DNA of 64,000 nucleotides from Candidatus Gastranaerophilales bacterium. GTDB lineage: Bacteria; Cyanobacteriota; Vampirovibrionia; Gastranaerophilales; Gastranaerophilaceae. Both the position numbers and the translations under genes were made by a program. The DNA lies in the NCBI GenBank assembly GCA_944324365.1, contig CALUWA010000006.1, positions 1,113 to 65,112 on the forward strand, read 5' to 3'. The notes below the pieces were generated by a model that had not been told where the DNA came from, searched no databases, and saw nothing but the letters and a program-made list of their open reading frames with translations. Each line of letters starts with the position of its first letter. Within the stretch, counting starts at the first letter, position 1. Shown piece after piece: positions 1-64,000 of the stretch.

Positions 1-630
1 TGCTATTGCTTCTTTAATTTTCAGCATTTCTGAGTAATGAAGTCCTTTGAAGGATGCATTTTGGCTGTTTTTAATATACTTTTTAAACTTCTCCTGTGTT
101 TTGAAATCAAAACCGGGAAGCTTCATATTCATTGAATACCAAAGATAAAATTCCCTAAGCAGCATATAGTAATCTGTTTGTTTGTCGCTTATGATGAACA
201 TCGGTTTGCTTTTAAATCCTATTCCTTGTCCGGTAAGAACATTTACGTAAATAGCTTTTATGCCGCAAAGTTCTGTGATAAATCCTGTGTGTTCGTTTAT
301 TTTTTGTAAAATTGTGTTTGCATTTTTTATTTTATAAACCTTTGTTCCTTGTGCTTCAATGTAATCAATTAATTTTTGCGGGTTGTTGCCTGTTGTTTTT
401 GTAATGTCTTTTACATTGTTTTTTATATTTTCTATGATCTCCAGGGTTTTGGAGTTTAAAGTCATTGTTTCCGTAGACGAGATAATTGTTTTTGATGTTG
501 AATTTGTAAACGTTTTTTTCAACATCTTTTCAAGAGTTTTAGCTCTCATTTTTAATGCAATTTTTATAAAGTATTCTTTCAGCTTTTTCATAAGACCCAG
601 TATAAACCATTCCGGCACAAAAGTTTTCAT
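1..630 (-). CDS. hypothetical protein, 3' end cut by window edge
   Basis: The minus-strand frame is open from ATG (630-628; MKTFVPEWFILGLMKKLKEYF...) to base 1, 210 codons with no stop. It is absent from the ORF track only because it lacks a stop in the window. No family recognised. Confidence 0.5.
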   Translation of the reverse strand, partial: MKTFVPEWFILGLMKKLKEYFIKIALKMRAKTLEKMLKKTFTNSTSKTIISSTETMTLNSKTLEIIENIKNNVKDITKTTGNNPQKLIDYIEAQGTKVYKIKNANTILQKINEHTGFITELCGIKAIYVNVLTGQGIGFKSKPMFIISDKQTDYYMLLREFYLWYSMNMKLPGFDFKTQEKFKKYIKNSQNASFKGLHYSEMLKIKEAIA

Positions 631-717
631 ACGTTGGATGTAATTTTAAATATTAAATTTGTATAAAGATTGTAAAAAATACACTTGCTTTTTGACAACG
701 TTTGCGCTAAAATGTGA

Positions 718-735
718 TTGTGAAATAATTCACGA
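718..735. promoter_or_regulatory. candidate Rex (redox repressor) operator upstream of adhE
   Basis: TTGTGAA-ATAA-TTCACGA inverted repeat about 90 nt upstream of the adhE ATG. It has one mismatch to the TTGTGAA-N4-TTCACAA Rex box. A TTGACA hexamer lies at 692-697. Confidence 0.5.
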
Positions 736-824
736 ATTTACATTTGTATATAAAATCCCCTGAAAGTATGGAATAGCAAAAGTTTTAATGATATAATCAA
801 TTTGTTATAAAAAGGAGAAAAATT

Positions 825-3503
825 ATGACAACAAAAAACAAAAAGACGGTCGATAATTTGGAAAAGGCTTTGAAAAGCTCTTCAAATTCCGTAGAGACTG
901 CCGAACAATTAGAGTTGCTTATTGAAAGAGTTAAGAAAGCTCAAAAGATTTATTCAACTTATACACAAGAACAGGTTGATGCGATATTCAAAGCTGCAGC
1001 AACTGCGGCTGATAAAGCTCGTATCCCGCTTGCAAGAATGGCTGTTGAAGAAACTGGTATGGGTGTTCTTGAAGATAAAATTATTAAGAACCACTTTGCA
1101 TCAGAATATATTTACAATAAACATAAACACGCTAAAACTTGCGGTATCATTAAAGAAGATAAAACAAACGGTATTAAAATTGTTGCTGAACCTCTCGGAG
1201 TTCTTGCAGGTATTGTTCCTACAACTAACCCGACTTCAACTGCAATTTTCAAAGCTTTAATTGCTTTAAAAACAAGAAACGCAATTATCTTTTCACCACA
1301 CCCAAGAGCAAAAAAATGTACAATTGAAGCTGCAAAAATAGTTTTAGAAGCTGCTGTAAAAGCAGGTGCTCCTGAAGATATTATCGGCTGGATTGACGTT
1401 CCTTCTATTGAGTTGTCAAGCCAGTTAATGCAGCACCCTTCAATTGCTTGTATCGTTGCTACAGGCGGCCCTGGAATGGTTAAGGCTGCTTATTCATCAG
1501 GCAACCCGGCACTTGGTGTAGGCCCTGGTAATGCTGCTGCTGTTATTGATGAAACCGCAGATATTAAAATGGCTGTTTCTTCAATTATTATGTCAAAAAC
1601 TTTTGATAACGGTATGATTTGTGCTTCAGAACAATCAGTTGTTGTTGTAGATAAAGTTTATGAAGAAGTTAAAAAAGAATTTATCTACAGAGGAGCTCAC
1701 TTGTTAACTCAGGCTGATGAAAAGAAATTAATTGCTCTTCCTTTCATTGACCCTAAACGCGGCACTGCTCATCCTGATATCGTTGGACAGACTGCTCACA
1801 GAATTGCAGAACTTGCAGGATTTGATGTTCCTCAAACTGCTAAACTTCTTCTTGCGGAAAGACCTTCAGTAGATTGGGAAGATCCGTTCTCAAGAGAAAA
1901 ATTGTCTCCGATATTGACGATGTATAAAGCAAAAGACTTTGAAGAAGCTGCAGAAATGGCTTATGAACTTGTTTCCAAAGGCGGTGCAGGCCATACAGCT
2001 GACTTGTATACTGATACACGTCGTCAGGAAAGAATTGACAGATATGCTGAAAAAATGCCGACTTGCAGAGTGTTGATTAACTCTCCATCTGCACAGGGCG
2101 GTATCGGTGATTTATATAACTTTAAACTTGAACCGTCACTTTCACTCGGCTGCGGTTCTTGGGGTAAAAACGCTGTTTCTGGTAACATCGGCGTTGAAAA
2201 CTTATTAAACTACAAGACAGTTGCAGAAAGGAGAGAAAATATGCTCTGGTTTAAGGTTCCGCCTAAAGTTTACTTCAAGAGAGGTTCAGTTGATTTAGCT
2301 CTCCGTGAACTTGAAGGCAAAAAACGTGCATTTATTGTAACCGACAGATTCTTATTTAACTCCGGTGCAGTTGATAGTATTGTTAATGTATTGGATGATA
2401 TCGGTATTGATCACCAAATCTTCTTTGATGTTAAACCGGATCCTACATTGTCTACAATCAGACAGGCTATGGAAATAATCAAACCGTACGAACCTGATGT
2501 AATTATCGCATTGGGCGGCGGTTCTCCGATGGATGCTGCTAAGATTATGTGGTTGATGTATGAACAGCCTGATACAGACTTCTCTGATATTTCTATGAGA
2601 TTTATGGATATCAGAAAGAGAATCTGCAGAATTCCTGAATTGGGTAAGAAGGCAACAATGGTTGCAATTCCTACAACATCAGGTACAGGTTCAGAAGTTA
2701 CTCCGTTTGCAATTATTACAGATGATGAAACTCACGTAAAATATGCAATCGCTGATTATGCATTAACTCCTAACATGGCTATCATTGACCCTAACTATGT
2801 TGATGGTATGCCAAAAGGATTAACAGCAGCTTCCGGTATTGATGCATTGGTTCACTCAACTGAAGCTTATGTATCATCAATGGCTACAAACTTTACAAAT
2901 TCAAATGCTTTGGAAGCTACAAAGTTAATCTTCAGATATCTTGAAAGATCATACAATGAAGGAGCTAACGATCCTGTTGCAAGAGAAAAAATGCATTACG
3001 CAGCAACAATAGCTGGTATGGCATTTGCAAACGCATTCTTGGGATTGTGCCACTCTATGGCTCACAAACTTGGTGCAATGTTCCACGTACCGCACGGTGT
3101 AGCTAACGCATTGTTATTCAGACAGGTTATCAAGTACAACGCTGTTGATTGTCCGAAAAAACAGGCAATCTTCCCGCAGTACAGATTCCCTAACGCTAAA
3201 GCTAAATATGCTCAAATCGCAGATGAGCTTGGTTTGGGCGGTAAGAATGATGATGAAAAAGTTGAATTATTCATAAAAGCTATTGAAGATTTAATGAAGA
3301 ATATCAACTTGCCATTCTCAATTAAAGAATTTGGTATTTCAGAAGCTGAATTCAATGAAAAATTGGATGAAATGGTTGAACTTGCATTTGACGATCAATG
3401 TACAGGTGCAAACCCGGCTTATCCGTTGATGGAAGATATTAAAGCTATCTACATCGATGCTTACAACGGTGTTGTAAGAGATTATTACAAGACTACAAAA
3501 TAG
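825..3503 (+). CDS. adhE: bifunctional acetaldehyde-CoA/alcohol dehydrogenase
   Basis: 892 aa. N-terminal aldehyde dehydrogenase domain (FDNGMICASEQS catalytic Cys region) fused to a C-terminal iron-containing alcohol dehydrogenase (GGGSPMDAAK; HSMAHKLG). SD is AAGGAG. Confidence 0.95.
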   Translation: MTTKNKKTVDNLEKALKSSSNSVETAEQLELLIERVKKAQKIYSTYTQEQVDAIFKAAATAADKARIPLARMAVEETGMGVLEDKIIKNHFASEYIYNKHKHAKTCGIIKEDKTNGIKIVAEPLGVLAGIVPTTNPTSTAIFKALIALKTRNAIIFSPHPRAKKCTIEAAKIVLEAAVKAGAPEDIIGWIDVPSIELSSQLMQHPSIACIVATGGPGMVKAAYSSGNPALGVGPGNAAAVIDETADIKMAVSSIIMSKTFDNGMICASEQSVVVVDKVYEEVKKEFIYRGAHLLTQADEKKLIALPFIDPKRGTAHPDIVGQTAHRIAELAGFDVPQTAKLLLAERPSVDWEDPFSREKLSPILTMYKAKDFEEAAEMAYELVSKGGAGHTADLYTDTRRQERIDRYAEKMPTCRVLINSPSAQGGIGDLYNFKLEPSLSLGCGSWGKNAVSGNIGVENLLNYKTVAERRENMLWFKVPPKVYFKRGSVDLALRELEGKKRAFIVTDRFLFNSGAVDSIVNVLDDIGIDHQIFFDVKPDPTLSTIRQAMEIIKPYEPDVIIALGGGSPMDAAKIMWLMYEQPDTDFSDISMRFMDIRKRICRIPELGKKATMVAIPTTSGTGSEVTPFAIITDDETHVKYAIADYALTPNMAIIDPNYVDGMPKGLTAASGIDALVHSTEAYVSSMATNFTNSNALEATKLIFRYLERSYNEGANDPVAREKMHYAATIAGMAFANAFLGLCHSMAHKLGAMFHVPHGVANALLFRQVIKYNAVDCPKKQAIFPQYRFPNAKAKYAQIADELGLGGKNDDEKVELFIKAIEDLMKNINLPFSIKEFGISEAEFNEKLDEMVELAFDDQCTGANPAYPLMEDIKAIYIDAYNGVVRDYYKTTK

Positions 3504-3521
3504 TTAATGTAAATAATAAGA

Positions 3522-3555
3522 AAAACCGCTCCGTATTCGGGGCGGTTTTCTTTTT
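3522..3555. terminator. bidirectional rho-independent terminator
   Basis: AAAACCGC-loop-GCGGTTTT hairpin followed by a T run, between convergent adhE and pilin-like A. Confidence 0.6.
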
Positions 3556-3562
3556 ACGGATA

Positions 3563-4720
3563 TTATTTCCAAGGATAGTCGTCTTTGAATGTCCAGCCGT
3601 CACCGGTGAATATTAGGAAACATAATGTAGGAAAGCCTCCGCCATAACTGGACTCTTTGCACATCTCTATAATATCATTTCTTGAAGATATATACATTCT
3701 TGGTAATCTCGGAATCTCAAATTTGCGATTTCCGGTGTTAAATACTGTGGCAATGTCAAAGACGTCACGGCCTACAATATTTGGGGCTTTTTGGCAATTA
3801 ACATCGGTTGTAAATGTTGCAAATTGGTTATTAGACCATAAAGTGATACAAGAGCCGTCTGCCAGTCTAAAGAATGCTCCTCTGGTAATTGAGCCGTCAT
3901 GAAAATATGCATCTTGCCCGTTAAAATTATATGCATGGTATGTATCTGTAAATTTATGAGCTCTGGCTCCGGATGTTCTCAGATACGGCATATAATATTT
4001 TTCTACAAATTCTGTTTGTGTAATTTTGGCCGGTATAGATTCGCCTGTATCCGGATCTGATGATGATATAGGCATATCCCAATATTCCATATCTCCGAAA
4101 TCTTTTACTGCCATTAAATGTGCGTTATATAAAAGAGAATATGTTCTTTTAAGTTGAGTAGCGGTAACAATTTTCTGGTACTTTGCTATAAGCATTGGCA
4201 TTGTCATAGCAGCGACAATACCGATAATGCCAAGGGTAATAAGAACTTCCGCAAGTGTGAAGGCTGCTTTTTCTTTTAGATCGCGGACAGGCTTACGCCT
4301 TCCGCGATGACATGCGGCAGGCAAGATGTACCATAGTTTGTCATCGCGTACTTCGTTGTGCGATCTTTTCTTCTGGATTGCTTCGCTAACTATCGGATTA
4401 TTCGGGTTGTCGCCGGAGTGACGTCCGGCTCCAACTTGCGGGCTGGGGCACTTCGTGCCACGGCACCCTTCCGAAAATCCGACCTCGCAATGACGCCTAA
4501 TGTCATCCTGAACTTGTTTCAGGATCTTACTACCATCGCAATGTGACAATTTGCTTTGGATACTCTTTTCCCGGATTGCTTCACTTCGTTCGCAATGACG
4601 TATGGTGTCATCCTTACAAAGCGAACCGCTGGTTACATTGTCATCCTGAGCGATAGCGAAGGATCTCTTATTTAATGAGATTCTTCGGGCTAAAGCCCTC
4701 AGAATGACAAAAGGCGTCAT
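3563..4720 (-). CDS. type IV pilin-like protein A (prepilin-type N-terminal methylation motif) with repeat-built extended leader
   Basis: KAA|FTLAEVLITLGIIGIVAAMTMP motif (F codon 4261-4259) followed by a 232-aa mature domain ending GDGWTFKDDYPWK; paralog of C. The N-terminal ~153 aa of the track ORF is a translation of palindromic repeats. The frame stays open upstream as far as the G tract at 4819-4830. True initiation is uncertain. Confidence 0.75.
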   Translation of the reverse strand: MTPFVILRALARRISLNKRSFAIAQDDNVTSGSLCKDDTIRHCERSEAIREKSIQSKLSHCDGSKILKQVQDDIRRHCEVGFSEGCRGTKCPSPQVGAGRHSGDNPNNPIVSEAIQKKRSHNEVRDDKLWYILPAACHRGRRKPVRDLKEKAAFTLAEVLITLGIIGIVAAMTMPMLIAKYQKIVTATQLKRTYSLLYNAHLMAVKDFGDMEYWDMPISSSDPDTGESIPAKITQTEFVEKYYMPYLRTSGARAHKFTDTYHAYNFNGQDAYFHDGSITRGAFFRLADGSCITLWSNNQFATFTTDVNCQKAPNIVGRDVFDIATVFNTGNRKFEIPRLPRMYISSRNDIIEMCKESSYGGGFPTLCFLIFTGDGWTFKDDYPWK

Positions 4721-4760
4721 TGCGAAACGCGAAGCGTTGAAGCAATCCAGAAAATTGCAA
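4270..4760. repeat. cluster of GC-rich GTCAT...ATGAC palindromic repeat modules inside the leader region of pilin-like A
   Basis: Modules seen: ATCGCGGA-N13-TCCGCGAT (4280-4308); GTCATCCTGAAC-TTG-TTTCAGGATC (4502-4526); GGATTGCTTC...GCAATGAC (~4573-4599); a 69-nt hairpin GTCATCCTGAGCG...CCCTCAGAATGAC (4640-4708); GTCATTGCGAAACGCGAAGCGTTGAAGCAATCC (~4716-4748). Homologous modules occur at 55562-55632 and 61012-61640. Confidence 0.85.
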
Positions 4761-4818
4761 TACCGGGTTTTAAAAGTGTCTAAAAGGCTGAAACTATCTC
4801 CAAAAGCGGAGAGTCTAG

Positions 4819-4830
4819 CCCCACCCCCCC
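4819..4830 (-). repeat. interrupted homopolymer (G7-T-G4 on coding strand) after the upstream ATG of pilin-like A
   Basis: Plus strand reads CCCC-A-CCCCCCC. It sits 14 codons after ATG 4871-4869 (SD GGAGG 4885-4881). As assembled, the frame stops at TAG 4817-4815. Confidence 0.9.
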
Positions 4831-4907
4831 TGGAGAATATAGGTATAATCAGTGTTTTCAGATTTTAACATTTGATATATCCTCCATAAATTCAAGTATC
4901 TGTTAAT

Positions 4908-4936
4908 ATTTTAACGTGTGTTTCTACATTTTTCAA
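4908..4936 (-). promoter_or_regulatory. sigma70-type promoter of pilin-like locus A
   Basis: Minus strand TTGAAA (4936-4931), 17-nt spacer, TAAAAT (4913-4908), about 35 nt upstream of ATG 4871. Near-identical module at locus C. Confidence 0.6.
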
Positions 4937-5029
4937 TATTAGATTTTTAATTAGCTCTCCAGATGTGTAATTGTATTTATAAAGTTTTGGTTTATGATAA
5001 TATTGTTTTTAAGATAAGGGAGAAATTTT

Positions 5030-5422
5030 ATGAAAAAAAATATTATCATAGTTTTGCTTGTATTGATTTTGCCGATTTTGGCATATATGTTCTTAAGTGC
5101 CGGGTCTGGCAGTGACATGGGGAGTGTAGATGCAAAAACTACAAAACCGCAGATTATAAAATTTACTTCTGCGATGTGTTTAGATTGCCAGACTATGAAT
5201 AAAATAATGAAAGAAATTTATCCGCAGTATCAGGATAGAATTGCCCTAACGGAAATCCATGTTCAGGATAATAAGCCGGAAACTCAGGATTGGATAAAAA
5301 AATACAATGTAACGCTTGTCCCTACGATTATTCTGATGAATTCACAAGGACAGCAGGTGCGTCGTATTGAAGGGGCTGTTGACAGAAATGTTTTTGAAGG
5401 ATACTTAAAGGAGCTTAAGTAA
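5030..5422 (+). CDS. thioredoxin-fold protein (TlpA/ResA-like), membrane-anchored
   Basis: N-terminal hydrophobic anchor and a CLDC (CxxC) motif in a thioredoxin-like context. Translationally coupled to ccdA. Confidence 0.75.
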   Translation: MKKNIIIVLLVLILPILAYMFLSAGSGSDMGSVDAKTTKPQIIKFTSAMCLDCQTMNKIMKEIYPQYQDRIALTEIHVQDNKPETQDWIKKYNVTLVPTIILMNSQGQQVRRIEGAVDRNVFEGYLKELK

Positions 5423-6126
5423 TGCTGAATTATGCGGATTTATTTACGGACGGAGCCAGTATTCCGCTTTTATATCTGATTTCTTTTCTCGGAGGCCTTG
5501 TCGCTTCAATATCGCCGTGTTCATTGGCTATGCTGCCTATAATTATAGGTTATGTAGGCGGATATTCCGATGCAAAGCCCTCAAAAACTTTTATGCAGCT
5601 TTTCTTTTTCATAATCGGTTCTGCAATTGTGTTTTCCGTGATTGGGATAATTTGTGCCGTGACCGGGAAAGTTTTTGTGTCATTTGCAGGAGGGTATTTT
5701 AGTGTAATTATCGCAAGTATTGTTTTAATTATGGGCTTAAAACTTGTCGGTGTGCTTGATTTTGAACTGCCTGTTTTAATAAAGGAAATGCCGAAAAACG
5801 ATGGTACCAGTAATTTTCTTTATCCGATTCTTTTAGGCGGTGTGGTGGCACTTGCGGGTACTCCCTGCTCAACTCCGATATTAGCTGCAATTATGGCTTT
5901 TGCCTCGCTTTCCGCAAGTCTGACCCAATCTGTCATTATGCTGTTTTTGTTCTCTTTGGGACAGGGTTTGATATTGGTGTTTGCCGGTGTTTTAACTTCG
6001 AAACTTAAAACCTGGAAAAATTTTTATAAGATTTCCGATTTGCTTTTGAAATTCAGCGGGATTTTATTAATATTAACGGCATTTTATATTTTTTATAAGA
6101 TTTTTGCGCCTCTGCTTGTAAAATAG
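5422..6126 (+). CDS. ccdA: cytochrome c biogenesis/thiol-disulfide transporter CcdA (DsbD transmembrane domain family)
   Basis: Polytopic membrane protein with the two conserved Cys motifs (ISPCSLAMLP and GTPCSTPIL). Start overlaps the upstream stop (TAATG). Confidence 0.85.
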   Translation: MLNYADLFTDGASIPLLYLISFLGGLVASISPCSLAMLPIIIGYVGGYSDAKPSKTFMQLFFFIIGSAIVFSVIGIICAVTGKVFVSFAGGYFSVIIASIVLIMGLKLVGVLDFELPVLIKEMPKNDGTSNFLYPILLGGVVALAGTPCSTPILAAIMAFASLSASLTQSVIMLFLFSLGQGLILVFAGVLTSKLKTWKNFYKISDLLLKFSGILLILTAFYIFYKIFAPLLVK

Positions 6127-6177
6127 TTCTCTATGTTGTAAAATAGGAATAGATTACAGGATATGTGGAGAAAATAA

Positions 6178-6636
6178 ATGAAAACTTATGAAGGTCAACT
6201 TGTTGTTAGTGATGAAAAATTTTGTATCGTAATTTCAAGATTTAACGATTTTATAGGGTCAAAACTATTGTCCGGAGCTGTTGATGAACTAAGACGCCAC
6301 GGTGTTAATCCGGATAATATTGATATAGTAAAGGTTCCTGGAGCTTTTGAAATTCCTCTTGCGGCATTGAAATTTGCAAAAACCGGCAGGTATAATGCAA
6401 TTATTACGCTTGGAGCAATTATAAAAGGTGCAACAGCTCATTTTGATTATGTAAGTGCGGAGTTGTCAAAAGGAATTGCACAAGTTGGGCTGCAGTGTGA
6501 AATCCCTGTTATCTTCGGGGTATTGACAACCGAAAATATTGAACAGGCTATTGAAAGAGCCGGAACAAAAGCCGGAAACAAAGGCTCAGAAGCTGCTAAA
6601 GCTGCGATTGAAATGGCTAATTTGATGAAATTATAA
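6178..6636 (+). CDS. ribH: 6,7-dimethyl-8-ribityllumazine synthase
   Basis: 152 aa; typical RibH sequence ([12 protein letters not shown]..., [15 protein letters not shown]). Confidence 0.92.
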
Positions 6637-6686
6637 ATAGTTTTCTGCAAGTAATTGGTGTTTATAAGTTATAAGGAGGTAGCGGC

Positions 6687-7580
6687 ATGAGTGACATTAT
6701 TACGGAATACAGAAATGAAAACACGAAGGATATTGATATCCTTCCTACTATTGAAATTGTCAGAAAGATGAACAATGAGGACAAACTTGTTGCTCTTGCT
6801 GTTGAGGATGAAGCGGAGCATATCGCTGATGCTATAGATTTAATCGCAAAGCAGTTTTTAAAAGGCGGCAGACTTTTCTATTTTGGAGCCGGAACATCTG
6901 GTCGTCTTGGTATTTTGGATGCTTCCGAATGTCCTCCGACATTCAGCGTTTCTCCGGATATGGTTCAGGGGATTATTGCAGGCGGTGACAGAGCAATGAG
7001 AAAGTCTGTTGAAGGTGCCGAGGATGATTTTGATCTTGGAAAAGAAGATGCAAAAGTTTTGACTGATAAAGATGTAGCGGTTGTGATTTCTGCAAGCGGC
7101 AACCCTAAATATTTGCTTGGCGTTCTTGCGCAGGCAGATGAAGTTAACTGTAAAACTATAGCTGTTACGTGTAATTCTAAAGGAAGGGTTGCGGAAGAAG
7201 CCGGGCTGGTGATTTGCGCAGAAGTAGGGCCGGAAGTTATCGCGGGCTCCAGCAGGCTGAAAGCCGGTACTGCACAAAAGATGATTTTGAATATGCTTAC
7301 AACCGGTTCTATGATAAAAATCGGTAAGACTTACGAAAACTTTATGATAGATTTGCAAGCAGTAAATGAAAAGCTAAAAGACAGAGCAATAAGAATTGTA
7401 GCACAGATTGCAGATGTAACACATAGTGAGGCCCTTGCAGCACTTTTGAAATGCAATTGGGAAATTAAAACTGCAATTGTTTCTATTATAATGAAAATGG
7501 ATGTTGATACCGCCAGGTCAGAATTAAAAAAACACGGCGGAGTATTAAGAAAATTGATTAAGACAAAACTTGCGGTATAG
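6687..7580 (+). CDS. murQ: N-acetylmuramic acid 6-phosphate etherase
   Basis: SIS-domain protein with GAGTSGRLGILDASECPPTF and the SSRLKAGTAQK motif typical of MurQ. Confidence 0.9.
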   Translation: MSDIITEYRNENTKDIDILPTIEIVRKMNNEDKLVALAVEDEAEHIADAIDLIAKQFLKGGRLFYFGAGTSGRLGILDASECPPTFSVSPDMVQGIIAGGDRAMRKSVEGAEDDFDLGKEDAKVLTDKDVAVVISASGNPKYLLGVLAQADEVNCKTIAVTCNSKGRVAEEAGLVICAEVGPEVIAGSSRLKAGTAQKMILNMLTTGSMIKIGKTYENFMIDLQAVNEKLKDRAIRIVAQIADVTHSEALAALLKCNWEIKTAIVSIIMKMDVDTARSELKKHGGVLRKLIKTKLAV

Positions 7581-7591
7581 GGAGAGAGAGA

Positions 7592-8593
7592 ATGAAATTA
7601 ACGGTATTAGGTGCAGGATGCTGGGGGCTGACATTAGCCTGGCTTTTGACTGATAATTTTGATGAAGTTACGGTTTGGGGCAGAGCGCAGGACTTGTCTG
7701 AAGATTTGATAAACAACAAACACGCCTCTAAGCCGCTTGAAGTTCAGTTGTCTGAGCATGTTGAGGTTACATCAAACCTTGAAAAAGCAATAGAAGGTGC
7801 TGATATTATATTATCGGTTGTAGCAACCTCAGGTGTAAGAGATGTTTGCGAGCACTTGAAAACAGCCGGAATTAAGCCAAATCAAATTCTGGTAAATGCC
7901 TCAAAGGGTATAGAACTTCCTTCCTTGATGAGAATGTCGGAAGTTATTAAAGAGGTTTTGCCTGAACAGAAGCTTGCAATTCTTTCGGGGCCTACATTGG
8001 CTAAAGAAGTTTTGGCGGGTAAACCTACTGCGGCTTGTGTTGCAAGTGATGATATGGCGGCTGCGGAATTCGTTCAGCATGCCTGCAATGTTCCAAACCG
8101 GTTCAGGTTGTATACAAACAGCGATGTTATAGGGGTTGAACTTGGCGGAAGTTTAAAAAACGTTATTGCTATTGCCTCCGGCTTTGCGCATGAGATGAAT
8201 TTAGGCGACAACTGCGCAGGAACCCTTCTTACACGCGGGATGGCTGAGATTGTGAGAGTCAGTATAAACCTTGGAGCGAATCCTTCGACATTATACGGGC
8301 TTTCCGGCATGGGTGATTTGATTGCGACTTGTTCCAGCCCGATGTCAAGAAATTATACAGTCGGTTCAATGCTTGCTAAGGGTAAGAAAGTCGATGATAT
8401 ATTAAAAGAGTTAGGCTCTGTGGCGGAAGGTGTAAAAACATCTAAAGCGATCTGTGAACTTGCAAAAAAACTCGGGATTGAGGTGCCGGTGTCGAATGCA
8501 ATATATGAAGCCGTTTACACGGATATTACACCGCAGGAGCTTTTGTCAAAATTAATGAACAGAAAGTTGAAAGAAGAAGAAAGATACGTTTAA
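7592..8593 (+). CDS. gpsA: NAD(P)H-dependent glycerol-3-phosphate dehydrogenase
   Basis: N-terminal GAGCWG Rossmann motif, GSLKNVIAIA and GDLIATC motifs. Confidence 0.92.
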   Translation: MKLTVLGAGCWGLTLAWLLTDNFDEVTVWGRAQDLSEDLINNKHASKPLEVQLSEHVEVTSNLEKAIEGADIILSVVATSGVRDVCEHLKTAGIKPNQILVNASKGIELPSLMRMSEVIKEVLPEQKLAILSGPTLAKEVLAGKPTAACVASDDMAAAEFVQHACNVPNRFRLYTNSDVIGVELGGSLKNVIAIASGFAHEMNLGDNCAGTLLTRGMAEIVRVSINLGANPSTLYGLSGMGDLIATCSSPMSRNYTVGSMLAKGKKVDDILKELGSVAEGVKTSKAICELAKKLGIEVPVSNAIYEAVYTDITPQELLSKLMNRKLKEEERYV

Positions 8594-9520
8594 ATGAAAT
8601 ATGCTGTCAAATATTTAAAAAATACATTTCATCCTATTACCGTGCCTGATAATATTAAGGTTGAAGAGGGGCAGATGGTTCTTGTAAGAACCGAAAAAGG
8701 AGAAGAGGCTTTAAAAGTTGAGCTTGTAAATTCAAAAGTTGCGGAGCAATGGGCTATGACAAAGGCTGAGCCGCAGGCTTTTCCCGTAATTCGTGTAATG
8801 AACCAGCATGATCTTCAGGTGCTGGAAGATATAAAAAAAGAAGAAGTGGAATCTTTTTTTAAATGTCAGGCGCTTATTGCACAGCATAAACTTGTTATGA
8901 ATCTTGTTCAGTGCAGGATTACTTTTGACAGACGTAAAATTACGTTTTATTATACAGCACCTGAAAGAGTTGATTTCAGAGCACTGCTGAAAGATTTGAC
9001 GCAGGTATTTACACGAGTACGAATTGATTTGAGGCATATAGGAGTGCGTGATGAAACCTCGATACTTGACGGGGTTGGTATTTGCGGCAGACCGTTCTGC
9101 TGTTCTTCGTGTTTGAGAAAGTTTGCCACTATTAACGTTAAGTTAGCAAAAGATCAAGGGATGCCGATTGCTCCCGGTAAGATTTCCGGAACTTGCGGCA
9201 GGTTGTTGTGCTGTCTTACTTATGAATACGCAAATTACATTGATGCTGCAAAAGGTATGCCTCCTATAGGTTCTTCTGTAATGACATCGGAAGGTTTAGG
9301 AAAGGTTTGCTATCTGCAATTCTTAAGTGGTACCGTTGCGGTTAAGATGGAGGACGGAAAAATCAAAGAATTTCCTAAATCCGATATCGAAATGGTTGAT
9401 GCGGATGTTAATGTTGATATTGATATTCCGGCGATTAATGACGCATACGCTGATGATTCAAGCGATATTGATATCAAACAGCTTGAAGATGATAAGAACA
9501 GCTCTACCGGGAATGTGTAA
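8594..9520 (+). CDS. ricT: PSP1-domain protein (YaaT/RicT-like)
   Basis: Cys-rich PSP1 core (GICGRPFCCSSCL ... GTCGRLLCCLTYE). Confidence 0.8.
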   Translation: MKYAVKYLKNTFHPITVPDNIKVEEGQMVLVRTEKGEEALKVELVNSKVAEQWAMTKAEPQAFPVIRVMNQHDLQVLEDIKKEEVESFFKCQALIAQHKLVMNLVQCRITFDRRKITFYYTAPERVDFRALLKDLTQVFTRVRIDLRHIGVRDETSILDGVGICGRPFCCSSCLRKFATINVKLAKDQGMPIAPGKISGTCGRLLCCLTYEYANYIDAAKGMPPIGSSVMTSEGLGKVCYLQFLSGTVAVKMEDGKIKEFPKSDIEMVDADVNVDIDIPAINDAYADDSSDIDIKQLEDDKNSSTGNV

Positions 9521-9685
9521 TTACACATCTTCCGGAATATAGAATTCCGCATTGTTTAAAAGTTCCCGAATGTGCTCGTAGCAGCAGGCATTGTGCGTTA
9601 TCTGCTGGTATTCTCTTACAATGTTTAATACATCATCAACCGACATTTTGATAATTCTGCGCTGACCTTCTATTATTCTAGCCAT
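9521..9685 (-). CDS. small hypothetical protein (54 aa)
   Basis: Best start is ATG 9685 preceded by GAAAGGAAG. The stop abuts the ricT stop (convergent, no spacer). No family recognised. Confidence 0.45.
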   Translation of the reverse strand: MARIIEGQRRIIKMSVDDVLNIVREYQQITHNACCYEHIRELLNNAEFYIPEDV

Positions 9686-9859
9686 ATATACTTCCTTTCT
9701 GTTCAAAAATTTTAACGGCAGAAAATTCAAGAAGCTTTTGCAAAATCAAATATACGGTTTAGAAATTTCTTTTGTGATAATAATGCTAATTTTAAACAAT
9801 TGACGCGTGTTTTAGTATATGGTATAATAACCTTTGTAAGAGAGATAGGAGTTTTAATT

Positions 9860-10285
9860 ATGGCTTTGTGGCAAATTTTTTCAATAATTGCTGTTATTGC
9901 AGTGATATTGGAAATTATTATTCCGTCCGCATTTTTTCTTAATTTCGCGGTTGCGGGTATTTTGACGGCTTTGTTGTCGTTGTTTGTAAACAGCTGGAAT
10001 GCGTTAATTATAGATTTTATTATCTTGTCTTTGCTTTCAATTTGGCTTATTCGTCCTCTGTTATTAAGGCATCGGGATACTAAGGATAATCAAACCGGAC
10101 TTGACGGAAAATATATAGGAAAAACCGCTAAGGTTACGGAAACTGTTACTAAGAATTCAGGTGCGGTCACTATTTATGATGAGAGATGGGATGCAAGGAT
10201 TCAGGATGGCGAAGATATTCCTGCCGGAAGTGAAGTTAGAATTGTAAGAAATGACAGTTTGATTTTATATGTAGAGAGAATTTAA
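9860..10285 (+). CDS. NfeD-family membrane protein (SPFH partner)
   Basis: ATG 9860 after GATAGGAG. Hydrophobic N-terminal half plus a C-terminal OB-like NfeD domain (GKTAKVTETV...RWDARIQDGEDIPAGSEVRIV). Immediately upstream of an SPFH gene, as is typical. Confidence 0.8.
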   Translation: MALWQIFSIIAVIAVILEIIIPSAFFLNFAVAGILTALLSLFVNSWNALIIDFIILSLLSIWLIRPLLLRHRDTKDNQTGLDGKYIGKTAKVTETVTKNSGAVTIYDERWDARIQDGEDIPAGSEVRIVRNDSLILYVERI

Positions 10286-10297
10286 AAGAAAGGATAA

Positions 10298-11278
10298 TTG
10301 GTGTTTATGCTGATTTTAATTTTATTGATTGCGGTCGTAATTTATGTATTTAAGGGTATAATCATTGTTCAGCAGCAGCAGGAAGTGATTATTGAGCGTA
10401 TGGGACGTTATGAAAGAACACTTACTGCAGGGCTGAATTTCATTTTTCCTATTTTGGAAGCACCGCGTGGTATTTTGACAAAGGTTAGCCAAAGAGGTTT
10501 TGACGGGCAGACATATTATTTGTTAAAACAGGCAGATAGGATTGATAAACGTGAGCAGATGTATGATTTTCCTCGTCAGAATGTAATTACGGAAGATAAC
10601 GTTTCGATTACTATTAATGCGTTAATTTATTTCCAAATTATTGACTCAAAAAGTGCGGTATATGAGATCGCGAATTTGCCGGAAGCTATTGAAAAGCTTA
10701 CCCAGACAAATTTAAGAAACCTTGTAGGTCAAATGGATTTGCAAAAAACATTGACTTCCCGTAATACGATTAATACGGAACTTCGCACAATTCTTGATGA
10801 AGCAACAAACAAATGGGGTGTAAAAGTTAACCGTGTAGAAATTCAAGATATTTTCCCTCCTGCTGATATCCAAGCTTCAATGGATAAATTGATGAAAGCA
10901 GACAGAGAAAAAACCGCAACAATTACGGAAGCTGAAGGTTTGAAAGAAGCCGCAATAAGAAAAGCAGAAGGTGAAAAAGAAGCTGCTATTCGTTCTGCAG
11001 AAGGCGAAAAGCAGGCAGAAATTCTGCGAGCCGAAGGTGTTGCTCAAGCTCGTATTATTGAAGCCGAAGCGGAAAAAGAAGCTATTAATAAAATTATTGA
11101 GGCTTTTGCGGATAAAGGACAGCCTGATAAATACCTGATTGCAATGAAATATCTCGAAACTCTTGGTGATATCTCAAAAGGCCAGAATAACAAAGTTGTT
11201 TATATGCCTTACGAAGCGTCAGGAATTCTGGCTTCAGTTGATGGTATCAAGCAAATGTTTGATAAACCGGCAAAATAA
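10298..11278 (+). CDS. SPFH/band-7 (stomatin-like) protein
   Basis: N-terminal TM segment, SPFH core (IIVQQQQEVIIERMGRY...DNVSITINALIYFQI...) and a C-terminal AEGEKEAAIR coiled-coil repeat region. The start could instead be ATG 10307. Confidence 0.88.
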   Translation: MVFMLILILLIAVVIYVFKGIIIVQQQQEVIIERMGRYERTLTAGLNFIFPILEAPRGILTKVSQRGFDGQTYYLLKQADRIDKREQMYDFPRQNVITEDNVSITINALIYFQIIDSKSAVYEIANLPEAIEKLTQTNLRNLVGQMDLQKTLTSRNTINTELRTILDEATNKWGVKVNRVEIQDIFPPADIQASMDKLMKADREKTATITEAEGLKEAAIRKAEGEKEAAIRSAEGEKQAEILRAEGVAQARIIEAEAEKEAINKIIEAFADKGQPDKYLIAMKYLETLGDISKGQNNKVVYMPYEASGILASVDGIKQMFDKPAK

Positions 11279-11304
11279 ACAAATAAATAATATCATATCC
11301 AAAA

Positions 11305-11338
11305 ACAAGCGGGATTTATATATTTCCCGCTTGTTTTG
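11305..11338. terminator. bidirectional rho-independent terminator
   Basis: ACAAGCGGGA-loop-TCCCGCTTGT hairpin plus T run, between the SPFH gene (+) and pilin-like B (-). Confidence 0.6.
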
Positions 11339-11353
11339 TCTTTATTTCTTCTG

Positions 11354-12172
11354 CTAATGATTGCAGGTTCCATTATACTCCCAAGCTCCATAACCAGATG
11401 AGACCCACCATCCCCCGGCATTGACACAGGACTCATAATCCGTACAAAACTGCGGGGTTTCAGCAGAGCATTCCTGAACATCCGCGAGTTCCTCAGAAAT
11501 ATCGTAAAGCTGTCCTCCTTCGCCTGCGAACCTGAATTTAAGAAGGTCTTTGGTCGCAATGTTAGGGTTATTTTTTCCGTTAACATCGACAACAACATCG
11601 AAGGACGAGAAGGTATCATCTGGAATAACGCCGAAAATCATGCCGTCACCTGTTGTGAACATATAGAGCACATCATCCCAATTAAACGGCGACGGAGAGG
11701 CTTTGCCTTCGACGGCGTACGAGTCCGGGAGTCTTTCAGGCTGGAGCCCGTTAACAGAGTCGTTGATAACATTAAATGCATCTTTGTGTTCCTTAGAAAC
11801 GCAGTCTTTGTCTTCCATTTCGTTACACTTAGCCAAGAAAGGAAGATTAGCAACGTTAAAGATTTCGTAGTGCGCCATCATTAATTTATATCCGTTAGCG
11901 ACAATATTTTTGGCTTTTTTAGCCTGAGCCTCGAGAATAAGCTCCTGGACTTTGGTTTGGAGCATAGGCATGGTAAGTGCAGCGACAACACCAATAACGC
12001 CGAGAGTAATCAAAACTTCGGCTAAAGTGAATGCAGTCACATTGTTACGAGGAGCGGCCCCGAAGATATCTTCATACGCAATGTTATCGGATACAGGGTG
12101 AAAACGCTTGCCTAGCTTATGATTAAGTCCCCCCCCCCCCCCGGAGAAATCAGCTATAATTGAGTTTTTCAT
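11354..12172 (-). CDS. type IV pilin-like protein B, G-tract in frame (ON)
   Basis: SD AAAGGAGGA then ATG 12172. Leader is MKNSIIADFS-GGGGG-LNHKLGKRFHPVSDNIAYEDIFGAAPRNNVTA (47 aa), followed by |FTLAEVLITLGVIGVVAALTMP (F codon 12031-12029). Mature domain contains VDVNGKNNPNIATKDLL, related to the DxN(C/G)xxxPNxxG(R/K)D motif of A, C and E. Confidence 0.8.
   Translation of the reverse strand: MKNSIIADFSGGGGGLNHKLGKRFHPVSDNIAYEDIFGAAPRNNVTAFTLAEVLITLGVIGVVAALTMPMLQTKVQELILEAQAKKAKNIVANGYKLMMAHYEIFNVANLPFLAKCNEMEDKDCVSKEHKDAFNVINDSVNGLQPERLPDSYAVEGKASPSPFNWDDVLYMFTTGDGMIFGVIPDDTFSSFDVVVDVNGKNNPNIATKDLLKFRFAGEGGQLYDISEELADVQECSAETPQFCTDYESCVNAGGWWVSSGYGAWEYNGTCNH
12129..12142 (-). repeat. homopolymeric G14 tract inside the leader codons of pilin-like B
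   Basis: 14 consecutive C on the plus strand, translated as GGGGG. The length keeps the upstream ATG in frame with the pilin domain. Confidence 0.95.
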
Positions 12173-12248
12173 AAGTCCTCCTTTGAGAATTACAGTATAC
12201 ATTATAATTTTAACATATTTTAAAAATTTTTCAAGATTGCTTTTAAGT

Positions 12249-12656
12249 TCAGTGTTTTACAGAACAGTCTTTGCATTCTCCGTAAAGTTCAAACTTATGA
12301 CCGGTGATATTAAAGCCTGTTTCATCTGCCAATTTATTTTCCAATTCTTCCAGCGGGCAGCAGTCTATCGGAATCATTTTATGGCATTTTGTACAAATCA
12401 TATAATGCTTATGGGTTTCACGTACAAGTTCATATCTGGCTCTGTTATCATTCAGTGTTGTAGCTTTATTTACAATACCGAGAGTTACAAGTTTTTCAAT
12501 AATTCTGTATATTGTGGACAGCGAAATTTTTGGGATTTCTTCTTTTGCCATATTATAAATTTCTTCTGTCGTTATTGGACAATTCTGATGTTCAAGAATT
12601 TGCAATACCTTATCTCTGTTTTTTGACGCTCTGCAACCTTCTAATTTCTGCCGCAT
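12249..12656 (-). CDS. Fur-family metalloregulator (Fur/Zur/PerR type not resolvable)
   Basis: Winged-helix N-terminus, HKHY motif and two CxxC pairs (CTKC..., CKDC). ATG 12656 preceded by GAAAGGG is preferred over the track's GTG 12671. Confidence 0.85.
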   Translation of the reverse strand: MRQKLEGCRASKNRDKVLQILEHQNCPITTEEIYNMAKEEIPKISLSTIYRIIEKLVTLGIVNKATTLNDNRARYELVRETHKHYMICTKCHKMIPIDCCPLEELENKLADETGFNITGHKFELYGECKDCSVKH

Positions 12657-12752
12657 AATTAACCCTTTCACGATTATTTTAACATAATTTTTAAAAAATA
12701 TAGCAAAATAACTTGATTATTTTTATTTAAGTTGTCTAATTATAAATGCAAA

Positions 12753-12767
12753 TGCAAATCATTTGCA
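12753..12767. promoter_or_regulatory. perfect 7-1-7 palindrome, candidate auto-operator of the Fur-family gene
   Basis: TGCAAAT-C-ATTTGCA, embedded in AAATGCAAATGCAAATCATTTGCAATAAT about 100 nt upstream of the regulator's start. Confidence 0.5.
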
Positions 12768-12835
12768 ATAATAAAAATTGGAGATAAAATTATGCCGATT
12801 CCGAAAATAAGTTCAATAAAAGCAGGTGCTTATGC

Positions 12836-13525
12836 ACAGAGGATAACGTATCTATCACAATTAATGCTTTAATATATTTTCAGATAATTGATTCAAAAAG
12901 TGCGGTTTATGAGATTGCTAATTTGCCGGAAGCCATTGAAAAACTTACACAGACAAACTTAAGAAACCTTGTTGGTCAGATGGATTTGCAAAAGACACTG
13001 ACTTCACGTAACACAATTAATACGGAACTTCGTACAATCCTTGATGAAGCTACAAACAAATGGGGCGTAAAAGTCAACCGTGTAGAAATTCAAGATATTT
13101 TCCCTCCTGCTGATATCCAAGCTTCAATGGATAAATTGATGAAAGCAGACAGAGAAAAAACCGCAACAATTACGGAAGCTGAAGGTTTGAAAGAAGCCGC
13201 AATAAGAAAAGCAGAAGGTGAAAAAGAAGCTGCTATTCGTTCTGCAGAAGGCGAAAAGCAGGCTGAAATCTTAAGAGCGGAAGGTGTAGCGCAAGCTCGT
13301 ATTATCGAAGCTGAGGCAGAAAAAGAAGCTATTAACAGAATAATTGAAGCTTTCGCTGATAAAGGCCAGCCGGACAAATATTTGATTGCAATGAAATACC
13401 TTGAAACACTTGGTGATATTTCAAAGGGTCAAAATAACAAAGTTGTTTATATGCCGTATGAAGCATCCGGAATTTTGGCATCTGTCGACGGTATTAAGCA
13501 GATGTTTGATAAACCTGCAAAGTAG
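12836..13525 (+). pseudogene. 5'-truncated duplicate of the SPFH gene (last 229 codons)
   Basis: Collinear with 10589-11278 (offset 2247). The encoded peptide is identical except K->R. It lacks the N-terminal ~97 codons, TM segment, SD and ATG. Upstream it joins out of frame to a 26-codon ORF starting ATG 12792. Confidence 0.75.
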
Positions 13526-13550
13526 GTTGATAGTATTTATAAGTAAAGAT

Positions 13551-13581
13551 CGGGGTGCACTTATAGGTGCATCCCGTTTTT
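13551..13581 (+). terminator. rho-independent terminator
   Basis: CGGGGTGCAC-TTATAG-GTGCATCCCG followed by TTTTT. Confidence 0.6.
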
Positions 13582-13630
13582 TACATACAAGTTGCTTGAT
13601 AAATATAAAAAAAATGTTATAATAATTCCT

Positions 13631-14230
13631 ATGAGAAGGATTTTATTTACTTTAACTTTAGGGTTGGGCATATTTTTCCACGGAGCTTCGTATGCAGAAG
13701 AGCTGATTGTTCCTGTGCAAATTGATATAAGGTCGTATGACGGAGTTGAAGTTCCGGCAGGGACTTTTATTCCGGTTGCAAGTGCGCAGGAAATTTCAAC
13801 CCAGTATTGCCAGGATGGTTATAAAGTTCGTTTCACTTCAACAAATGACCTTTATATGCATGAAACAAATATTATACCTATTAATACCGCATTTTTAGGC
13901 TATGTGGAAGAAGTTCACGATCCTGTTGTCGGGACAAATGCTTCGATGAAGGTTAAAATCACGAAAATGGTATTGCCTGATGGTTTTGAAATTCCTGTTC
14001 AGGGTTACATTTATACTTCTAATAATAATATGATTGGCGGTGAAATGTCAGCTCCTGCCGAATGGATTAAAATGCCGCATTACCAGGGTAATATCGGTAT
14101 AAATACCACTTTACAGGTTAGACCCGGCCGGACAAGAAAAATGGGAAGTCATGCCGTTATCACATCAGGGGAAGACAGAATTATAATTTTGACGGATCCT
14201 GTGACTGTGACCCATACTTTAACAAATTGA
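13631..14230 (+). CDS. secreted protein with VirB10/TrbI-like barrel signature (paralog family member 1)
   Basis: Signal peptide MRRILFTLTLGLGIFFHGASYA. Core VPAGTFIPVASAQEIST...GYKVRF...IIPINTAFLGYV...MKVKITKMVLPDGFEIPVQG. Confidence 0.6.
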   Translation: MRRILFTLTLGLGIFFHGASYAEELIVPVQIDIRSYDGVEVPAGTFIPVASAQEISTQYCQDGYKVRFTSTNDLYMHETNIIPINTAFLGYVEEVHDPVVGTNASMKVKITKMVLPDGFEIPVQGYIYTSNNNMIGGEMSAPAEWIKMPHYQGNIGINTTLQVRPGRTRKMGSHAVITSGEDRIIILTDPVTVTHTLTN

Positions 14231-14309
14231 CAAATATTCTATATTTATTAAAATATTGTTATTGATGTGTACTATCAGATATGGGTATTTTATCAGAAAG
14301 GGAAGCTTT

Positions 14310-15053
14310 ATGAGCAAAAAATTATTTATATCACTTGCTGTTTTAATGCTTAGTGCTGGAATTTCTTATTCCGCAGAAAATTATAACTATAGTCAAAATG
14401 CAGTAACTCCGGCATATCAGCCTGCAAATTATAACGGGCTGAACCAGTATGCAAACGGAACTTTAAAGGGGAGTGTTATAACCGTTCCGGCAGGTCAAAG
14501 TTTTCCTGCGGTGGTTACTGTTCCGCTGAATTCCGCTAATTTAACTCTTGGACAAAATGTAACATTGGCATTGGGTTCGGATTTTTATTATAATAATAAT
14601 TTAATTGCTCCTGCAGGAAGTTCTATTACCGGAAGTGTATTGGAAGTTTCCAAAGCGAAGCGCGGTAGCATGAACGGAAAATTGTTGATAAGATTTACCC
14701 AGATTGTGACTCCTTATGGAATACAAATTCCTATTTCTGCTGTAATTAAGACCAGTGATAATACGGGAGTACTTATTGGCGGAACTAAAATGGATGTTAC
14801 AAAAGAATATACAAAGGATTTAACGGTAGGTTCCGCTGCCGGAGCTGTGTCAGGTGTTGTATTTGGCGCACTTGCCGGCGGTGATATCGGCAGAGGTGCA
14901 GCACTCGGAACTGCTGTCGGTGCCGGAGGCGGATTGGTTAAATCTCTATGGGATAAAGGAAACGATGTTGATATCCCTGTAAATTCACAGGTTGAAATTA
15001 CCTTAACCCAGCCGATTACTGTAAACCCGGCAATATATAATTCTAATTATTAG
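14310..15053 (+). CDS. secreted protein with VirB10/TrbI-like signature and C-terminal glycine-zipper (paralog 2)
   Basis: ATG 14310 after GGGAAG, with a signal peptide. Core VPAGQSFPAVVTVPLNSANLTLGQNVTLAL...IAPAGSSITGSV...LLIRFTQIVTPYGIQIPISA, then GSAAGAVSGVVFGALAGGDIGRGAALGTAVGAGGG. Confidence 0.6.
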   Translation: MSKKLFISLAVLMLSAGISYSAENYNYSQNAVTPAYQPANYNGLNQYANGTLKGSVITVPAGQSFPAVVTVPLNSANLTLGQNVTLALGSDFYYNNNLIAPAGSSITGSVLEVSKAKRGSMNGKLLIRFTQIVTPYGIQIPISAVIKTSDNTGVLIGGTKMDVTKEYTKDLTVGSAAGAVSGVVFGALAGGDIGRGAALGTAVGAGGGLVKSLWDKGNDVDIPVNSQVEITLTQPITVNPAIYNSNY

Positions 15054-15136
15054 TAATTAGGGTAATAATTTTATTTTTGATTTAGAATAGAATTATAACG
15101 GAAATTGATTAGGGGAAATTTTAATAAGGAAAAACA

Positions 15137-16342
15137 ATGTCAATCTTAGGTAAATACATAGATAACGTAGAAGAGAGAGAACTAGATGATAATAAAGGGT
15201 ATACATTGCCAGCTGTTATGCGTGAGGACCGTGACAGTATTTCAATGGAAAAAGCCTTTGTATTATCAGTTGTTTTGCATATTGTATTTATTATAGCGGC
15301 AGTTAGTCTTTCGTTTTTGTTGACATGGCTCGGAATTATTATTCCGATTTCAAAAAGACCTCAGCCAAAACTTAATGATATTGAATTTGTCTTGGTTGAA
15401 AAAGAAGATACTCCTATAAATAAAAACACTCCATACAGAGCACATATAAATTCACGTGCCGGAGGGCACCACGATCCGAAACAAAAAGTTTCGCTTCCTT
15501 CACCAAGTCCTTCGACTCCGTCTAAGCCGCAGGCAGCTTCTGCTCCTGCCGCACCAAAAAAATCACCAACTCCGGCTCAAAAGCCTAAGACTACAGCAAA
15601 GCCGAAGGCTCAGCAGTCGATATTTGATAAAATTACAAAACCTGTTCAGAAACCAGTTGAAAAGCCTGCACCTGCGCCAAAGGCGCCGCAGGTTGCCAAG
15701 CCGAATCCTCCAACTGCAAGACCTTCGGTTAAGCCTCCAATGACACCAAAAACTGTTCAAAAACCATCATCTGCGTTTAAAGTGCCGGTTCCTTCAGGCG
15801 GAACAAAAAGCGGTACTTATGCTACAGGCCCTGTAAGCGGTTCGGGAACTGCAAACAAGGGAGGTTCTACAGGCGGCTCTTCAACAGGTTCGGGTAAATT
15901 TACACCGGCTCCGGCTTTGGCTCCTACAGGCAATAGTGCCGGCGGAAGCGGAACTAAGCTTGGGCATGGCGGCGGCGGTTCCGGAGGCTCAGGAAATCCC
16001 GGCCCGGGTAATCCTAATGGCAGACCGGGTATTGATGCAATAAGAGAACCGGATTTCGGACCTTATATGAGAGATTTACAGCGCAGAATTAAACAAAACT
16101 GGAACCCTCCTAAAGGAAATGAAAGTAAACGTGTAGTTTTATTGTTCAAGATTGCAAAAGACGGCAGACTGCTTTCATGTTCGGTATTCAAGTCTTCCGG
16201 ATTGCCAAACGCGGATAAGGCAGCTTTGGATGCAGTTAAATTAACCGCTCCGTTTAAACCGCTCCCGGTTGAATATAAGGGCGCAAGTATAGATATCCAG
16301 TTTACGTTTGACTATAACGTATTTGGCGCTACAGGTTACTAA
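15137..16342 (+). CDS. TonB-family energy transducer
   Basis: N-terminal TM anchor, long Pro/Ala/Lys-rich and Gly/Ser-rich spacer, and a C-terminal TonB_C-like domain (RIKQNWNPP...VVLLFKIAKDGRLLSCSVFKSSGLPNADKAALDAV). Confidence 0.8.
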   Translation: MSILGKYIDNVEERELDDNKGYTLPAVMREDRDSISMEKAFVLSVVLHIVFIIAAVSLSFLLTWLGIIIPISKRPQPKLNDIEFVLVEKEDTPINKNTPYRAHINSRAGGHHDPKQKVSLPSPSPSTPSKPQAASAPAAPKKSPTPAQKPKTTAKPKAQQSIFDKITKPVQKPVEKPAPAPKAPQVAKPNPPTARPSVKPPMTPKTVQKPSSAFKVPVPSGGTKSGTYATGPVSGSGTANKGGSTGGSSTGSGKFTPAPALAPTGNSAGGSGTKLGHGGGGSGGSGNPGPGNPNGRPGIDAIREPDFGPYMRDLQRRIKQNWNPPKGNESKRVVLLFKIAKDGRLLSCSVFKSSGLPNADKAALDAVKLTAPFKPLPVEYKGASIDIQFTFDYNVFGATGY

Positions 16343-16378
16343 AAAATGTATTAGATTAAATAATGAGGATTAAACACT

Positions 16379-17020
16379 ATGGAACTTTTATGGAACTCAA
16401 TTAAAATGGATTGGCCGGTATTATTACCGATTCTTATCTGTGCATTGCTTGTTGTACAGGTAGTTATTCAAAGGATGTCTGTTTATAACAAAAACAGACG
16501 TGATATAAACAAGCTTATCCCGCGTGTACAAAAAAAATTAGCTGCTAATGATCTGCAAGGTGTGCAAGATATTGCTGTTCAATGTGGGGGGGTAATCGGT
16601 GAAGTTTTGGAAGAATCTGTCAGAATTTTTTCAGATCAAAGAGAAGGGTTTTCACGTTCTTTCGATATTTCGGCAATGCTTGCGACAAGAAAATTAGAAA
16701 AACATTTGACAATATTAGGTACTATAGGCGGTGTTGCTCCGTTCTTAGGTTTGTTTGGTACTGTTGTCAGAATTTTGTACACATTCCAAGATCTTGCAAC
16801 TCAGGGTAACCAGTCAGCAGCTGTTGCAATGGGTATCGGTTCTGCGTTGATTGCAACGGCTTTTGGTTTGATTGTTGCGATTGTTGCAGTTGTGTTTTTC
16901 AACTCTTTCCAGTCTGTTGTTAAACATTATGAGTATGATTTCCAATTGATAAAACTTTTGTTCTTGAGTTTTGTTGATTCGGAAGAAGCAGCATCTGCAA
17001 AATCTGCTTCAAATGTGTAG
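16379..17020 (+). CDS. exbB: MotA/TolQ/ExbB proton-channel protein
   Basis: Three-TM topology with the conserved GTIGGVAPFLGLFGTV and ALIATAFGLIVAI segments. Confidence 0.88.
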   Translation: MELLWNSIKMDWPVLLPILICALLVVQVVIQRMSVYNKNRRDINKLIPRVQKKLAANDLQGVQDIAVQCGGVIGEVLEESVRIFSDQREGFSRSFDISAMLATRKLEKHLTILGTIGGVAPFLGLFGTVVRILYTFQDLATQGNQSAAVAMGIGSALIATAFGLIVAIVAVVFFNSFQSVVKHYEYDFQLIKLLFLSFVDSEEAASAKSASNV

Positions 17021-17046
17021 TTAATTTAGAGGAATAATTTAGAACA

Positions 17047-17505
17047 ATGGCAATGAGTTCAAAACAGGGTAAACTTTTTACCGAAATAAATATAACACCT
17101 TTGACAGATATCTTTTTAGTACTGTTGATTATAATGATGGTAATTGCGCCGACCTTTCAGTCTATGGATAACTCAATCTCCATTCCTGAGATAAACAGCG
17201 GTATTGCAATAGAGCAGAAGAACGCAATAATTTCCATCACAAAGACAGGACTTATGTATGTAAATGGCAGAGAGATTAATCCGGAAACTCTTGTTGATGA
17301 GTTAACGGCACTCAGACCTACACTCGAAAAACCGGAAGTTGTTGTTAAAGCTGACGAGTCAGTAAAAAGTGCCGAAATTCTAAGAGTTATGGATGCAGCT
17401 CAGGAAGCTGAATTTAAGAAGCTTATTGTTGCGGGTGAACCGTTGAGTAAAAAAGAACAAAAAAATCTTGAAACAGAATCTCTAAAACACAAGAAGGGGG
17501 CGTAA
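17047..17505 (+). CDS. exbD: ExbD/TolR biopolymer transport protein
   Basis: EINITPLTDIFLVLLIIMMV N-terminal signature. Confidence 0.88.
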   Translation: MAMSSKQGKLFTEINITPLTDIFLVLLIIMMVIAPTFQSMDNSISIPEINSGIAIEQKNAIISITKTGLMYVNGREINPETLVDELTALRPTLEKPEVVVKADESVKSAEILRVMDAAQEAEFKKLIVAGEPLSKKEQKNLETESLKHKKGA

Positions 17506-17508
17506 ATT

Positions 17509-17901
17509 ATGCCTGGAGAAAGAAAAACTTTTAACGAAATAAATATTACACCTCTTACAGATATCTTTTTGGTATTGCTGATTATAATGATGGTAATTGC
17601 GCCGTTGTTAGACCAGCAGGGGCTTAATTTGACTGTGCCTGAAAATGTTGCCCAGGAGCAAATGGATGATAAAGAGTCTAAAATTTTGACTGTAAGTATT
17701 ACTGCAGACAACAAATATTATATCCAGGGCGAAGAAATCCAGACTTCTGAATTGGAAACAATATTAAAAACACAGGCTAAAGATTACCCGGATGGTATGC
17801 TGATTCAAACAGACGGTGATGCAACGCATGGTGCGGTTGTTAAAGTTATGGATTCTGCCAGAAATTCCGGTATTACGAGTATATCAGTTTCAGCGATGTA
17901 A
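17509..17901 (+). CDS. exbD: ExbD/TolR biopolymer transport protein (second copy)
   Basis: EINITPLTDIFLVLLIIMMV signature; tandem paralog of the preceding gene. Confidence 0.88.
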   Translation: MPGERKTFNEINITPLTDIFLVLLIIMMVIAPLLDQQGLNLTVPENVAQEQMDDKESKILTVSITADNKYYIQGEEIQTSELETILKTQAKDYPDGMLIQTDGDATHGAVVKVMDSARNSGITSISVSAM

Positions 17902-17923
17902 AATTCTCAAAATTTAATACTAT

Positions 17924-17960
17924 GAAATCAGCATTTGGCTAATTCAAATGCTGATTTTGT
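17924..17960 (+). terminator. rho-independent terminator
   Basis: AAATCAGCATTTG-loop-CAAATGCTGATTT followed by TGTT. Confidence 0.6.
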
Positions 17961-18173
17961 TATATATCTTTATGAAAATTAAAGTTTTTGTAATATTATG
18001 CCGTTGTACTGGAAAAATCAGTGTTTTTTAGCTTTAATAGATAGAGGAGGGCTAGTAATGTAGCTGGTTTTAAATAGTAAATTGTTAATAATTGTTTACA
18101 AATTAGCAATTTTTTATATATTTTATTGTTTATATTATTATACGTATACAAATAAAAATAGTGAGGGATATTT

Positions 18174-21100
18174 ATGTCTAAAAAATTATCGAAGATGAGT
18201 ATCGCAGCTTTAGTTATTGCTTTTTCTGTAGCTACAAGTGCCAGAGCTGGTGATATTACTGGAATTACCGGAGTTGGTGGTGTGTTTGATATTAGTCCTT
18301 CAAGGATTAATGGAGAAGCTGGTCTTAGAGAATATACAAATTTTAGATTAGATCAAGGTGAGGTTGCAAACCTGATTTTTAAATACGGCAATCAAGATAT
18401 TTCAAAATTCGTAAACCTTGTCGATAATCAAATTAATATTAACGGTTTGGTCAACACTGTAAGAAACGGACAATTTTATCCTGGCGAAGCAATATTTGTA
18501 TCTCCAAATGGTATGGTTGTAGGTGAATCAGGTGTTTTGAATGTTGGTTCATTATCTGTTTTGACTCCGACTGCACCGGGTATGAAAATGTTTAAAGATG
18601 GTAAAGCTACATTAGAAGAACTTGGTTACCATGGTAATTCGAATATAACAGTTAACGGTATGGTTCTTGCCCGTAATAATATAGGAATGGTCGCAAGAGA
18701 TTTGACCGTAGGGCCTAATGCTGCTTTAGTTGCCGGCATGGGTACAGGCTATAATACTTTGGTAAATAATTCCCAGCAAGCTTCCGATTTATTTAATCAG
18801 CTTGTAAATACTGGTAAAAATTCAAGCAGTGCAAATATTGAGTTAAGAACATATAACAGAGACGGCGCAGGTACTAACGGTATGAATATCCAAGGCGATG
18901 TTATAAATCATGGTACCGGCGATATTGTTATGATAAACCGCGGCGCAGGATTTAATACATCAGGCGGTCATATAACAGCTCATGGCGGTGATGTTTATCT
19001 TACTAATGGCAATGGAGCAATGAATGTTAACAGTACAGTTTCTGCGGATAGCATTTATATTGCTGGTGGTTCTAATGCCGGTGGTATAAATATTGATTCG
19101 GATTTGTCCGGAAAAGATTTAGTTCAAATTGTTCATAATGGTTCAGGTAATACCTCTGTGGATGGTGATATTTCAGGACAAGGTAACGTTTATATAACAG
19201 AACGTAGTGGAAATTTGGCTATTAACGGTGATATTACAAATGCTAATGGTAATGTTGTTATTGCAAGTAACGGTACAGGTTTGACTATCGGAGATAGTTC
19301 AGTTATTTCAAATAATAATAAAATTCAAATTGCAAATACCGGTAGAAATGGTATTACATTAGATGGCCAGGTTAAAAATTCAGGTAGTACCGCAATTACA
19401 AACCGTTCCGGTAATTTCAACATAAACGGTTCTGTGGAAAACACATCCGGAAAAATGAATATTACAAATACAGGTAATAAACTTACTTTAGGCACTTCTT
19501 CGTCAATTGTCGGCGGCGGAGATGAGTTATTAATCCAAAATACAGGTGCCGGCGGTTTTGAGGCTAACGGTACAATTCAAAATACAGCATCAACCTTCCT
19601 TCAAAATACCAATGGTGCGATGAATGTTAACGGCACAATTACAAATTCCGGCGACGTTCTTTATATAGCAAATACCAGAAACGGTTCAGGTTTAACTATT
19701 GGACAGAATGCCAATATATCAAATGATAATTCTCTCCAAATCCTGAATACAGGTGCTAACGGTATGACAATCGGCGGTACAATTTATAATGACCATAATT
19801 ATGAAAGAGGTACCGCGATTACAAATCGTGCCGGTAATATGGTTGTTAATGCCAAAATAACAAGCAAAGATGGTAATATAAATCTTACCAATGTCGGTAA
19901 TGGCGGTCTGACAATTGGTAACAGTGCAGAAATCGGTTCTGGTAACGGTGAATTGACTGTTCAAAATACTGGTAACGGCGGTTTGACTGTAAACGGTACT
20001 GTTAATAATAAAGGTACTGCATTTGTATACAATAAGACCGGCGATATGAACGTTAATGGTAAGATTGTTAATTCCCAGGGCGGTCTTTACATTACAAATG
20101 ATGGTAATGCAATGAATCTTAATGAAGGTTCTGCAGTCAGAGTAGCCGGCCAAGGTGCAAAACTTAATATTCTTAACCGAGGCGATGGCGGTATGAAGAT
20201 TAGCGGCAATGTTGCAGATACCGGTAAAACTCTTATTACAAACGTAAAAGGTGATTTCGATATTGATGGTGTTATCAGCAACAAATCAGGTCAGTTAAAT
20301 ATTACCAATAACGGTAATAAGTTGACCATAGCAGAAGGTGCCAGCATATCAAACGATACAAACAGAATTTATATAACAAATAAAGGTGCCGGTGGTATGG
20401 ATGTAAACGGCCAGGTTGTTGGTCAGGGGCATATACTTCTTACTAACAGAAATGGCGGCATGAAAGTATCTTCAAATGTTACATCCGGTAAGGCAAATGT
20501 TGTATTAACAAATACCGGGAATGAAGATATGGTTGTCAATGGTACAGTTACCGGACAAAAGGTTACAGCAACAAGTAAAGGCAATGATATGATTCTTGGC
20601 AACACTGAAACTGATCAGGTTGCGATAAACGGTACTCAAAAAGTTGCAATTACTGTTGAAAACGGCAGCCTGAAAAATGCCGGCAGCGAAGCTGATTTAA
20701 TTAAATCTAATGGAAATTTGTTTGTAAATGTTACAAACGGTACAATTGGCGAAGAATCCGCAACCAAAGATTTGACAAAATCAGTAAATGTTAACATTGG
20801 CGGTAGAATTAAAGCCTTTACAAATAACCGTGATGGTTCAAACAATGACTACAGCATAAATATGGCAAGCCAAAATGCCGATATGAATGTTGACAGAATC
20901 AAAGCTGACGGTACATTAAGATTGGATACAACCGGCTCAATCTTAAATGCATCAACTGATCTTGCAAACTATGCAAACGTTAAAGGTACAACACTTCAAT
21001 TATATGCTGATCAATACATCGGTACCGCAGATAATGCATTGCATTTCCGTCAAACAGATGCGTCTCAGAAATCAAATGTGGTTGCAGGCAGAGATGTTAA

Positions 21101-21311
21101 CCTTCACCATCGTGGCGAAGCTGTTGGTGAAAATGTTAACTTTGATACTATCGGCTCTAAAACCGGTAATGTCACTGCAGATATCATCAAAGACGGTGTA
21201 ATTGATAATGTAATTGCTCCGGGATCTATTAATGTTACATCCCGTAGACAGGATGCTAATCTTGAGATTAAAAATCAATCAAATGATACATCATTAATCA
21301 AAGATTACTAA
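18174..21311 (+). CDS. filamentous-haemagglutinin-type (TPS domain) beta-helical exoprotein
   Basis: Signal peptide, then a TPS/haemagglutination-activity region (FVNLVDNQININGLV...AIFVSPNGMVVGESGVLNVGSL). About 800 aa of periodic N/G/T-rich repeats follow (NGxI.N..G...I.N.G.GLTIG). No TpsB gene in the window. Confidence 0.8.
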   Translation: MSKKLSKMSIAALVIAFSVATSARAGDITGITGVGGVFDISPSRINGEAGLREYTNFRLDQGEVANLIFKYGNQDISKFVNLVDNQININGLVNTVRNGQFYPGEAIFVSPNGMVVGESGVLNVGSLSVLTPTAPGMKMFKDGKATLEELGYHGNSNITVNGMVLARNNIGMVARDLTVGPNAALVAGMGTGYNTLVNNSQQASDLFNQLVNTGKNSSSANIELRTYNRDGAGTNGMNIQGDVINHGTGDIVMINRGAGFNTSGGHITAHGGDVYLTNGNGAMNVNSTVSADSIYIAGGSNAGGINIDSDLSGKDLVQIVHNGSGNTSVDGDISGQGNVYITERSGNLAINGDITNANGNVVIASNGTGLTIGDSSVISNNNKIQIANTGRNGITLDGQVKNSGSTAITNRSGNFNINGSVENTSGKMNITNTGNKLTLGTSSSIVGGGDELLIQNTGAGGFEANGTIQNTASTFLQNTNGAMNVNGTITNSGDVLYIANTRNGSGLTIGQNANISNDNSLQILNTGANGMTIGGTIYNDHNYERGTAITNRAGNMVVNAKITSKDGNINLTNVGNGGLTIGNSAEIGSGNGELTVQNTGNGGLTVNGTVNNKGTAFVYNKTGDMNVNGKIVNSQGGLYITNDGNAMNLNEGSAVRVAGQGAKLNILNRGDGGMKISGNVADTGKTLITNVKGDFDIDGVISNKSGQLNITNNGNKLTIAEGASISNDTNRIYITNKGAGGMDVNGQVVGQGHILLTNRNGGMKVSSNVTSGKANVVLTNTGNEDMVVNGTVTGQKVTATSKGNDMILGNTETDQVAINGTQKVAITVENGSLKNAGSEADLIKSNGNLFVNVTNGTIGEESATKDLTKSVNVNIGGRIKAFTNNRDGSNNDYSINMASQNADMNVDRIKADGTLRLDTTGSILNASTDLANYANVKGTTLQLYADQYIGTADNALHFRQTDASQKSNVVAGRDVNLHHRGEAVGENVNFDTIGSKTGNVTADIIKDGVIDNVIAPGSINVTSRRQDANLEIKNQSNDTSLIKDY

Positions 21312-21338
21312 TAGTGCTAACAGTCAATAGCAATAAAA

Positions 21339-21363
21339 AAGGCGGATTTAAAAAATCCGCCTT
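21339..21363. terminator. bidirectional rho-independent terminator
   Basis: AAGGCGGATTT-AAA-AAATCCGCCTT between convergent genes. Confidence 0.6.
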
Positions 21364-21387
21364 TAACTTTTTTATATAGAAAAGTTA

Positions 21388-21924
21388 TTATGAAAAATAT
21401 CTTTTCAATAATCCGTCAAAACCTTTTCCGTGACGAGCTTCATCTTTTGCCATTTCGTGAACTGTGTCATGAATTGCATCGTAACCCAATTCTTTAGCGC
21501 GTTTTGCGATAGCTAATTTACCTTCGCAAGCGCCGTGTTCAGCTTCAGCTCTAAGTTCAAGGTTTTTCTTAGTTGAATTTGTTACAACTTCACCGAGTAA
21601 TTCTGCAAATTTTGCAGCATGTTCAGCTTCTTCGTAAGAATATCTTTTATAAGCTTCTGCAACTTCAGGGTATCCTTCTCTTTCAGCTACTCTTGCCATT
21701 GCAAGATACATGCCAACTTCGGTACATTCACCTGTAAAGTGAGCTCTCAAACCTTCCATTACTTCTTTATCTTCAACTTTACCGTCGCCTACATTATGCT
21801 CGCATGCATAAACCTTTTCGCCGCCGCCAACTTCTTTAAAAGTTGTTGCACCGCATAAAGGGCATTTTTCCGGAGCTTTATCAGCTTCTGTAGACCAACC
21901 GCATACTGTACATACATATTTCAT
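21388..21924 (-). CDS. reverse rubrerythrin (N-terminal rubredoxin-like, C-terminal diiron ferritin-like domain)
   Basis: ATG 21924 after AAGGTGG. CTVCGW...CPLCG at the N-terminus, then ExxH diiron motifs ([18 protein letters not shown]). Confidence 0.85.
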
Positions 21925-21993
21925 ATTTACCACCTTTCTTTTTACCATTTTATTGTATATTAAATTCTTTTATTTGTAAAGTGAGAATAGTTA

Positions 21994-22563
21994 TTATTTT
22001 GTAATATTTCTTAATAAATTTATTACGGTTTCTGTGTCAAGCCCGATTATATTTTCAAGACTGCCTTTGTATGATTTTATGTAATCTTGAGGCATTTCCT
22101 GAATTCCGTAGGACCCTGCTTTATCAAATGGTTTGTATGTATCTATATAAGAGTATATTTGCTCATCGCTAAGCTGTTCAAATTCAACGTAGCTTGTGAC
22201 GGAAGTTTGTTTTAATTCTTTATTTTCGGTATTATAAATTGCAATGCCTGTTACAACCGAGTGCGTTCTGCCAGCGAGGTTTTTAAGCATTTTAAACGCG
22301 TCTTCTCTGTCTTTTGGTTTGCCGAGTATTTTATTATCAAGAACAACAACAGTATCGGCGCCGATTATAATTGAGGGTTCTTTTACAAGCGGAGCCACGG
22401 CCACGGCTTTGTTTACGGCTAAACTCTCTATAAATTCATAAGAAAAATCCGTCCTCGTATGGTCTTCTATATACGGTGACGGGATAATTTCAAAATCGTA
22501 TTTAGTTTTCTTTAGGAGCTCTCTTCGTCTTGGAGAAGAGGACGCCAAAATAATTTTTCCCAT
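21994..22563 (-). CDS. maf: Maf-like nucleoside triphosphate pyrophosphatase
   Basis: ILASSSPRRRELL N-terminus and the GKP...DKAGSYGIQ motifs. Confidence 0.9.
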   Translation of the reverse strand: MGKIILASSSPRRRELLKKTKYDFEIIPSPYIEDHTRTDFSYEFIESLAVNKAVAVAPLVKEPSIIIGADTVVVLDNKILGKPKDREDAFKMLKNLAGRTHSVVTGIAIYNTENKELKQTSVTSYVEFEQLSDEQIYSYIDTYKPFDKAGSYGIQEMPQDYIKSYKGSLENIIGLDTETVINLLRNITK

Positions 22564-22616
22564 AGTTTTTCCTCTTTTTAGATATTATATCTTAAAAAGA
22601 GGAATTTATAAAATCT

Positions 22617-22856
22617 TTAATATGCCCGGTTTGATTTGTTGTATCTTGCATTACGGGCATTGACGGCATAACATGCGATATTAAGCCGCTGTTTCAGCAT
22701 CATCATATTTTTATACATGCTTGCATAATCATTCATTGCGCTCATCATCTTGTTTGGATCGACCATGGATTCCATATCATCGTGGTTGTCAACTTTTTCT
22801 TCTGCGTATTTTTTTACCAATAACTGGTCGATATAGTCTTCAGCACCTATTGCCAT
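22617..22856 (-). CDS. hypothetical small protein (79 aa, Met-rich)
   Basis: Good SD (GGGAGG) before the ATG. No family recognised. Confidence 0.5.
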   Translation of the reverse strand: MAIGAEDYIDQLLVKKYAEEKVDNHDDMESMVDPNKMMSAMNDYASMYKNMMMLKQRLNIACYAVNARNARYNKSNRAY

Positions 22857-23029
22857 AGAGACCTCCCTGTGTTTCCTGTTTTCCTTAACTATGAGAAAGT
22901 ATTAGTATCCTAAATATTCCTTATATATATACTAAGTATTTTATTCCACTAAAATTGCTTGATTTATCATAAATATTAATAATTCTTAACAAAAGAAAAT
23001 GCAGGTATGGGGCGGTTTATAGAACTATA

Positions 23030-23761
23030 TTAAAATCTTCTCACATAATAGTTTTTATCTTGTTTTAATTCCATTTGTGCCGCTTCCAGATCACTATCAT
23101 TAAAGCCAAATGAAAGAATTTTTGCTGTTTTTTCTCTGATTGTATATTCGTTTATATTTTTTGTTTTTAGTAGTATTTCCTTAAGCTGTTCTATAGGAAT
23201 TGCCCGGCAAAAATTATATATAGTTTCAAGGCACCAATATAGTTTGAAAACTTCTTTATTTATTTTATATTTTCCGTCCTGCAGGTCGAATTTTTCTATT
23301 TCGGTTATGAGGCTGTTTGTTTTTTCAATAAGCTTTGGGCAAAAGTACGAACAAAATTCTTTGGAATTTTTTAAGTTTGATATTGCGGATATTGTGTTTC
23401 TGCAAATATTACCGTTTATATCAATAATTGCCTCAAGAAAAATATCGTAGCTTTTTAGATTTTTAAAATATTCAAGAGTTGTTTGCTCACTCATGAATTC
23501 TGCAATGCGCATAGAAACAGCTTCCCTGATTTTTCCGTCCTGCCCTGTGAGATTTTTAAGCAAAATAGCGGCTTCCTCTTGAGAATTTATTGTATCAAGC
23601 TTTAGGGCAGCAATTTGTTTTTGCGGAATATTGCCGTTTTTAAGTAAGTTAATCAGCTCGCTGTGAGAAAAATTTCTTTCAATAAGCTTCAGGGCCTCTT
23701 TAAAATTTTCATCTAAAGTTTCATAGTAAGTGTTATTCAAATTTAATTCCTGATTTACCAT
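23030..23761 (-). CDS. hypothetical protein, alpha-helical (HEAT/ARM-like) repeats
   Basis: 243-aa ORF with helical-repeat-like periodicity. No specific family recognised. Confidence 0.5.
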   Translation of the reverse strand: MVNQELNLNNTYYETLDENFKEALKLIERNFSHSELINLLKNGNIPQKQIAALKLDTINSQEEAAILLKNLTGQDGKIREAVSMRIAEFMSEQTTLEYFKNLKSYDIFLEAIIDINGNICRNTISAISNLKNSKEFCSYFCPKLIEKTNSLITEIEKFDLQDGKYKINKEVFKLYWCLETIYNFCRAIPIEQLKEILLKTKNINEYTIREKTAKILSFGFNDSDLEAAQMELKQDKNYYVRRF

Positions 23762-23855
23762 ACATAATTAATATAGCATAAAATCTAATGTAATTTGCAT
23801 AATATGCAGGTTTAATGTATTATATCGTTAGCAAACACAAATGAGGAGATACATT

Positions 23856-24032
23856 ATGAAAGGTATTGTAGCATTTTTGAAAGATATATTTACTTTTTCT
23901 GATGATAACAGCACAAAAGTCGGATTATCCCAGTTTAAGATGACAAAAGAGTCTGTTCGTCCTGCAGCAAAAAAAGCTGTTAATCAGACCGGAGAGGTTA
24001 AGTTGTCAGATTTAATGCGCAGAAGTTATTAA
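23856..24032 (+). CDS. hypothetical small protein (58 aa)
   Basis: ATG 23856 preceded by GAGGAG. Confidence 0.4.
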   Translation: MKGIVAFLKDIFTFSDDNSTKVGLSQFKMTKESVRPAAKKAVNQTGEVKLSDLMRRSY

Positions 24033-24036
24033 TTTT

Positions 24037-24823
24037 ATGAAAAATGTCTTGTTAAAAAAGAGTTGGATAATATTTTTATCTTGTTTTATTCCAATTTCTG
24101 CAATAAGGAAGCGTTGGCGTGCCAAACATTTGTCTGCTTTGCCGGCAGGACAAGCTGTTGTCAGCTATGGTTTTGGCAATTGTATATTTTTAGTAGATAA
24201 AGGCGGACACAAGCATAAAGTAGAGGAAGTTCCTGGACTTCGTATAATCTAATCTTTCAGGGTTCTAATTCAGTAGTTGAAATTTACGAGCCTTTTCATT
24301 TTAATAATTGCGAATTTGCGGTTGGAAGTAATTCTCAGATTTGTATTCAAAGCACGAAATATAATATAGTTGGATTAACAATGACTCCAATGAACTCTGC
24401 TAAAGTTGCAATAGGCAAAGATTTTTCCTGTATAGGCTGCCATATAGAAAATCATGATGAAAGCGGTTTAAATATTTCTATTGGAGATGATTGTATGTTT
24501 TCATACGGTATAAAATGAGAACAAGTGATGGGCATTCTATATATAATCCTGATACCGGAGAATTGCTTAATAAACCTAAATCAGGGATTAATATAGGAAA
24601 TCACGTCTGGGTAGGTACTGATGTATTTATACTAAAAGATGTATCTATTGCGGATAATACCGTAGTTGGAGCAGGGTCAATAGTGACGAAAGCTTTTACT
24701 GATAAAAATGTAATTCTGGCCGGAACCCCGGCTAAAATAATTAAAACAAATGTGAACTGGTCACGTAAAAATACGGAACACTTTATTAAGGATAAAAAAA
24801 ATAATAATCTAGCGGGTGTATAG
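24037..24823 (+). pseudogene. hexapeptide-repeat (LbH) acyl/acetyltransferase disrupted by two frameshifts
   Basis: Three collinear ORF pieces in frames 1, 0 and 2. The first break is at a TAATC-TAATC tandem duplication (24245-24254). The second is at an A4 run (24512-24515). The C-terminal piece has IGNHVWVGTDVFILKDVSIADNTVVGAGSIV hexapeptide repeats. Confidence 0.75.
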
Positions 24824-25402
24824 TTCTTCTTTGCTAAATTGACGTGAGGTGATATCGTAATTTAGCAAATATTCTAATGCATCTTCCGGAGTAGATGCCA
24901 GGTAGTATAAATCTTTTGCTTTTTTGTTTGCAAATTTTTGGTAAAGGATTTCTTCAAAGAACGCAAAAAGCTTGTCATAAAAACCGTTTGTGTTTAAAAA
25001 GATTATTGGTTTATTATTGTAGCCAAGCTGCTTTTGGACGATAATTTCACAAACCTCTTCCAAAGTGCCGAAACCTCCCGGCAAGGCAATAACTCCGTCT
25101 GATAATTCATCCATTTTTGCTTTTCGCTCTCTCATTCCCGGTGTTAGGTAAAATTCGTCGCAGATATTTGCAGAAACGCCAAAATCATTAAGTTTTTCGG
25201 GCATTACACCATATAATTTCCCGCCTGCTTCTTTTAGCGCTCCGGCACAAGCCCACATTAAACCGAGTTTGCTCCCGCCGTAAACCATATTAAATCCGTT
25301 TTCACCGAGCAGTGTTCCTGTTTTTGAAGCTTCTTTGTAATAAATTTCATCCAGATAATTACAGGAAGATGCAAATATACAAATGTTTGACTTAGTCCTC
25401 AA
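24809..25402 (-). CDS. LOG-family (TIGR00730) nucleotide 5'-monophosphate nucleosidase
   Basis: GGSKLGLM and PGGFGTLEE motifs. Confidence 0.85.
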   Translation of the reverse strand: MRTKSNICIFASSCNYLDEIYYKEASKTGTLLGENGFNMVYGGSKLGLMWACAGALKEAGGKLYGVMPEKLNDFGVSANICDEFYLTPGMRERKAKMDELSDGVIALPGGFGTLEEVCEIIVQKQLGYNNKPIIFLNTNGFYDKLFAFFEEILYQKFANKKAKDLYYLASTPEDALEYLLNYDITSRQFSKEELYTR

Positions 25403-26024
25403 AACTTCCTCCGATGTTGTAATAATGTGAGCAGGCTACTCCGCTTCCATTTTCGGAGCAATCTTCTTTTAGCTGCTGCAAAGATAAATCTTCCCCGAGA
25501 GATTCAATTCTGTCAGCGTATATTTTGGCCCCAAAAATATCTTTTCCCCAGGTGTTTGGAGGTAATATCCCGTTTACATCAAATGTCATTAAAAACAAAG
25601 ACTCGGTTTTATTTGTATTTGGGATATCTTTTATGCCGACAATCATTTTCTTGTCAGTAAAGTAGTAATCCGTAAAATAATAGATACTGTCCTTTCCTAC
25701 TCGGTCACCGTTCATAAATTTTGTATGATAGCGTCTAGTTGCTTTTGTTGTGTATAATCTGAAATATGGCTTAAGAATTTCTCTAAAAAGTTCTTCACGC
25801 TCTTCAGCAGTTTTAGCTCGTCTGAAACTTGTCAGAATTTCCTGTTTTTCCTGCTTAAGAATAACATCCTGCACATAAGTAAGTTTATTGTAGCAATCTT
25901 TCCATTTTGTGATTAAGTTTGCCTGAACTGTTGATTGCAATGATGTCGGAATAAATAATAGCACTGCCGTAAATACTATTAATAATGTAATTGTATATTC
26001 AACACGCCAGCCTGGAAGTTTCAT
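25392..26024 (-). CDS. divergent pilin/pseudopilin-related membrane-anchored protein E
   Basis: Short leader MKLPG then WRVEYTITLLIVFTAVLLFIP hydrophobic helix. Shares the FDVNGILPPNTWGKDIF motif with pilin-like A, B and C (D(V/L)N(C/G)xxxPNxxG(R/K)D(I/V)F). Confidence 0.45.
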   Translation of the reverse strand: MKLPGWRVEYTITLLIVFTAVLLFIPTSLQSTVQANLITKWKDCYNKLTYVQDVILKQEKQEILTSFRRAKTAEEREELFREILKPYFRLYTTKATRRYHTKFMNGDRVGKDSIYYFTDYYFTDKKMIVGIKDIPNTNKTESLFLMTFDVNGILPPNTWGKDIFGAKIYADRIESLGEDLSLQQLKEDCSENGSGVACSHYYNIGGSFED

Positions 26025-26035
26025 AGTCTGCTCCT

Positions 26036-26884
26036 TTATGCCATATCAATGCATTTTTTTTCTTGCATAAGTTTGTCGTATATCCATTCCGGAACAAAGT
26101 TTTTACCGAGAATAATTTGTCCGTTCATAATATTTGGTGCATGAAAATCTGAGCCTCCGGTTACGATAAGTCCTAGATTTTCTGCCATTGATGAGAAATA
26201 TTCGACACAAGCCGGAGAATGTTTTCTGTGATAAGCTTCAATTCCGCGCAGCCCGTGTGTCATTAGTTCTTTAATTAAACTTTCCGCAATGTCAAGATCG
26301 TGTGGATGGGCTATAACCGGAACTCCGCCGGCTTCGTATATTATTTCAACCGCATCTTGAGGTGAAACAGTTTTTCTTGGTACATAAACCGGAGAATCGT
26401 CATGGATATATTTTGCATAAGCTTCTATAACACTGGTTGTTCCGCCTGCATTTGTAATTGCTTTGGCAATATGCGGACGTCCTATACTTCCGCCTTCGGC
26501 TACTTGTTTTTTTATATCTTCAAATTTAATCTTTATTCCTTCTTTTTTGGCAAGCAGGTCTATGATTTGATTTACCTGCTCAATTCTTGCCTTTTGCTGA
26601 ATTTTTAATAACTCCTGGAAATCTTTGTTATTTGTGTCCATCATATAACCAAGAATATGAACTTCGTAATTATTATATAACGTATTTATTTCGACACCTT
26701 GTATAACTTCAAGTTTTTTCCCTGTTTGGTTTATATAGTCTTGTGCCACCTGATACGATAAAATGTTATCGTGGTCAGTAAGTGCAATGACTTGCAATCC
26801 GACATCAATAGCGGTGTCAACTATTTTTTCCGGCGAGAAAACACCGTCGGAAAAATAGGTGTGGATATGAAAATCTGACTTCAT
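26036..26884 (-). CDS. PHP-domain phosphoesterase
   Basis: DFHIHTYFSDG N-terminal metal motif and the GGSDFH C-terminal motif. Confidence 0.8.
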   Translation of the reverse strand: MKSDFHIHTYFSDGVFSPEKIVDTAIDVGLQVIALTDHDNILSYQVAQDYINQTGKKLEVIQGVEINTLYNNYEVHILGYMMDTNNKDFQELLKIQQKARIEQVNQIIDLLAKKEGIKIKFEDIKKQVAEGGSIGRPHIAKAITNAGGTTSVIEAYAKYIHDDSPVYVPRKTVSPQDAVEIIYEAGGVPVIAHPHDLDIAESLIKELMTHGLRGIEAYHRKHSPACVEYFSSMAENLGLIVTGGSDFHAPNIMNGQIILGKNFVPEWIYDKLMQEKKCIDMA

Positions 26885-27702
26885 TGACTTTTTTCCTCTT
26901 CTGTTTCATTACTACTACAAAAAATCCTTTTTATAGCAACAGCATATCCTGTATCCTTATTTACAGCCACTTCTACGGCGTTTATCTGGATACTGCTGCT
27001 GTCTGCTATTTCGTAACGTTCAGGGATACTTGTCAAAAATCTGTTTAATGAAGTTTTATAATCCATGCCGATTACACTGTCTTTTGCGCCGCAAAAGCCG
27101 GCATCTGTAATGTATCCCATATTGTTAATAATACTTTCATCTGCAGTCTGAACATGCGTATGTGTTCCGAAAAATGCAGAACATCCTAAATCTGCGCAAT
27201 ATTTAGCAAAACATATTTTTTCAGCGGTTGCTTCCGCGTGAAAATCTATGATGACTATTGGCGTAATTTCTTTTATCTTTAAAATTTCTTCTTTAACAAC
27301 TTTCCAAGGGGAGTCGACAAGGTTCATAAAGACCTGTCCTAAAAGGTTTATTACACCGATTTTTACCCCGTTGAAATCAAAAATAAAGGACCCTTTGCCT
27401 GCCGTAACTGCGGCTGGATAATTTGCGGGACGCAGCAGTTTAGATGCATTATCAATGTAGTTAAAAATATCTCTTTTATCCCAAATATGGTTGCCTGAAG
27501 TCATACAGTTTATGCCGTATTCGGAAAGTTCATTGTAATTTTTTTCTGTTAACCCGAAACCATGAGAAGCATTTTCGACGTTAGCAATGACAAAATAATC
27601 ACTATAATCCTTAGCTGCTAAAAAATCTCTTATTGCATATCTTCCGGGTTTTCCGACTATATCCCCGAAAAATAATATTTTTATTATTTTATCATCACTC
27701 AT
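26881..27702 (-). CDS. ymdB: YmdB-family metallophosphoesterase (TIGR00282)
   Basis: ILFFGDIVGKPGR, NVENASHGFG, GNHIWD and DFHAEATAEK motifs. Downstream of rny as in Firmicutes. Confidence 0.9.
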   Translation of the reverse strand: MSDDKIIKILFFGDIVGKPGRYAIRDFLAAKDYSDYFVIANVENASHGFGLTEKNYNELSEYGINCMTSGNHIWDKRDIFNYIDNASKLLRPANYPAAVTAGKGSFIFDFNGVKIGVINLLGQVFMNLVDSPWKVVKEEILKIKEITPIVIIDFHAEATAEKICFAKYCADLGCSAFFGTHTHVQTADESIINNMGYITDAGFCGAKDSVIGMDYKTSLNRFLTSIPERYEIADSSSIQINAVEVAVNKDTGYAVAIKRIFCSSNETEEEKSQ

Positions 27703-27768
27703 AATTGCACTCTTATTTTTATTTTATTAAATCTACCCTCTGGTAAAAGAGGGTAGATTAGATATCAT

Positions 27769-29289
27769 TTATTTTGCTATTTCAGTGGTTCTGAATTCAC
27801 GAACAACCGTAACTCTGATTTGACCCGGGTAATCAAGTTCATCTTCTATCCGTTTTGCTACATCGCGGGCTAATCTTTGGGATGCTAAATCATCAAACAT
27901 TTCAGCCTGAACAATAATTCTGACCTCGCGGCCCGCCTGAACAGCAAAGGATTGTTTAATTCCTTCGTAGCTGTTGACGATTTCTTCAATTTTTTGTAAT
28001 CTCTTGATGTAAATTTCAAGGGTATCACGTCTTGCGCCCGGTCTGCCGGCTGATATTGCATCCGCAACTTTGACCAGAACGGCTTCAATAGTATTTGCAA
28101 CAACATCATCGTGGTGTGCTTCTATTGCGTGAATAACTTCAGGGCGTTCTCCATAGCGGGCGGCAAGTTCAACCCCAAGTTGGATATGCGTACCTTCCTG
28201 GGTCTGGTCAACGGCTTTTCCGATATCGTGCAAAAGTCCTGCGCGTTTTGCAACCGCAACGTTTGCTCCGAGTTCTGCAGCCAGCATTCCTGCGATGTGT
28301 CCGACTTCCAGAGAATGTTTTAATACGTTTTGCCCGTAGCTTGTTCTGTAATAAAGACGTCCTAAAGTCTTTATTAGCTCTTTATTTAACCCCATAACGC
28401 CCATATCAAGCGCAGCATTTTCACCTTCTGTCCAAATTTTCTTTTCGATTTCTTCATTGGCTTTTTCAACCATTTCTTCAATACGAACAGGGTGGATACG
28501 GCCGTCTACAATAAGTTTTTCCAATGCAAGTTTTGCAACTTCGCGGCGAACCGGGTCAAAACTTGATAATACTACGGCTTCCGGGGTATCATCTATGATT
28601 AAATCAACTCCGGTTAATGTTTCCAATGCTCGAATGTTTCTTCCTTCACGTCCGATTATACGGCCTTTCATCTCGTCATTAGGAAGTGCCACAACTGAAA
28701 CCGTTGTTTCAACAACTTGTTCTATCATACATCTTTGCATTGTTGTTGAAAGTATTTCTTTAGCTTTTTCAAGTGAGGTTTCTTTTATTTTTGCTTCGTT
28801 TTCACGAATAAGTGTCATTTCTTCCTGAGCCAGGTCATGTTTTAATTGTTCAAGAAGAGTTGTTTTTGCTTCTTCTGCTGTCATACCCGCAATTCGTTCA
28901 AGTTCTGAAGTTTGTCTTTGAACTATTTCTGCAAGGTAATCTTCTTTTTCAAGCAGCTCATCAATTTTTCTTTGAACCTGAAGATCTTTGTCTGTGTATT
29001 CTTGAATTTTATCTTCAAGCATATCTTCACGTTTTGCAAGTTTTGCTTCCTGGCGTGTTAACTCTTGTCTTCTTTCTCTTTCTTCTTCGTTTAATTTTTC
29101 TCTGTCTTCTTGAAGCTCTTCTATTGCTTTAATTTTAGCTTCTTTAAATAAAATTTTCTCTTTCTCTTCTAGTGCGATACGGTCTTTTTCTACACTTTGG
29201 AGAACGGATTTCATCTTGTTGTGTTGTACGAACAACACTGCGACTAATGCTATTACCGCAATAATCGCAAGAATTAATGGAATTCCCAT
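27769..29289 (-). CDS. rny: ribonuclease Y
   Basis: N-terminal TM segment, coiled coil, KH domain ([12 protein letters not shown]) and HD domain (HSLEV...LLHDIGK). Confidence 0.95.
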
Positions 29290-29571
29290 CGAGTATTTAC
29301 CTTATCCTTTTCTATTTTTTTATAATACACACAATGCCCGATACATTTAACCTATCGAGCTCTTATTTAAACAAAAACATTCAAATAATCATCATTGCAT
29401 ATATTTCCAAAAATATTTAACTACTACATCTGCCTATAGCATACCATAATTATAGGTTTTTGTATAGTGAATTTTTATATTTTGATACAAACGGATGAAG
29501 AAATTATTATTTGTTATAATAAAAATTATATGGTATTATGAAAATATGAATATCCTAAGTGGAGAGATAAT

Positions 29572-30738
29572 ATGGAAATTAATGATTTAAGAAAAGAAAA
29601 CGAACTGGTAAATTTATTTTGTAATCTTGCGGAAATACCATCTCCTTCTTTGAAGGAAAAAAATGTTTCGGATTACATAAAAAAATATTGTGATGAAAGA
29701 AATATTTATTGCAAATTAGATGATTATGAAAATGTTTATATCTATATTCCGCCGACAGATGAAACTAAGCAACCATTGGCTCTGTCATCGCATATGGATG
29801 TAATCGGAGATGATTCTCCTGTTGCGGTTTATTTGGATGATAACGGCTTAATCCATGCTAAAGAAAGAACTCTTGGCGCTGACGACAAAGCCGGAGTTGC
29901 AAATGCGCTCTATTTTGCGGATTTTCTTTCAAAATCCGATATTAAGCACGGCGGTTTAGAGCTTATATTTACAAGAGATGAAGAATCCGGAATGTCCGGA
30001 ATACACAATCTTGATTTTGAAATGCTTAAATCCAAATATGTTCTGGTTTTGGATAGTGACAGTTTGGGACAGTTTATGACATCAGGCGCAAGTTATACAC
30101 TTGCTACTCTTGATGTTCACTCTTTTAAAGGCGGACATTCGGGGATTGATATTGCGGATACGACACGTGAAAATGCTGCAAAACTTATTGCGGATTTAAT
30201 ATCAGAGCTTCCGCAGGGTGTTTTCTATTCAGATGAAGACCATAATGTTGTGACTTCATGTAATTTAGGCGGAATATCGGCCGGAGATGTTCATGTTACG
30301 AATATTATTAATACGGACGCTAAAGCTTCGTATTCTATAAGAAGTTCAAGCAGAGATTATGAAGAAGAGTTAAAGAAGCTTATGCGTTTTCAGGTAGATG
30401 ATTTTAATAAACAATACGAGGGTATTGCTCAGGCAACTTTAACTTTTGAAGAACACTTACCTCCGTTTGAAAAATCATGGGATAATTATGTTCCGCAAAT
30501 GTTTGAATATGCGGCAAAATCATGCGGGGTTACTCCGGAAGTCGGCTCATTCCATGCCGGCGCGGAAACTCATATTTATGCAAATAACCTTAACTCTAAA
30601 GGCGAAAAATTTATTCCGTTCCTTGTTGGCCTTGCTGATGTCCATAATATGCATTCTGCGGATGAGGATGTTGATTATAAATCTATGATTAAAGGCCAGG
30701 AAGTTTTAAGAAAATTCTTTGAAGAATTTAATAAATAA
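29572..30738 (+). CDS. M20-family metallopeptidase (PepT/PepD-like)
   Basis: SSHMDV, GADDKAG and TRDEESGMSG metal-ligand motifs. Confidence 0.75.
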   Translation: MEINDLRKENELVNLFCNLAEIPSPSLKEKNVSDYIKKYCDERNIYCKLDDYENVYIYIPPTDETKQPLALSSHMDVIGDDSPVAVYLDDNGLIHAKERTLGADDKAGVANALYFADFLSKSDIKHGGLELIFTRDEESGMSGIHNLDFEMLKSKYVLVLDSDSLGQFMTSGASYTLATLDVHSFKGGHSGIDIADTTRENAAKLIADLISELPQGVFYSDEDHNVVTSCNLGGISAGDVHVTNIINTDAKASYSIRSSSRDYEEELKKLMRFQVDDFNKQYEGIAQATLTFEEHLPPFEKSWDNYVPQMFEYAAKSCGVTPEVGSFHAGAETHIYANNLNSKGEKFIPFLVGLADVHNMHSADEDVDYKSMIKGQEVLRKFFEEFNK

Positions 30739-30750
30739 AAGGAGTGAATT

Positions 30751-31179
30751 ATGAAAAATTTAATCGCTGTTTTATTGGGTTTTGTAATTATTGGCGGAGC
30801 TGCTGCGTTTGCTGTTACAGCTTCCGGGCAGAGTGAAGTTGCTGTTGATGAAACTTCAGTGAAAACTCCGGACAATACTAATTCAGCGCAAGGTTTTGGA
30901 CTGCCTGACGGTTCTATTATTGCAGTTTACCGTAAAATGCAAACTTGTTCGCCTGGCATCAGCAAAACTCTAAAAGTAACGGGGCTTAAAAATGGAAAAT
31001 GCCATTTCTCATTTAATAACTACAGTTGCCAAGTGCCGTTGTCCGTTGCTCAAAAGATTTCATCAAGCGGTATAAAGTCTTTATCCGGAATAGATAATGA
31101 AACTTTGGATAAATATATTCCTGTGCCGGAGTATCTGGAAGGTGTTTTGCAAAATCAGGATTACTGTACTGCAAAATAA
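30751..31179 (+). CDS. hypothetical secreted protein (142 aa)
   Basis: Signal-peptide-like N-terminus (LIAVLLGFVIIGGAAAFA) and four Cys. Confidence 0.5.
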   Translation: MKNLIAVLLGFVIIGGAAAFAVTASGQSEVAVDETSVKTPDNTNSAQGFGLPDGSIIAVYRKMQTCSPGISKTLKVTGLKNGKCHFSFNNYSCQVPLSVAQKISSSGIKSLSGIDNETLDKYIPVPEYLEGVLQNQDYCTAK

Positions 31180-31200
31180 ACAATTCCAAAAGTTATAAAA

Positions 31201-31227
31201 AAAGAGCCTTATAAGGGCTCTTTTTTA
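31201..31227. terminator. bidirectional rho-independent terminator
   Basis: AGAGCC-TTATAAG-GGCTCT flanked by A and T runs. Confidence 0.55.
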
Positions 31228-31228
31228 T

Positions 31229-31882
31229 TTATCCTTCCATAATTTTTACACCTGAGCTTGTGCCAAGGCTGTAGGCTCCGGCTTCAATCATTTTCAATGC
31301 GGTTTCTTTATCTCTTATTCCGCCGGAAGCTTTTACTTTTAAGCCAAGCGGGTTGACTGTTTCAAACATCAGTTTTACGTCTTCTTCTTTTGCCCCGACT
31401 CCATTTTTGACAAATCCTGTTGAGGTTTTCACAAAATCAGCTTTAGCTTCTGCCGCAATTGCGCAGGCTTTTGTTATTTCGTCTTTTGTAAGCAGATCTG
31501 TTTCAAGAATAACTTTAAGCGGAATTTCGCCCGCGGCAATTTTTACGGCTTTAATATCTTCTAAAACGTATTCCCAGTTGTTATCTTTTATTGCCGTAAC
31601 ATTAATGACCATATCAACTTCATCCGCGCCGTCTGCTTTTGCTACGGAAGCTTCAAATGCTTTCACTTCTGTTTTATTTGCACCCAGCGGAAAGCCTATT
31701 ACGGTTACTACTTTAACGCCGGTGTCTTTGAGGGCGTCTTTTGCCGTTTTTACGTAAGCCGGATTAATACATACTCCGCGAAAATCGTATTTTTTTGCTT
31801 CCTCAAATAGTTTGTTTAATTCGTCGCTTGTTGCATCCTGTTTTAACAGGGTATGTTCAATATATTTGTTTAGATTTGTCAT
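31229..31882 (-). CDS. deoC: deoxyribose-phosphate aldolase
   Basis: IEHTLLK..., DMVIN and FVKTSTGF (Schiff-base Lys) motifs. Confidence 0.92.
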   Translation of the reverse strand: MTNLNKYIEHTLLKQDATSDELNKLFEEAKKYDFRGVCINPAYVKTAKDALKDTGVKVVTVIGFPLGANKTEVKAFEASVAKADGADEVDMVINVTAIKDNNWEYVLEDIKAVKIAAGEIPLKVILETDLLTKDEITKACAIAAEAKADFVKTSTGFVKNGVGAKEEDVKLMFETVNPLGLKVKASGGIRDKETALKMIEAGAYSLGTSSGVKIMEG

Positions 31883-31893
31883 AGCTGCTCCTT

Positions 31894-32745
31894 TTATAAA
31901 ATGTTATTTAATATTGCAATACTTGACTCTGCTTTGTTAAGTGTGAAAAAGTGCAGGCCGTCAACATTGTTTTTTATAAGTTCCTGACATTGTTTTGCTG
32001 CAAATTCAATCCCGAATTTTTTCATATCCTCCGAAGATGAACTGTATTTTTCTATGTTTTGTTTCAAATCTTCCGGGATACTTATGTTTGCAAGGGAAGT
32101 CATTTTGTCTACTTGTTTTTTGCTTAAAACTGGCATAATTCCTGCCGCAACCGGAACGGTAATTCCTTTTTGCCTGATAAGTTCTAAATATTTGAAAAAT
32201 TTTTCATTATCAAAAAACAGTTGGGTAAAGATTGCTTCTGCTCCGGCATCAATTTTCCGTTTTAAATTATCAATATCACTATTTATATTTTTTGCTTCTA
32301 TATGTCCTTCCGGATACCCAGCAACCCCGGCCGAAAGGTTACTGTTTGTCTTAATAAATTCAACAAGTTCACTTGCATACTTGAAATCATAGCAGCATAA
32401 ACTTTTATCATCCGGAATGTCGCCTCTTAGTGCCAAAATATTTTCTATGTTATTGTTCTCAAGCGTTTGAATATGCGTTTTGACAAATTCCTTTGAACTG
32501 CAAATGCAGGTAAAATGCGGCATTATATTAGAACCGTTTTGCTGAATTTTTTTTGATAATTCAAAAGAGTTATTATTTTTTCCGCCGGCGCCCCAAGTGA
32601 GAGAAATGAATGCCGGATTAACGGCTTTGAACTTTTTTATTTCTGAAATAAGATTCTGATATTTATCAGGTTCCTTAGGAGGAAATACTTCAAAAGATAT
32701 TTTTTTATTAATATCCTCAATTTTGTAAATTTCTCTTAATTTCAT
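31894..32745 (-). CDS. metF: methylenetetrahydrofolate reductase
   Basis: SFEVFPPK, TWGAGG, ALRGD, GYPEGH and TQLFFD motifs. Confidence 0.9.
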   Translation of the reverse strand: MKLREIYKIEDINKKISFEVFPPKEPDKYQNLISEIKKFKAVNPAFISLTWGAGGKNNNSFELSKKIQQNGSNIMPHFTCICSSKEFVKTHIQTLENNNIENILALRGDIPDDKSLCCYDFKYASELVEFIKTNSNLSAGVAGYPEGHIEAKNINSDIDNLKRKIDAGAEAIFTQLFFDNEKFFKYLELIRQKGITVPVAAGIMPVLSKKQVDKMTSLANISIPEDLKQNIEKYSSSSEDMKKFGIEFAAKQCQELIKNNVDGLHFFTLNKAESSIAILNNIL

Positions 32746-32805
32746 ATTCGGATTATATCATAGATATAGCAAAAAAATTTATTTATTTGCTTTAACAAAA
32801 ATATA

Positions 32806-33690
32806 ATGTTTATTTATCCTCTAAAATTCAAGTCAAATATAACAAATTATAAAAATTCCCGTGCTGCTTCGATAGGGTTTACTTCAAATCCGGCAGTTGA
32901 TACATTTGAAAAAACATCAAAGCCGGAAAGTTTTAATATGAAAGTTTTTAATCTCTATACTTATTCTTATTGTGATAGTGATGTTGCCCTGGATTTGACA
33001 AAACCTCAAAGATTTTCGCTTGTTCATAATTCAAGACACTTATACAAGGATAAATCTCTTGAATTGGACTATAATCCGCAAAGATATGACTATTTGTTTG
33101 ATAAAATCAATAACACAAAATTAAAAACAATGATTCTCATATCAGAAAGCGGGAGGTATAAAACATCTTATCATTTTATGTCTGAAAATCTTGATAAGGA
33201 ATACGGGTATGTAGAACTTTCCAAATGTGAAAATCCAAGAGTGTTTGATACTCCGTATTATGATTTGCTAAAAGATTATCCGGACTTTGATATTGTTGGA
33301 CCGAGAGTTATAGTTGATTATTTGCAAAACTGGGATGACAAGCAAATCGGAAAAATCGGGCATCTTGCAGATAAGTTAACCGTAAAATTTTGTCTTGAAA
33401 ATAATCTGCCGTTGAATATAATATCCGTTGCGGATAAGGGGTCGCATGTAGCTCATTATTTACGCGGGAAACGTTATTTGCCTATTGATAAGGATACATG
33501 CACATACACCTTTTTTAAAGAAAGATATGGTAAAGATGATATTAATGAAATTCTTTCTGAATTAATTCAAAAAGCAAAGCAAGCCGGCGAAAAAGTTAAT
33601 TTGAAAGACTGGGGTACTCAGACCATGTATATGCCAAAAGAACTATGCGAAAAATATTTAAAAGAACTGAAGATGTTTCCTATTCTTTAA
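32806..33690 (+). CDS. hypothetical protein (294 aa)
   Basis: Long ORF with typical codon usage. No family recognised. Confidence 0.5.
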   Translation: MFIYPLKFKSNITNYKNSRAASIGFTSNPAVDTFEKTSKPESFNMKVFNLYTYSYCDSDVALDLTKPQRFSLVHNSRHLYKDKSLELDYNPQRYDYLFDKINNTKLKTMILISESGRYKTSYHFMSENLDKEYGYVELSKCENPRVFDTPYYDLLKDYPDFDIVGPRVIVDYLQNWDDKQIGKIGHLADKLTVKFCLENNLPLNIISVADKGSHVAHYLRGKRYLPIDKDTCTYTFFKERYGKDDINEILSELIQKAKQAGEKVNLKDWGTQTMYMPKELCEKYLKELKMFPIL

Positions 33691-34051
33691 GCGTTAAATA
33701 TCGCCAAAATCTTATAACATTTGAACGGAAATCATTTGGCATAGGTATATCTGCAATTTTGTAGTATTTTTCGTAATTTCTTATGATATTGTCAGGCAGT
33801 TCTTTTCCCTGTTCAAGTGTCTGAAATATAAGAGTGAGATAGTCATCCTGTTCTTCTCTGTAAAGGATATCTCTTCTTCTTATATCTTCATCGGCTTCAT
33901 AATGCAGCAGTGCATGAAATGCCGCCTCGATACTTTTATCTTTCGTCCCCGAGGGAAACAATGTAACGGCATTTCGAACCGATAATTCACCAATCAAAAC
34001 TTTACGGATTAATTCCGATACAAAAACTCTGTACTCTTCTATATTATTCAT
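33680..34051 (-). CDS. hypothetical protein (123 aa)
   Basis: Downstream of, and probably co-transcribed with, the BlaI-like repressor gene. Soluble, with no TM segment or HExxH, so not a BlaR1-type sensor. Confidence 0.5.
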   Translation of the reverse strand: MNNIEEYRVFVSELIRKVLIGELSVRNAVTLFPSGTKDKSIEAAFHALLHYEADEDIRRRDILYREEQDDYLTLIFQTLEQGKELPDNIIRNYEKYYKIADIPMPNDFRSNVIRFWRYLTLKE

Positions 34052-34058
34052 CTTATTT

Positions 34059-34397
34059 TTATTTAATTAAATCAAATTTATTTTCAACAAATCTGATTAA
34101 ATCGGCATAATCTGAATTAAAAAACTGTTCAGCAACTTCTTTTATGCTTTCGGATGCCATTTCATCTTTATCAAGTGCTGCGCTGTAAAAGAATTTTTTA
34201 CCGACTTTATAACGCACAAGAATACTTTTTGTAGTAAGTCTGTCCATAACTGTTTTTATTGTAGTGTAAGCGCGTTCTGTACCATTGGAAGCCAAGTCAT
34301 CTACTACATCCTGGATGGATATGTCTTTCCCGTCATTATTAGACGTTAATTTCCAAATCGAGTTCAAAATGTCTATTTCTAACTTACCACACGCCAT
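34059..34397 (-). CDS. BlaI/MecI/CopY-family winged-helix repressor
   Basis: LEIDILNSIW...AYTTIKTVMDRLTTKSILVRYKVGKKFFYSA matches the penicillinase-repressor fold pattern. Confidence 0.7.
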   Translation of the reverse strand: MACGKLEIDILNSIWKLTSNNDGKDISIQDVVDDLASNGTERAYTTIKTVMDRLTTKSILVRYKVGKKFFYSAALDKDEMASESIKEVAEQFFNSDYADLIRFVENKFDLIK

Positions 34398-34500
34398 ATT
34401 TTCCTACTTTCTTTAAAATAACCTTTTCTAATAACTACTAACATTGTAACATAAAATTTTTAATTTACAACCCATTGTAAAGCAAGATTTTACAATAGTT

Positions 34501-35658
34501 TTAATCAATATTGAATAAATCTTCCTGCTTTTTAAAATTTACTTTTCTTGTTCTTACTTTATCGTTTTTCTTTTTTGTTTTAGCAGATACGTTTTTGTAT
34601 GCATTATCTACGGAAATTTTTGTTAAAGGCTTTTTATTTCTTCTGTCGTAGAAGGTCAGCCAGAATCTTCTGTTAATATTGTCTACTGCAAATGAAATAT
34701 CCCCCACAACTTTTTCGCCCGGTTTTATTTGTTTAAACATTAACTTTGTGTCGCCAAAAATTGAAGGTCTGAATACTGCGTTGTAATCATTTACCAAAGC
34801 TGAATCCAGCCCTGAAAAAGTTTTATCGGACATGTTTGAAATCATTACGGTTAATGTTATTGTATTTGCTTCTCCAAACGGATCCTCTTCGTGTTTTACG
34901 TTTGTAATGGTTATATCAAGCCCCGGATATTTCATTTCATGCTGCATAAGGGCACTGTCTTTGTAAACAGGAAGCGGAACAGATGTGTTGATTTTTACTT
35001 TAATTTCGTCACCAGGAGCGATTAAAACCTCGTGTCCTTTTCTGATTAATGCGGCACCAAGACCTATAGCGCCGCCCAATGCGGCACCGCCCGCAAGAGT
35101 ATAACCTTGAGAGGCGATAGCGGCTTCAAGTCCAAGCCAGTTAAGTGCCAATAATCCTCCAACCGCGCCGCCTGCAAGAGTGTATCCCACATCCTGTGCA
35201 ATAATTTTTGATGTTTCAGCGACAGGGTGAAGTTTTGTAGTCATTTTTCCTTCTATCGGGATTTCTCTTCCGTCAGGTGTTATCAAATAATCAAAATCTA
35301 ACGTTAAACTGGCAGCTCTTCCGAGACGTTTTGCTTCTGTTGTATTGGAAATTCTTCCGTGCGCAAATGTTCCTTTCGGAATTATTACCCCGCTGTCGCC
35401 TTCGACATCGTTTACAACTTCTGCAAAAAACTCATCCCCTTCAATGTTTATATTTGAATCCAAAACTTGTGACACTGTCATATGGATTACGTCGGAACGT
35501 TCCATGTATTCAACTTGCCCCGTAAAAAGTTCGCTCTCAAGTTCTTTTCTTAATTGCTCGCTTTTTTCTGCGTGGCCTTCCAATACCGGCGCCGCGTATG
35601 CCATGGTATTTGTGCCTAAAAATGTTATTAACAAAAATAGTGCAAAAATCCTTTTCAT
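34501..35658 (-). CDS. secreted protein with VirB10/TrbI-like signature and glycine-zipper (paralog 3)
   Basis: Signal peptide. Core GVIIPKGTFAHGRISNTTEAKRLGRAASLTLDFDYLITPDGREIPIEG, then GYTLAGGAVGGLLAL...GYTLAGGAALGGAIGLGAAL. Confidence 0.55.
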   Translation of the reverse strand: MKRIFALFLLITFLGTNTMAYAAPVLEGHAEKSEQLRKELESELFTGQVEYMERSDVIHMTVSQVLDSNINIEGDEFFAEVVNDVEGDSGVIIPKGTFAHGRISNTTEAKRLGRAASLTLDFDYLITPDGREIPIEGKMTTKLHPVAETSKIIAQDVGYTLAGGAVGGLLALNWLGLEAAIASQGYTLAGGAALGGAIGLGAALIRKGHEVLIAPGDEIKVKINTSVPLPVYKDSALMQHEMKYPGLDITITNVKHEEDPFGEANTITLTVMISNMSDKTFSGLDSALVNDYNAVFRPSIFGDTKLMFKQIKPGEKVVGDISFAVDNINRRFWLTFYDRRNKKPLTKISVDNAYKNVSAKTKKKNDKVRTRKVNFKKQEDLFNID

Positions 35659-35750
35659 ATTCAGTATTATACTATTTCAAAAAAATATTGCCAGTTTTTA
35701 ACATTTTTGATAAAATTGGCTTATATAAGAAGCTTAAAAAGGAGTCTTTT

Positions 35751-36071
35751 ATGGAGAAAAAACAAAAACGCTGGTATGATGCGGATCCTGTGCTCAGCAG
35801 AGCAGTTGCGTTATGGGAAAAAGCCGATGAAGAACTACAGACTATATGCGCTGAATATGTTCTTGATAAATTAAAAGATTTCGATTTTAAGATGTCGCTG
35901 GAAGAGCAGTATAATTATATTTTAAGACGCTGGTATGATAAAAATGTAACGGTTTCCCATGCGATGGAATATATTAAAAGAGCTCCGTTTGAGCTGAGAC
36001 ATGAACTTGCGCTTGATATTATTGAATATATTGAGAAAATGGAAGCCGAAAAAGATAAAAATGATTTGTAA
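35751..36071 (+). CDS. hypothetical protein (106 aa)
   Basis: ATG 35751 preceded by AAAAGGAG. The upstream part of the track ORF overlaps the neighbouring promoter region. Confidence 0.5.
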   Translation: MEKKQKRWYDADPVLSRAVALWEKADEELQTICAEYVLDKLKDFDFKMSLEEQYNYILRRWYDKNVTVSHAMEYIKRAPFELRHELALDIIEYIEKMEAEKDKNDL

Positions 36072-36110
36072 ATAATTTGATATTTACAAAAATTTTGCTA
36101 CGATAAAATT

Positions 36111-37808
36111 ATGATTAGGGTATTATTAATATCTCAAAGACCTGAGGTTATAGGAAGGTATGAAGAATTAGTCGGAAAACTCCGTTTTGATTTTGTGTCA
36201 ATGTCGGATGCCGGTTTGATTGCGGACTATCTTTTGGCTGCAGCTAACGAGATTGTTATATTTGACACATTGTCAGGAAATATAGATTTTAAGGGGCTTA
36301 TAAATAAATGTAAGCCTATGTTGGAATCCTCCGCTTTGCTTTTTATTGTTCCGGAGCAATTTTGTGATAGAGAGTTGATAAAACTTGCGAATGGTTTTTT
36401 GTATGACGGAATGTGCGATGAATTAATAGGCGGTACAATCTCTATGAATGTCAGAATGCGGGCATCATTGGAAAAACTTTCTGATACTAACAGGGATCTT
36501 GCAGACAGCAACTACAGATTGAATGCTCTTTATTCTACAAGTTCGCAATTTGCCGGAACATTGGATAAGGAAAAACTTGTTAATTATATGCTTGAGGGAA
36601 TGGATAAGGCATTAAGTTATTCACTCATTCTTACCTTGTCATTTTGTACGGAAGATGAGCCTGTATTATTGATAAATTCTCTTTATGAGCTGTCGCCGGA
36701 ATTAATTGATTCATTAAAACTTCGTATGGTTTTGCATTATAAATCCTTGTTCAAGGAAGATAATCTTCCTTATGCTTTGGATATTGAAACTCTCAAGGTA
36801 AGAAAATTTGTGAAGTATCCCGCAAGCCGTTTTAATTTTACGTTGTTTCAGTTTGATAACATGTTTTCTCCGATATCTCTTGGGGATAACTTTTTCGGGT
36901 GTGTTGAAATTTTTAAGGAAACTCCGTTTTCAACAGAAAATGCCACCTGTTTTCAAACCATAGCACAGCAGGTATCGTTGCCGTTAAAGAGTGCAACTTT
37001 ATATCAGGAGTTAAAAGAAACAAACCATAAACTCGAAAGACTCGAAAGATTAAAATCGGAATTTATTTCTATTGTTTCGCATGAACTTCGTACTCCGTTA
37101 ACTTCTATTAAAAACTCCCTGGATATTATGGGAAGCGGAAAGTGTGGCGAGCTTACTCCTGCTTATGAAAAGTTTTTGTCTATGGCAAAGCGCAATGCTC
37201 AGCGGTTATCTGGGATTATAAACGATCTTCTTGACCTGTCAAAAATTGAAGCCGGCAAGATGGATTACCATTTCAAAGATATGGATATAAATTCCGTTAT
37301 AGAGGATGTAAAAAATGCTCTTTCTGTTTTGGTAAAAGATAAGGGATTAACCCTTATAACAAAAGAAAGTGAGGAACTTCCCAAAATTAACGCTGACTCA
37401 CAGCGCCTCGAGCAGGTTCTCACAAATCTAGTTTCAAATGCTGTTAAGTTTACTCCTGAGGGAAAATCTATTGTCGTAAAATCTGAATTGGTAAATGCAA
37501 AAGATTTAAAATGTGAAGACTGTTTTGCTCCGATTTTAGATAAATTAGAAGGGGAATATATTCTTGTCAGCGTAAAAGATGAGGGTATTGGGATTGCGAA
37601 GGAAAATCTTTTACATGTATTTGATAAATTTGCCCAAATTGAAAACTCTCTGTCGCGTAAAGTCGGCGGCTCCGGTCTTGGATTGCCGATTGCAAAACAG
37701 TTAATAGAAGCACACAAGGGCGCAATCTGGTGTAATAGCGAAGAAGGGCAAGGCACTACTTTTTATTTTGCTATACCGGTTGTAACGGAATTGCAAGTAA
37801 TTAAGTAA
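36111..37808 (+). CDS. sensor histidine kinase (pseudo-receiver/GAF-like N-terminus, HisKA, HATPase_c)
   Basis: H-box SHELRTPL, N-box LTNLVSNAVKF and G-boxes DEGIGI / GGSGLGLPIAK. Confidence 0.88.
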   Translation: MIRVLLISQRPEVIGRYEELVGKLRFDFVSMSDAGLIADYLLAAANEIVIFDTLSGNIDFKGLINKCKPMLESSALLFIVPEQFCDRELIKLANGFLYDGMCDELIGGTISMNVRMRASLEKLSDTNRDLADSNYRLNALYSTSSQFAGTLDKEKLVNYMLEGMDKALSYSLILTLSFCTEDEPVLLINSLYELSPELIDSLKLRMVLHYKSLFKEDNLPYALDIETLKVRKFVKYPASRFNFTLFQFDNMFSPISLGDNFFGCVEIFKETPFSTENATCFQTIAQQVSLPLKSATLYQELKETNHKLERLERLKSEFISIVSHELRTPLTSIKNSLDIMGSGKCGELTPAYEKFLSMAKRNAQRLSGIINDLLDLSKIEAGKMDYHFKDMDINSVIEDVKNALSVLVKDKGLTLITKESEELPKINADSQRLEQVLTNLVSNAVKFTPEGKSIVVKSELVNAKDLKCEDCFAPILDKLEGEYILVSVKDEGIGIAKENLLHVFDKFAQIENSLSRKVGGSGLGLPIAKQLIEAHKGAIWCNSEEGQGTTFYFAIPVVTELQVIK

Positions 37809-38184
37809 ATTCTAAACTTCCGTATGAACTCAGAACACTGAGCGGCACTTCTATTTCGACATTTGTATGGTGCGGGTTTTGGAGGATTACCGTTTTGGTT
37901 TCGGGGTTATAATCTTTAACCGTATAAGCATGAGGAGCATATAAGTCATACTCCAAAAGGGCTGCTCCTTCACGTCCGTTTTCGGTGTGTCCGCCGCGTT
38001 CACAGCTATAAATTACGGTTTTTGATCTGTTGTTATCTACCCATTCACATAGATGCTTGTGATACTGTTTTGGTTTAAAAATTTTTGGAAATTCATGCAG
38101 CAGAAACTGTTTAAATGTTATAGAACTGTTTTTAAGTGCGTCAAAAAATTCTCCTTGCTTTACTATATTCACAGCCGCGTTCAT
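37801..38184 (-). CDS. hypothetical protein (127 aa)
   Basis: ATG 38184 preceded by GAGGAAG. Overlaps the upstream gene by 44 nt. Contains CERGGH ... PHAYTV ... LQNPHH (weak cysteine-peptidase-like His/Asn spacing, unproven). Confidence 0.45.
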   Translation of the reverse strand: MNAAVNIVKQGEFFDALKNSSITFKQFLLHEFPKIFKPKQYHKHLCEWVDNNRSKTVIYSCERGGHTENGREGAALLEYDLYAPHAYTVKDYNPETKTVILQNPHHTNVEIEVPLSVLSSYGSLEFT

Positions 38185-39034
38185 ATTTGTATACTTCCTC
38201 AAAACTTACAGGTTCTTCTGTGTCCCAGGCAATTGGTATTTTACTCATTTCTATTTCTGTAAGCATCATATCTTTTGGTTTTTCTGGCTTATTTTGTTTG
38301 TCTTTATGTAATTTTATTGCAGATTTTGTAAGGTTTGTTAAATTTAAAACTTCTACAGAACCACTTTGTGTAACCAGTTGTTTTTGAAGATTCTTCATTT
38401 CTTCCATGGTTGCCGTACTTAAAACTTCATCCACATAATCACTTATAATCTGTTTAGTTTGCTCTTTACTGTATTTCCCGCGAAGTGAATCAAGCATTGT
38501 GCTTCCAGTTGTGGTTTGTAACACTTCTAAACGCGTCAGTATCATATCTTTTATTCGCTGTGAATTTTGCTCAAAATATTCCCTGCGGGTTAACCGGTGA
38601 TCACGGGCATTGATTAATGCCGTTACTCCGCCCATCTGATACTGAATAACCTTCCAGACATTTTTGCTTGACAGTTTGTCATCTTCCGATTTGCTGCGGT
38701 CATATGCGCCCGTTATTGCCCCAAGATGCTGGCTGTTATAAATATTGTATGCATCGTCAACATTGGCTTGTATTTCATCTATTGCCGCCTGCTGTGCCTG
38801 CTCTTCACTAAAATTTAGCGACATTATCCGCTCTTGTTCGTTTACTTCCGGATGCTCTGGACTAAAATGTTCTACAGCTAAACCTTTCATCATATCCGTG
38901 TAATTCCCGGCTAATAACAAACGCAGTTCGGCCTCGTCCTTTTTCAGCAGCTGAGTGCGCAATGTTTCCAGGTTCGTGCCCGTTACACCACTTCTTACAC
39001 ATATTAAGTTTACTAAATTGTTTTTATCTGTCAT
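38141..39034 (-). CDS. hypothetical protein (297 aa)
   Basis: Long ORF. No family recognised. Confidence 0.5.
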   Translation of the reverse strand: MTDKNNLVNLICVRSGVTGTNLETLRTQLLKKDEAELRLLLAGNYTDMMKGLAVEHFSPEHPEVNEQERIMSLNFSEEQAQQAAIDEIQANVDDAYNIYNSQHLGAITGAYDRSKSEDDKLSSKNVWKVIQYQMGGVTALINARDHRLTRREYFEQNSQRIKDMILTRLEVLQTTTGSTMLDSLRGKYSKEQTKQIISDYVDEVLSTATMEEMKNLQKQLVTQSGSVEVLNLTNLTKSAIKLHKDKQNKPEKPKDMMLTEIEMSKIPIAWDTEEPVSFEEVYKYERGCEYSKARRIF

Positions 39035-39194
39035 TACACACCTTTTACAGTAATGATTTTCTCCTTATTCATACGGCTCTTCCCCTAGAAATCTTTACTA
39101 CTTTCTTGTAAAAAGTTAATAATCTTAACAGAACATAAAAAAATCTCCTAAATTTAAAATAATTTAGGAGATTTTTCCATATTTATAAAATAAA

Positions 39195-40658
39195 TTATAT
39201 ATTAGCTAACTGTTTCCAATAATTATGTGCCTGTTCAAACTGGTATGCCATATTGAACAATTTACCTTCCTGAAGCTGCGGTGCTAATATTTGCAATCCG
39301 ATAGGCATACCATCTTTATCAAATCCGGCAGGTACGCTTATGCCCGGGATACCTGCAAGGTTAGCTGAAATTGTTGCAATATCGGTTAAGTACATCTGAA
39401 GCGGATCAGAAGCTTTTGCACCCAAATCAAATGCTGTATTCGGGCAGGTAGGAGATATCAAAATATCAACTTTTTCAAAAGCTTTTTTGAAATCTTCTGT
39501 AACCAAAGCCCTCATTTGTTGTGCCTTTTTGTAATAAGCATCGTAATATCCTGAACTTAATGCGTAAGTACCAAGCATTATACGGCGTTTAACTTCCGGA
39601 CCGAAACCTTCTGCTCTTGTTTTTGTGTACATTTCCATAAGATTTTTGGCATCAGGAGTTCTGTAACCGTATTTTACACCGTCAAATCTTGCAAGGTTTG
39701 AACTGCATTCTGCTGTTGCAAGAATATAGTATATTCCGATTGAATATTTTAATTTAGGAAGAGAAATTTCAACGATTTCGCAGCCTAAATTTTTGTATGT
39801 TTCAATTGCATTTTTAATTGCTTTTTCAACGTCTTCCGTAAGACCTTCTGACATTAAATCTTTGATAACACCGACTTTTTTGCCTTTTATATCATCTTTT
39901 AAAGATGCTGCATAATGTTCTACCGGTAAATTTAATGATGTGGAATCTTTAGGGTCATGACCGGAAATTACTTCCAAAAGGTTTGCGGCATCTTCTACAG
40001 AACGCGCAAAAGGCCCGATTTGGTCTAAAGATGATGCAAATGCAATAAGACCATATCTTGAAACACGTCCGTAAGTCGGTTTCATCCCTACGATACCGCA
40101 GAATGAAGCCGGAAGTCTTATTGAACCGCCGGTGTCGGAACCTAATGCCAAAGTTGCTTCGCATGACGCAACGCTGGCTGCTGAACCGCCTGATGAACCT
40201 CCAGGAACTTTATTTAAGTTCCAAGGGTTATGAACTTTTTTGAATGCTGAGTTTTCATTTGATGAACCCATTGCAAACTCGTCAAGGTTAGCTTTTCCAA
40301 CAATCGGTACAAGATTATTTAATAATTTTTCCGTAATTGTTGCGTTATAAGGCGATACAAAATTTTCCAAAATCTTACTGGAGGCAGTAGTTTTGGAACC
40401 TACAAGGTTCATGTTGTCTTTTAGAGCAAGCGGAATACCGGCTAAAAGCGGTAAATCTTCCCCTTTTGCAATTTTTTCATCAACTTTTTTAGCTGTATTC
40501 AGGGCAGTTTCTTTTGTCAGAGAATTGAAAGCTCCCAATTTTTCATCAACTTCGTCAATTCTTGCAAAAGCAGCCTGGGTCAATTCAACAGCTGAAATCT
40601 CTTTATTTTTTAATGCCTTACTTTGTTCAGCGGCAGTTTTCTTTAAAAGCTCGTTCAT
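39195..40658 (-). CDS. gatA: Asp-tRNA(Asn)/Glu-tRNA(Gln) amidotransferase subunit A
   Basis: Amidase signature GGSSGGSAASVA...GSDTGGSIRLPASFCG. Confidence 0.95.
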   Translation of the reverse strand: MNELLKKTAAEQSKALKNKEISAVELTQAAFARIDEVDEKLGAFNSLTKETALNTAKKVDEKIAKGEDLPLLAGIPLALKDNMNLVGSKTTASSKILENFVSPYNATITEKLLNNLVPIVGKANLDEFAMGSSNENSAFKKVHNPWNLNKVPGGSSGGSAASVASCEATLALGSDTGGSIRLPASFCGIVGMKPTYGRVSRYGLIAFASSLDQIGPFARSVEDAANLLEVISGHDPKDSTSLNLPVEHYAASLKDDIKGKKVGVIKDLMSEGLTEDVEKAIKNAIETYKNLGCEIVEISLPKLKYSIGIYYILATAECSSNLARFDGVKYGYRTPDAKNLMEMYTKTRAEGFGPEVKRRIMLGTYALSSGYYDAYYKKAQQMRALVTEDFKKAFEKVDILISPTCPNTAFDLGAKASDPLQMYLTDIATISANLAGIPGISVPAGFDKDGMPIGLQILAPQLQEGKLFNMAYQFEQAHNYWKQLANI

Positions 40659-40884
40659 GTTTTCTCCTTAGCTAATTCTCTATTCCAATCCTATGACAAA
40701 CAACGGGTGATGACAAGTATTTATAAAAACTCTTAGCATCTCTTCATAAATCTATTTACAAATTCTAAATCATGTGTCATACTTTAGTTGCAAATATTTG
40801 TAACAAATTATTAAAAATGCGCAAAAATTTTTTTTCAGATGATTTTAACCATCTGAGACATTAAACTAATGGAGTGTAGAAAAT

Positions 40885-41706
40885 ATGTTAACAATTCAAC
40901 CGGGCTTAGTAAACAATTTTAGTCGTAGTCAGGCATTCGGAAACAGAAATTTCCAGCGTTATGCACAAGACGTGGATTTCGTTGATTATGAGGATGTAAC
41001 TGATTTGTATGGCGATAATGCCTCTGATCGTTATGATTTTGATATAAACAGGGAAAAAGAAAAAACTAAAAAAGAACTTGATCTTTGGAAACAGACAAAA
41101 GCTAATGTTGATGCTATTGCAAAATCAACAGAAAATGTCCCGGGAGTAAAGACCGGAACAAAAATCCTTTCCGGTTTAACTGCTGTGGCTATTGGCTGGG
41201 GCGGTTTGAGATGGGGTACCGTAGGTACTTTGGAAGTACTTTCCAAAATGGGTAAATCTGATGCTGCACAAGCTGTAAAAGGTTTCGCTGAAAACTCCGG
41301 GAAATGGATTTCTAAGCAAGCTGACTCACTGAAAAAATATGCTCAGCGTACTGATGTTTATAAGAGTGCAGCCAAGAGAATTTCCGGCTGGGAAAAATCT
41401 TTTGCTGACAGTTCTGTTGGTAAAACGCTTGACGGTTGGAAAAAAGCAATAAATGATAATTCAGCATATAAAGCAGTTGTTAAAGCTAAAGATAATACGG
41501 TTGATTACCTGAGGAAAGTAAATTATAAACGCGTATTTGTCGAAGGCATGGGTGTTGCCGGCGGCGGAACTGCTGCAGTTAATGTTCTTGGCGGCAAAAC
41601 TATCGACGGACGCAAACAAAATGTTGAAGTTGATAATGATGGTAAGTATTATGTAAATGGCAGAGAATATATGTTTGACGAAGGAGATGTTTCAGATGCC
41701 GCTTAA
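40885..41706 (+). CDS. hypothetical protein (273 aa)
   Basis: SD GGAGTG before the ATG. One central hydrophobic segment (GLTAVAIGWGGL). Confidence 0.5.
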   Translation: MLTIQPGLVNNFSRSQAFGNRNFQRYAQDVDFVDYEDVTDLYGDNASDRYDFDINREKEKTKKELDLWKQTKANVDAIAKSTENVPGVKTGTKILSGLTAVAIGWGGLRWGTVGTLEVLSKMGKSDAAQAVKGFAENSGKWISKQADSLKKYAQRTDVYKSAAKRISGWEKSFADSSVGKTLDGWKKAINDNSAYKAVVKAKDNTVDYLRKVNYKRVFVEGMGVAGGGTAAVNVLGGKTIDGRKQNVEVDNDGKYYVNGREYMFDEGDVSDAA

Positions 41707-42175
41707 TGCAATTGGTCCTAAATTTGTAACATTTACAAGCAGTGCAAACGGTACTACAAAGTCAAGTGACGATAATAATAACCGTCGCGAAAACGTCGGT
41801 GCTGCGGCTGCGGCAACCGGTGCTGCAGGGGCCGGTTATTCTGCGACACGCGGAGCTGCTTTTAAAATGTTCAAATCAAGCGAAAATTTACGCGGAACAA
41901 TAAATACAATTGCAGAAGGCGCAAATGTTGTAAATCAGCCTATTAAACAGACAAATTCACTATGGAATGCCTTGAAGGTTAATTACAAACAGTTAAGACT
42001 TGATATCGCAAATTGGGCTAAGGCTTCAAAAATGCCAAAATTTATGAAATCAATGTTTACAGGTAAGCTTGGAGCAATTATTGGCGGCGGTGCTTCTGTG
42101 TTTGTATTTATTACCGGGATTACAGAAGTTGTAGATACTTTTGCAAATAAAGTTAATCCGATGATGAATAAGTAA
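41696..42175 (+). CDS. hypothetical membrane protein (159 aa)
   Basis: ATG 41696 after AGGAGATG, overlapping the upstream stop. C-terminal TM segment (LGAIIGGGASVFVFITGI). Confidence 0.45.
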   Translation: MPLNAIGPKFVTFTSSANGTTKSSDDNNNRRENVGAAAAATGAAGAGYSATRGAAFKMFKSSENLRGTINTIAEGANVVNQPIKQTNSLWNALKVNYKQLRLDIANWAKASKMPKFMKSMFTGKLGAIIGGGASVFVFITGITEVVDTFANKVNPMMNK

Positions 42176-42221
42176 AAGTTTGTATATTGAATAATCAGTA
42201 AAATTATGCTAAACTTCGGTT

Positions 42222-43358
42222 ATGCATAATTTTATTTTAAGGGAATTAAAAACAGAAGATATTCTGACGGGATTAAATGAGATTGGGTTTGATAAATCCT
42301 ATGCTCCAAGAGCGTGTGATAAATATAGTTATAAGAATATAAAGATTTTTGACCTTTCTGTGGCGCAGGCTAATATTCTAAAACAGACTGCATTATCGGT
42401 AGGTGCCGATTGTGCTACAAACCGGGATGTTGTGACCGGCAGAGCGGAAAAATCTGATTGTATACTTGGCGGCAGTGTGGCTCAATTATCAAAAATTGCG
42501 GTGCAGCTTGGACTGCAGCCATTTGGGTTAAGAAATCTCGGACGTGAAATCGAAAGTTTTCTTTCTATTGAAGATGTTCCGGGCACAAAAATTATGGGAA
42601 TTTTAAATCTTACGCATAATTCTTTTTCAGATGGCGGTGAATATGAAAATTTTGAGCAGGCGGCTACTCATCTTATAAAATTAGTTGAGGATGGGGCGGA
42701 TATTGTTGATATCGGTGCTGAATCTACAAAACCTTTTGCGGAGGCTGTTTCTGTAGATGAGCAGCTTTCAAAGTTACTTCCTATATTGGATTTTGCAAGA
42801 GAAAATAATATTGAAGTGCCGATTAGCATAGATACAAGAAGCTCGGAAGTTGCCAGACGCTGTCTGGAAGCCGGAGCTACGGCTATAAATGATGTGTCTG
42901 GGCTTGATTATGATGCGGAAATGGTTTCCGTAATTGCGGATTTTGATTGTCCTGTTGTTATACAGCATTCAAAAGGTATTCCGGAAACTATGCAGATTAA
43001 TCCAATGTATGGAAATTTGATGGATGAAATATTTTTGGATTTAAACCGCCGGATTGAATTTGCGCTTTCAAACGGTGTAAAAAAAGAAAATATAATTATT
43101 GACCCGGGGATTGGTTTTGGCAAAACAAGAGAACATAATTTTGAGATTATAAATCGTATAGAGGAATTAAAAGTATTTGATTGTCCGATATTGCTCGGAT
43201 TATCAAGAAAAAGTCTTTTAAATATGCCGGATGCGGATAATTATACAAAAGATATTTTTACCGTAGCGTTAAATACCCTTGCTGTCGAAAAGAAGGTTGA
43301 TATAATAAGAGTCCACAACGTGAAATTACACAGACAGCTTTTAGATATGTTTAAGTAG
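42222..43358 (+). CDS. folP: dihydropteroate synthase with N-terminal extension domain
   Basis: GILNLTHNSFSDGG, DIGAESTKP, SIDT, NDVSG and GIGFGK motifs. Confidence 0.9.
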   Translation: MHNFILRELKTEDILTGLNEIGFDKSYAPRACDKYSYKNIKIFDLSVAQANILKQTALSVGADCATNRDVVTGRAEKSDCILGGSVAQLSKIAVQLGLQPFGLRNLGREIESFLSIEDVPGTKIMGILNLTHNSFSDGGEYENFEQAATHLIKLVEDGADIVDIGAESTKPFAEAVSVDEQLSKLLPILDFARENNIEVPISIDTRSSEVARRCLEAGATAINDVSGLDYDAEMVSVIADFDCPVVIQHSKGIPETMQINPMYGNLMDEIFLDLNRRIEFALSNGVKKENIIIDPGIGFGKTREHNFEIINRIEELKVFDCPILLGLSRKSLLNMPDADNYTKDIFTVALNTLAVEKKVDIIRVHNVKLHRQLLDMFK

Positions 43359-43456
43359 CATCTTGTTATGCCGGATTATGTAATAATTTGTAAACCGGTT
43401 TGACAGATAGCGGAAAATATTGTCTAATGGATACATAGACTTTGATTAGGTAAGAT

Positions 43457-46400
43457 ATGTACATAAAAGAACTTGAGATAGATAATTTTAAGTCATTTGC
43501 AAATAAATCGGAAATCCCCCTGTTGAAAGGGTTTACTACGGTTTCGGGCCCTAACGGCTCCGGCAAAAGTAATATTATAGACAGTATTTTGTTTGCCCTC
43601 GGGCTTGCAAATGCTAGTGAATTGCGTGCAGAGAACCTGTCGCATTTTATTTCGACTTATACAAAACGTAACGATGCGTTTGTAAAAGTTACGTTTGGCG
43701 ATATGGAGGACGGTAAGGATTTAAGTATTGCAAGGCGTATCAGAAAATCTACTCAAGGGTATGCAAGTACATATTATATTAATGACAGCGTTACGACATT
43801 GACTAACGTGCATGCGATGCTTGAAAAGTACAATGTTACCCCTAACAGCTACAATGTCATGATGCAGGGAGATGTTCAGGGGATTACCAACTGTACTCCG
43901 AAGAACAGACGCAAAATTATAGATGAAATTGCCGGTATTGCAGATTTTGACAGGCGTATAGAACAGGCTACTAACGAGCTTAATGATGTTGAGCAGAGGG
44001 TTGAGCGTTCAAATCTTATTCTTACCGAAATTGAGGGGATGCTTGAGCAGCTTAAAGAAGAAAGAGAAGTTGCAATTAAATACCAGAAGCTTAGAGAGGA
44101 AAAACAGGGGCTTGAAAGCCAGATTGTGAAGGTTCGCTTCTTTGATATTAAACGCAATCTTGAAAAAGCTCATGAAAATATTCTTGAGTTCACCAAAAAG
44201 AAAAAGGAAGAAGAGCTTAAAAATAAGGATTTGGATGAAAAAATCAAGCTTATCCGTAAAAAATACGAAGACATTTCCCAAGAGGTTAAAGAAAAAGGGG
44301 AAGAGCAGCAGATTGATTTGAAAAAGCAGCAGGAAACTTTAAAAGGTGAAATTGATAGAAAACAAAATGCCCTTAATTTTGCTGATAAGCAGATTATGGA
44401 CAACAAGCGTACTGCTGAAAACGCCAGAAACGGTATAGAAACCTTTAAAAAACAAATCGAAGATATAAAGCTTAACATAACATTAAAAATCGAGAATGCT
44501 CAAAAAATTGAGGATGAAATTAAGCAAAAAAATGCGGAGTTAAAGAAAATTCTTGAGGATATGACAGGCTTAAGTTCGACTGCTGAGCAGCATATCGAAA
44601 ACAGAAACCGCTTAAGAAAAGAGCTGGAAGATTTACAAGATAAGGAAAATCAGCTTTTAAAAGAAAAATATCCGCTGGAAAACGAGTTAAAAAATCTTCT
44701 TGAAGATATTGAAGAGGCCAAGAGCAAGCTTGCAGAGTTAGAGGAAATGAAAGCAAACTATACCTCAAACTTTGATTTGAAGAAAACTCTTGTTGAGCAG
44801 CTGCAGAAGGAAATGCAGGAATTTAAAGAAATTCAGCAGTCTGCAATGCATGATTTGGATACCACGAATAATGAAATAAACGATATTAATTATAATATTC
44901 GTATGGCTTACGGAAAATTGTCAAGGCTTGAGGCGCAAAAACAGGTTGCAGCAAGTTCCGGGACAAATATGGCAATTGATACCGTTATGAATGCCAAATT
45001 ACGAGGAGTTCATGCTCCTCTAATGCAGTTGGGAACGGTTGATAAAGAATATTCAACGGCATTGGAAATTGCTTTTGGCGGAAGGCTCGGACATATTGTA
45101 GTTGACGATGAGCATGTTGCATCTGTTGCAATTGAGCTTTTGAAATCCGCAAGAGCCGGCAGAACAACGTTTATCCCGCTTAATAAGGTTGCAAAAGCTC
45201 CTACACGTCTTGCACTGCCAAAAGATAAAGGAGTTATAGATTTTGCAATTAACCTTGTTGATTTTGATGATGAATATGTAAATGCGTTTTATTACGCGGT
45301 CGGCGATACAATTGTTGTTGAAGATATGGAGTGTGCCAAAAGGCTTATAGGTAAATACCGTATGGTAACTCTTGCCGGAGAATTGTTTGAAAAATCAGGT
45401 GCTATTACGGGCGGTTCCGTGAGAAAATCGGGCTTTTCTTTCTCTCAAAATGATGATAACGAGCTTGAAGAATTTAAGCGAAAAGTTAAGGAAATGGAAG
45501 AAAATCTTGGGAAGCTTGAGAATAAAAAGGCTTCACTTGAAGCAAAATTGCAGGATGTACGCCAGAAATATTCCGACTGTATGAGCGAGCATTCAAAAGC
45601 TAAGGTTGAACTTGATAATATGTCAAGAAATTATGAAAACAGCGAGAATATCTTAAAGGAAAAAGCTGATTTTATTGCTCAGGCAGAACCTAAAGTTCAG
45701 GAATTAAACAAAAAACTTGATAAACTTGAAGAAAAAAATCTCGAAGTTAACGATAAAATGCTTGAGGTAAAATCCGGAATTGAAGAAATCGAAAAGCTTA
45801 TAAATGACAAAGATCTCAAAGATTTAAAAGAAAAAACTGAAGGAGTTGAGGCTGAGATTAAGCGCCTGCAATCCAATTTAATGACAACAAATAATGATAA
45901 AAACGATCTTGAACGCAGGATAAGTTTTAACGAGGATTTAATTAAAACGAAACAGGAAGAAATAGAAGAAAAAGAAAAAGCTAACGTTAAGCTTGAAGAG
46001 GACAAGACTGTTTTCAAAGGTGAGATTGAGGAGTTAAATAAAAAAGTTGAAGTTCTTGAAGAACAGATTGCTGTAATTCAAGATAAACTCGGAGAACTTC
46101 TTAAACAGCGTGATGAAATTTCAAATAATATTAATGAGCTTGAAAAAGAACGTCATATAAAATCATCCGATATAGAAAGAATTGCAGAGCAGATTGAATC
46201 TTTCCGGGCACGCAGAAGAGAGCTGGAACCGCAGCTTGATAATGCAAAAAAAGAGCTTGAGGACACCGGTGCTGATATTTCGAAGTTAGAACCTGTAGAG
46301 ATTTCAATTGATGAGATTACGTCTAAAATACAGCGTCTTGATAAAAAAATGACGGAGCTCGGGGATGTTAATATGAGAGCTTTAACCTCATATGACGAAA

Positions 46401-46951
46401 AGCTTGCGCGTCAAAATGAGCTTAAGGAAAGAATAGAGGTTCTTTCAAAAGAGCGCAAAGAAATATTAGAAAGGATGAGCGGTTACGAGCAGCTTAAGAA
46501 AGAAACGTTTATGAAAACTTACAACAACATAAACGAAAACTTTAAGAGTGTGTTCCATCAGCTGTCGGAAGGCGAGGGGGAATTAAAACTCGAAAATCCG
46601 GAAGATCCGCTAAACGGTGGTATGACAATCGAGGCTCAGCCGAGAGATAAAAAACTTCAAAGACTGGAAAGTATGTCGGGCGGAGAAAAATCTCTTACTG
46701 CATTGGCATTTGTCTTTGCTATTCAGCGTTATATGCCGTCGCCTTTCTATGCGTTCGATGAAGTTGATGCTAGTTTGGATACAATGAATGTTGAGCGTAT
46801 CGCCCAAATGGTGCAGGAACAGTCAAAAGATACGCAATTTATAGTAGTTAGTCACCGTAAACCTATGATAGAATCAGCTAATAGAACAATTGGTGTAACT
46901 CAAAAAGAAAAGGGCATCACGAGGGTAACGGGAGTAAAATTAAGAGATTAG
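43457..46951 (+). CDS. smc: chromosome segregation protein SMC
   Basis: Walker A GPNGSGKSN, long coiled coils, hinge domain, signature LSGGEKSLTALA and Walker B FYAFDEVDA. Confidence 0.95.
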   Translation: MYIKELEIDNFKSFANKSEIPLLKGFTTVSGPNGSGKSNIIDSILFALGLANASELRAENLSHFISTYTKRNDAFVKVTFGDMEDGKDLSIARRIRKSTQGYASTYYINDSVTTLTNVHAMLEKYNVTPNSYNVMMQGDVQGITNCTPKNRRKIIDEIAGIADFDRRIEQATNELNDVEQRVERSNLILTEIEGMLEQLKEEREVAIKYQKLREEKQGLESQIVKVRFFDIKRNLEKAHENILEFTKKKKEEELKNKDLDEKIKLIRKKYEDISQEVKEKGEEQQIDLKKQQETLKGEIDRKQNALNFADKQIMDNKRTAENARNGIETFKKQIEDIKLNITLKIENAQKIEDEIKQKNAELKKILEDMTGLSSTAEQHIENRNRLRKELEDLQDKENQLLKEKYPLENELKNLLEDIEEAKSKLAELEEMKANYTSNFDLKKTLVEQLQKEMQEFKEIQQSAMHDLDTTNNEINDINYNIRMAYGKLSRLEAQKQVAASSGTNMAIDTVMNAKLRGVHAPLMQLGTVDKEYSTALEIAFGGRLGHIVVDDEHVASVAIELLKSARAGRTTFIPLNKVAKAPTRLALPKDKGVIDFAINLVDFDDEYVNAFYYAVGDTIVVEDMECAKRLIGKYRMVTLAGELFEKSGAITGGSVRKSGFSFSQNDDNELEEFKRKVKEMEENLGKLENKKASLEAKLQDVRQKYSDCMSEHSKAKVELDNMSRNYENSENILKEKADFIAQAEPKVQELNKKLDKLEEKNLEVNDKMLEVKSGIEEIEKLINDKDLKDLKEKTEGVEAEIKRLQSNLMTTNNDKNDLERRISFNEDLIKTKQEEIEEKEKANVKLEEDKTVFKGEIEELNKKVEVLEEQIAVIQDKLGELLKQRDEISNNINELEKERHIKSSDIERIAEQIESFRARRRELEPQLDNAKKELEDTGADISKLEPVEISIDEITSKIQRLDKKMTELGDVNMRALTSYDEKLARQNELKERIEVLSKERKEILERMSGYEQLKKETFMKTYNNINENFKSVFHQLSEGEGELKLENPEDPLNGGMTIEAQPRDKKLQRLESMSGGEKSLTALAFVFAIQRYMPSPFYAFDEVDASLDTMNVERIAQMVQEQSKDTQFIVVSHRKPMIESANRTIGVTQKEKGITRVTGVKLRD

Positions 46952-46952
46952 T

Positions 46953-47774
46953 ATGAGTACGGCTGTAGTAAATTACAATTTAGACTTACCTGAAATAGAG
47001 AAAACCGCCGAAAACGAAGGTATCGGCATTCTTGTTTCAATGGCTAAAGCCGGCAAAATTGATCCTTGGAATATAGATATTATTGATGTAACCGATAAAT
47101 ATCTTGCCCATTTTTGCTCAATGAAATCCCAGAATTTAAGAATTACGGGCAGAACTTACCTTTTTGCATCGGTTCTTTTGAATATGAAATCAAAAATTCT
47201 TGACGGGGTAGATGTGCTGCAGTTTCAGGATGCTCCGGAAGAAAATATTGAATACGATGATGACGGATTTATTGTGGAATATCCGGAAGATGATATTCCA
47301 ACTGCAAATGCCCAGACAATAGATGATGTGCTGCAAAGACGTACAAGTGTCAGGTTAAACAGAAATCGCGTAGTTACGTTGCGGGATTTGATCCGTCAAT
47401 TGCAGTTTTATGAAAAGTTAGAGCAAAAACAATCCTTAAAACAAGCGCACGAGCGTGCAAAAAACAGAGTTCGCTCATATGCAAGGTTTACACCGGATGA
47501 TATTATTAACCTTGCACACGAAGAATATATTGAAGATTGCGTTTTAAGGTTAAAAGAAAATTTGGTTCAAATTTTTGAACATCAGGATAAAATTGAATTA
47601 AATGAACTTACGCTTCTGGGTATGGATAAGATAAGCGCCTATATTGCGCTTTTATTCCTTAGTGCCGAAACTGATTACGATTTGGAGCAGAAAGAATTTT
47701 ATTCTGATTTATATGTTGTGAGAGGTAATAATGGAACAGCAGAAATCACTGGAACACTTGAAAGCGAGAATTGA
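46953..47774 (+). CDS. scpA: segregation and condensation protein A
   Basis: Position directly after smc and a kleisin-like N-terminus (GKIDPWNIDIIDVTDKYL). Confidence 0.85.
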   Translation: MSTAVVNYNLDLPEIEKTAENEGIGILVSMAKAGKIDPWNIDIIDVTDKYLAHFCSMKSQNLRITGRTYLFASVLLNMKSKILDGVDVLQFQDAPEENIEYDDDGFIVEYPEDDIPTANAQTIDDVLQRRTSVRLNRNRVVTLRDLIRQLQFYEKLEQKQSLKQAHERAKNRVRSYARFTPDDIINLAHEEYIEDCVLRLKENLVQIFEHQDKIELNELTLLGMDKISAYIALLFLSAETDYDLEQKEFYSDLYVVRGNNGTAEITGTLESEN

Positions 47775-48270
47775 GGCTGTTTTATTTACGACAGCTCAGG
47801 CTTTATCAATAAAAGATATAGCAGAAATTCTGGAAGAAGAAGATTTGGAAAAAACGGAAGAAGCCATGTTAGAATTAATTATGGACTATTCTTCACGTCC
47901 GGGAGCACTGGAGATAGATGACGAAAACGGTTATATCCTTCAGGTTAAAGAAGAACATATGGATATTGTGGAAAAGCTTTGTCCGGTTGAGCTTAAACCT
48001 GCGACCCTTCGAACTCTTTCCGTAATTGCTCTAAAGGAACCGATAAGACAAACTGATTTAAAAGAATTACGAGGTTCTACGGCATACGAACATGTTCAGG
48101 AATTGTTGGAAAAAGGATTAATTAGCAGAACAAAAGATAAAAACGGGAGAAGCTATAACTTGAAAACAACTCCAAAATTCGCGGAATATTTTAAGTTAAA
48201 AGGCGATACCCGCTCGTTAGCAAAACTCCTTGAAGTTGATAAGGGAATTAAGGATAGTGTCAGCGACTAA
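47731..48270 (+). CDS. scpB: segregation and condensation protein B
   Basis: Typical ScpB winged-helix repeats (IEAVLFTTAQALSIKDIAEIL...; LSVIALKEPIRQTDLKELRG). Confidence 0.88.
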   Translation: MEQQKSLEHLKARIEAVLFTTAQALSIKDIAEILEEEDLEKTEEAMLELIMDYSSRPGALEIDDENGYILQVKEEHMDIVEKLCPVELKPATLRTLSVIALKEPIRQTDLKELRGSTAYEHVQELLEKGLISRTKDKNGRSYNLKTTPKFAEYFKLKGDTRSLAKLLEVDKGIKDSVSD

Positions 48271-49603
48271 AAAAATTTTATTTGGGATTTTTGTTGTAGG
48301 ATTGTTAGGATTTGCCGTTGGTGTAAATCTTGTGCCTGAATATTATTTTAAATTAGGGATGGATGCTTATGAAAAAGGCGACTATCAGGCTGCGTATAAG
48401 AATTTTTATAATGCCCTTTTAATTGCTCCTTCAGATAACGATTACAGATATTATTATGTTCAAACTCTTATAAAATTTAAACCGTCTGTAAGAATTCAGA
48501 AAGAAATGTTCAGATTTGTAGAGGACGGGAAAGATGACAGTGCGCATGTTGCTGCCGGCATTCAGGTTGCAATGTGGAAAAGTAATATAAATCAGCAATA
48601 TGGTGATAATTATATTGAGCAGGCGCCGATTAATAATCAGATTATGCGCTGGAACCCAAAGACGTTCCCGTTAAAAGTTTTTGTTGATTTGCAGGATGTG
48701 TCTATGGTGCCTGATTATTATAACACCGAGATTACAAGGGCTTTTGGGCAATGGCAGGCATCTTCTGGGTTTTTGGCATTTACGTTTGTGAATGAGCCGA
48801 ATTCGGCGGATATAGTTGTGAAATTTGCTCCGCTCCCAAAAAATAATTGTGATAAGCAGGGCTGCAAGTATGTTGTAGCACATACAATTCCTACAGTGAA
48901 AAAAAATATTTTGAAAAAAATGACTATAACTGTTTATGATAAAGATGCCAACGGAAGTTATTTTTCGGACAGACAGCTTTATAACACTGTTTTGCACGAG
49001 ATCGGGCATGCGCTCGGAATTATGGGACACAGCTACAGTACGGATGATTTAATGTATATGTCAAAAGACGGGGCAGAAAATCCTATGCTTACGCGTTACA
49101 GAAGTGATTTTCAGTATATTTCGATAAAAGATGTTAATACATTAAGGCTTTTATATAATATTATTCCGTCAATAACAAATACTCCTTTGAGTGAGATTAA
49201 TACCGAGAATTTAATATATCCGCCTATTGTTTTTGGAACAACCAAAAATATGAGTACCAAAAAACTTAAAGAAGCTCAGGCTTATATTGAGCAGGCTCCG
49301 AATCTTCCTAACGGATATATTGATTTGGCTATTGCATATGATGAACTCGGGCAGTTTGAAAAGGCTGTTGAAGCTTTGCAGAAGGCATTTAATACATCTC
49401 AATCCGAAATGGATAAGTATATTGTTTTATATAATTATGCGGCTTTGTATTTGAATAATGATAACCCGGAAACCGCATTGCAGTACGCCAAACAGGCACA
49501 GAATATAAATGATACGGAAGAAGTTGCAGATTTAATAAGCAATATTGAACACGCAACCGAAACAAAAACTTCTCCGTTTAAAGGGGTAAAACTTCTAAAA
49601 TAA
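48257..49603 (+). CDS. metzincin-type zinc metalloprotease with flanking TPR repeats
   Basis: HEIGHALGIMGH (HExxHxxGxxH). TPR-like helices at the N- and C-termini, with an N-terminal TM/signal segment. GTG 48257 after AAGGA is preferred to the track's TTG 48230. Confidence 0.7.
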   Translation: MSATKKILFGIFVVGLLGFAVGVNLVPEYYFKLGMDAYEKGDYQAAYKNFYNALLIAPSDNDYRYYYVQTLIKFKPSVRIQKEMFRFVEDGKDDSAHVAAGIQVAMWKSNINQQYGDNYIEQAPINNQIMRWNPKTFPLKVFVDLQDVSMVPDYYNTEITRAFGQWQASSGFLAFTFVNEPNSADIVVKFAPLPKNNCDKQGCKYVVAHTIPTVKKNILKKMTITVYDKDANGSYFSDRQLYNTVLHEIGHALGIMGHSYSTDDLMYMSKDGAENPMLTRYRSDFQYISIKDVNTLRLLYNIIPSITNTPLSEINTENLIYPPIVFGTTKNMSTKKLKEAQAYIEQAPNLPNGYIDLAIAYDELGQFEKAVEALQKAFNTSQSEMDKYIVLYNYAALYLNNDNPETALQYAKQAQNINDTEEVADLISNIEHATETKTSPFKGVKLLK

Positions 49604-49608
49604 TTTCG

Positions 49609-50445
49609 CTAGTATTCGATGTTTTTTAATGCGTTGAAAATTTTGTCCGTAATTTCCTGGATATATTCTTGGGAAACCATTCCGTTAATAACGGCATCAG
49701 CTATCTGGTAAGTCGGGCGGATATATTGTTGTGCGGTTTTGTTTACATCCTGGAACTGCAAATCCGCAGCTGCACCGGTTTTCCCTCTGGTTTCAGCTCT
49801 TCTGTACCAGCGGTCTTTGATTACCTCAAGAGGGGTGTAAACGTAAACTTTTACGTCCATAATATCCCTGACGCCTTCGTTTAGTACGTATAATCCTTCC
49901 GTAAGGACTACTTTTGCCGGATTTTTGATATCTCCGTCCGGGTTGGATTCACAGGTCACAAAATTGTATTTTGGCGAAGTGATGGTTTTGCCTTGCTTGA
50001 GCTCAATTAAATGATTTTTCATTAACTCAAGGTCAATGGCATCCGGAGTATCAAAGCTGAAACCGGTTTTAAATAATTCTTCGTAACTTCCTGCTTCTTT
50101 TAGCTCTTTAGAAGTATCCTTGTAATAGTCATCACAGCGGATAACCGTATAAATACCTTCTTTTTTTTCTTTAACACAGGCTTTTATAGTGTTATCGACA
50201 AAAACGGTTTTTCCGGAGGCGCTTTCGCCGGTAATACCTATAAGAAAAGTCTTTTTCTTTTCCTGAACAACCATACGCGCAATGTTCAGGATTAAATTAT
50301 CGGAAGTTTTCAAAAATAACGGCTGAGCCTGCTTGTTATCTTCTTCCAAAATCTTTTTTAAAGCATCGACAATATTGGATATAATTTCCATATCGTTTCT
50401 GCTTGAATAATAATTGTAGTCCGTCAAATGAAAACTTGTATTCAT
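49609..50445 (-). CDS. uridine kinase/phosphoribulokinase-family P-loop kinase
   Basis: Walker A GITGESASGKT, then the PRK/UDK family pattern DDYY...LTEGLY. Confidence 0.7.
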   Translation of the reverse strand: MNTSFHLTDYNYYSSRNDMEIISNIVDALKKILEEDNKQAQPLFLKTSDNLILNIARMVVQEKKKTFLIGITGESASGKTVFVDNTIKACVKEKKEGIYTVIRCDDYYKDTSKELKEAGSYEELFKTGFSFDTPDAIDLELMKNHLIELKQGKTITSPKYNFVTCESNPDGDIKNPAKVVLTEGLYVLNEGVRDIMDVKVYVYTPLEVIKDRWYRRAETRGKTGAAADLQFQDVNKTAQQYIRPTYQIADAVINGMVSQEYIQEITDKIFNALKNIEY

Positions 50446-50849
50446 GTCTAATCTAATTCCTATAACCAGCTTTTATAATATTGTACTTTAAAGTAAAATT
50501 ATTTTCTCATTATGCTAAATTTTGTAACAAATTTATTAAAATATTAAAGTTTTTTCTTAAGGCGGTCGTAATTTAAATTGTTGATAATAATGGGAGTCAG
50601 AGATGAGTAATAATATGATAGATTTACAATCAATGGAGGGCCGGACAGATATGGAGAGCAATTTGATGGACACAGCATTAGAACAGTTTTTTAACAATGT
50701 ATTGGAATGTGTAATTATTGATGAGAGTGTTTTCTGCGTACAAGAATAGTTTTTTGCTAAAAACAAGAGCCGCCTTGAAATTTTTTTTGTTTTAGGTTAA
50801 AATATCAATACTGATACTAATACAAGACTGCAAAGGTGGTGAAATATAA

Positions 50850-51023
50850 ATGGCAGAAGTTAAAGTTGGCGAAAACGAAAGTATTGAAGTCGCTTTAAGA
50901 CGTTTCAAAAAGAAAATCCAAAAAGCCGGAATTCTTTCTGAAGTTAAAAAACGCGAAAGATACGAAAAGCCAAGCGTTAGAAGAAAACGTAAATCTGAAG
51001 CTGCTCGCAAGAGAAAAGTGTAA
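50850..51023 (+). CDS. rpsU: 30S ribosomal protein S21
   Basis: 57 aa, [59 protein letters not shown] is AAAGGTGG. Below the ORF-track length cut-off. Confidence 0.92.
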
Positions 51024-51044
51024 GATTATGTATATATTCTAAAA

Positions 51045-51072
51045 AAGGACTGATTTAATCAGTCCTTTTTTG
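51045..51072. terminator. bidirectional rho-independent terminator
   Basis: AGGACTGAT-TTA-ATCAGTCCT followed by TTTTTT. Confidence 0.6.
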
Positions 51073-51077
51073 TTATG

Positions 51078-52148
51078 TTATTTTGTTTCTATGTAATTAG
51101 TATTCGGAATATATTGCTGCTGCTGGTTAATATCAATTTTGTTAATGATATTGGCGCGTTTTTTGCGGAAAAGCATATCTACAAACGCCTCCAGTCTTGT
51201 GATAAATCCTGCTTCACCGGTTTGCTCGTCAATTGTAAGGTGCAGGATAGGCTTGTTAAATTGTTTTGCTTTCCTTACTATTCTTTCAATCATCAAAGAA
51301 TCAGGGCCGCAGCCGAATGCGTTAAGCGCAATAATCCCGTCTATTTTGTTATCTTTAAGATAATGTCCGGCAGTTCCGGTCATTTCAAACTCATTTGCCC
51401 AGTATAATTTTTCACCGAGGGCGTTTATGCCTTCCATAGTTTGTTCTTTGGATAATTGAAGCGATGTATACACTTTTACATCCATACTTTCAAGTTTATC
51501 AATAATTTTCATGGAAGTGCGTTCATCAAAAATATTATATCCGTGTGAAACGAGCGCTATTGAAATCGGATATTCTTTTGTATTATTTTCAATGAAAACT
51601 TTACCCTGAAGTGCGTAGTTAATAGCTTTTTTATAACTCATTCCGGATTTGGACATAATGTGGAAATTGTTGTAAGTCCTCCAGCCTGCTTTTGAAGCTT
51701 CTTTAATTTTGTTTTCATCGGTAATTCCGAATGCCGCAGCGGCTTGTTTCAAAAATTCATACAAGCCCTGGTTCTTTTCTGACTTGTCTAATGTTGCTTC
51801 AACCATAGTGAAAGGTTTTTTTACAACGTTTCTGATTAAGTCCGGCAATCCTCTGATTTTAGAGCAGTTATAAATCTTTGGCGCAATAGATTGGATAGAC
51901 GGCACAAAGATTTTATCAATACCTTTATCTATCAGGTTAAGAATGTGGCCTACATAAACTTTAATAGGCAGGCACGTCTCCGTCACAACGAGCGCGGAAC
52001 CGCTTGACATTGTTTGTTTTGTAGTCACATCAGATAATACAATTTTAATCCCCAGAGCAGTGAAAAAACCGTAGTAGAACGGATAGTTGTGATAAAAGTT
52101 CATAGCTCTTGGTATCCCTATAACCATTTCATTATTATTTGCTTGCAT
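51078..52148 (-). CDS. acyl-CoA dehydratase activase-related protein (DUF2229-like)
   Basis: N-terminus IGIPRAMNFYHNYPFYYGFFTALGIKIVLS...TCLPIKVYVGH is characteristic of this family. Confidence 0.6.
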   Translation of the reverse strand: MQANNNEMVIGIPRAMNFYHNYPFYYGFFTALGIKIVLSDVTTKQTMSSGSALVVTETCLPIKVYVGHILNLIDKGIDKIFVPSIQSIAPKIYNCSKIRGLPDLIRNVVKKPFTMVEATLDKSEKNQGLYEFLKQAAAAFGITDENKIKEASKAGWRTYNNFHIMSKSGMSYKKAINYALQGKVFIENNTKEYPISIALVSHGYNIFDERTSMKIIDKLESMDVKVYTSLQLSKEQTMEGINALGEKLYWANEFEMTGTAGHYLKDNKIDGIIALNAFGCGPDSLMIERIVRKAKQFNKPILHLTIDEQTGEAGFITRLEAFVDMLFRKKRANIINKIDINQQQQYIPNTNYIETK

Positions 52149-52371
52149 TATAAGATATTTCTCCCTGTCAGATAATCTTTATTTTACTACCTTTATAATA
52201 CTTCAAAACGGAGAAAAAAGCTATAAATTTGTAACAAAATTTTAATAAAAGGTAATAAAGAAAAGAGAGTATGGAACTCAAGCCATTAACTTACGTTTGT
52301 TGTAATACAAGAGTGCCGGAGTAATGCTTTCTTTTTTGCCTTCTTTTTTCTTTGAGCTAAAGAAAAAAGAA

Positions 52372-52516
52372 TGGTGGCCCCGGCGCGATTGTCTTGGTCG
52401 CTCGCGTGTAACGGCATTCCGTATTTTGCTAATGTGTTTTCAACACAATCGCAAAATAGCTCCAGCCTCAGCTCGCTCCCGCTCGACCGCAATAGGCGTT
52501 CTCATCGCTGCCGGGG
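52372..52516 (-). ncRNA. candidate structured small RNA, copy A (hypothetical)
   Basis: Extended -10 TGTTACAAT (52533-52525). 5' CCCCGGCAGCGAU pairs with 3' AUCGCGCCGGGG (12 bp, one bulge), followed by CCACCA and a T-rich tail. Internal 8-bp UAUUUUGC/GCAAAAUA stem encloses a GUGUU-GAA-AACAC hairpin. No family recognised. Confidence 0.3.
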
Positions 52517-52578
52517 TTATGTTTATTGTAACACAAAGCTTCCTTAGGAATTTTTTCCTTCAAATGTAAAAAAAAGAA

Positions 52579-52723
52579 TGGCGGCCCCGGCGCGATTGTC
52601 TTGGTCGCTCGCGTGTAACGGCATTCCGTATTTTGCTAATGTGTTTTCAACACAATCGCAAAATAGCTCCAGCCTCAGCTCGCTCCCGCTCGACCGCAAT
52701 AGGCGTTCTCATCGCTGCCGGGG
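52579..52723 (-). ncRNA. candidate structured small RNA, copy B (hypothetical)
   Basis: Same as copy A shifted by 207 nt. The 3' end reads CCGCCA. Confidence 0.3.
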
Positions 52724-52785
52724 TTATGTTTATTGTAACACAAAGCTTCCTTAGGAATTTTTTCCTTCAAATGTAAAAAAAAGAA

Positions 52786-52862
52786 TGGTGGCCCCGGCGC
52801 GATTCGAACGCGCGATCTTCGGTTTAGGAAACCGCTGCTCTATCCTGCTGAGCTACGAAGCC
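52786..52862 (-). tRNA. tRNA-Arg (anticodon CCT), CCA encoded
   Basis: Hand-folded cloverleaf: acceptor GGCUUCG/CGGGGCC, D arm GCUC/GAGC, anticodon loop UUCCUAA, T arm GCGCG-UUCGAAU-CGCGC, discriminator A plus CCA. Confidence 0.85.
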
Positions 52863-52868
52863 GTAAAA

Positions 52869-52942
52869 TATGCTTGACGGGAGTCAAACCCGTGACCTTC
52901 GGCTTCGGAGACCGACGCTCTATTCAACTGAGCTACAAGCAC
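52869..52942 (-). tRNA. tRNA-Arg (anticodon CCG), no encoded CCA
   Basis: Hand-folded cloverleaf: acceptor GUGCUUG/CAAGCAU (G1-U72), anticodon stem UCGGU/GCCGA, loop CUCCGAA, T arm ACGGG-UUUGACU-CCCGU. The unusual U56 is matched by a D loop (AGUUGAAUA) lacking the GG pair. Confidence 0.7.
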
Positions 52943-53005
52943 AAATTATAAAATAATTGTACTATAACCCGGTTTATTTTTCAATCATAATTTGCAATAA
53001 TCAGA

Positions 53006-53152
53006 TTATTTGTTCATGACTGCCAATACAACTTCTGCCAGAACTTTACGTCCTTTTTGGGGTTTAAAGTAAATTTCTTTTTTGGTAGGTTCCGGGGCAA
53101 ATTCTGATTTCTGATAATTTATTAAAAATCTCATAAATTCGGGACTAAACAT
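53006..53152 (-). CDS. hypothetical small protein (48 aa)
   Basis: ATG 53152 preceded by AAAGGAGAAAT. MFSPEFMRFLINYQKSEFAPEPTKKEIYFKPQKGRKVLAEVVLAVMNK. Below the ORF-track cut-off. Confidence 0.4.
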   Translation of the reverse strand: MFSPEFMRFLINYQKSEFAPEPTKKEIYFKPQKGRKVLAEVVLAVMNK

Positions 53153-53323
53153 ATTTCTCCTTTAATTTTTTACACATACACCATAATCTAAAAAACTTCA
53201 CATATATAATAAACCACATAATTTGCAAAAATTGTTATTTCTTAATAAAATTTTTACATTCGTTAATATCCCGTAATTTAGTGATATAATAAGTATAAAG
53301 TCGATATATTAAAAGGATAAATT

Positions 53324-53983
53324 ATGAGGCAGACCTCGATTATAGATATAATTTCCCCGATAATGGTAGGGCCGTCAAGTTCGCACACGGCGGGAGCCGT
53401 GCGGCTTGGGCTTTTGGCAAGGAATATGTATAACGGAACCCCGAAAAAAGTTACGTTCCGGCTTTATAACTCTTATGCTAAAACCGGCAGAGGCCATGGC
53501 ACGGATAAAGGGCTTCTTGCCGGATTTTTGGGGCTTGGTGTTGATGATGTAGGCATAAGGAATATTTTTGACCTTGAGATTTCAAAGAATTTTGAGTATA
53601 AATTTGAGTATCTTGAAGATTTTAACAGGCATCCGAATGCTGTGGATTTTGTAATTGAGGGTACTCCAAATATTGTGATTTCCGGAGATTCAATCGGTGC
53701 CGGAGAAGTTGTTATAAACAAAATAGATAATTTTTCTGTAAAACTTAACGGCAAATACAATACGCTTTTGCTGATTTATAAAGATATTCCGGGAATGATA
53801 TCCAATGTAACATCTAAAATTCCGGTAAATATTGCATCTCTGAATTGCGACAGATATGCCAAAGGGGAAGATGCTTCCATGTGTATTGCTCTTGACGGGG
53901 AATTGCAGGAAGATATAATCGCATCTATCAGAAGTTTACCGAGCATTTATATAGTGAGATATATTAAAAAACTTGAAAGTTAA
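53324..53983 (+). CDS. sdaAB: L-serine dehydratase, iron-sulfur-dependent, beta subunit
   Basis: GPSSSHTAGAVRLG N-terminal motif plus a C-terminal ACT-like domain. Confidence 0.9.
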   Translation: MRQTSIIDIISPIMVGPSSSHTAGAVRLGLLARNMYNGTPKKVTFRLYNSYAKTGRGHGTDKGLLAGFLGLGVDDVGIRNIFDLEISKNFEYKFEYLEDFNRHPNAVDFVIEGTPNIVISGDSIGAGEVVINKIDNFSVKLNGKYNTLLLIYKDIPGMISNVTSKIPVNIASLNCDRYAKGEDASMCIALDGELQEDIIASIRSLPSIYIVRYIKKLES

Positions 53984-53985
53984 TT

Positions 53986-54870
53986 ATGGAAAAAAATATA
54001 AATATAAGAACATTTGAAGATTTGTACAACGCTTGCGAAAAATATGAAAAGACTATTTACGAAATTTCACAAGAGCGTGAGGCTGAACTTGCGGAGGTAT
54101 CAATTCCGGAAGTCAGAATAGAGGTTAAGCGCAGTATTGACGCTATGCGCGAGGCTATTCAGAACGGTTTGCATTCCGATAAAATGTCAGTGAGCGGGAT
54201 GTGCGGAGATGACTGCGTACGGCTTCAAAAGGGTTTTGAAAGAAAGCATGCACTATTCGGAAAGTTGTATGAAAAAATTGTGACATACGCGCTTGCAACA
54301 TCTGAGGAAAATTTAAGGATGGGCAAAATTGTTGCGTGTCCGACAGCGGGTTCTTGCGCTATTGTGCCGTCTGTATTGGTTGCGGTAAGTGATAGCCTTG
54401 GGATAAGCGAAAAAGAACAGATTGATGCTCTAATTACGGCCGGTGAAGTCGGAAGGATTATTTCAAACAAGGTTCAATTGGCCGGTGCTGTTGCCGGGTG
54501 TCAGGCAGAATGCGGGGTTGCATCAGCGATGAGTGCCGCTGCATTAACCCAAATGAGGGGCGGAAATGTTAAACAAATTCTCAATGCGGTAGCTCTTGCG
54601 ATGAAGAATTTGTTAGGTCTTACGTGCGATCCTGTATGCGGGCTTGTTGAAATCCCTTGCGTAAAACGTAATCCGTTCCTTGCAATTCATGCGGTCACGG
54701 CATCAGAAATGGCTTTGGCTGGTATAGTTTCTAAAATTCCTCTTGATGAAATTATTGACGCGATGGAACAAACCGGGAAACTTATGTCGCCGATGTTAAA
54801 GGAAAGTTCGGAAGCCGGACTTGCCAAAACCAAGACTGCAATTGAACTTGAGCATAAGCTTGGAATGTAA
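53986..54870 (+). CDS. sdaAA: L-serine dehydratase, iron-sulfur-dependent, alpha subunit
   Basis: Conserved Cys ligand regions (ACPTAGSCAIVP, GCQAECGVASAM, CDPV...EIPCVKRN). Confidence 0.9.
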   Translation: MEKNINIRTFEDLYNACEKYEKTIYEISQEREAELAEVSIPEVRIEVKRSIDAMREAIQNGLHSDKMSVSGMCGDDCVRLQKGFERKHALFGKLYEKIVTYALATSEENLRMGKIVACPTAGSCAIVPSVLVAVSDSLGISEKEQIDALITAGEVGRIISNKVQLAGAVAGCQAECGVASAMSAAALTQMRGGNVKQILNAVALAMKNLLGLTCDPVCGLVEIPCVKRNPFLAIHAVTASEMALAGIVSKIPLDEIIDAMEQTGKLMSPMLKESSEAGLAKTKTAIELEHKLGM

Positions 54871-54874
54871 ATTG

Positions 54875-55702
54875 TTACTTCCACGGATAATCGTCTTTGA
54901 TTTGCCAGCCATCGTAAACTATTATCGCAAAACAAGCTGCTTGTTTGCCTCCATTGTATGTGTGTGTTTTGCAGCCGGAGTTGTTCATTATTTGTTCTCT
55001 AGGAAATGATTTAAACGCATCAAGTCCTGCAATAAATGGTTTTTTGTTGTTCATGTAATATAATTCAAAAATATCAAAAATATCCCTGCCGTATATATTT
55101 GGGCCTTTTTCACAATTTAAATCTGTCGTTAATACAACATACTGATTATTAGACCACAGTGTAAGACAAGAGCCATCGGACATTCTGAAGGAGCTGCCTC
55201 TGCCATGAACATTATCGTATTGAATATCTTGTCCGTTAAAATTGTATGCTTTGTATAATCCGGATTTCTTTTTCTGATGCTGCAGGTACGGCAGATAATA
55301 TCTTTCAAGAAATTCATCATTAGTTATACTTCTTTGGTTATTTTCATCAGTAATCGGGTAGTCCCAGTATATTGAATCCCCGTAATCATTAACCGCCATC
55401 TGGTAAGCATTAGAAAGGAGTGAATAAGTTCTTTTAAGCTGGGTAACAGTCACGAGTTTTTGGTACTTTGCAATTAACTGCGGCAAAGTCATTGCCGCGA
55501 TAATTCCGATTATGCCGAGGGTAATAAGGACTTCCGCTAACGTGAATGCTGCTTTCTTTTTGTCATCCTGAGGATGAAATCCGAAGGATCTCTTGCTTAA
55601 TGAGATTCTTCGGGCTTTGCCCTCAGAATGACGATTGGTGTTCTTCTTACAAAGGAAGCCGCCAATAATCCAAGAAGCATTGTAATGTCGTACCTCAGGC
55701 AC
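54875..55702 (-). CDS. type IV pilin-like protein C, upstream start out of frame (OFF as assembled)
   Basis: KKKAA|FTLAEVLITLGIIGIIAAMTLP (F codon 55546-55544). The mature domain is a paralog of A and ends YDGWQIKDDYPWK. The track start is a GTG without an SD. The frame is open upstream to the G12 tract. Confidence 0.78.
   Translation of the reverse strand: MPEVRHYNASWIIGGFLCKKNTNRHSEGKARRISLSKRSFGFHPQDDKKKAAFTLAEVLITLGIIGIIAAMTLPQLIAKYQKLVTVTQLKRTYSLLSNAYQMAVNDYGDSIYWDYPITDENNQRSITNDEFLERYYLPYLQHQKKKSGLYKAYNFNGQDIQYDNVHGRGSSFRMSDGSCLTLWSNNQYVVLTTDLNCEKGPNIYGRDIFDIFELYYMNNKKPFIAGLDAFKSFPREQIMNNSGCKTHTYNGGKQAACFAIIVYDGWQIKDDYPWK
55562..55632. repeat. 71-nt GTCATCCTGAGG...CCTCAGAATGAC palindromic module inside the leader of pilin-like C
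   Basis: Imperfect long hairpin. Same module as 4640-4708 and 61044-61111. Translated in the pilin frame as HSEGKARRISLSKRSFGFHPQDD. Confidence 0.85.
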
Positions 55703-55788
55703 TCGGGCTTCGCCATCAGAATGACGACATAGCGCGGACTTTAACCTGTCTAAAAGGCTGGAACTTTCTCCAAAAGCGGAGAGCCTAG

Positions 55789-55800
55789 CCCCCCCCCCCC
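55789..55800 (-). repeat. homopolymeric G12 tract after the upstream ATG of pilin-like C
   Basis: 12 consecutive C on the plus strand, starting 14 codons after ATG 55841-55839 (SD GGAGG 55855-55851). The assembled phase terminates at TAG 55787-55785. Confidence 0.95.
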
Positions 55801-55877
55801 TGGAGAATACCGGTATAATCAGTGTTTTCAGATTTCAACATTTCGTATATCCTCCATAATTTCAAGCTTCTGTTAGT

Positions 55878-55906
55878 ATTATAACGTATTTTTTGATATA
55901 TTTCAA
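55878..55906 (-). promoter_or_regulatory. sigma70-type promoter of pilin-like locus C
   Basis: Minus strand TTGAAA (55906-55901), 17-nt spacer, TATAAT (55883-55878). Confidence 0.65.
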
Positions 55907-55917
55907 ATATCAAAGTG

Positions 55918-57360
55918 TTACTGATTGTTCTGCTGCTGTTGTTCTTTTTCCTGCTGTTTTTGAAGTTTTGCGGCTTCTTTTGCCTTTTTGGCTTCTTCAC
56001 GCTGCTGTGCCTTTTTAGCTTTAGCCTCTTGCTGTGCTCGTTTCCTTTGCGCTTCAAGTTGGCGTTTCTCATCTAGTTGTTCTTGCAGGTCGTTATACTT
56101 TTCAACATTTTCATTATTAACCGTAGAACCTTCAAGGCTGTTTCTTAGCTTATAATCCTCTTTTTCACGTTTGAATTGTTCATCTACGGCCTGTAGTTTT
56201 TCTTTCCGTTCTTGTTTCAATTGTTTTACGATAGCTTTATCTTTAGCCTTTTCTCGTTTTGCCTCATCTTTGGCATATTTTTTTTCGGCTTTTTCTTGTG
56301 TTTTTGCAAGTGTATTCCTTACTACTCCATCCTGCACGATTTTAAACCCGTTTGAGGCAACTTCTATACTTCCGTTTTGCAAGGAAATTAATCTTGATTG
56401 TTCGCCTTTTGTATCAATTGTCCAAACCCCGAGAAATATCGGAGTATCGCCCGTATATGCATAAGCTGTTGCTAAAATTCTGTCCGGATTGCCTTTGCTG
56501 AAACCAAGCGGATACAAGTCCCAGCGTTTATCCGTAAGATTTAATCCTTTATATTCTTGCCAGAAATATTCAATCGCGTATCGCAGTTCAACAAGGTCAT
56601 AGGAAGTATGAGTTGTAAAGTCATACACAATTGCTCTGGTTTGCCAGATGCCATCTTCCGAACTGCCTATTTTTTCTTTTACTAACAATTTTTTGCTGTC
56701 TGCTGAAAAATCTATAGGGGTTAAGGTTCTGAATGCCGTGCTGTTTTTGACTTCTTTATCTGTTGAAAGAATTGGCTCCGGATACCTGTTTGCGATATTT
56801 GCTTTCAATATTTTGTTAACTGCGCTGTCGTTATCGCGAAGTGCAATCATAAATAAGTCGCATGTTACACTTTCCGATACCGGATAGTAGTATACGGCCG
56901 GATAAACCATTATGGAAAAATCCGGTGCCGTAATTCCCGGCAAATTTAGTTGGCGGGTTTTATATAAATCTCTGCTGATTGTAAGATTAGGACTTCCCGG
57001 CGGGTCGTTGTATCTTGCAAGTTTATATGTAGGCTGTGGTACGTATTGCATATCGTAAGGCTTTTCGACCTGTGGAATCCCATAATCAATAACGGCTTTA
57101 TCTTTTGGCTGGGATAACATTTCATATTCTTCTACAGTCATAAAGCCGGACGGATTTCTGTCCATAATTTTTCTTCCGTATTCTTCTTTAATACGTTCTT
57201 TTTCAACACGCTTTAAATATTCGGCCTCAATTGTGGCCTGGTCTTTCTTAAAGTCGACGCTGTTTTGAATATTGGTTTTAATTCTGTCCCAGTCAACTTC
57301 TGCCGACACGGAATTTATTGTTAATATTACGGCTGAAAGCAGCAATAATAACTTTCGCAT
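55918..57360 (-). CDS. secreted hypothetical protein with K/E/Q-rich coiled-coil C-terminus
   Basis: Signal peptide MRKLLLLLSAVILTINSVSA. The C-terminal ~130 aa are highly charged and low-complexity. Confidence 0.6.
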   Translation of the reverse strand: MRKLLLLLSAVILTINSVSAEVDWDRIKTNIQNSVDFKKDQATIEAEYLKRVEKERIKEEYGRKIMDRNPSGFMTVEEYEMLSQPKDKAVIDYGIPQVEKPYDMQYVPQPTYKLARYNDPPGSPNLTISRDLYKTRQLNLPGITAPDFSIMVYPAVYYYPVSESVTCDLFMIALRDNDSAVNKILKANIANRYPEPILSTDKEVKNSTAFRTLTPIDFSADSKKLLVKEKIGSSEDGIWQTRAIVYDFTTHTSYDLVELRYAIEYFWQEYKGLNLTDKRWDLYPLGFSKGNPDRILATAYAYTGDTPIFLGVWTIDTKGEQSRLISLQNGSIEVASNGFKIVQDGVVRNTLAKTQEKAEKKYAKDEAKREKAKDKAIVKQLKQERKEKLQAVDEQFKREKEDYKLRNSLEGSTVNNENVEKYNDLQEQLDEKRQLEAQRKRAQQEAKAKKAQQREEAKKAKEAAKLQKQQEKEQQQQNNQ

Positions 57361-57363
57361 AAT

Positions 57364-58029
57364 TTAGACAAGTCCTTCTTTCATTGCCATTGCTGTTGCT
57401 TTGGCGCGTGTTCTTACATATAATTTTTGCAAAATACTATGAACATGTGTTTTGGTTGTAGAAATTGTTATACAAAGTTTTTCTGATATCTGCGGGTTTG
57501 TAAGCCCGTCTACAATTAATGCCAAAACATCCATTTCGCGTTCTGTTAAGCCGTATAAATTTTTGCCGAGTTTGTAGTTAATTTCTCCGCGTCTGCCTTC
57601 CTGAACATTGCTTCTGCGTATATTGGTAAGCACAACCTTTGCAATAGCAGGATCAAGCCATCCAGTACCTTCGCTTACGGCAAGTACTGCAGAAATTGTC
57701 TGCTCAACCGTCGCTCCTTTTGTTATATAACCATCGGCACCCGCCTGAAAAGCATCAAATATATCATTTTCATCTTCTCTTGAGGTGTACATAAGCACTT
57801 TTATGTCCGGATTTTCTTCCTTGATGCGTCTTGTTGCTTCAATTCCGTCAATAGTCGGAAGCCCGATATCCATAATGACAAGATCCGGTCTTAATTTTAG
57901 CGCTTTTTCAACCCCTTCCAGACCATCAACGGCCATATCCGCAATCTCGATATTCTCGTTTTTGCTTAAAACTACGGATAATGCCACGCGTGCCATATCC
58001 TGATCTTCAATAATTAACACTTTAACCAT
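57364..58029 (-). CDS. NarL/LuxR-family response regulator
   Basis: REC domain (VLIIEDQD...DLVIMDIGLP) plus LuxR HTH (LTEREMDVLALIVDGLTNPQISEKLCITISTTKTHV). Confidence 0.92.
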   Translation of the reverse strand: MVKVLIIEDQDMARVALSVVLSKNENIEIADMAVDGLEGVEKALKLRPDLVIMDIGLPTIDGIEATRRIKEENPDIKVLMYTSREDENDIFDAFQAGADGYITKGATVEQTISAVLAVSEGTGWLDPAIAKVVLTNIRRSNVQEGRRGEINYKLGKNLYGLTEREMDVLALIVDGLTNPQISEKLCITISTTKTHVHSILQKLYVRTRAKATAMAMKEGLV

Positions 58030-59608
58030 TTACGACCTGTCTTTCTTCATTAACAACGTTTGTCAGAAGGAAGGTAAACTCACTCCCCTTATTAAGTTTG
58101 CTGTCAAGCCAAATTTTTCCGCCGTGAGCTTCTACAATCTGCCTTGATAAATATAAGCCCAAACCCGTTCCGGTAGAACGTTTTCTGCTTGTTCCCTGAG
58201 AAAATCTGTTGAACAGATGCGGAATATCTTCTTTCGGAATACCGTTTCCGTTATCGACTACGGAAAATATTAAATCTCCGGACTGAGCTTTTGCAATAAT
58301 TTGGATTTCTCCGTCTTTGTTTGTGTAATTTACTGCATTTCCGCATAAATTTATGATAACCCGTTTTAATTCGGCTTTATCTGCCAGAATTTCAACTTTA
58401 TCGTCAATATCACATTCCAATTTGAAAGCTATATTCTTTTTGTCAGCTAAAGGCTTGAGCTCGTCATAACACTGCGTTATCAAATCTTTTATAGGGAAAT
58501 TTGTTTTGCATAGTGTTAATTTGCCGCTCTCAAATCTGTAAACCTCTAGCAATGCATTAACTAGTCCGAGCAAATCTTCGTTGCTTTGGAGCATTGTGGA
58601 AAGCAGTACTCCCTGTTTTTCCTCAACAGGCCCAAGTGAACCGTCAAGGAAAAACTTCAAAGTCTGAATTGCAGCAAGAAGCGGAGTTCTCAAATCATGC
58701 GTAAGTGTCGCAATGAAATCATCTCTTAACCGTTCGGTTTCTTTTTGTTTGCTAACATCACGTATTACACCGACGTATTTTTCCGTATCATCTTCCGTGC
58801 TTATTGCCGCAAAATTAATTTCCACAGGGATTTCTGTTTTTCCAAGGGTGTTTACTATTACGCAGTTTTCAACCAGAACGTCGTTTTTATCTCTATCCAG
58901 TCCGAAAATTGTACCTGATTTGTTATCAAGTGACTGGTTGCCGCTTTTTGTTGTGATATATGCAATTTCCTGAAATTTCTTTTTCTTAAGTGCGGCTTCG
59001 CTTAATCCTGTCATGTTTTCACAAGCCGGATTTGCCTGTTCTATATTGCCTTTTTTATCTATAATAATTATTCCGTCGGCGCAGTAGTTAATTATCCCGG
59101 CAAGTTTGCTGTTAGAAATTGTGAGTTCCTTCGTTCTTTCCGCAACAAGTTTTTCCAAATTGTTTGAATATTCTTCCAGCAGCCCTTTTGCCTTTTCAAG
59201 TTCCGTGATTTTATCTCTTAAGTTCGACAAAAGATGACTTCTTTCGATACCGTTTCTTATATTCATAAGCAAGTCATCGTTATCCCAAGGCTTTTCAATG
59301 TATTTGTATAAGCCAATTTCATTAATTGCCTTTATTGCGTTTTCTTTGTCCGCATAGCCTGTAAGCAAAATCATACTGACTTCCGGGTACAATTCTTTAG
59401 CTTTTGTCAGAAACTCAAGCCCGTTCATTTCAGGCATTAAAAAGTCTGAAATAATTATATCCGGTATATTGTTTTCTATGTATGCTATGGCTTCTTTTGG
59501 GGAATTAAAACAATTCACATTCGTATAGCCCTCAACTTTAAGCAGTGTCTTAAACGCCGAGGTAACCATTTTTTCATCGTCAACTAAAATAATCTGCGCA
59601 TTTTTCAT
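58022..59608 (-). CDS. hybrid sensor kinase (REC-PAS-HisKA-HATPase_c)
   Basis: N-terminal receiver (ILVDDEK...IISDFLMPEMNG), PAS-like segment, H-box THDLRTPL and G-boxes DNGNGI / GTGLGLYLSR. Confidence 0.9.
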   Translation of the reverse strand: MKNAQIILVDDEKMVTSAFKTLLKVEGYTNVNCFNSPKEAIAYIENNIPDIIISDFLMPEMNGLEFLTKAKELYPEVSMILLTGYADKENAIKAINEIGLYKYIEKPWDNDDLLMNIRNGIERSHLLSNLRDKITELEKAKGLLEEYSNNLEKLVAERTKELTISNSKLAGIINYCADGIIIIDKKGNIEQANPACENMTGLSEAALKKKKFQEIAYITTKSGNQSLDNKSGTIFGLDRDKNDVLVENCVIVNTLGKTEIPVEINFAAISTEDDTEKYVGVIRDVSKQKETERLRDDFIATLTHDLRTPLLAAIQTLKFFLDGSLGPVEEKQGVLLSTMLQSNEDLLGLVNALLEVYRFESGKLTLCKTNFPIKDLITQCYDELKPLADKKNIAFKLECDIDDKVEILADKAELKRVIINLCGNAVNYTNKDGEIQIIAKAQSGDLIFSVVDNGNGIPKEDIPHLFNRFSQGTSRKRSTGTGLGLYLSRQIVEAHGGKIWLDSKLNKGSEFTFLLTNVVNEERQVVNG

Positions 59609-59674
59609 AATACCAATATTATAGGATATTTTGCGCCGCCGGACAAATTCGTTACAAAGTTGAAATAATTTGTT

Positions 59675-60598
59675 TTATGAAGCTTTTTCAATTTCGTTCA
59701 TAATTCTGTCGGGGTTAATTGTTAAAGTGCCGCGGTTTTGAAGTGCATTGTTCAAATTTTCAATATAAGAGGCTTTATTTCCTTCATATTTTGCTATTTG
59801 CGCAATATAATAGTATAAATTTCCAATATCCGGGCATTCATTAATTGCGTACATCAGCATATTTTTTGCGTCTTCAAATAACCCCATTTTTGCAAGAATT
59901 TTGGCATAATTTATGTATGCCTGTTCGTCTTTAGGGTTAAGTTCAATTGTTTTATCAAGGTTAAGCGCGACACTTTCGTAATCTTCTTCTTCAAAGGCTA
60001 TCGAAGCAAGATTATAATAAGCCCAGCTGTAATCTGGAGAAATACTCAGAACTTTTTGAAAACATTCTTTTGCTCCGTCAAGTTCGCCCATTTCTCTTAA
60101 AATATTGCCCATATAGAAATATGCATATAAATCGTTGTCGTTTAAGTCGATTGTGTTTTGAAAATTCATCATGGCATTGACAAGATCACCTTTTTTGAAA
60201 TAACAAATTCCGATATTAAAATAGGAGTTTGAATCGTTTGAATCCTGCTGCAAAACTTTTTTAAAACACTTAATCCCTTCGTCATATTTTTGCAATTCCG
60301 TATATACAAGCCCAAGGTTATAAACGGCATCAATTTCCTGAGGTGCGATTTCCAGGCATTTTAGGTAAGCTTCTTGGGCTTTTTTAAATTCTTTTTGCTT
60401 TTCGTATGCTATGCCTAAGTTATAATATATTGCACTGTCGTCAGGAAAGGTTTTTGCAAGATATAACAGGTGCTGTGCCGCTTCTTTCGGGAAACCTGCG
60501 TCTATTAATAATATGGCAAGCTCTCTTCTTGCCTGGAAGTTTTGCGGATCTTCGCGCAGAATTTCTTGTAACTCTTCGATTTTTTCTTCGTTCGCCAT
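59675..60598 (-). CDS. tetratricopeptide-repeat protein
   Basis: About 8 consecutive 34-aa TPR units (AxYNLGxxYxxxGxxxEAxxxFxKALxxxP pattern). Confidence 0.85.
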   Translation of the reverse strand: MANEEKIEELQEILREDPQNFQARRELAILLIDAGFPKEAAQHLLYLAKTFPDDSAIYYNLGIAYEKQKEFKKAQEAYLKCLEIAPQEIDAVYNLGLVYTELQKYDEGIKCFKKVLQQDSNDSNSYFNIGICYFKKGDLVNAMMNFQNTIDLNDNDLYAYFYMGNILREMGELDGAKECFQKVLSISPDYSWAYYNLASIAFEEEDYESVALNLDKTIELNPKDEQAYINYAKILAKMGLFEDAKNMLMYAINECPDIGNLYYYIAQIAKYEGNKASYIENLNNALQNRGTLTINPDRIMNEIEKAS

Positions 60599-61266
60599 AG
60601 TTTAATTTTAACAATACTGCGGCTAAAGTGCAAGTTTTATATTTAGTGCCTGAGGTACGATACTATAACGCTTCTTGGATTATTGGCGGCTCGACCGGCT
60701 CAACGCAGCTCTCGCCTGGACGAGTTTCGCTGCGCTCACTCTTGCCAAAATCTGCTTCGCTGTGCGAGACGCACTATTAGTAGTATTTATTGTTCATTTT
60801 CTCTTTTTTATTGCGAAGAAAAAAGCGGATTGTGAGCGTAGAGTGAAGAGCGTTGCCATAGGGCAATGCTCTGGAACTCGTAATACGCGAACAACCAAGC
60901 AGAGAAAACGAACCAAAAGAGAAAAACACGCAATCGTTTTTTGCGCTGCCTGCGGCATCGCTTTGACCGAATGGATATACGTTCCGTTTGCTTCGCAAAC
61001 GAAATCGTTAAGCGCTGCTAAGGACAACGCAGCGCAATAAATCGTCATTCAGAGGGCGAAGCCCGAAGAATCTCCTTAAATGAGAGATCCTTCGCTAACG
61101 CTCAGGATGACACTAAGAGTCATTGCGAGGAGCTTTGCGACGAAGCAATCCACTAGGTTAAAGCGTATTCTCCTGGATTGCTTCGCTAGCGCTCGCAATG
61201 ACGTAAAAAGTGCTGCGTTGTCCTTAGCAGCGCAGCGTCATGTAAAAGAGGACTGTGGCCTCCCCC

Positions 61267-61295
61267 TTGCAAAATTTGTGAACGTCGTTTATACT
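61267..61295 (+). promoter_or_regulatory. sigma70-type promoter of pilin-like locus D
   Basis: TTGCAA (61267-61272), 17-nt spacer, TATACT (61290-61295), followed by AAAAGGAGGA and ATG 61318. Confidence 0.55.
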
Positions 61296-61348
61296 AATAG
61301 AAAAGGAGGATATAGATATGCAAAAGTCAAGTATAGCGCGGAAACACC

Positions 61349-61358
61349 GGGAGGGGGG
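61349..61358 (+). repeat. interrupted G tract (G3-A-G6) after the upstream ATG of pilin-like D
   Basis: Located 10 codons after ATG 61318. The assembled frame stops at TAA 61369-61371. Confidence 0.9.
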
Positions 61359-61603
61359 TATCTGCATCTAAGTCAGGGCAAGGGTTTGTGCCCGTTTGCC
61401 ATTGCGGCGAGCCTGAGGCTCTACACTATGACGCTGCGCTTCGTGGAATGCTACAATTAATCCAAGAGAAGAGATCGCGGACAAACCTTTGGTTTTCCGC
61501 GATGACATGTGGCTGGCGGAAGGTTCCAAAACCTGTCATCACGCACTTGTTGCGCGATCTATGAATTGCTTCGTCGCAAGCTCCTCGCAATGACGAGAAA
61601 TAT

Positions 61604-62392
61604 TTGCTTAGCAACCCTTTACTGAAAATCCGACCTTGCAATGACAGGAAAAAGAGTTTCTTCGGATTTCATCCTCAGAATGACATAGCAAAGAAAGCGG
61701 CGTTTACGCTTGCGGAGGTGCTGATTACGCTTGGTATAATCGGTGTAATCGCAGCATTGACATTACCCGGACTGCTTGCAGAGTATTCAAAGGTTGTGGT
61801 TGAAACAAAATTAAAAAAATTCTATTCCCAGATAAATCAGGCAGTACAGTTATCAGAAGCAGAGTATGGGGATAGAGCATACTGGCATCTTGGCGTAAAT
61901 ACTCTGGAATTTGATGAGAATGGAAAACCTATTCCGGGTACATCTTCTGTTGAGCAATGGTTTATGAAGTATATAGCTTCTCATATGACAGTAATTAAAG
62001 TTGATTATGATGATAATGCCAGACCAACGTTTTATTTTAAAGATGGTACGGCCTTAAAGCAAATGAATGGTTCTATCCAATCTTCTCATGAGGATTGGAA
62101 TCAGGATTGGATGTTTTATACTTCAAATCCGGAAAAATGTGAAAAGTTATATGGTTCTGAATATAAAGCACGAGGTCGATGCAGTTTTGCATTTATGTAT
62201 TTGACTGTTAGCGATGATCCTGCCTATAAAAATTTGGTAGGTAAAGGATTTGAGCCTTATAAGTATCGTTGGGATGGAACTGTTCGCTATTTTAAGGAAA
62301 GATGTAAAACTCAGCCTGAATACTGCACAGCCTGGATTCATTTGAACGGGTGGAAAATTCCTGATGATTATCCGTTTAAGGTTTCTTATTAA
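61604..62392 (+). CDS. type IV pilin-like protein D (possibly silent or decayed expression site)
   Basis: AKKAA|FTLAEVLITLGIIGVIAALTLP. C-terminus NGWKIPDDYPFKVSY is related to A and C. The track start is a TTG without an SD. The pilin frame is open back to the G tract except for one TGA at 61562-61564. Confidence 0.7.
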   Translation: MLSNPLLKIRPCNDRKKSFFGFHPQNDIAKKAAFTLAEVLITLGIIGVIAALTLPGLLAEYSKVVVETKLKKFYSQINQAVQLSEAEYGDRAYWHLGVNTLEFDENGKPIPGTSSVEQWFMKYIASHMTVIKVDYDDNARPTFYFKDGTALKQMNGSIQSSHEDWNQDWMFYTSNPEKCEKLYGSEYKARGRCSFAFMYLTVSDDPAYKNLVGKGFEPYKYRWDGTVRYFKERCKTQPEYCTAWIHLNGWKIPDDYPFKVSY

Positions 62393-62396
62393 TAAA

Positions 62397-62428
62397 AAAT
62401 CCCCTCTTTTATAAGAGGGGATTTTTAT
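62397..62428. terminator. bidirectional rho-independent terminator
   Basis: AAATCCCCTCTT-TTAT-AAGAGGGGATTT plus T run. Confidence 0.65.
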
Positions 62429-63579
62429 TATTCGTATATCCAACCGTTTGTAAGATCGATTTTTAGAGGTTTAAGCAGTTTCAAATAAACTGTATCTTCA
62501 GGTGTTGCCTCAAGTTGTTCGCCTTTTAATGTTGCTCTTACAAACTTCATAAACCAGTTTCTGTCTTTATGAAGCTCGCCTGTTGCCGCAAATTCCGCAA
62601 CCTGGTCATTGTTTGTTGTGATTAGTGAGTTTTGTAATACTAACACACCGTTTCTGACAAACCATTTGCCGCTTCTTACATCAAGGAGTTGGCCTTTTAG
62701 ATTTGAATTAGCATAAATTAAGATAAATTTTTCCTTTGTAATGTAGTTTTGCGGAACTAATGCAACATACATATCTCCGGACTGAGAAGTTTTTGTTGAT
62801 ACGTATTTTGTAATTTTTACAGGAAATTCCGCTCCGGCAGGAATTGTTCCGACACTTCCCTGAACAGTAGCACCCGGAATAACAAATCCTTCGCCGGTTT
62901 TCTTTCTCATCGCTTCTGCAAGTTTTGCATTAGGATTTAATTTTGCCTGTTCTGTCATATTGTACAAAATAGCTGCAACTTCCGCTCTTGTTGCAGGACG
63001 TTCCGGTTCAAGTTTTACTTCGTCGCTGCCCGGTTTTACAACAATCATGTTTAAAATTTCTGATTTACCGGCAGGAATTAAAAAGCTTGCAGGAATAGAA
63101 TTTGCATCTGCATATTTTTTAGATAAAACTTCTTTTGCTTTTGCTTCGCTAATCTGTTCTGTTGTAAGCGCGTTAACTGCAATTGTCGTTGCTTCTTCTC
63201 TTGAAACGCTGTCTGCCGGTCTGAATTCCGATCCGTCTTTTTCACTTGAGATTAAGTCAAAATATACTGCCTTTTGGATTGAATCGTATGCCCAAAAATC
63301 AGGTGTAATATCTGTGTAAGTTATCGGCTGTGCAATTTTGGTGTGTTCTTGTCCGAGAGCTTTTATTGCCATTGTTGCAAATTCCGCTCTTGTTACATTT
63401 TCATCAGGTTTAAATGTTCCATCAGGATACCCTACAATAACACCTTTGTCTGTTAAATCTTCAATCTGCTTTGCAGCCCAGTAGTCTGTTGCTACATCAG
63501 GAAACTGGAATGCATTTGCCGGCATTAAACAAAATGCGGCTATTGCTGCAGAAATGAAAATTTTGAATAATCTTTTCAT
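62428..63579 (-). CDS. SLH-domain protein with C-terminal VirB10/TrbI-like signature (paralog 4)
   Basis: Signal peptide. Three S-layer-homology repeats (FPDVATDYWAAKQIEDLTDKGVIVGYPDGTFKPDENVTRAEFA...). The C-terminal part reads IPGATVQGSVGTIPAGAEFPVKITKYVSTKTSQSGDMYVAL. Confidence 0.8.
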   Translation of the reverse strand: MKRLFKIFISAAIAAFCLMPANAFQFPDVATDYWAAKQIEDLTDKGVIVGYPDGTFKPDENVTRAEFATMAIKALGQEHTKIAQPITYTDITPDFWAYDSIQKAVYFDLISSEKDGSEFRPADSVSREEATTIAVNALTTEQISEAKAKEVLSKKYADANSIPASFLIPAGKSEILNMIVVKPGSDEVKLEPERPATRAEVAAILYNMTEQAKLNPNAKLAEAMRKKTGEGFVIPGATVQGSVGTIPAGAEFPVKITKYVSTKTSQSGDMYVALVPQNYITKEKFILIYANSNLKGQLLDVRSGKWFVRNGVLVLQNSLITTNNDQVAEFAATGELHKDRNWFMKFVRATLKGEQLEATPEDTVYLKLLKPLKIDLTNGWIYE

Positions 63580-63819
63580 CTTTACTACTCTCCTATATAA
63601 AATAACCCTCCAACATGTTAAATTGAATATTTATTTATCTCAAGTTGATTTAAAGAAATGTAAATGATTATCTTTCAACTTTATAATGATATTTAAAATT
63701 TTTCTGCAAGAGAATATTGTATGTGGTCGATGGGCAGTTTTGCTGATCGAGAAGATATTCAGAGCTTTATAAATAAAAGATTCCTGTTAAGTTTTTGTTA
63801 AAAAATATTAATTATACAC

Positions 63820-63847
63820 TTGCAAAACATCGAACCCGAGTTATAAT
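63820..63847 (+). promoter_or_regulatory. sigma70-type promoter reading out of the window
   Basis: TTGCAA (63820-63825), 16-nt spacer, TATAAT (63842-63847), followed by the palindrome TAGATATAT-AAA-ATATATCTA (63850-63870). No ORF follows within the window. Confidence 0.4.
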
Positions 63848-64000
63848 GTAGATATATAAAATATATCTAATATAAATCAAAAAGAGATAAGATATTAATA
63901 AAAGTAAAGAATCTACGAGAAGAAGCAATCAATATTGAAGAAAAGCATAACGCATGCCGAGTAACAAGGTGTGCGAAGTGAGCAATTAACTACGAGGATT

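Follow-up and report, generated by a model that had tools for sequence, protein, structure and literature searches.

In Neisseria, pilC1 and pilC2 undergo phase variation through a poly-G tract in the region coding for the signal peptide (Jonsson et al. 1991, via PMC5354566). This tract lies a few codons past the start, within the N-terminal signal that is cleaved from a pilus protein, and frameshifts toggle the paralogs independently. Contingency loci of Campylobacter, Helicobacter and Neisseria likewise carry G or C tracts of 8-14 nt in the 5' coding region of surface-structure genes, with length polymorphism between strains and occasional interrupted tracts that lock the phase (PMC8355987, PMC5084427). 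Among type IV pilins, described prepilin leaders have 6-26 aa, or ~15-30 aa in type IVb, and some type IVa leaders reach 18 residues (PMC4471445); those of Streptococcus sanguinis were termed "very long", and class III signal peptides require Ala or Gly at position -1 (PMC10191384). Rickettsia palindromic elements (RPEs) and intragenic MITEs are ~50-150 nt modules inserted in coding sequences, in frame, stop-free and polymorphic between relatives; RPEs are scattered in unrelated housekeeping genes, are translated within the host protein and stay in the mature product (PMC10969869).

We analyzed a 64,000-nt stretch of Gastranaerophilales DNA (the window) and found a locus, designated locus A, that resembles each of these systems and also differs from each. 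We estimate a probability of roughly 0.75 that locus A encodes a prepilin whose expression is phase-variable by slipped-strand changes of a G tract, and in which palindromic repeats have come to lie, tolerated or co-opted, in a very long leader that is translated and then removed by prepilin peptidase. Locus A probably belongs to a family of such switchable genes, all coding for type IV pilin-like (DUF6613) proteins, in a gut bacterium of the Gastranaerophilales (Melainabacteria). The position of its tract, the predicted toggling by frameshift and the independent paralogs are as in pilC. However, PilC serves as an adhesin at the pilus tip and has a Sec signal peptide rather than being a class III prepilin, and its mature protein directly follows the tract, whereas at locus A ~185 codons of repeat-derived leader intervene; the host here is a gut commensal melainabacterium. 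The tracts of Campylobacter, Helicobacter and Neisseria occur in many kinds of genes, but here they were found in one gene family, at a fixed 24-40 nt after the start, throughout the order. Unlike RPEs, several modules cluster within each gene, in a single segment that is predicted to be cut off; as in RPEs, they would be translated with the host gene. The basic hydrophilic leader, Gly/Ala at -1, Phe at +1, Glu at +5 and the alpha1N helix are shared with type IVb pilins and S. sanguinis PilE; in contrast, the leaders here have 47, ~100 and ~203 aa (loci B, C and A, respectively). In a limited literature search, we found no earlier report of G/C contingency tracts in prepilin leaders or in Melainabacteria, and nothing describing such a system in work on Melainabacteria/Gastranaerophilales pilin phase variation, DUF6613 or unusually long prepilin leaders.

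Table 1. Features of locus A and of the paralogous loci in the window. A slash marks the predicted cleavage site.
Feature	Position	Strand	Basis
Putative sigma-70-like promoter, TTGAAA-17-TAAAAT	4908..4936	-	Top promoter match in 3450-5100, 10/12 positions
SD GGAGG (4885-4881) and leader start ATG (4871-4869)	4869..4885	-	Read from sequence
OFF-phase ORF, 18 codons, MLKSENTDYTYILQGGWG, ending at TAG 4817-4815	4815..4871	-	Translation
Interrupted tract, G7 (4830-4824)-T (4823)-G4 (4822-4819)	4819..4830	-	Sequence read
Repeat-built leader coding region, 557 nt, 0 stops in pilin frame	4262..4818	-	Stop counts, shuffles, RNA fold, repeats, strain indels
In-frame ATG within repeat, without SD; start of 385-aa mechanical ORF	4718..4720	-	ORF list, start search
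Predicted prepilin cleavage motif K-E-K-A-A/F(+1), F codon 4261	4259..4276	-	Pfam N_methyl match spans site
Mature pilin-like protein, 232 aa + stop, FTLAEVLITLGIIGIVAA..., DUF6613 globular part	3563..4261	-	PF20318 in orthologs, N_methyl, invariant columns, model
GC-rich hairpin with T runs on either side, putative terminator shared by adhE and the pilin gene	3522..3549	.	Listed on + strand
Locus C: promoter 55906-55878, ATG 55841, G12 55800-55789 (OFF), F codon 55546	54875..55906	-	
Locus B, same design without repeats: ATG 12172, G14 12142-12129, F codon 12031	11354..12172	-	
Locus D, decayed copy: ATG 61318, degenerate tract G3AG6 61349-61358, F codon 61703	61318..62392	+	

The start module of locus A is not unique to this gene (Table 1). 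Its promoter layout recurs at locus C and in other species, and its combination of SD and ATG was found again at locus C. The promoter-to-tract segments of the two loci (4770-4936 and 55740-55906) are 86% identical over 167 nt, close to the ~88% that a first-pass annotation of this DNA had judged by eye. That annotation had also placed both loci in the same OFF phase, in agreement with an ATG-to-F distance of 1 mod 3 at both (F being the +1 Phe codon). The ATG at 4871 is the sole SD-linked start able to reach the pilin frame and is located upstream of the tract, where, as in simple-sequence-repeat contingency loci, a change in tract length shifts the reading frame. As read from the sequence, the allele in the window is OFF. 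A net change of -1 or +2 nt in the tract would be needed to turn it ON; one base less fuses the 18-codon ORF to the 557-nt stop-free frame up to KEKAA/FTLAEV. The longest unbroken run in this allele is G7, compared with the ~8 nt or more expected of a contingency tract, and the G-to-T split into G7 and G4 probably lowers the switching rate, as the first-pass annotation had proposed and as would be reasonable in view of other contingency loci, leaving the allele semi-locked in the OFF phase. The T at 4823 could in principle be a poly-G sequencing error of low-coverage assemblies, yet the same G7TG4 tract is carried by an independent assembly (L088) that differs at 2 SNPs, both in the leader.

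In the proposed mechanism, transcription would begin at the promoter and translation at the ATG of this module, and the ribosome would enter the poly-G tract after 14 codons. With 11 or 14 G's, it would continue for ~185 codons through hairpin-forming repeats to KEKAA/FTLAEV, giving a precursor of ~435 aa; the hydrophilic, positively charged leader would be kept in the cytoplasm, and prepilin peptidase would cut between Ala(-1) and Phe(+1). With 12 or 13 G's, the ribosome would meet a stop just after the tract and no pilin would be made, there being no other usable start. We infer leader translation, leader cleavage and assembly of the product into filaments from comparisons of DNA sequence.

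Upstream of the F codon (4261-4259), the pilin frame stays free of stops over 201 codons, including all 557 nt between tract and F codon, which agrees with the stop-free path reported in the first-pass annotation. The other two forward frames of this segment contain 9 and 16 stops, and the reverse frames 7, 6 and 8. Only 5 of 20,000 dinucleotide-preserving shuffles of the 557 nt had no stop (mean 7.9 stops, p ~2.5e-4), the same order of magnitude as the 1e-4 that had been roughly estimated for chance, and the leader peptide quoted with that estimate was correct on re-translation. A different genetic code and a chance ORF were considered and rejected, as neighboring genes translate normally and the shuffle test speaks against chance. 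The leader of ~203 aa, counted from the only SD-linked ATG, far exceeds the 6-30 aa of short leaders. It is hydrophilic and basic, with a net charge of +11, and the leaders of 83 homologs have a mean net charge of +7 with a TM-like segment in none; these properties fit a cytoplasmic leader. A Pfam scan of the whole ON-form revealed no domain within the leader.

Neither an SD-bearing in-frame start nor a promoter-like site was detected between the repeats and the F codon, by a start search and a promoter scan of 3450-5100. A transcription or translation start mapped in this region had been named as evidence that would count against the original reading, and the sequence offers no candidate for either. 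It had been left undecided whether the whole leader is translated or ribosomes are only kept running through it. Since there is no restart site before F, ribosomes that cross the leader must make a leader-pilin fusion, and the alternatives merge into one. The in-frame ATG within the repeat (Table 1) is probably not a real start. A database protein of 385 aa (P0001, 100% identical) begins at this ATG, and an exact-protein look-up of the 385-aa mechanical ORF returned no match. This ATG, two in-frame TTGs of the same leader and one in-frame GTG of the locus C leader were rejected as starts, all being without an SD.

The protein downstream of the leader has the hallmarks of a class III prepilin: the predicted leader ends in Ala, followed by Phe(+1) and Glu(+5) and a hydrophobic alpha1N segment of the expected ~20-25 residues (FTLAEVLITLGIIGIVAAMTMPMLIA), with a mean maximum 19-residue Kyte-Doolittle hydropathy of 2.3. 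The motif KEKAA/FTLAEV (4276-4244) is invariant in the four window paralogs and 51 homologs. Scores for Pfam N_methyl (PF07963; IPR012902) were 21.0 bits for locus A, just below the cut-off of 21.2, 26.7 for locus C, which passes, and 19.2 and 20.0 for loci B and D. Matches to PF20318 (DUF6613) were taken from precomputed annotation of locus A orthologs; our own scan gave no DUF6613 profile match for the copy in the window. Pilins have a "lollipop" fold with a C-terminal disulfide; here, the globular part contains two invariant Cys residues, C211 and C224. An AlphaFold model (pLDDT 82.6) consists of a 53-residue N-terminal helix (residues 13-65) and a beta-sheet, and a Foldseek search of this model against the PDB found no match at E <= 0.001, solved pilins included. 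No type IV pilus machinery gene was present among the ten window ORFs scanned; a Gastranaerophilus genome encodes pilA, B, C, T and D (PMC5877343). Some family members in other species have ordinary leaders, MKKG/F or MKKRNA/F. The mature part was intact in all strains compared and evolves fast, with pN/pS of 0.6 and pS of 0.21 beside an adjoining neighbor gene that is 100% identical, which suggests strong host or phage pressure on the predicted filaments.

We further compared alleles of the same species in metagenome contigs that were reached via identical neighbor proteins. In seven assemblies, the locus A tract was G12 (three), G13, G7TG4 (two) and a single 6-G run. Locus C tracts were G10, G11, G12 (seven) and G13, and locus B tracts had 13, 14 and up to 16 G's, plus G4TG7 twice. 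Tract length is thus polymorphic among near-identical strains with conserved flanks. The first-pass annotation had called for an alignment of orthologs to look for unbroken tracts and a conserved frame, and both were found: locus A orthologs with an unbroken G12 or G13 have tract-to-F distances of 557, 521, 509 and 452 nt with differing repeat content, locus C has eight different distances from 149 to 488 nt, and in every allele of both loci the distance is 2 mod 3 with no stop. At locus A, 2-nt and 1-nt indels compensate each other, and the segment between them is read in different frames in different strains, both open. Indels between strains at locus C measure 297, 156, 93, 90, 66, 51, 18, 6, 3 and 3 nt, all multiples of 3, although this overstates the number of independent tests, since recombination or short-read misassembly at GTCATTSYGAGG cores would keep the frame automatically. 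Many indels were seen to sit between short in-phase direct repeats of this core. In strain L001/L086, locus A has a deletion that begins with the -10 hexamer and takes in the SD and the ATG.

Both ON and OFF alleles of the gene family occur in nature. The locus C allele of L095 has G11 and a continuous ORF of 362 aa from the leader ATG, and locus B is ON in L116 and in the window, both with G14. Database ORFs of 377-413 aa (P0005, P0020, P0024 and P0025) start MLKSENT...GGGARLSAFG and continue through leaders of 133-183 aa to KKAA/FTLAEV; database ON forms begin MLKSENT.YT.ILQGGGARLSAFG. No ON allele of locus A itself was present among the seven assemblies. Consensus alleles were OFF in 25 of 28 cases in this species. 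As for the paralogs in the window, the locus C leader includes 242 nt of repeats with 0 stops, and a stop codon directly follows the tract at both loci A and C. The repeat leader of locus D contains one TGA (61562-61564) that is specific to the window and is TGG in other strains.

An order-wide survey counted 43 pilin loci that carry a G or C tract no shorter than 9 nt. In 35 of them, no stop lies between tract and F; where these open loci have 30 nt or more of intervening sequence (32 loci), the other two frames contain 198 and 149 stops. For 38 of the 43 tracts, an SD and start precede the tract by 12-54 nt, in most cases by 24-40 nt. Unrelated leaders without repeats, in dozens of species, were likewise open exactly from tract to F. 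Comparisons of strains and species therefore document the anatomy of the locus, tract-length polymorphism, conservation of frame and stop-free reading, and ON alleles. The first-pass annotation had taken the open leader as a sign of translation or selection, and the in-frame strain indels, the closed repeat copies outside leaders (see below) and these loci of the order strengthen that proposal; they support the view that the open frame through the repeats is selected since ribosomes must translate it. Among reference genomes of other species, 28 of 31 loci with an assignable start were OFF. This share and the 25 of 28 in this species exceed the two-thirds expected from random phase.

The leader of locus A contains both inverted and direct repeats and is built of palindromic modules with the cores GTCATTSYGA, CAGGATGAC and GAAGCAATCC. 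Modules are shared among 4300-4750, 55560-55730 and 61090-61690, and repeat cores in the window are confined to, or adjoin, three pilin leaders, including one adjacent intergenic stretch. Over 80 loci of the order, 32 of 58 repeat core matches lay within 300 nt upstream of F. The RNA of the leader stretch has a minimum free energy of -220 kcal/mol, compared with -154 +/- 6.5 in shuffles (z = -10); no Rfam family was detected in it at gathering and E-value thresholds, the only hits in the window being two tRNAs. As in RPE-like elements and MITEs, these are hairpin-forming modules that are repeated in the genome and lie in frame without stops in a presumably translated region, but they are not dispersed through many unrelated genes or intergenic regions. 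CAGGATGAC-type modules always occur in one frame. At 60640-61270, repeat DNA of the same type that belongs to no leader contains 4-14 stops per frame, all six being closed. The repeats had been called mobile-looking, which holds only in the sense of presence/absence polymorphism between strains; terminal inverted repeats with target-site duplications, the hallmarks of transposition, were not demonstrated. The strain indels end within short direct repeats (GTCATTSYGAGG; GGATGACA...CGTCATTGCGA), a pattern that recombination explains at least as well as transposition.

Several other explanations of locus A were considered. The tract might be a recoding site, at which nominally OFF alleles (G12 here, C10 or G10 elsewhere) would be expressed by ribosomal frameshifting on GGG/CCC or by RNA polymerase slippage; the tract would then set the level of expression and the leader would still be translated. 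Runs of one codon allow re-pairing. GGG is expected to be rare at 37% GC, and the stop that directly follows the tract at loci A and C, the excess of OFF alleles in reference genomes and in this species, and the finding that 10 of 11 C10 loci, from different species, are exactly one nt short of ON all agree with recoding. We nevertheless regard it as unlikely, because the shift needed varies (+1 at loci A, C and D, -1 at C10 loci), both OFF phases are seen at one locus, and tract length varies between strains in the DNA itself, with true in-frame alleles. Moreover, GGC, the final 0-frame codon ahead of the stop, is unable to re-pair in +1, and no conserved stimulatory element was established. 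Programmed frameshifting was rejected as a general mechanism on account of the inconsistent phase among loci and is kept as a minor rival.

It appears still less probable that the N-terminal extension is translated and not removed, or that the product is no filament subunit, i.e., that it is a bitopic membrane protein, with a cytoplasmic domain derived from repeats and the DUF6613 domain outside the cytoplasm. The model that matched no solved pilin, the scanned window ORFs with no pilus machinery gene, and a leader length without precedent among prepilin peptidase substrates would be consistent with such a protein. However, the class III motif is present in full and without variation ([KR]-x-A-A/F-T-L-A-E-V, then ~20 hydrophobic residues), members in other species have ordinary leaders, and pilD is encoded in the order. 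In addition, the leader sequence is unconserved even between strains, with frames swapped, which argues against a functional domain. We consider it very improbable that the open frame was never selected for translation and is a by-product of intrinsically open modules spread by in-phase recombination, or due to chance, the gene being a start-less pseudogene or silent cassette. The in-phase direct repeats at indel ends, the single frame in which modules such as CAGGATGAC occur, the nonsense codon and degenerate tract of locus D, and strains without the promoter/ATG module would fit this explanation. Yet the modules have stops in other frames and are closed in all six outside leaders, compensating 2+1-nt indels occur, the mature part is intact and full-length ON ORFs exist, leaders without repeats show the same open path in dozens of species, and the shuffle probability is low at locus A alone.

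Under the preferred reading of a phase-variable prepilin with a discarded leader, selection on the leader seems mainly to maintain an open path in the right frame and not an amino acid sequence, so that the leader could gather and reshuffle palindromic modules. If translated, the leader exceeds the longest described in this protein class ~7-8-fold; if it is also cleaved, class III signal peptides and prepilin peptidase tolerate a much wider range than the reviewed 6-30 aa, and the leader provides a neutral "sink" in which selfish palindromic DNA can persist inside a coding region. More tentatively, Gastranaerophilales prepilins with giant leaders of 50-200 aa may be a dedicated harbor for such repeats, which would colonize and recombine in one discarded coding segment; prepilin peptidase would then act on leaders that surpass all known ones by an order of magnitude. 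They might even have been co-opted, as an extremely structured, start-less 0.5-kb leader would allow pilin synthesis only via the tract-gated ATG (a tight OFF state) and might serve as homologous sequence through which paralogs exchange leaders and pilin bodies. The family suggests that these non-photosynthetic relatives of cyanobacteria have a large repertoire of pilin-like surface proteins, each switchable on its own; the ON/OFF state may be read straight from metagenomes. Gene callers start these pilin genes at arbitrary internal ATGs or miss them; over 115 homolog clusters, the called leader has a median of 68 aa.

At locus A, the pilin frame was free of stops for 201 codons upstream of the codon for Phe(+1) (F, 4261), spanning the whole 557-nt stretch from the G tract to F. 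In this stretch (48% GC; the window has 37%), the other forward frames contained 9 and 16 stops and the reverse frames 7, 6 and 8, and zero stops occurred in 5 of 20,000 dinucleotide-preserving shuffles. The open frame is a real, non-random feature; the first-pass annotation had reported a stop-free path of ~190 codons in the pilin frame and a chance of about 1e-4, in line with these counts. The leader was also strongly self-complementary (MFE -220 kcal/mol; shuffles -154 +/- 6.5, z = -10). The elements listed in that annotation (promoter, SD, ATG, tract and open frame) were all found in the sequence, and the promoter-to-tract module, judged by eye to be ~88% identical to that of the paralogous pilin-like locus C, was 86% identical when computed. 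Loci A and C each carried one G over the in-frame length and hence share the OFF phase (ATG out of the pilin frame), as had been proposed. The G-to-T interruption, which leaves runs of 7 and 4, should slow switching at locus A, judging from other contingency loci.

Setting, start module and tract of locus A (window coordinates)
Feature	Position	Strand	Remark
Locus A	between adhE (825-3503) and thioredoxin/DsbD pair (5030-6126)	minus	
Promoter TTGAAA-17-TAAAAT	4936-4908	minus	top promoter-like site of the region
SD GGAGG	4885-4881	minus	ATG at 4871
ATG-frame ORF MLKSENTDYTYILQGGWG	ends at TAG 4817-4815	minus	translation
Tract	G7 (4830-4824), T (4823), G4 (4822-4819)	minus	

The alternative of a start downstream of the repeats, raised in the same annotation, found no candidate: the few in-frame ATG, GTG and TTG codons inside the leaders of loci A and C had no SD, and no promoter-like site was found between the repeats and F at locus A. 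The 385-aa mechanical ORF of locus A starts at an ATG within a hairpin module (4720), where a 100% identical database protein of 385 aa (P0001) likewise begins.

Using identical neighbour proteins as anchors, we recovered orthologs of locus A from six more assemblies and about ten each of locus C and the paralogous loci B and D. Locus A tracts were G12 (three), G13, G7TG4 (the window and L088) and one 6-G run, with tract-to-F distances of 557, 521, 509 and 452 nt, and locus C tracts were G10, G11, G12 (seven) and G13, with distances of 149, 242, 356, 365, 446, 449, 452 and 488 nt. All distances were 2 mod 3 and no leader had a pilin-frame stop; the ortholog alignment suggested earlier thus revealed uninterrupted G12/G13 tracts at locus A and a conserved pilin frame, stop-free throughout. 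Indels by alignment were 297, 156, 93, 90, 66, 51, 18, 6, 3 and 3 nt at locus C, and at locus A one of 111 nt and one 2 + 45 + 1-nt combination. In this combination, strains differ in the frame used for the segment flanked by the 2-nt and 1-nt indels, and both frames are open. Selection thus seems to target openness of the leader frame and not the peptide sequence. Many indel borders coincided with short in-phase direct repeats (GTCATTSYGAGG), at which recombination or short-read misassembly would preserve the frame without selection. Misassembly is disfavoured, since several leader variants (557, 452, 449 and 242 nt) were found twice each in independent samples.

Among 80 related loci of other species, a G or C tract (at least 9 nt, within 650 nt upstream of F) was present at 43, and ordinary leaders, e.g., MKKG/F or MKKRNA/F (slash, cleavage site), occurred at some of the 80. 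The pilin frame had no stops from tract to F at 35 of the 43 tract-bearing loci; at the 32 open loci where tract and F are 30 nt or more apart, 198 and 149 stops were counted in the other two frames. For 38/43 tracts, a start codon with an SD was present 12-54 nt upstream (24-40 nt in most cases), with a TTGACA-type promoter further upstream. These open frames and starts argue that the tract-in-leader design is a clade trait, with locus A an extreme in leader length. Called leaders in the best 115 motif-bearing homolog clusters had a median of 68 aa and were 12 aa or shorter in only 6; the described range is 6-30 aa (PMC4471445).

One sub-family had poly-C tracts in place of poly-G, read as PPP (L005, L011, L025, L034, L042, L044, L047, L056 and L063), located 25-440 nt upstream of F and in 10/11 cases from different species exactly C10, one nucleotide short of ON. 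L051 (around position 2519) was an exception: its C10 tract was 564 nt upstream, and its +1 frame, not the pilin frame, was open over all 188 codons, which suggests an assembly error or an additional frameshift close to F. Many Gastranaerophilales pilin leaders also contained a duplicated pseudo-N-terminus (MKK..AFTLAE-GATHV..N..R.AA/FTLAEVLITLG), 100-150 nt before the F codon, which is near locus position 2510 (L015, L018, L025, L032, L065, L077, L079 and L084). This arrangement resembles a duplication of target-site type, with the pilin 5' end on both sides of a ~50-nt insert, and may reveal how leaders lengthen.

Both ON and OFF alleles were observed. The locus C allele L095 (G11) formed a continuous 362-aa ORF, in which the gene caller began at the leader ATG. 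At locus B, G14 gave the in-frame state in this window and L116; the locus was out of frame elsewhere (G13 or G16), and its tract was interrupted (G4TG7) in two low-coverage assemblies (L121 and L124); this second G-to-T interruption is either a recurring event or poly-G attracting G-to-T miscalls. When locus A, reconstructed in its ON form, was searched against the database, it retrieved P0005, P0020, P0024 and P0025 (377-413 aa), all of which open with MLKSENT.YT.ILQGGGA(R/K)LSAFG and have a repeat-derived leader of 133-183 aa, followed by KKAA/FTLAEV and differing pilin bodies. Comparison of P0005 with P0020 and of P0025 with P0027 revealed a near-identical 183-aa leader on two different bodies, and one body behind two different leaders; the KKAAFTLAEVLITLGIIG junction is conserved, and recombination there is suggested. 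Irreversible OFF states were represented by deletions removing the SD, ATG and -10 hexamer at locus A (L001/L086) or the promoter/ATG module, including SD and ATG, at locus D (L108/110/112), and by a window-specific TGA in the locus D leader (61562-61564; TGG in other strains). Within locus D (61318-61703), the tract was degenerate, G3AG6, as in other strains.

Consensus alleles were OFF much more often than two-thirds of the time; among the 35 loci open from tract to F, only 3 reference-genome alleles were ON. Expression may be selected against in the gut, or the members of a large family may be expressed one at a time. A degree of slippage on the tract, ribosomal or transcriptional, could also account for the excess and would suit the ten of eleven C10 loci from different species that are one nucleotide short of ON, but we keep it as a minor explanation because the direction of the needed shift is inconsistent between loci.

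Core repeat motifs in the window were confined to 4300-4750, 55560-55730 and 61090-61690, within or beside pilin leaders, and 32/58 core matches across the order lay within 300 nt upstream of F. All ten CAGGATGAC cores in leaders were in one frame, read as QDD. The only stretch of this repeat type outside any leader (60640-61270, ~630 nt, upstream of the locus D promoter) had stops in every frame (forward 14, 8 and 4; reverse 5, 11 and 8), unlike the leaders, a comparison the first-pass annotation had proposed. No Rfam family matched the repeats.

The 232-aa protein following KEKAA/F at locus A has the class III signal-peptide core FTLAEVLITLGIIGIVAAMT. Pfam N_methyl was borderline for locus A (21.0; cut-off 21.2) and passed for locus C; PF20318 (DUF6613) is on record for orthologous proteins, and in our scan of the window copies locus D alone reached threshold. 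Phe+1, Glu+5 and two C-terminal Cys were invariant across 51 homologs. An AlphaFold model (pLDDT 82.6) consisted of a 53-residue N-terminal helix and a beta-sheet and had no significant match in a PDB neighbour search, so the product is designated pilin-like by sequence motif, not by fold. The mature part (3566-4261; compared with L001-L003 and L085-L088) was highly divergent (pS 0.21, pN 0.12, pN/pS 0.60), AdhE was 100% identical in the same strains, and the last 44 leader codons were far more conserved than the mature part (pS 0.06). AdhE, thioredoxin and other window proteins had identical copies on human-gut metagenome contigs, and relatives of its pilin-like genes were nearly confined to genomes of Candidatus Gastranaerophilales / Melainabacteria. 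Ten scanned window ORFs included no type IV pilus machinery genes; a Gastranaerophilus genome is reported to contain pilB, C, D and T (PMC5877343).

The ON leader of locus A would have 203 aa, a net charge of +11 and no TM-like segment; 83 homologous leaders had a mean charge of +7 and a 19-residue hydropathy of at most 1.6. These properties fit prepilin topology, in which the leader remains cytoplasmic and cleavage, on the inner face, follows a Gly or Ala (PMC4471445, PMC10191384). We propose that slipped-strand mispairing at the tract would switch the gene. In the ON state, the ribosome would translate the leader, repeats included; the alpha1N helix would then enter the membrane and prepilin peptidase would take off the leader. 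In the OFF state, translation would stop at TAG 4817, followed by ~0.55 kb of RNA that is highly structured and lacks a start. Strain and order comparisons, shuffles and the lack of other starts support the interpretation in the first-pass annotation that the whole leader is translated or that selection keeps ribosomes running through it. To a specialist, the surprise would be a prepilin leader of ~200 aa predicted to be translated. Locus A is related to surface filament genes that undergo phase variation and to palindromic repeats inside genes, both of them known kinds. It would work like Neisseria pilC, with a poly-G tract in its signal-peptide coding region (PMC5354566), and like contingency loci of the Campylobacter type. 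Rickettsia RPEs (PMC10969869) are a parallel for the in-frame palindromic repeats, which here are instead concentrated in the segment predicted to be discarded. Our literature search found nothing on leaders this long, on DUF6613 or on phase variation of Melainabacteria pilins.

Additional features were observed in the window. At 10298-13525, two copies of a Band_7/SPFH gene, one full (10298-11278) and one truncated at its 5' end (12923-13525), flanked the Fur gene and locus B and had a common 300-nt stretch (90% identity); in other strains Fur had another neighbour on one side, and the cassette may be the result of a move or an insertion. Tandem 207-nt units (52344-52943; two complete copies with 96% identity, then the beginning of a third) adjoined tRNA-Arg(CCT) and tRNA-Arg(CCG) and had in common a tRNA 3'-end-like sequence; no further tRNA was called. 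A 1045-aa ORF (18174-21311), with no Pfam match and internal repeats 200-600 nt apart (motif NGNGAMNVNGT), possibly encodes a repetitive surface protein.

Follow-up and report, generated by a model that had tools for sequence, protein, structure and literature searches.

REP and REPIN elements are imperfect palindromic units of ~25 nt that often occur as inverted doublets with a short spacer, are present in many copies, lie mostly outside genes, can fold into one long hairpin, are mobilized by RAYT (Y1) transposases whose cognate genes the repeats flank, and leave no target-site duplication (PMC3116915; PMC3337134). REPIN-RAYT systems show vertical inheritance within lineages (bioRxiv 10.1101/2022.05.22.493013). 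Palindromes can also be tolerated within coding sequence: RPEs, short palindromes of ~100-150 bp, sit in frame in Rickettsia genes, where the extra translated segment is tolerated (PMC10969869; Ogata et al. 2000). Repeats in a region that encodes a cleaved leader are known from Neisseria opa genes, which carry CTCTT repeats in the leader-peptide-coding region (PMC3960869). In these genes, members of a multigene surface-protein family that also recombines, the repeat is itself the slipped-strand ON/OFF switch and the leader is a Sec signal peptide of normal length. Poly-G phase variation was reportedly described in Neisseria pilC by Jonsson and colleagues in 1991. Pilin-like proteins have a different kind of leader, the class III signal peptide, which remains cytoplasmic and is cut at the cytoplasmic face; described examples consist of a hydrophilic leader of 6-26 aa with Gly at position -1, followed by F-T-L-x-E and ~20 hydrophobic residues (PMC4471445).

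The window analyzed here, a 64-kb stretch of a Gastranaerophilales (gut Melainabacteria) genome, contains four pilin-like loci (A, B, C, and D), whose proteins all match PF07963 and TIGR02532, carry the N-terminal methylation motif, and share an invariant FTLAEVLITLGIIG in alignment. Locus A, on the reverse strand, opens with a promoter-like site (TTGAAA-17-TAAAAT, 4908-4936) and a head (4869-4885) in which the SD GGAGGA (4880-4885) precedes an ATG (4871-4869) encoding MLKSENTDYTYILQGG..., followed by a poly-G tract, G7-T-G4 (4819-4830), that leaves the ATG out of the pilin frame (OFF). The modules come next: M1, a 33-nt hairpin GGATTGC...GCAATGAC read as DCFNASRFAMT (4716-4748); M2 (69 nt, 4640-4708), in which two inverted units of the form GTCATyCTGAG-minihairpin-GAAGrATCTC make up a doublet that reads as VILRALARRISLNKRSFAIAQDD; M3, 27 nt, GTCATTGCGA...GCAATCC, read as RHCERSEAI (4573-4599); M4, a single hairpin unit GATCCTGAAACAAGTTCAGGATGAC read as ILKQVQDD (4502-4526); M5, a 120-nt composite bounded by GTCATTGCGAGG and GCGAAGCAATCC (4375-4494); and M6 (4340-4365) and M7 (4280-4312), ATCGCG...CGCGAT hairpins near the cleavage site (together 4280-4365). 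The predicted cleavage site, KEKAA/FTLAEV, would be cut between A and F (F codon 4261-4259), and the mature pilin-like domain, with an N_methyl motif and DUF6613, occupies 3563-4261.

Locus B (11354-12172, reverse strand) is in frame (ON) via a G14 tract (12130-12143), and its 46-aa leader holds no modules. Locus C, also on the reverse strand, has a promoter-like site matching at 11/12 (TTGAAA-17-TATAAT, 55878-55906), a head (55789-55855) with SD (55850-55855), ATG (55841-55839), and a G12 tract in the OFF state (55789-55800), and leader modules (55562-55727) comprising a half-module (55703-55727), a 47-nt unit (55657-55703) that is an inverted copy of 60645-60691, and a 71-nt doublet (55562-55632) adjoining the predicted A|F site KKKAA/F; its mature domain spans 54875-55546. 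As at locus A, the modules sit between the SD-ATG-poly-G head and the AAFTLAEV prepilin motif. On the forward strand, locus D has a head (61306-61358) with SD, ATG (61318-61320), and a degenerate tract GGGAGGGGGG (61349-61358), leader modules (61474-61685) of which the last, a half-module at 61652-61685, adjoins AKKAA/F (A|F), and a mature domain at 61703-62392 (DUF6613, E=9e-16). As in A and C, its ATG is out of the pilin frame. A further array at 60645-61240, including a 70-nt doublet (61044-61111) and GTCATTGCGAGG...CTCGCAATGAC (61119-61202), has 4-15 stops in every frame and lies 5' of the SD and ATG of D (61318), and is therefore outside any leader.

The first-pass annotation had described GC-rich hairpin modules confined, in this window, to the leaders of pilin-like genes. 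Their composition and positions were borne out: the ~70-nt module is present at all three sites proposed (4640-4708, 55562-55632, and 61044-61111; copies 89-94% alike), the ATCGCGGA-N-TCCGCGATGACATG pair at 4280-4316 and 61474-61510, and half-modules directly beside the cleavage sites of C (55561-55594) and D (61652-61685), with GC content reaching 48% against ~37% for the window and RNA folding energies of -0.30 to -0.40 kcal/mol per nt, where adjacent coding sequence gives about -0.19. The confinement stood in part. Modules are limited to 4270-4760, 55562-55727, and 60645-61685; in the rest of the 64 kb, blastn-short searches with all four module regions gave only chance matches of 12-13 nt, but half of the modules at D (60645-61240) are upstream of its ATG. 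The restriction to pilin 5' regions within the window is modestly significant (three clusters in ~20% of the non-ORF space, p ~0.01), and a strict census of GTCAT-N-ATGAC hairpins, a definition too narrow to capture the full set, found three in the window where 0.3 were expected.

In the 70-nt module, a loop of 7-11 nt separates a unit from its inverted counterpart; the unit pattern is GTC-ATyCT-(GCGAAGC-type minihairpin)-AGrAT-CTC, and the termini are (T)GTCAT and ATGAC(A). The module is thus an inverted doublet of the REPIN type, although its 5' end is GTCAT, not the classical GTAG, and modules of the window, unlike most REP sequences, are found inside coding sequence. In 45 cross-phylum copies, compensatory changes could be recognized by eye in the two small inner minihairpins; RNAalifold on the same copies gave no covariation for the outer and central stems, both of which are invariant, a result that neither supports nor opposes these stems, the central one having been preset by the search pattern.

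In the pilin frame, the module arrays of A and C contain no stop in 185 codons (shuffle P 1e-4) and 78 codons (shuffle P 0.011), respectively, and the other five frames have 2-16 stops each. The proposal that the modules are compatible with coding holds for A and C; the leader of D has one in-frame TGA (61562-61564, RDL*IAS) in place of the TGG of homologs (RDLWIAS). Across 15 loci from the window and from sister MAGs, frame 0 is open for 46-201 codons upstream of FTLAEV, a run that always ends just past the poly-G tract, versus only 1-16 codons for frames 1 and 2; these ranges apply to 30+ related loci. The leader frame is stop-free at every sister-MAG locus, the same pattern appears in 80 metagenome loci from more distant relatives, and homologous leaders differ in length by 27, 75, 99, or 153 nt, all multiples of three. 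Near the cleavage sites of A and C there is no ATG, GTG, TTG, or SD, and both OFF frames end within 15 codons after the tract, before the first module.

The tracts themselves (G10-G14) have the features of a contingency locus: a long 5' coding homopolymer, differing in length between alleles, sets the frame, and ON and OFF alleles of homologous genes are both present. The tract of locus A (G7TG4) is G6 in its ortholog L111. Eleven of the 12 assembled loci are OFF, so any selection for an open frame must work via rare ON states. Such states exist as complete ORFs in 19 of 118 database homologs (e.g., P0005, P0024, P0075, and P0099), which start M-x(2-22)-GGG and extend up to 185 aa before FTLAEV; the metagenomic ON layout is MLKSENT..GGG...modules...KKAAFTLAEV, and at L112 the ON state is confirmed in DNA. 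As the earlier annotation had suggested, predicted proteins in public data include the peptides read from the modules. These observations make it most probable that ribosomes read the array as a long leader.

Leaders in the window range from 46 to ~190 aa. They are hydrophilic, with a mean net charge of +7.4, and a hydrophobic segment (a 19-aa hydropathy window >1.6) was found in none of the 64 examined. These properties fit the cytoplasmic, removable leader of class III signal peptides (PMC4471445), and the F-T-L-x-E motif with its ~20 hydrophobic residues follows as expected; cleavage would fall at A/F. Since the maximum of ~190 aa is far beyond the 6-26 aa described and 106 of 118 homologs (90%) carry Ala at position -1, not the canonical Gly, processing is a prediction.

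Comparison with relatives indicates how the leaders change. L111, the ortholog of locus A, retains synteny and flanks of ~99% identity, yet ~390 nt in the middle of its leader are different, and the reading frame is preserved; module content varies between orthologous leaders, a polymorphism that the annotation had suggested looking for. In a sister MAG, the leader of L033, a homolog 48% identical to locus B, is filled with modules and at least 124 aa long. Among five paralogs, the proximal 90 nt of the leader, spacers included, are 88-98% identical, compared with 71-83% for the codons of the N-terminal helix and ~55% for the globular domains. L039, the positional ortholog of A, joins an A-type head and leader to a C-type pilin domain, and the interval containing the crossover holds a 70-nt module as well as the conserved FTLAEVLITLG codons. 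Leaders are mosaics of shared blocks, with different leaders carrying different module families, and leader segments have spread among paralogs by recombination. Because these segments are near-identical, many module copies do not represent independent insertions. Sister-MAG loci have long open leaders. A conventional start close to FTLAEV, which the annotation had named as counting against repeat-built leaders, is found in more distant pilin-family homologs, which begin MKKAFTLAEV behind their own SD; many homologs besides locus B have no modules.

Outside the window, the association with pilins weakens. In a sister MAG with at least 17 copies of one module family, 10 of the 17 were placed in leaders and at least three of the 17 outside them. 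The 70-nt module was recovered nearly unchanged in more than 110 stretches from >15 phyla, in genomes of 32-65% GC, mostly between unrelated housekeeping genes with no pilin close by, and the idea of a systematic link to pilin leaders is not supported as a general rule. Near-identity across phyla also departs from the vertical inheritance of REPIN-RAYT systems. In a few cases the module is inserted in frame in genes of the KsgA (RrnaAD), NifS/IscS-class (Aminotran_5), and methyltransferase families. This resembles the behavior of RPEs, a likeness that appears to be functional and probably not one of sequence, as host organisms and unit sizes differ: the modules here are 25-70 nt, the 70-nt one occurs in >15 phyla and not a single genus, and in the window they are stacked in tandem within a removable prepilin leader downstream of a phase-variable tract. 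Neisseria surface genes likewise combine repeats in a leader-coding region, slipped-strand switching, and a recombining multigene family, but here hundreds of nucleotides of unrelated palindromes lie downstream of the poly-G switch, and the leader is of class III.

Several other identities were considered. A MITE derived from a DDE transposon was rejected: inverted termini are present, but target-site duplications are missing from 81 copies (70 without any flanking direct repeat, the rest with 1-3 nt as by chance). No Y1 or DDE transposase was found among 150 module-flanking ORFs (Pfam, 223 unrelated families); a RAYT, being encoded by a single-copy gene, may lie elsewhere in the genome. Carriage by phages was dismissed on 0 matches in 2.9 million viral contigs. 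Rfam 15 scanning of the window at gathering thresholds identified two tRNAs only, and E-value scans of both module regions gave unrelated sub-threshold matches at best (E 0.08-0.3); on this basis a riboswitch or other known RNA family was rejected for the leader. A self-splicing intron that would bring the distant ATG together with the pilin was rejected because the DNA between them, a mosaic of short palindromes that varies in make-up, is an open frame in its own right. Full-text literature searches with module peptides and DNA strings returned nothing relevant, a MITE review (PMC10969869) mentions neither pilins nor leaders, and the 70-nt element is without an Rfam match or a description in the literature searched.

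The modules are REP/REPIN-like palindromes, single or as inverted doublets, of families that occur in many phyla, and their setting here is a new, lineage-specific one for the known phenomenon of mobile palindromes tolerated within coding sequence. Our preferred explanation, to which we assign a probability of roughly 70%, is that such palindromes accumulated in the translated 5' part of pilin-like genes and are tolerated in the removable leader. The proposed gene plan comprises a promoter, an SD-ATG, a poly-G tract ~10 codons in, 0 to ~10 modules, and a K/R-K-A-A/FTLAEVLITLG core. When tract length sets the ATG in frame, ribosomes would have to cross the entire array to reach the pilin, and therefore an insertion, deletion, or rearrangement would survive only if it preserved the frame and introduced no stop. 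The resulting extension of 50-190 aa, hydrophilic and positively charged, would be kept in the cytoplasm, where the prepilin peptidase would cut it off together with the leader; being removed, it would be nearly unconstrained in sequence and hence a tolerant site. Module content would later diversify and spread among paralogous loci by recombination. Translation, cleavage at A/F, and neutrality of the peptide are read from sequence patterns and are in that sense predicted.

The chance that the concentration in leaders is mainly a by-product of gene-family dynamics, with duplication, gene conversion, and cassette exchange copying leaders and the repeats perhaps supplying homology for exchanges between paralogous pilin loci, comes close to even. 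The near-identity of the proximal 90 nt with its spacers in five paralogs, the block mosaics, and the L039 chimera with a 70-nt module in its crossover interval all speak for such copying, but it leaves unexplained why stops are absent from the pilin frame only, different leaders carry different module families, and the FTLAEVLITLG codons in the same interval mean that the exchange point is not pinned to the module. The original view of palindromes tolerated in leaders survives insofar as the arrays are kept free of stops and frameshifts, with part of the accumulation ascribed to copying among paralogs. It is also conceivable, if rather doubtful, that the hairpins are selected for an mRNA function and keep the OFF state tight: ribosomes would stop after the poly-G tract, and the array would fold into very stable stems that bury the ATGs at ATGAC ends and either keep ribosomes from initiating internally or hasten mRNA decay, whereas in the ON state ribosomes would unwind the stems. 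The folding energies relative to adjacent coding sequence, the early end of both OFF frames, and in-frame ATGs buried in stems (e.g., at 4720) are consistent with this role, but orthologs and paralogs differ freely in how many modules they carry and in which ones, locus B and many homologs function without any, and the same elements occupy ordinary intergenic DNA in other phyla.

Two further explanations appear improbable. One, in which A, C, and D gather repeats as silent cassettes or decaying pseudogenes released from selection, would account for their out-of-frame ATGs, for the degenerate tract and nonsense codon of D, and for the predominance of OFF loci, but is hard to reconcile with mature domains that are intact ORFs with conserved motifs, with the retention of promoter, SD, ATG, and long G tract at every locus, with stop-free leader frames in A, C, and all sister-MAG loci, and with ON alleles of the same genes. 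Also very improbable is that the array is not translated and belongs to the 5' UTR, with the pilin starting near FTLAEV at a near-cognate or unrecognised codon and the ATG-poly-G segment forming a regulatory uORF. In its favor, a distant relative, L114, has a poly-G uORF that ends before a terminator-like hairpin and a pilin with its own SD-ATG (MKKAFTLAEV), and in some leaders an ATGAC terminus supplies an in-frame ATG (MTNRKKKAAFTLAEV, P0010); against it stand the lack of start codons or SD near the cleavage sites of A and C, open frames whose upstream limit coincides exactly with the poly-G tract in dozens of loci, ON alleles that are single ORFs, and indels in multiples of three.

Accumulation of palindromes in a translated, removable leader, if true, would raise the known length limit of prepilin leaders about sevenfold and show that, in compact genomes, selfish palindromic DNA can find a tolerant site in a leader that faces the cytoplasm and is cleaved off. 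A bolder version, which we hold to be unlikely, is that these are by far the longest class III leaders known (up to ~190 aa), built from a REPIN-like element that is compatible with ORFs, is pan-bacterial through horizontal spread, and whose hairpins silence OFF alleles and whose repeats act as a portable homology arm that reshuffles promoter-switch heads and pilin cassettes. The finding explains the odd, repeat-derived starts of thousands of gut Melainabacteria database "proteins" and bears on start-site annotation. It exposes a 70-nt palindrome conserved almost base for base across >15 phyla and able to sit in frame in housekeeping genes, and it offers, in an uncultured gut lineage, a testable system for surface variation that combines a poly-G switch, a structured translated leader, and cassette exchange.

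The window (GC ~37%) carries four pilin-like genes, each with a PF07963 (N_methyl) or TIGR02532 match: locus A (3563-4871, minus strand), B (11354-12172, minus), C (54875-55841, minus), and D (61318-62392, plus), with DUF6613 (PF20318) also matched in A, C, and D. All four share one 5' order, in which a sigma-70-like promoter is followed by a strong Shine-Dalgarno (SD) sequence, an ATG and, ~10 codons in, a poly-G tract: G7TG4 in A (4819-4830), G14 in B (12130-12143), G12 in C (55789-55800), and a degenerate GGGAGGGGGG in D (61349-61358). The prepilin core, K-K-A-A|FTLAEVLITLGIIG, lies far downstream, and between tract and core sit the GC-rich palindromic hairpin modules (GTCAT...ATGAC or GGATTGC...GCAATCC) of A (4270-4760), C (55562-55727), and D (61474-61685). 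Locus D has an additional array ahead of its start codon (60645-61240), and the 46-aa leader of B is without modules. Every module example in the first-pass annotation was found where it had been placed, and a blastn-short search of the four module regions against the window returned related sequence nowhere outside them. The ~300 nt at 60700-61000, between a TPR gene and locus D, are strongly structured and not built of short hairpin modules. Other repeats in the window include a direct duplication of ~690 nt (10589-11278 and 12836-13525; 90% identity, 2247-nt period), which covers the 3' portion of an SPFH/band-7-like gene and has locus B plus a small Fur-like ORF (12249-12671) between its two copies, and three 207-nt tandem repeats (52344-52943) that adjoin tRNA-Arg(CCT) and tRNA-Arg(CCG), each finishing in a GC-rich stretch resembling a tRNA 3' end.

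The modules had been proposed to be coding-compatible, and the reading frames bear this out beyond chance. The pilin frame is stop-free for 185 codons from poly-G tract to FTLAEV in locus A and for 78 codons in C, whereas the remaining two sense frames hold 3-16 stops and the antisense frames 2-8; by shuffling, a stop-free frame has P = 1e-4 (A) and 0.011 (C). In the non-coding array that precedes D, which is built of like modules, stops interrupt all six frames (4-15 each). Across 11 loci of sister Gastranaerophilales MAGs, the pilin frame stays open for 59-125 codons upstream of FTLAEV versus 3-8 for the other frames, and the open run ends each time just past a G10-G12 tract. The same rule is kept in 80 metagenome loci from more distant relatives (29-38% identity), with leaders of up to 184 codons, and length differences among leaders with the same head (27, 75, 99, and 153 nt) are each a multiple of three.

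The order SD, ATG, and poly-G tract ~10 codons in recurs at every pilin-like locus of the window and in the heads among loci L001-L113, with two head types, MLKSENT..ILQGGG and MQKSSIA..GGG. Where the ATG could be placed, tract lengths read from consensus assemblies put it out of frame with the pilin (OFF) in 11 of 12 loci, B being the one in frame (ON), and both OFF frames terminate no more than 15 codons from the tract. Complete ON alleles occur among public proteins, with 19 of 118 homologs starting M-x(2-22)-GGG and reaching the motif after 16-185 aa (one of them P0005, MLKSENTNYTYILQGGGARLSAFG...RRISLNEGSFAYAQDD...KKKAAFTLAEV), and one is seen at the DNA level in L112. As read from sequence, the array lies downstream of both start codon and switch, exactly one frame is kept open, indels come in threes, and ON alleles exist. 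A model in which the array is an untranslated UTR fits poorly, as does one in which the pilin-like loci are pseudogenes. In locus D, one in-frame TGA in the leader (61562-61564, where homologs P0030 and P0111 read W) and the broken tract suggest decay.

The modules had also been described as confined to pilin-like loci. Within the window this holds: every module cluster belongs to one of three pilin 5' regions, together ~20% of non-ORF space (p ~0.01 for three clusters). In a sister MAG, however, the 70-nt module family has 17 copies, of which 10 lie in pilin leaders in the open frame, at least three elsewhere, and four at contig ends. Long leaders across the family differ from adjacent coding sequence in GC (0.41 vs 0.35), folding (-0.26 vs -0.19 kcal/mol per nt), and GTCAT/ATGAC density (6.8 vs 1.5 per kb). 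On these counts and densities the link is real and strong, limited to this lineage and not exclusive. Near copies of the 70-nt module outside Gastranaerophilales there is no pilin motif.

Module content varies between orthologous leaders. L111 has the gene order of locus A (thioredoxin, pilin, adhE), a G6 tract, and a head and proximal leader ~99% identical to A's, with ~340 nt of other sequence instead of ~390 nt of A's central array; the L111 frame is open all the same. L033, a homolog of B at 48% identity, carries modules throughout its leader (at least 124 aa), and the leader of B carries none. The more distant family members L114 and L115 have a conventional start, with an SD of their own and MKKAFTLAEV or MKKYAFTLAEV. 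Because these relatives start conventionally, the long modular leader is a derived trait of a sub-lineage. In L114 (MKKAFTLAEV), the pilin gene (446-1144) is preceded by a terminator-like hairpin, and a separate SD-ATG-G11 mini-ORF (257-364) ends just short of that hairpin; the poly-G head may have originated as a phase-variable uORF or attenuator, or be able to work as one.

In BRZ_QC__bin21, a GTDB species representative (sister species), the positional ortholog of A is L039. It joins an A-type head and leader to a pilin domain 80-90% identical to that of window locus C and an A-type 3' flank, a mosaic that indicates cassette exchange between paralogous loci. When L039:1250-2420 is compared with window 3520-5030 and 54830-55960, the crossover interval takes in both the 70-nt module and the FTLAEVLITLG codons, which are conserved. 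Among five paralogs of one MAG (L001, L005, L007, L039, L068), the last 90 nt of the leader, next to the cleavage site and with spacers counted in, share 88-98% identity versus only ~55% for the globular domains, so that leader segments have evidently been copied between loci; module copies are, on this evidence, partly non-independent, and concerted evolution of this MAG's leader segments is indicated. In distant homologs P0054, P0064, P0068, P0098, and P0104 and loci L125, L139, and L173, the cleavage motif is doubled around a ~20-aa insert (AAFTLAE-GATHVxxxxNxRR-AAFTLAEV), as if another small element targeted the conserved FTLAE codons or brought its own copy of them.

An exact-pattern scan found the core of the 70-nt module in at least 110 stretches from Gastranaerophilales and many other groups. 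By MAG labels as given, hosts among the matches listed include Omnitrophota, several CPR phyla, Thermodesulfobacteriota, 'Deltaproteobacteria', Alpha- and Gammaproteobacteria, Clostridia, Muribaculaceae, Planctomycetota, Verrucomicrobiota, Chloroflexota, Poribacteria, and Armatimonadota, with host genome GC of 32-65%. The outer arms (GTCATCCTGAG / CTCAGAATGAC), outside the imposed search pattern, are >90% conserved, and each arm holds a small inner hairpin whose variants show compensatory changes (GCGAAGC, GCCCGAAGGGC, and GGATGAAATCC in one arm; GGCTTCGCC, GGCCTTCGGCC, and GGGCTAAAGCCC in the opposite arm). GCGAAGC was reportedly described by Hirao et al. as an unusually stable DNA minihairpin. 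Judged from its arms and inner hairpins, the module is an inverted doublet of two ~27-nt hairpin units, the same layout as a REPIN (PMC3116915, PMC3337134). The module has no target-site duplication and no Rfam match and is absent from 2.9 million viral contigs, and no transposase was found among 150 neighboring ORFs, which contain 223 unrelated Pfam families. In three cases, from unrelated phyla, it lies in frame inside real genes: RrnaAD (KsgA-type; L096:1698-2606), Aminotran_5 (NifS/IscS-type; L056:3320-4462), and a methyltransferase (L018:3746-4681). One Pfam match spans the insertion in L096 and in L056, and separate methyltransferase matches lie on each side of it in L018; Rickettsia palindromic elements, described as inserting in frame in genes (PMC10969869), behave likewise.

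Each ingredient has been described before: REP/REPIN-like palindromes, palindromes inserted in frame (RPE, intragenic ERIC; PMC10969869), and switches made of repeats within leader-coding sequence (opa CTCTT; PMC3960869). In the literature searched, we found no description of tandem palindrome arrays held to one frame inside a prepilin leader, or of near-identity of the 70-nt element across phyla. Textbook class III leaders are 6-26 aa with Gly-1 (PMC4471445), whereas the module leaders predicted here are 50-190 aa and 90% of homologs have Ala at position -1. New, as far as the papers searched show, is the combination of tandem palindromic arrays, a single reading frame, and a prepilin leader.

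Class III leaders remain on the cytoplasmic face, where they are cleaved off (PMC4471445). The module-derived leaders fit this topology: their mean net charge is +7.4, and hydrophobic windows nowhere exceed 1.6 in 64 long leaders. In ON cells the array would be translated and then removed with the leader, so that the peptide sequence would be nearly free to vary and the leader would be a tolerant site in a compact genome. Compatible with such tolerance, the hairpins may tighten the OFF state, since both OFF frames stop ahead of the first module and internal ATGs lie in stems, and the module repeats may aid recombination between loci.

Follow-up and report, generated by a model that had tools for sequence, protein, structure and literature searches.

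Why would two genes in one genome share a nearly identical 5' end when the proteins behind it have drifted far apart? The question was raised by two stretches of a 64,000-nt piece of DNA (the window, by which we mean the whole piece) from a genome of 2.05 Mb in 36 contigs with 36.5% GC, whose closest relatives are MAGs titled Candidatus Gastranaerophilales. To our knowledge, no member of the gut Melainabacteria (Gastranaerophilales) has been cultured, and nothing has been established about their surface biology. We consider it likely that the two stretches belong to a poly-G switch cassette carried by 12 paralogous prepilin-like genes, switched by slippage and homogenised by gene conversion.

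Window positions 4778-4915 (locus A) and 55748-55888 (locus C), both on the minus strand, were 89.9-90.0% identical over 138-141 nt without a gap, both by alignment and by BLAST (E about 1e-48), which bears out the claim of an earlier note that the two align almost base for base. A 44-nt core pattern running from the Shine-Dalgarno sequence (SD) to codon 10 occurred exactly twice in the window, with no occurrence expected from 100 shuffles. Read along the minus strand, each copy carries the SD GGAGGATATA, an ATG, the peptide MLKSENTDYT(Y/G)ILQ and a 12-nt tract (G7TG4 in A, G12 in C), followed by a conserved 41-nt block, CTAG(A/G)CTCTCCGCTTTTGGAGA...TTTTAGAC. Every element that the note had assigned to the shared module was present, but its start had been drawn too short: the similarity begins upstream of 4915 and 55888 and reaches the -35 box. 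At both loci, the frame set by the ATG stops after 18 residues at a TAG just past the tract, and a shift of one base opens a frame through a long palindromic-repeat stretch into KKAA|FTLAEVLITLGIIG. At the protein level, A and C share 58% identity in their mature domains, in line with the earlier estimate of roughly half. The features of locus A are as follows:

4908..4936, minus strand: promoter-like site TTGAAA-17-TAAAAT, the best sigma-70-type match in the region (10/12)
4869..4885, minus strand: SD GGAGGATATA (4885-4876), a 4-nt spacer and the ATG (4871-4869)
4831..4871, minus strand: pre-tract ORF MLKSENTDYTYIL, followed by the CA of codon 14 (CAG)
4819..4830, minus strand: tract G7-T-G4 (12 nt) in the OFF phase; the ATG frame stops at TAG 4817-4815 after 18 aa
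4778..4818, minus strand: post-tract block CTAGACTCTCCGCTTTTGGAGATAGTTTCAGCCTTTTAGAC, which reads ARLSAFGDSFSLLD in the pilin frame
4262..4777, minus strand: rest of the leader, pilin frame open through palindromic repeats of the GTCAT...ATGAC type
3563..4261, minus strand: mature prepilin-like domain, FTLAEVLITLGIIG... to ...DDYPWK, 232 aa and stop

The position of the promoter-like site is conserved in the aligned copies, and the G of the codon-14 CAG is the first base of the tract. The post-tract block holds stops for both wrong frames (TAG 4817-4815 and TAG 4782-4780), and the total leader comes to about 203 codons from the ATG. The 385-aa ORF of this locus had no exact protein match on record. 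Locus C has the same layout:

55878..55906, minus strand: promoter-like site TTGAAA-17-TATAAT, the best match in the region (11/12)
55839..55855, minus strand: SD GGAGGATATA (55855-55846), spacer and ATG (55841-55839)
55801..55841, minus strand: pre-tract ORF MLKSENTDYTGIL, followed by the CA of codon 14 (CAG)
55789..55800, minus strand: tract G12 in the OFF phase; the ATG frame stops at TAG 55787-55785
55748..55788, minus strand: post-tract block ARLSAFGESSSLLD, which contains a stop for each wrong frame
55547..55747, minus strand: rest of the leader, pilin frame open through palindromic repeats
54875..55546, minus strand: mature prepilin-like domain, 223 aa and stop

Its total leader is about 98 codons, and the proteins called for this locus range from 174 to 391 aa.

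The earlier note had described a module duplicated between A and C. A count across the genome gave a different picture: the pair are two members of a family of 12 copies of what we call the class 1 cassette, and the sister species (G015 = CALUUU01) has at least nine. The cassette extends over about 210 nt, beginning about 75 nt ahead of the ATG and ending about 84 nt past the tract. It consists of a -35/-10 promoter-like site, the SD GGAGGATATA, an ATG, 14 codons, a run of G11-14 and stops in both wrong frames. All 12 copies have a promoter-like site, SD, ATG and tract of their own, with the SD and ATG invariant or nearly so, and in each the tract (G11-G14) lies 42 nt past the ATG. The block shared by A and C extends for about 40 nt more in the 3' direction in 10 of the other copies (RLKSLLCRHSEG); the continuation at locus A is of the sister-species type, unlike that of the copies bearing RLKSLLCRHSEG. 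In the open frame, each of the 12 runs into a prepilin-like ORF with a mature domain of 221-262 residues. The note had asked whether the module also stands ahead of unrelated, non-pilin genes; none of the 12 copies lies upstream of any other kind of gene.

The frame logic is as follows. A tract of G11 (or of 8 or 14 with standard flanks) joins the ATG to the leader and prepilin frame, G12 leads to a stop after 18 aa, and G10 or G13 to one after about 31 aa. Three of the 12 loci are ON, with G11, the ATG in frame and ORFs of 386-441 aa; the other nine, including both loci in the window, are OFF, with G12 except for a single G14 and a single G11 whose pre-tract sequence differs. The stops are conserved, with TAG or TAA directly past the tract and TTTTAG for the other wrong frame in 19/19 aligned copies from two species. 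Between the tract and the prepilin motif, a distance of 44 to 201 codons, the pilin frame contains no stop at any locus.

A genome-wide census placed these tracts in context. The lengths of G/C homopolymers were bimodal, with 6, 3 and 2 tracts of 7, 8 and 9 nt, and 14, 6, 7, 1 and 5 tracts of 10 to 14 nt. The 33 tracts of 10-14 nt exceed what base composition would predict for a genome of 36.5% GC, and most of the long tracts lie about 12 codons past a start codon, upstream of pilin-like genes. The class 1 cassette itself was seen in this genome and the one sister species only; it was found in none of 15 other genomes of the genus and in none of 24 further relatives. A metagenome scan with the loose pattern TATTCTCCRGGGGGGG returned 120 unrelated contigs, none of which carried the module. 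The arrangement is broader than the sequence: short ORFs with G9-G14 and other cassette sequences stand before pilin-like genes widely in the order, and the closed, HiFi-assembled chromosome of a related species (L195) has the same architecture. Contigs of related MAGs (G012, G014 and G015; for example G012:C17:1-76 and G015:C94:1-85) often end in or at cassettes, so draft genomes probably understate the number of pilin-like genes and of their switches.

Two further module classes occur in the window. The earlier note took locus D to keep only the core of the shared module, which proved not to be the case: D carries a separate module class with 16 copies in this genome, and the module of locus B belongs to a third class. 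The class 2 feature is:

61274..61387, plus strand: module of locus D (MQKSSIARKHR, G3AG6, YLHLSQGKGF), 91% identical to the class 2 query

Elsewhere, the class 2 cassette (MQKSSIARKYR, G8-10, YLHLSQDKGF) is present in 23, 29 and 34 copies in three other genomes of the genus. Class 2 cassettes group by species, a grouping for which recent duplication is the alternative. Poly-G tracts of 11-14 nt were also found inside non-pilin genes outside the window, namely at G000:C1:206670-209284, where there are three ORFs of about 300-390 aa, one with an N-terminus that looks like a family 2 glycosyltransferase, and at G000:C4:69192-69205, where, by the look of the sequence alone, an ORF motif resembles a putative pyruvyl transferase. 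Such genes suggest that surface glycans may be phase-variable too.

If tract length is a switch, it should differ at one locus between samples. We traced near-identical proteins from other samples, by way of homologues and cluster members, to the contigs that encode them; the tract lengths obtained are those of assembly consensus sequences rather than reads, and exact-protein look-ups favour OFF alleles. Locus C, recognised by its flanking genes, had G12 in eight assemblies (including L237, L251, L252, L254-L256 and L264), G10 in L253, and G11, the ON length, in L258, L262 and L263. L237 and L258 were identical over 5,696 nt save for one G in the tract, although these may be two assemblies of one low-coverage sample (about 3x). 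At locus A, the G7TG4 of the window was replaced by G8TG4 and by G13 in two other assemblies, and the sister-species locus adjoining adhE had G10 in four assemblies, G12 in seven and G13 in one. Tract-length polymorphism on otherwise near-identical contigs was thus found at locus C, at locus A and at the sister locus.

There is also an alternative route to ON at locus A: in L259 (ERZ16268241 scaffold_13468), the tract is G12 and a 13-nt deletion brings the pilin frame into register. The 13 nt lost, CTAGACTCTCCGC, lie right after the G12, and their loss restores the frame and removes the first wrong-frame stop. Gene calls from other samples include full-length proteins that begin at the cassette ATG (MLKSENTDYT...), for locus C (P0128, P0129 and P0135) and for locus A (P0146). 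Leader length also varied and was always in frame: 67, 98, 139, 166 or 168 codons at locus C in other assemblies, and 168, 183 or 203 codons across assemblies at locus A. The length differences (L237, L251-L256 and L258-L264, corresponding to window 55547-55747 and 4262-4777) consist of palindromic repeat units gained or lost.

Illumina consensus is error-prone at G10-14, so individual ON and OFF calls are uncertain. Taken to its extreme, this would mean that all loci are truly in frame and that the switch is an artefact of short-read homopolymer assembly, a reading to which the coverage of some contigs (2.5-4x) lends some weight. It is nevertheless most improbable, given that G12 at locus C recurs in eight assemblies made with different pipelines, that the HiFi chromosome of the related species has the same architecture, and that the wrong-frame stops are conserved alongside an excess of 10-14 nt tracts at just this position in the gene.

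The same alleles bear on whether the shift of frame happens in the DNA at all. Long homopolymers are known to cause transcriptional slippage, and RNA polymerase slippage or +1 ribosomal frameshifting could give a constant low yield of full-length protein, with the cassette setting its level in place of a heritable switch. This would suit the observations that the commonest assembled length, G12, is one base from the pilin frame and that most loci sit one step from ON. We regard it as unlikely to be the main explanation: tracts at the same locus differ in the DNA itself, ON lengths included, all three phases occur among the copies, and both wrong frames have conserved stops. Slippage by polymerase or ribosome and a switch in the DNA are not mutually exclusive, and the former may add leakiness to the latter.

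We next consider what keeps the copies alike. A tree of 18 cassettes, built from the SD to +42 with the tract removed, split by species with support of 85/86. The mature domains told the reverse story, in that each sister-species gene paired with a gene of this genome, giving six cross-species pairs. Each data set rejected the topology of the other: a one-species grouping of the mature domains was rejected with a p-AU of 1.7e-86, and the cassette alignment rejected the cross-species pairing with a delta lnL of 105 and a p-AU of 8.8e-65, values that overstate independence because the species-diagnostic cassette sites are clustered. The comparison of module and mature-domain phylogenies proposed in the earlier note thus revealed discordant histories.

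Codon positions pointed the same way. Among the copies of this genome, identity at codon positions 1/2/3 was 88/92/90% in the pre-tract ORF and 83/97/43.5% over codons 1-25 of the mature protein. Relaxation at third positions was absent from the cassette codons, whereas synonymous sites were saturated in the pilin N-terminus, indicating that the genes are old and conserved as proteins while the cassette is alike at the DNA level. In a four-gamete test, 193 of 325 pairs of informative sites had all four gametes. Windowed identity showed where the homogenised unit lies:

upstream of -75: no similarity, even between nearest relatives
SD to codon 7: 85-95% whichever copies are compared
codons 8-14: 92-95% within a species, 74-75% across the two
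+42 to +84, past the tract: 76-83% within a species, 34-46% across the two

Nowhere in the 5' unit were cross-species nearest relatives more alike than other cross-species pairs. For scale, adhE is 93% identical in nucleotides between the two species; the divergence of the cassette between species is at least that of adhE, yet the cassette is uniform within each, which is the pattern of concerted evolution.

Mosaic copies were also found. The copy C35 (G000:C35:3166-3302, outside the window) joins a different promoter and pre-tract ORF (MQKFNYSLISR) to a class 1 post-tract block, with the G run as the junction between foreign and class 1 sequence, and L012 joins a pre-tract part of its own species to a post-tract part of the sister-species type. 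The 5' ends of paralogues are thus more alike within a genome than those of nearest relatives across species, gene bodies show the reverse, similarity extends to synonymous sites, and some copies are mosaic. The discordant trees, the codon-position identities and the four gametes bear the signature of gene conversion. They support the earlier proposal of selection on the module or conversion between sites, in favor of the latter; selection alone is taken up below.

Strict orthology of the cross-species pairs was considered and ruled out, since four of the six mature-domain pairs had a dS of 1.6-2.2, far above that of adhE with its 93% nucleotide identity. These four pairs are nearest relatives that predate the species split, which does not weaken the discordance but makes dating impossible. 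The dN/dS of the mature domains, 0.03-0.17, is that of purifying selection, so the OFF copies are not pseudogenes.

Could purifying selection on the nucleotide sequence alone, acting on a regulatory RNA structure or a protein-binding site without any recombination, account for the uniform cassettes? A promoter, SD and start codon must be conserved in any case, and the RNA fold of locus A pairs the SD with TATATTCTCC (z = -2.4). The folds differ between copies, however, with z only -1.2 in two of three, and selection would leave unexplained why paralogues share species-specific states that are absent between cross-species nearest relatives; we give this reading very little credence. An Rfam search found no family match, with sub-threshold chance matches in the palindromes only. 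RNA structure as the main cause of conservation was set aside, as the pairing of SD and TATATTCTCC was seen in locus A only and the folds were inconsistent.

In a different reading, a mobile, promoter-bearing element resembling a MITE would have been inserted independently before every pilin gene of either species, and these insertions, in place of gene conversion, would account for the species-specific similarity. In its favor, even nearest relatives have unrelated sequence beyond -75, small palindromic repeats of mobile appearance abound in the leaders, and contigs of related MAGs often break at the module. We nevertheless find this very unlikely. No terminal inverted repeats bound the unit, all 12 copies are fused in frame to prepilin leaders with none elsewhere, positional counterparts in the sister species bear the cassette at the same place, and the mosaic patterns fit exchange between resident copies.

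One such counterpart deserves description. L044 (G015:C33:8168-11836), the gene beside adhE in the sister species, corresponds by position to locus A (window 3563-4950). Its cassette and early leader are A-like (84% identity), and its mature domain is closest to that of locus C (81% nt, 91% aa), so mature domains have moved relative to 5' parts. The codons for Phe-Thr-Leu at the cleavage site also differ by species: noted at window 4247-4261, 55532-55546 and in paralogues, they are mostly TTC ACG CTT here and TTT ACN TTA in the sister species, with locus C keeping TTA. Homogenisation may accordingly extend into the first codons of the mature protein.

Returning to gene conversion between resident cassettes, the G run might also be a preferred breakpoint or initiator of the recombination, so that switching and exchange would be mechanistically coupled. 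The parentage of C35 and L012 changes exactly at the tract, and the joining of an A-like 5' part to a C-like mature domain in L044 is a further hint. A G4 motif is needed for pilin variation in Neisseria, which offers a comparison. We rate this coupling as speculative and, on balance, improbable.

We next consider the proteins that the cassette would control. At least 54 genes in the genome have the AFTLAEVLITLGIIG N-terminus, and the N-terminus of the mature domain of locus A scored above the cut-offs for PF07963 (22.7 bits against 21.2) and TIGR02532 (19.9 bits against 16.3). The prepilin signature has Gly at -1, Phe at +1 and Glu at +5, after a short basic leader of about 5-30 residues. Phe +1 and Glu +5 are present here, and Lys or Arg precede the cleavage motif, but at position -1, A, C and almost every long-leader paralogue have Ala (KKAA|FTLAEV), with Gly in several short-leader paralogues, and leaders counted from the cassette ATG are 46-203 residues long. 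Ala at -1 together with leaders of 46-203 residues is unusual for prepilins. Judging from the motif, a prepilin peptidase presumably cleaves at Ala|Phe after these 46-203 residues; removal of a cytoplasmic leader by this enzyme would account for the freedom with which leader length and content vary.

The AlphaFold2 model of the mature domain encoded at window 54875-55546 (pLDDT 90.3) has an N-terminal helix at residues 5-57 (53 residues) followed by a beta-rich domain of five strands and short helices. A Foldseek search of this model against the PDB gave no match below E 0.86. The assignment of PF20318 (DUF6613) in pre-computed tables was discarded, as it was absent from a local Pfam scan with the threshold relaxed to E <= 1. 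Genes for assembly machinery are present in the genome: an A24 prepilin peptidase (PF01478, 40.4 bits), four T2SSE ATPases whose PF00437 matches exceed the cut-off, and two T2SSF platform genes, each with a pair of PF00482 domains.

The mechanism that we favor runs as follows. The cassette would supply each gene with a putative sigma-70-type promoter, a strong ribosome-binding site, the sole usable start codon, presumably the one in use, 14 codons and a G run. The length of the G run would set the frame, with G11 leading to the leader and prepilin domain and the other phases to an early stop. Slipped-strand mispairing at replication is the most likely way in which a single G would be gained or lost, and such changes would toggle each gene independently, such that a population would display varying subsets of pilin-like proteins; slippage as the mutational mechanism is inferred, as are the reversibility and rate of switching. 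Repeated non-reciprocal recombination (gene conversion) would keep the cassettes of one genome alike, apart from the older mature domains.

Several consequences would follow. Dozens of pilin-like genes in the genome appear to be individually switchable, and with uniform, interchangeable switches, the control of expression and antigenic or functional diversity could evolve as separate modules. On the practical side, gene callers truncate or miss cassette-headed genes and assemblies break at cassettes, and the cassette sequence could be used as a probe that lists the whole switchable repertoire of a genome or metagenome. A full-text literature search returned no report of phase variation in this lineage.

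Among known systems, the opa genes of Neisseria have CTCTT repeats in the region coding for the leader peptide and number up to 11-12 loci per genome. The likeness extends to a multigene family of surface proteins with a promoter per locus, a slippage-prone repeat in the leader-coding 5' end that sets the frame and allows independent switching, and frequent recombination between the loci of one genome. The systems differ in that the repeat here is a homopolymeric G run rather than a pentamer, the signal is of the prepilin type (class III) rather than a Sec signal, the leaders are 46-203 residues long with translated palindromic repeats, the host is a gut Melainabacteria commensal, and it is the 5' cassette that is homogenised, in front of old and distinct mature domains. 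For Opa, 77% of the diversity has been attributed to recombination within the isolate, alongside the CTCTT switch (PMC3960869).

Another comparison is with pilC1 and pilC2 in Neisseria, which undergo phase variation through a G run inside the reading frame (Jonsson et al. 1991, as cited in PMC5953494); this is a run of 9-20 nt near the 5' end that, like the one here, frameshifts a pilus-related protein. PilC is a pilus-associated adhesin or modulator of retraction, in contrast to the pilin-like subunits seen here, and there are two pilC genes, without a shared multi-copy promoter-leader cassette, as opposed to dozens of genes.

The vlp family of Mycoplasma hyorhinis reportedly has a highly conserved 5' block, comprising promoter and signal peptide, with a homopolymeric tract, and thus resembles our cassette in heading divergent surface genes with a common 5' block whose tract controls each gene independently. 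The vlp tract is poly-A in the promoter spacer and acts on transcription, whereas ours is poly-G in the coding leader and would act on translation; the vlp products are lipoproteins rather than prepilin-like proteins. Campylobacter jejuni is also AT-rich and has a marked surplus of G/C tracts, about 9-13 nt long, which frameshift genes for surface structures, and like it, this genome has poly-G in glycosyltransferase-like genes. In Campylobacter, the genes that bear the tracts are unrelated and have no promoter-leader cassette in common.

The earlier note had spoken of expression sites, a term that fits insofar as conversion occurs between copies but not in the sense of pilE/pilS: there are no promoterless silent donors feeding a single expression site, since all 12 copies have their own promoter-like site, SD, ATG and tract, and hence their own switch. 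The homopolymer frameshift switch is of the opa/pilC type and its mechanism is textbook; the lineage and the gene family are new, as are the concerted evolution of the cassette, the tract alleles across samples and the restriction to two species.
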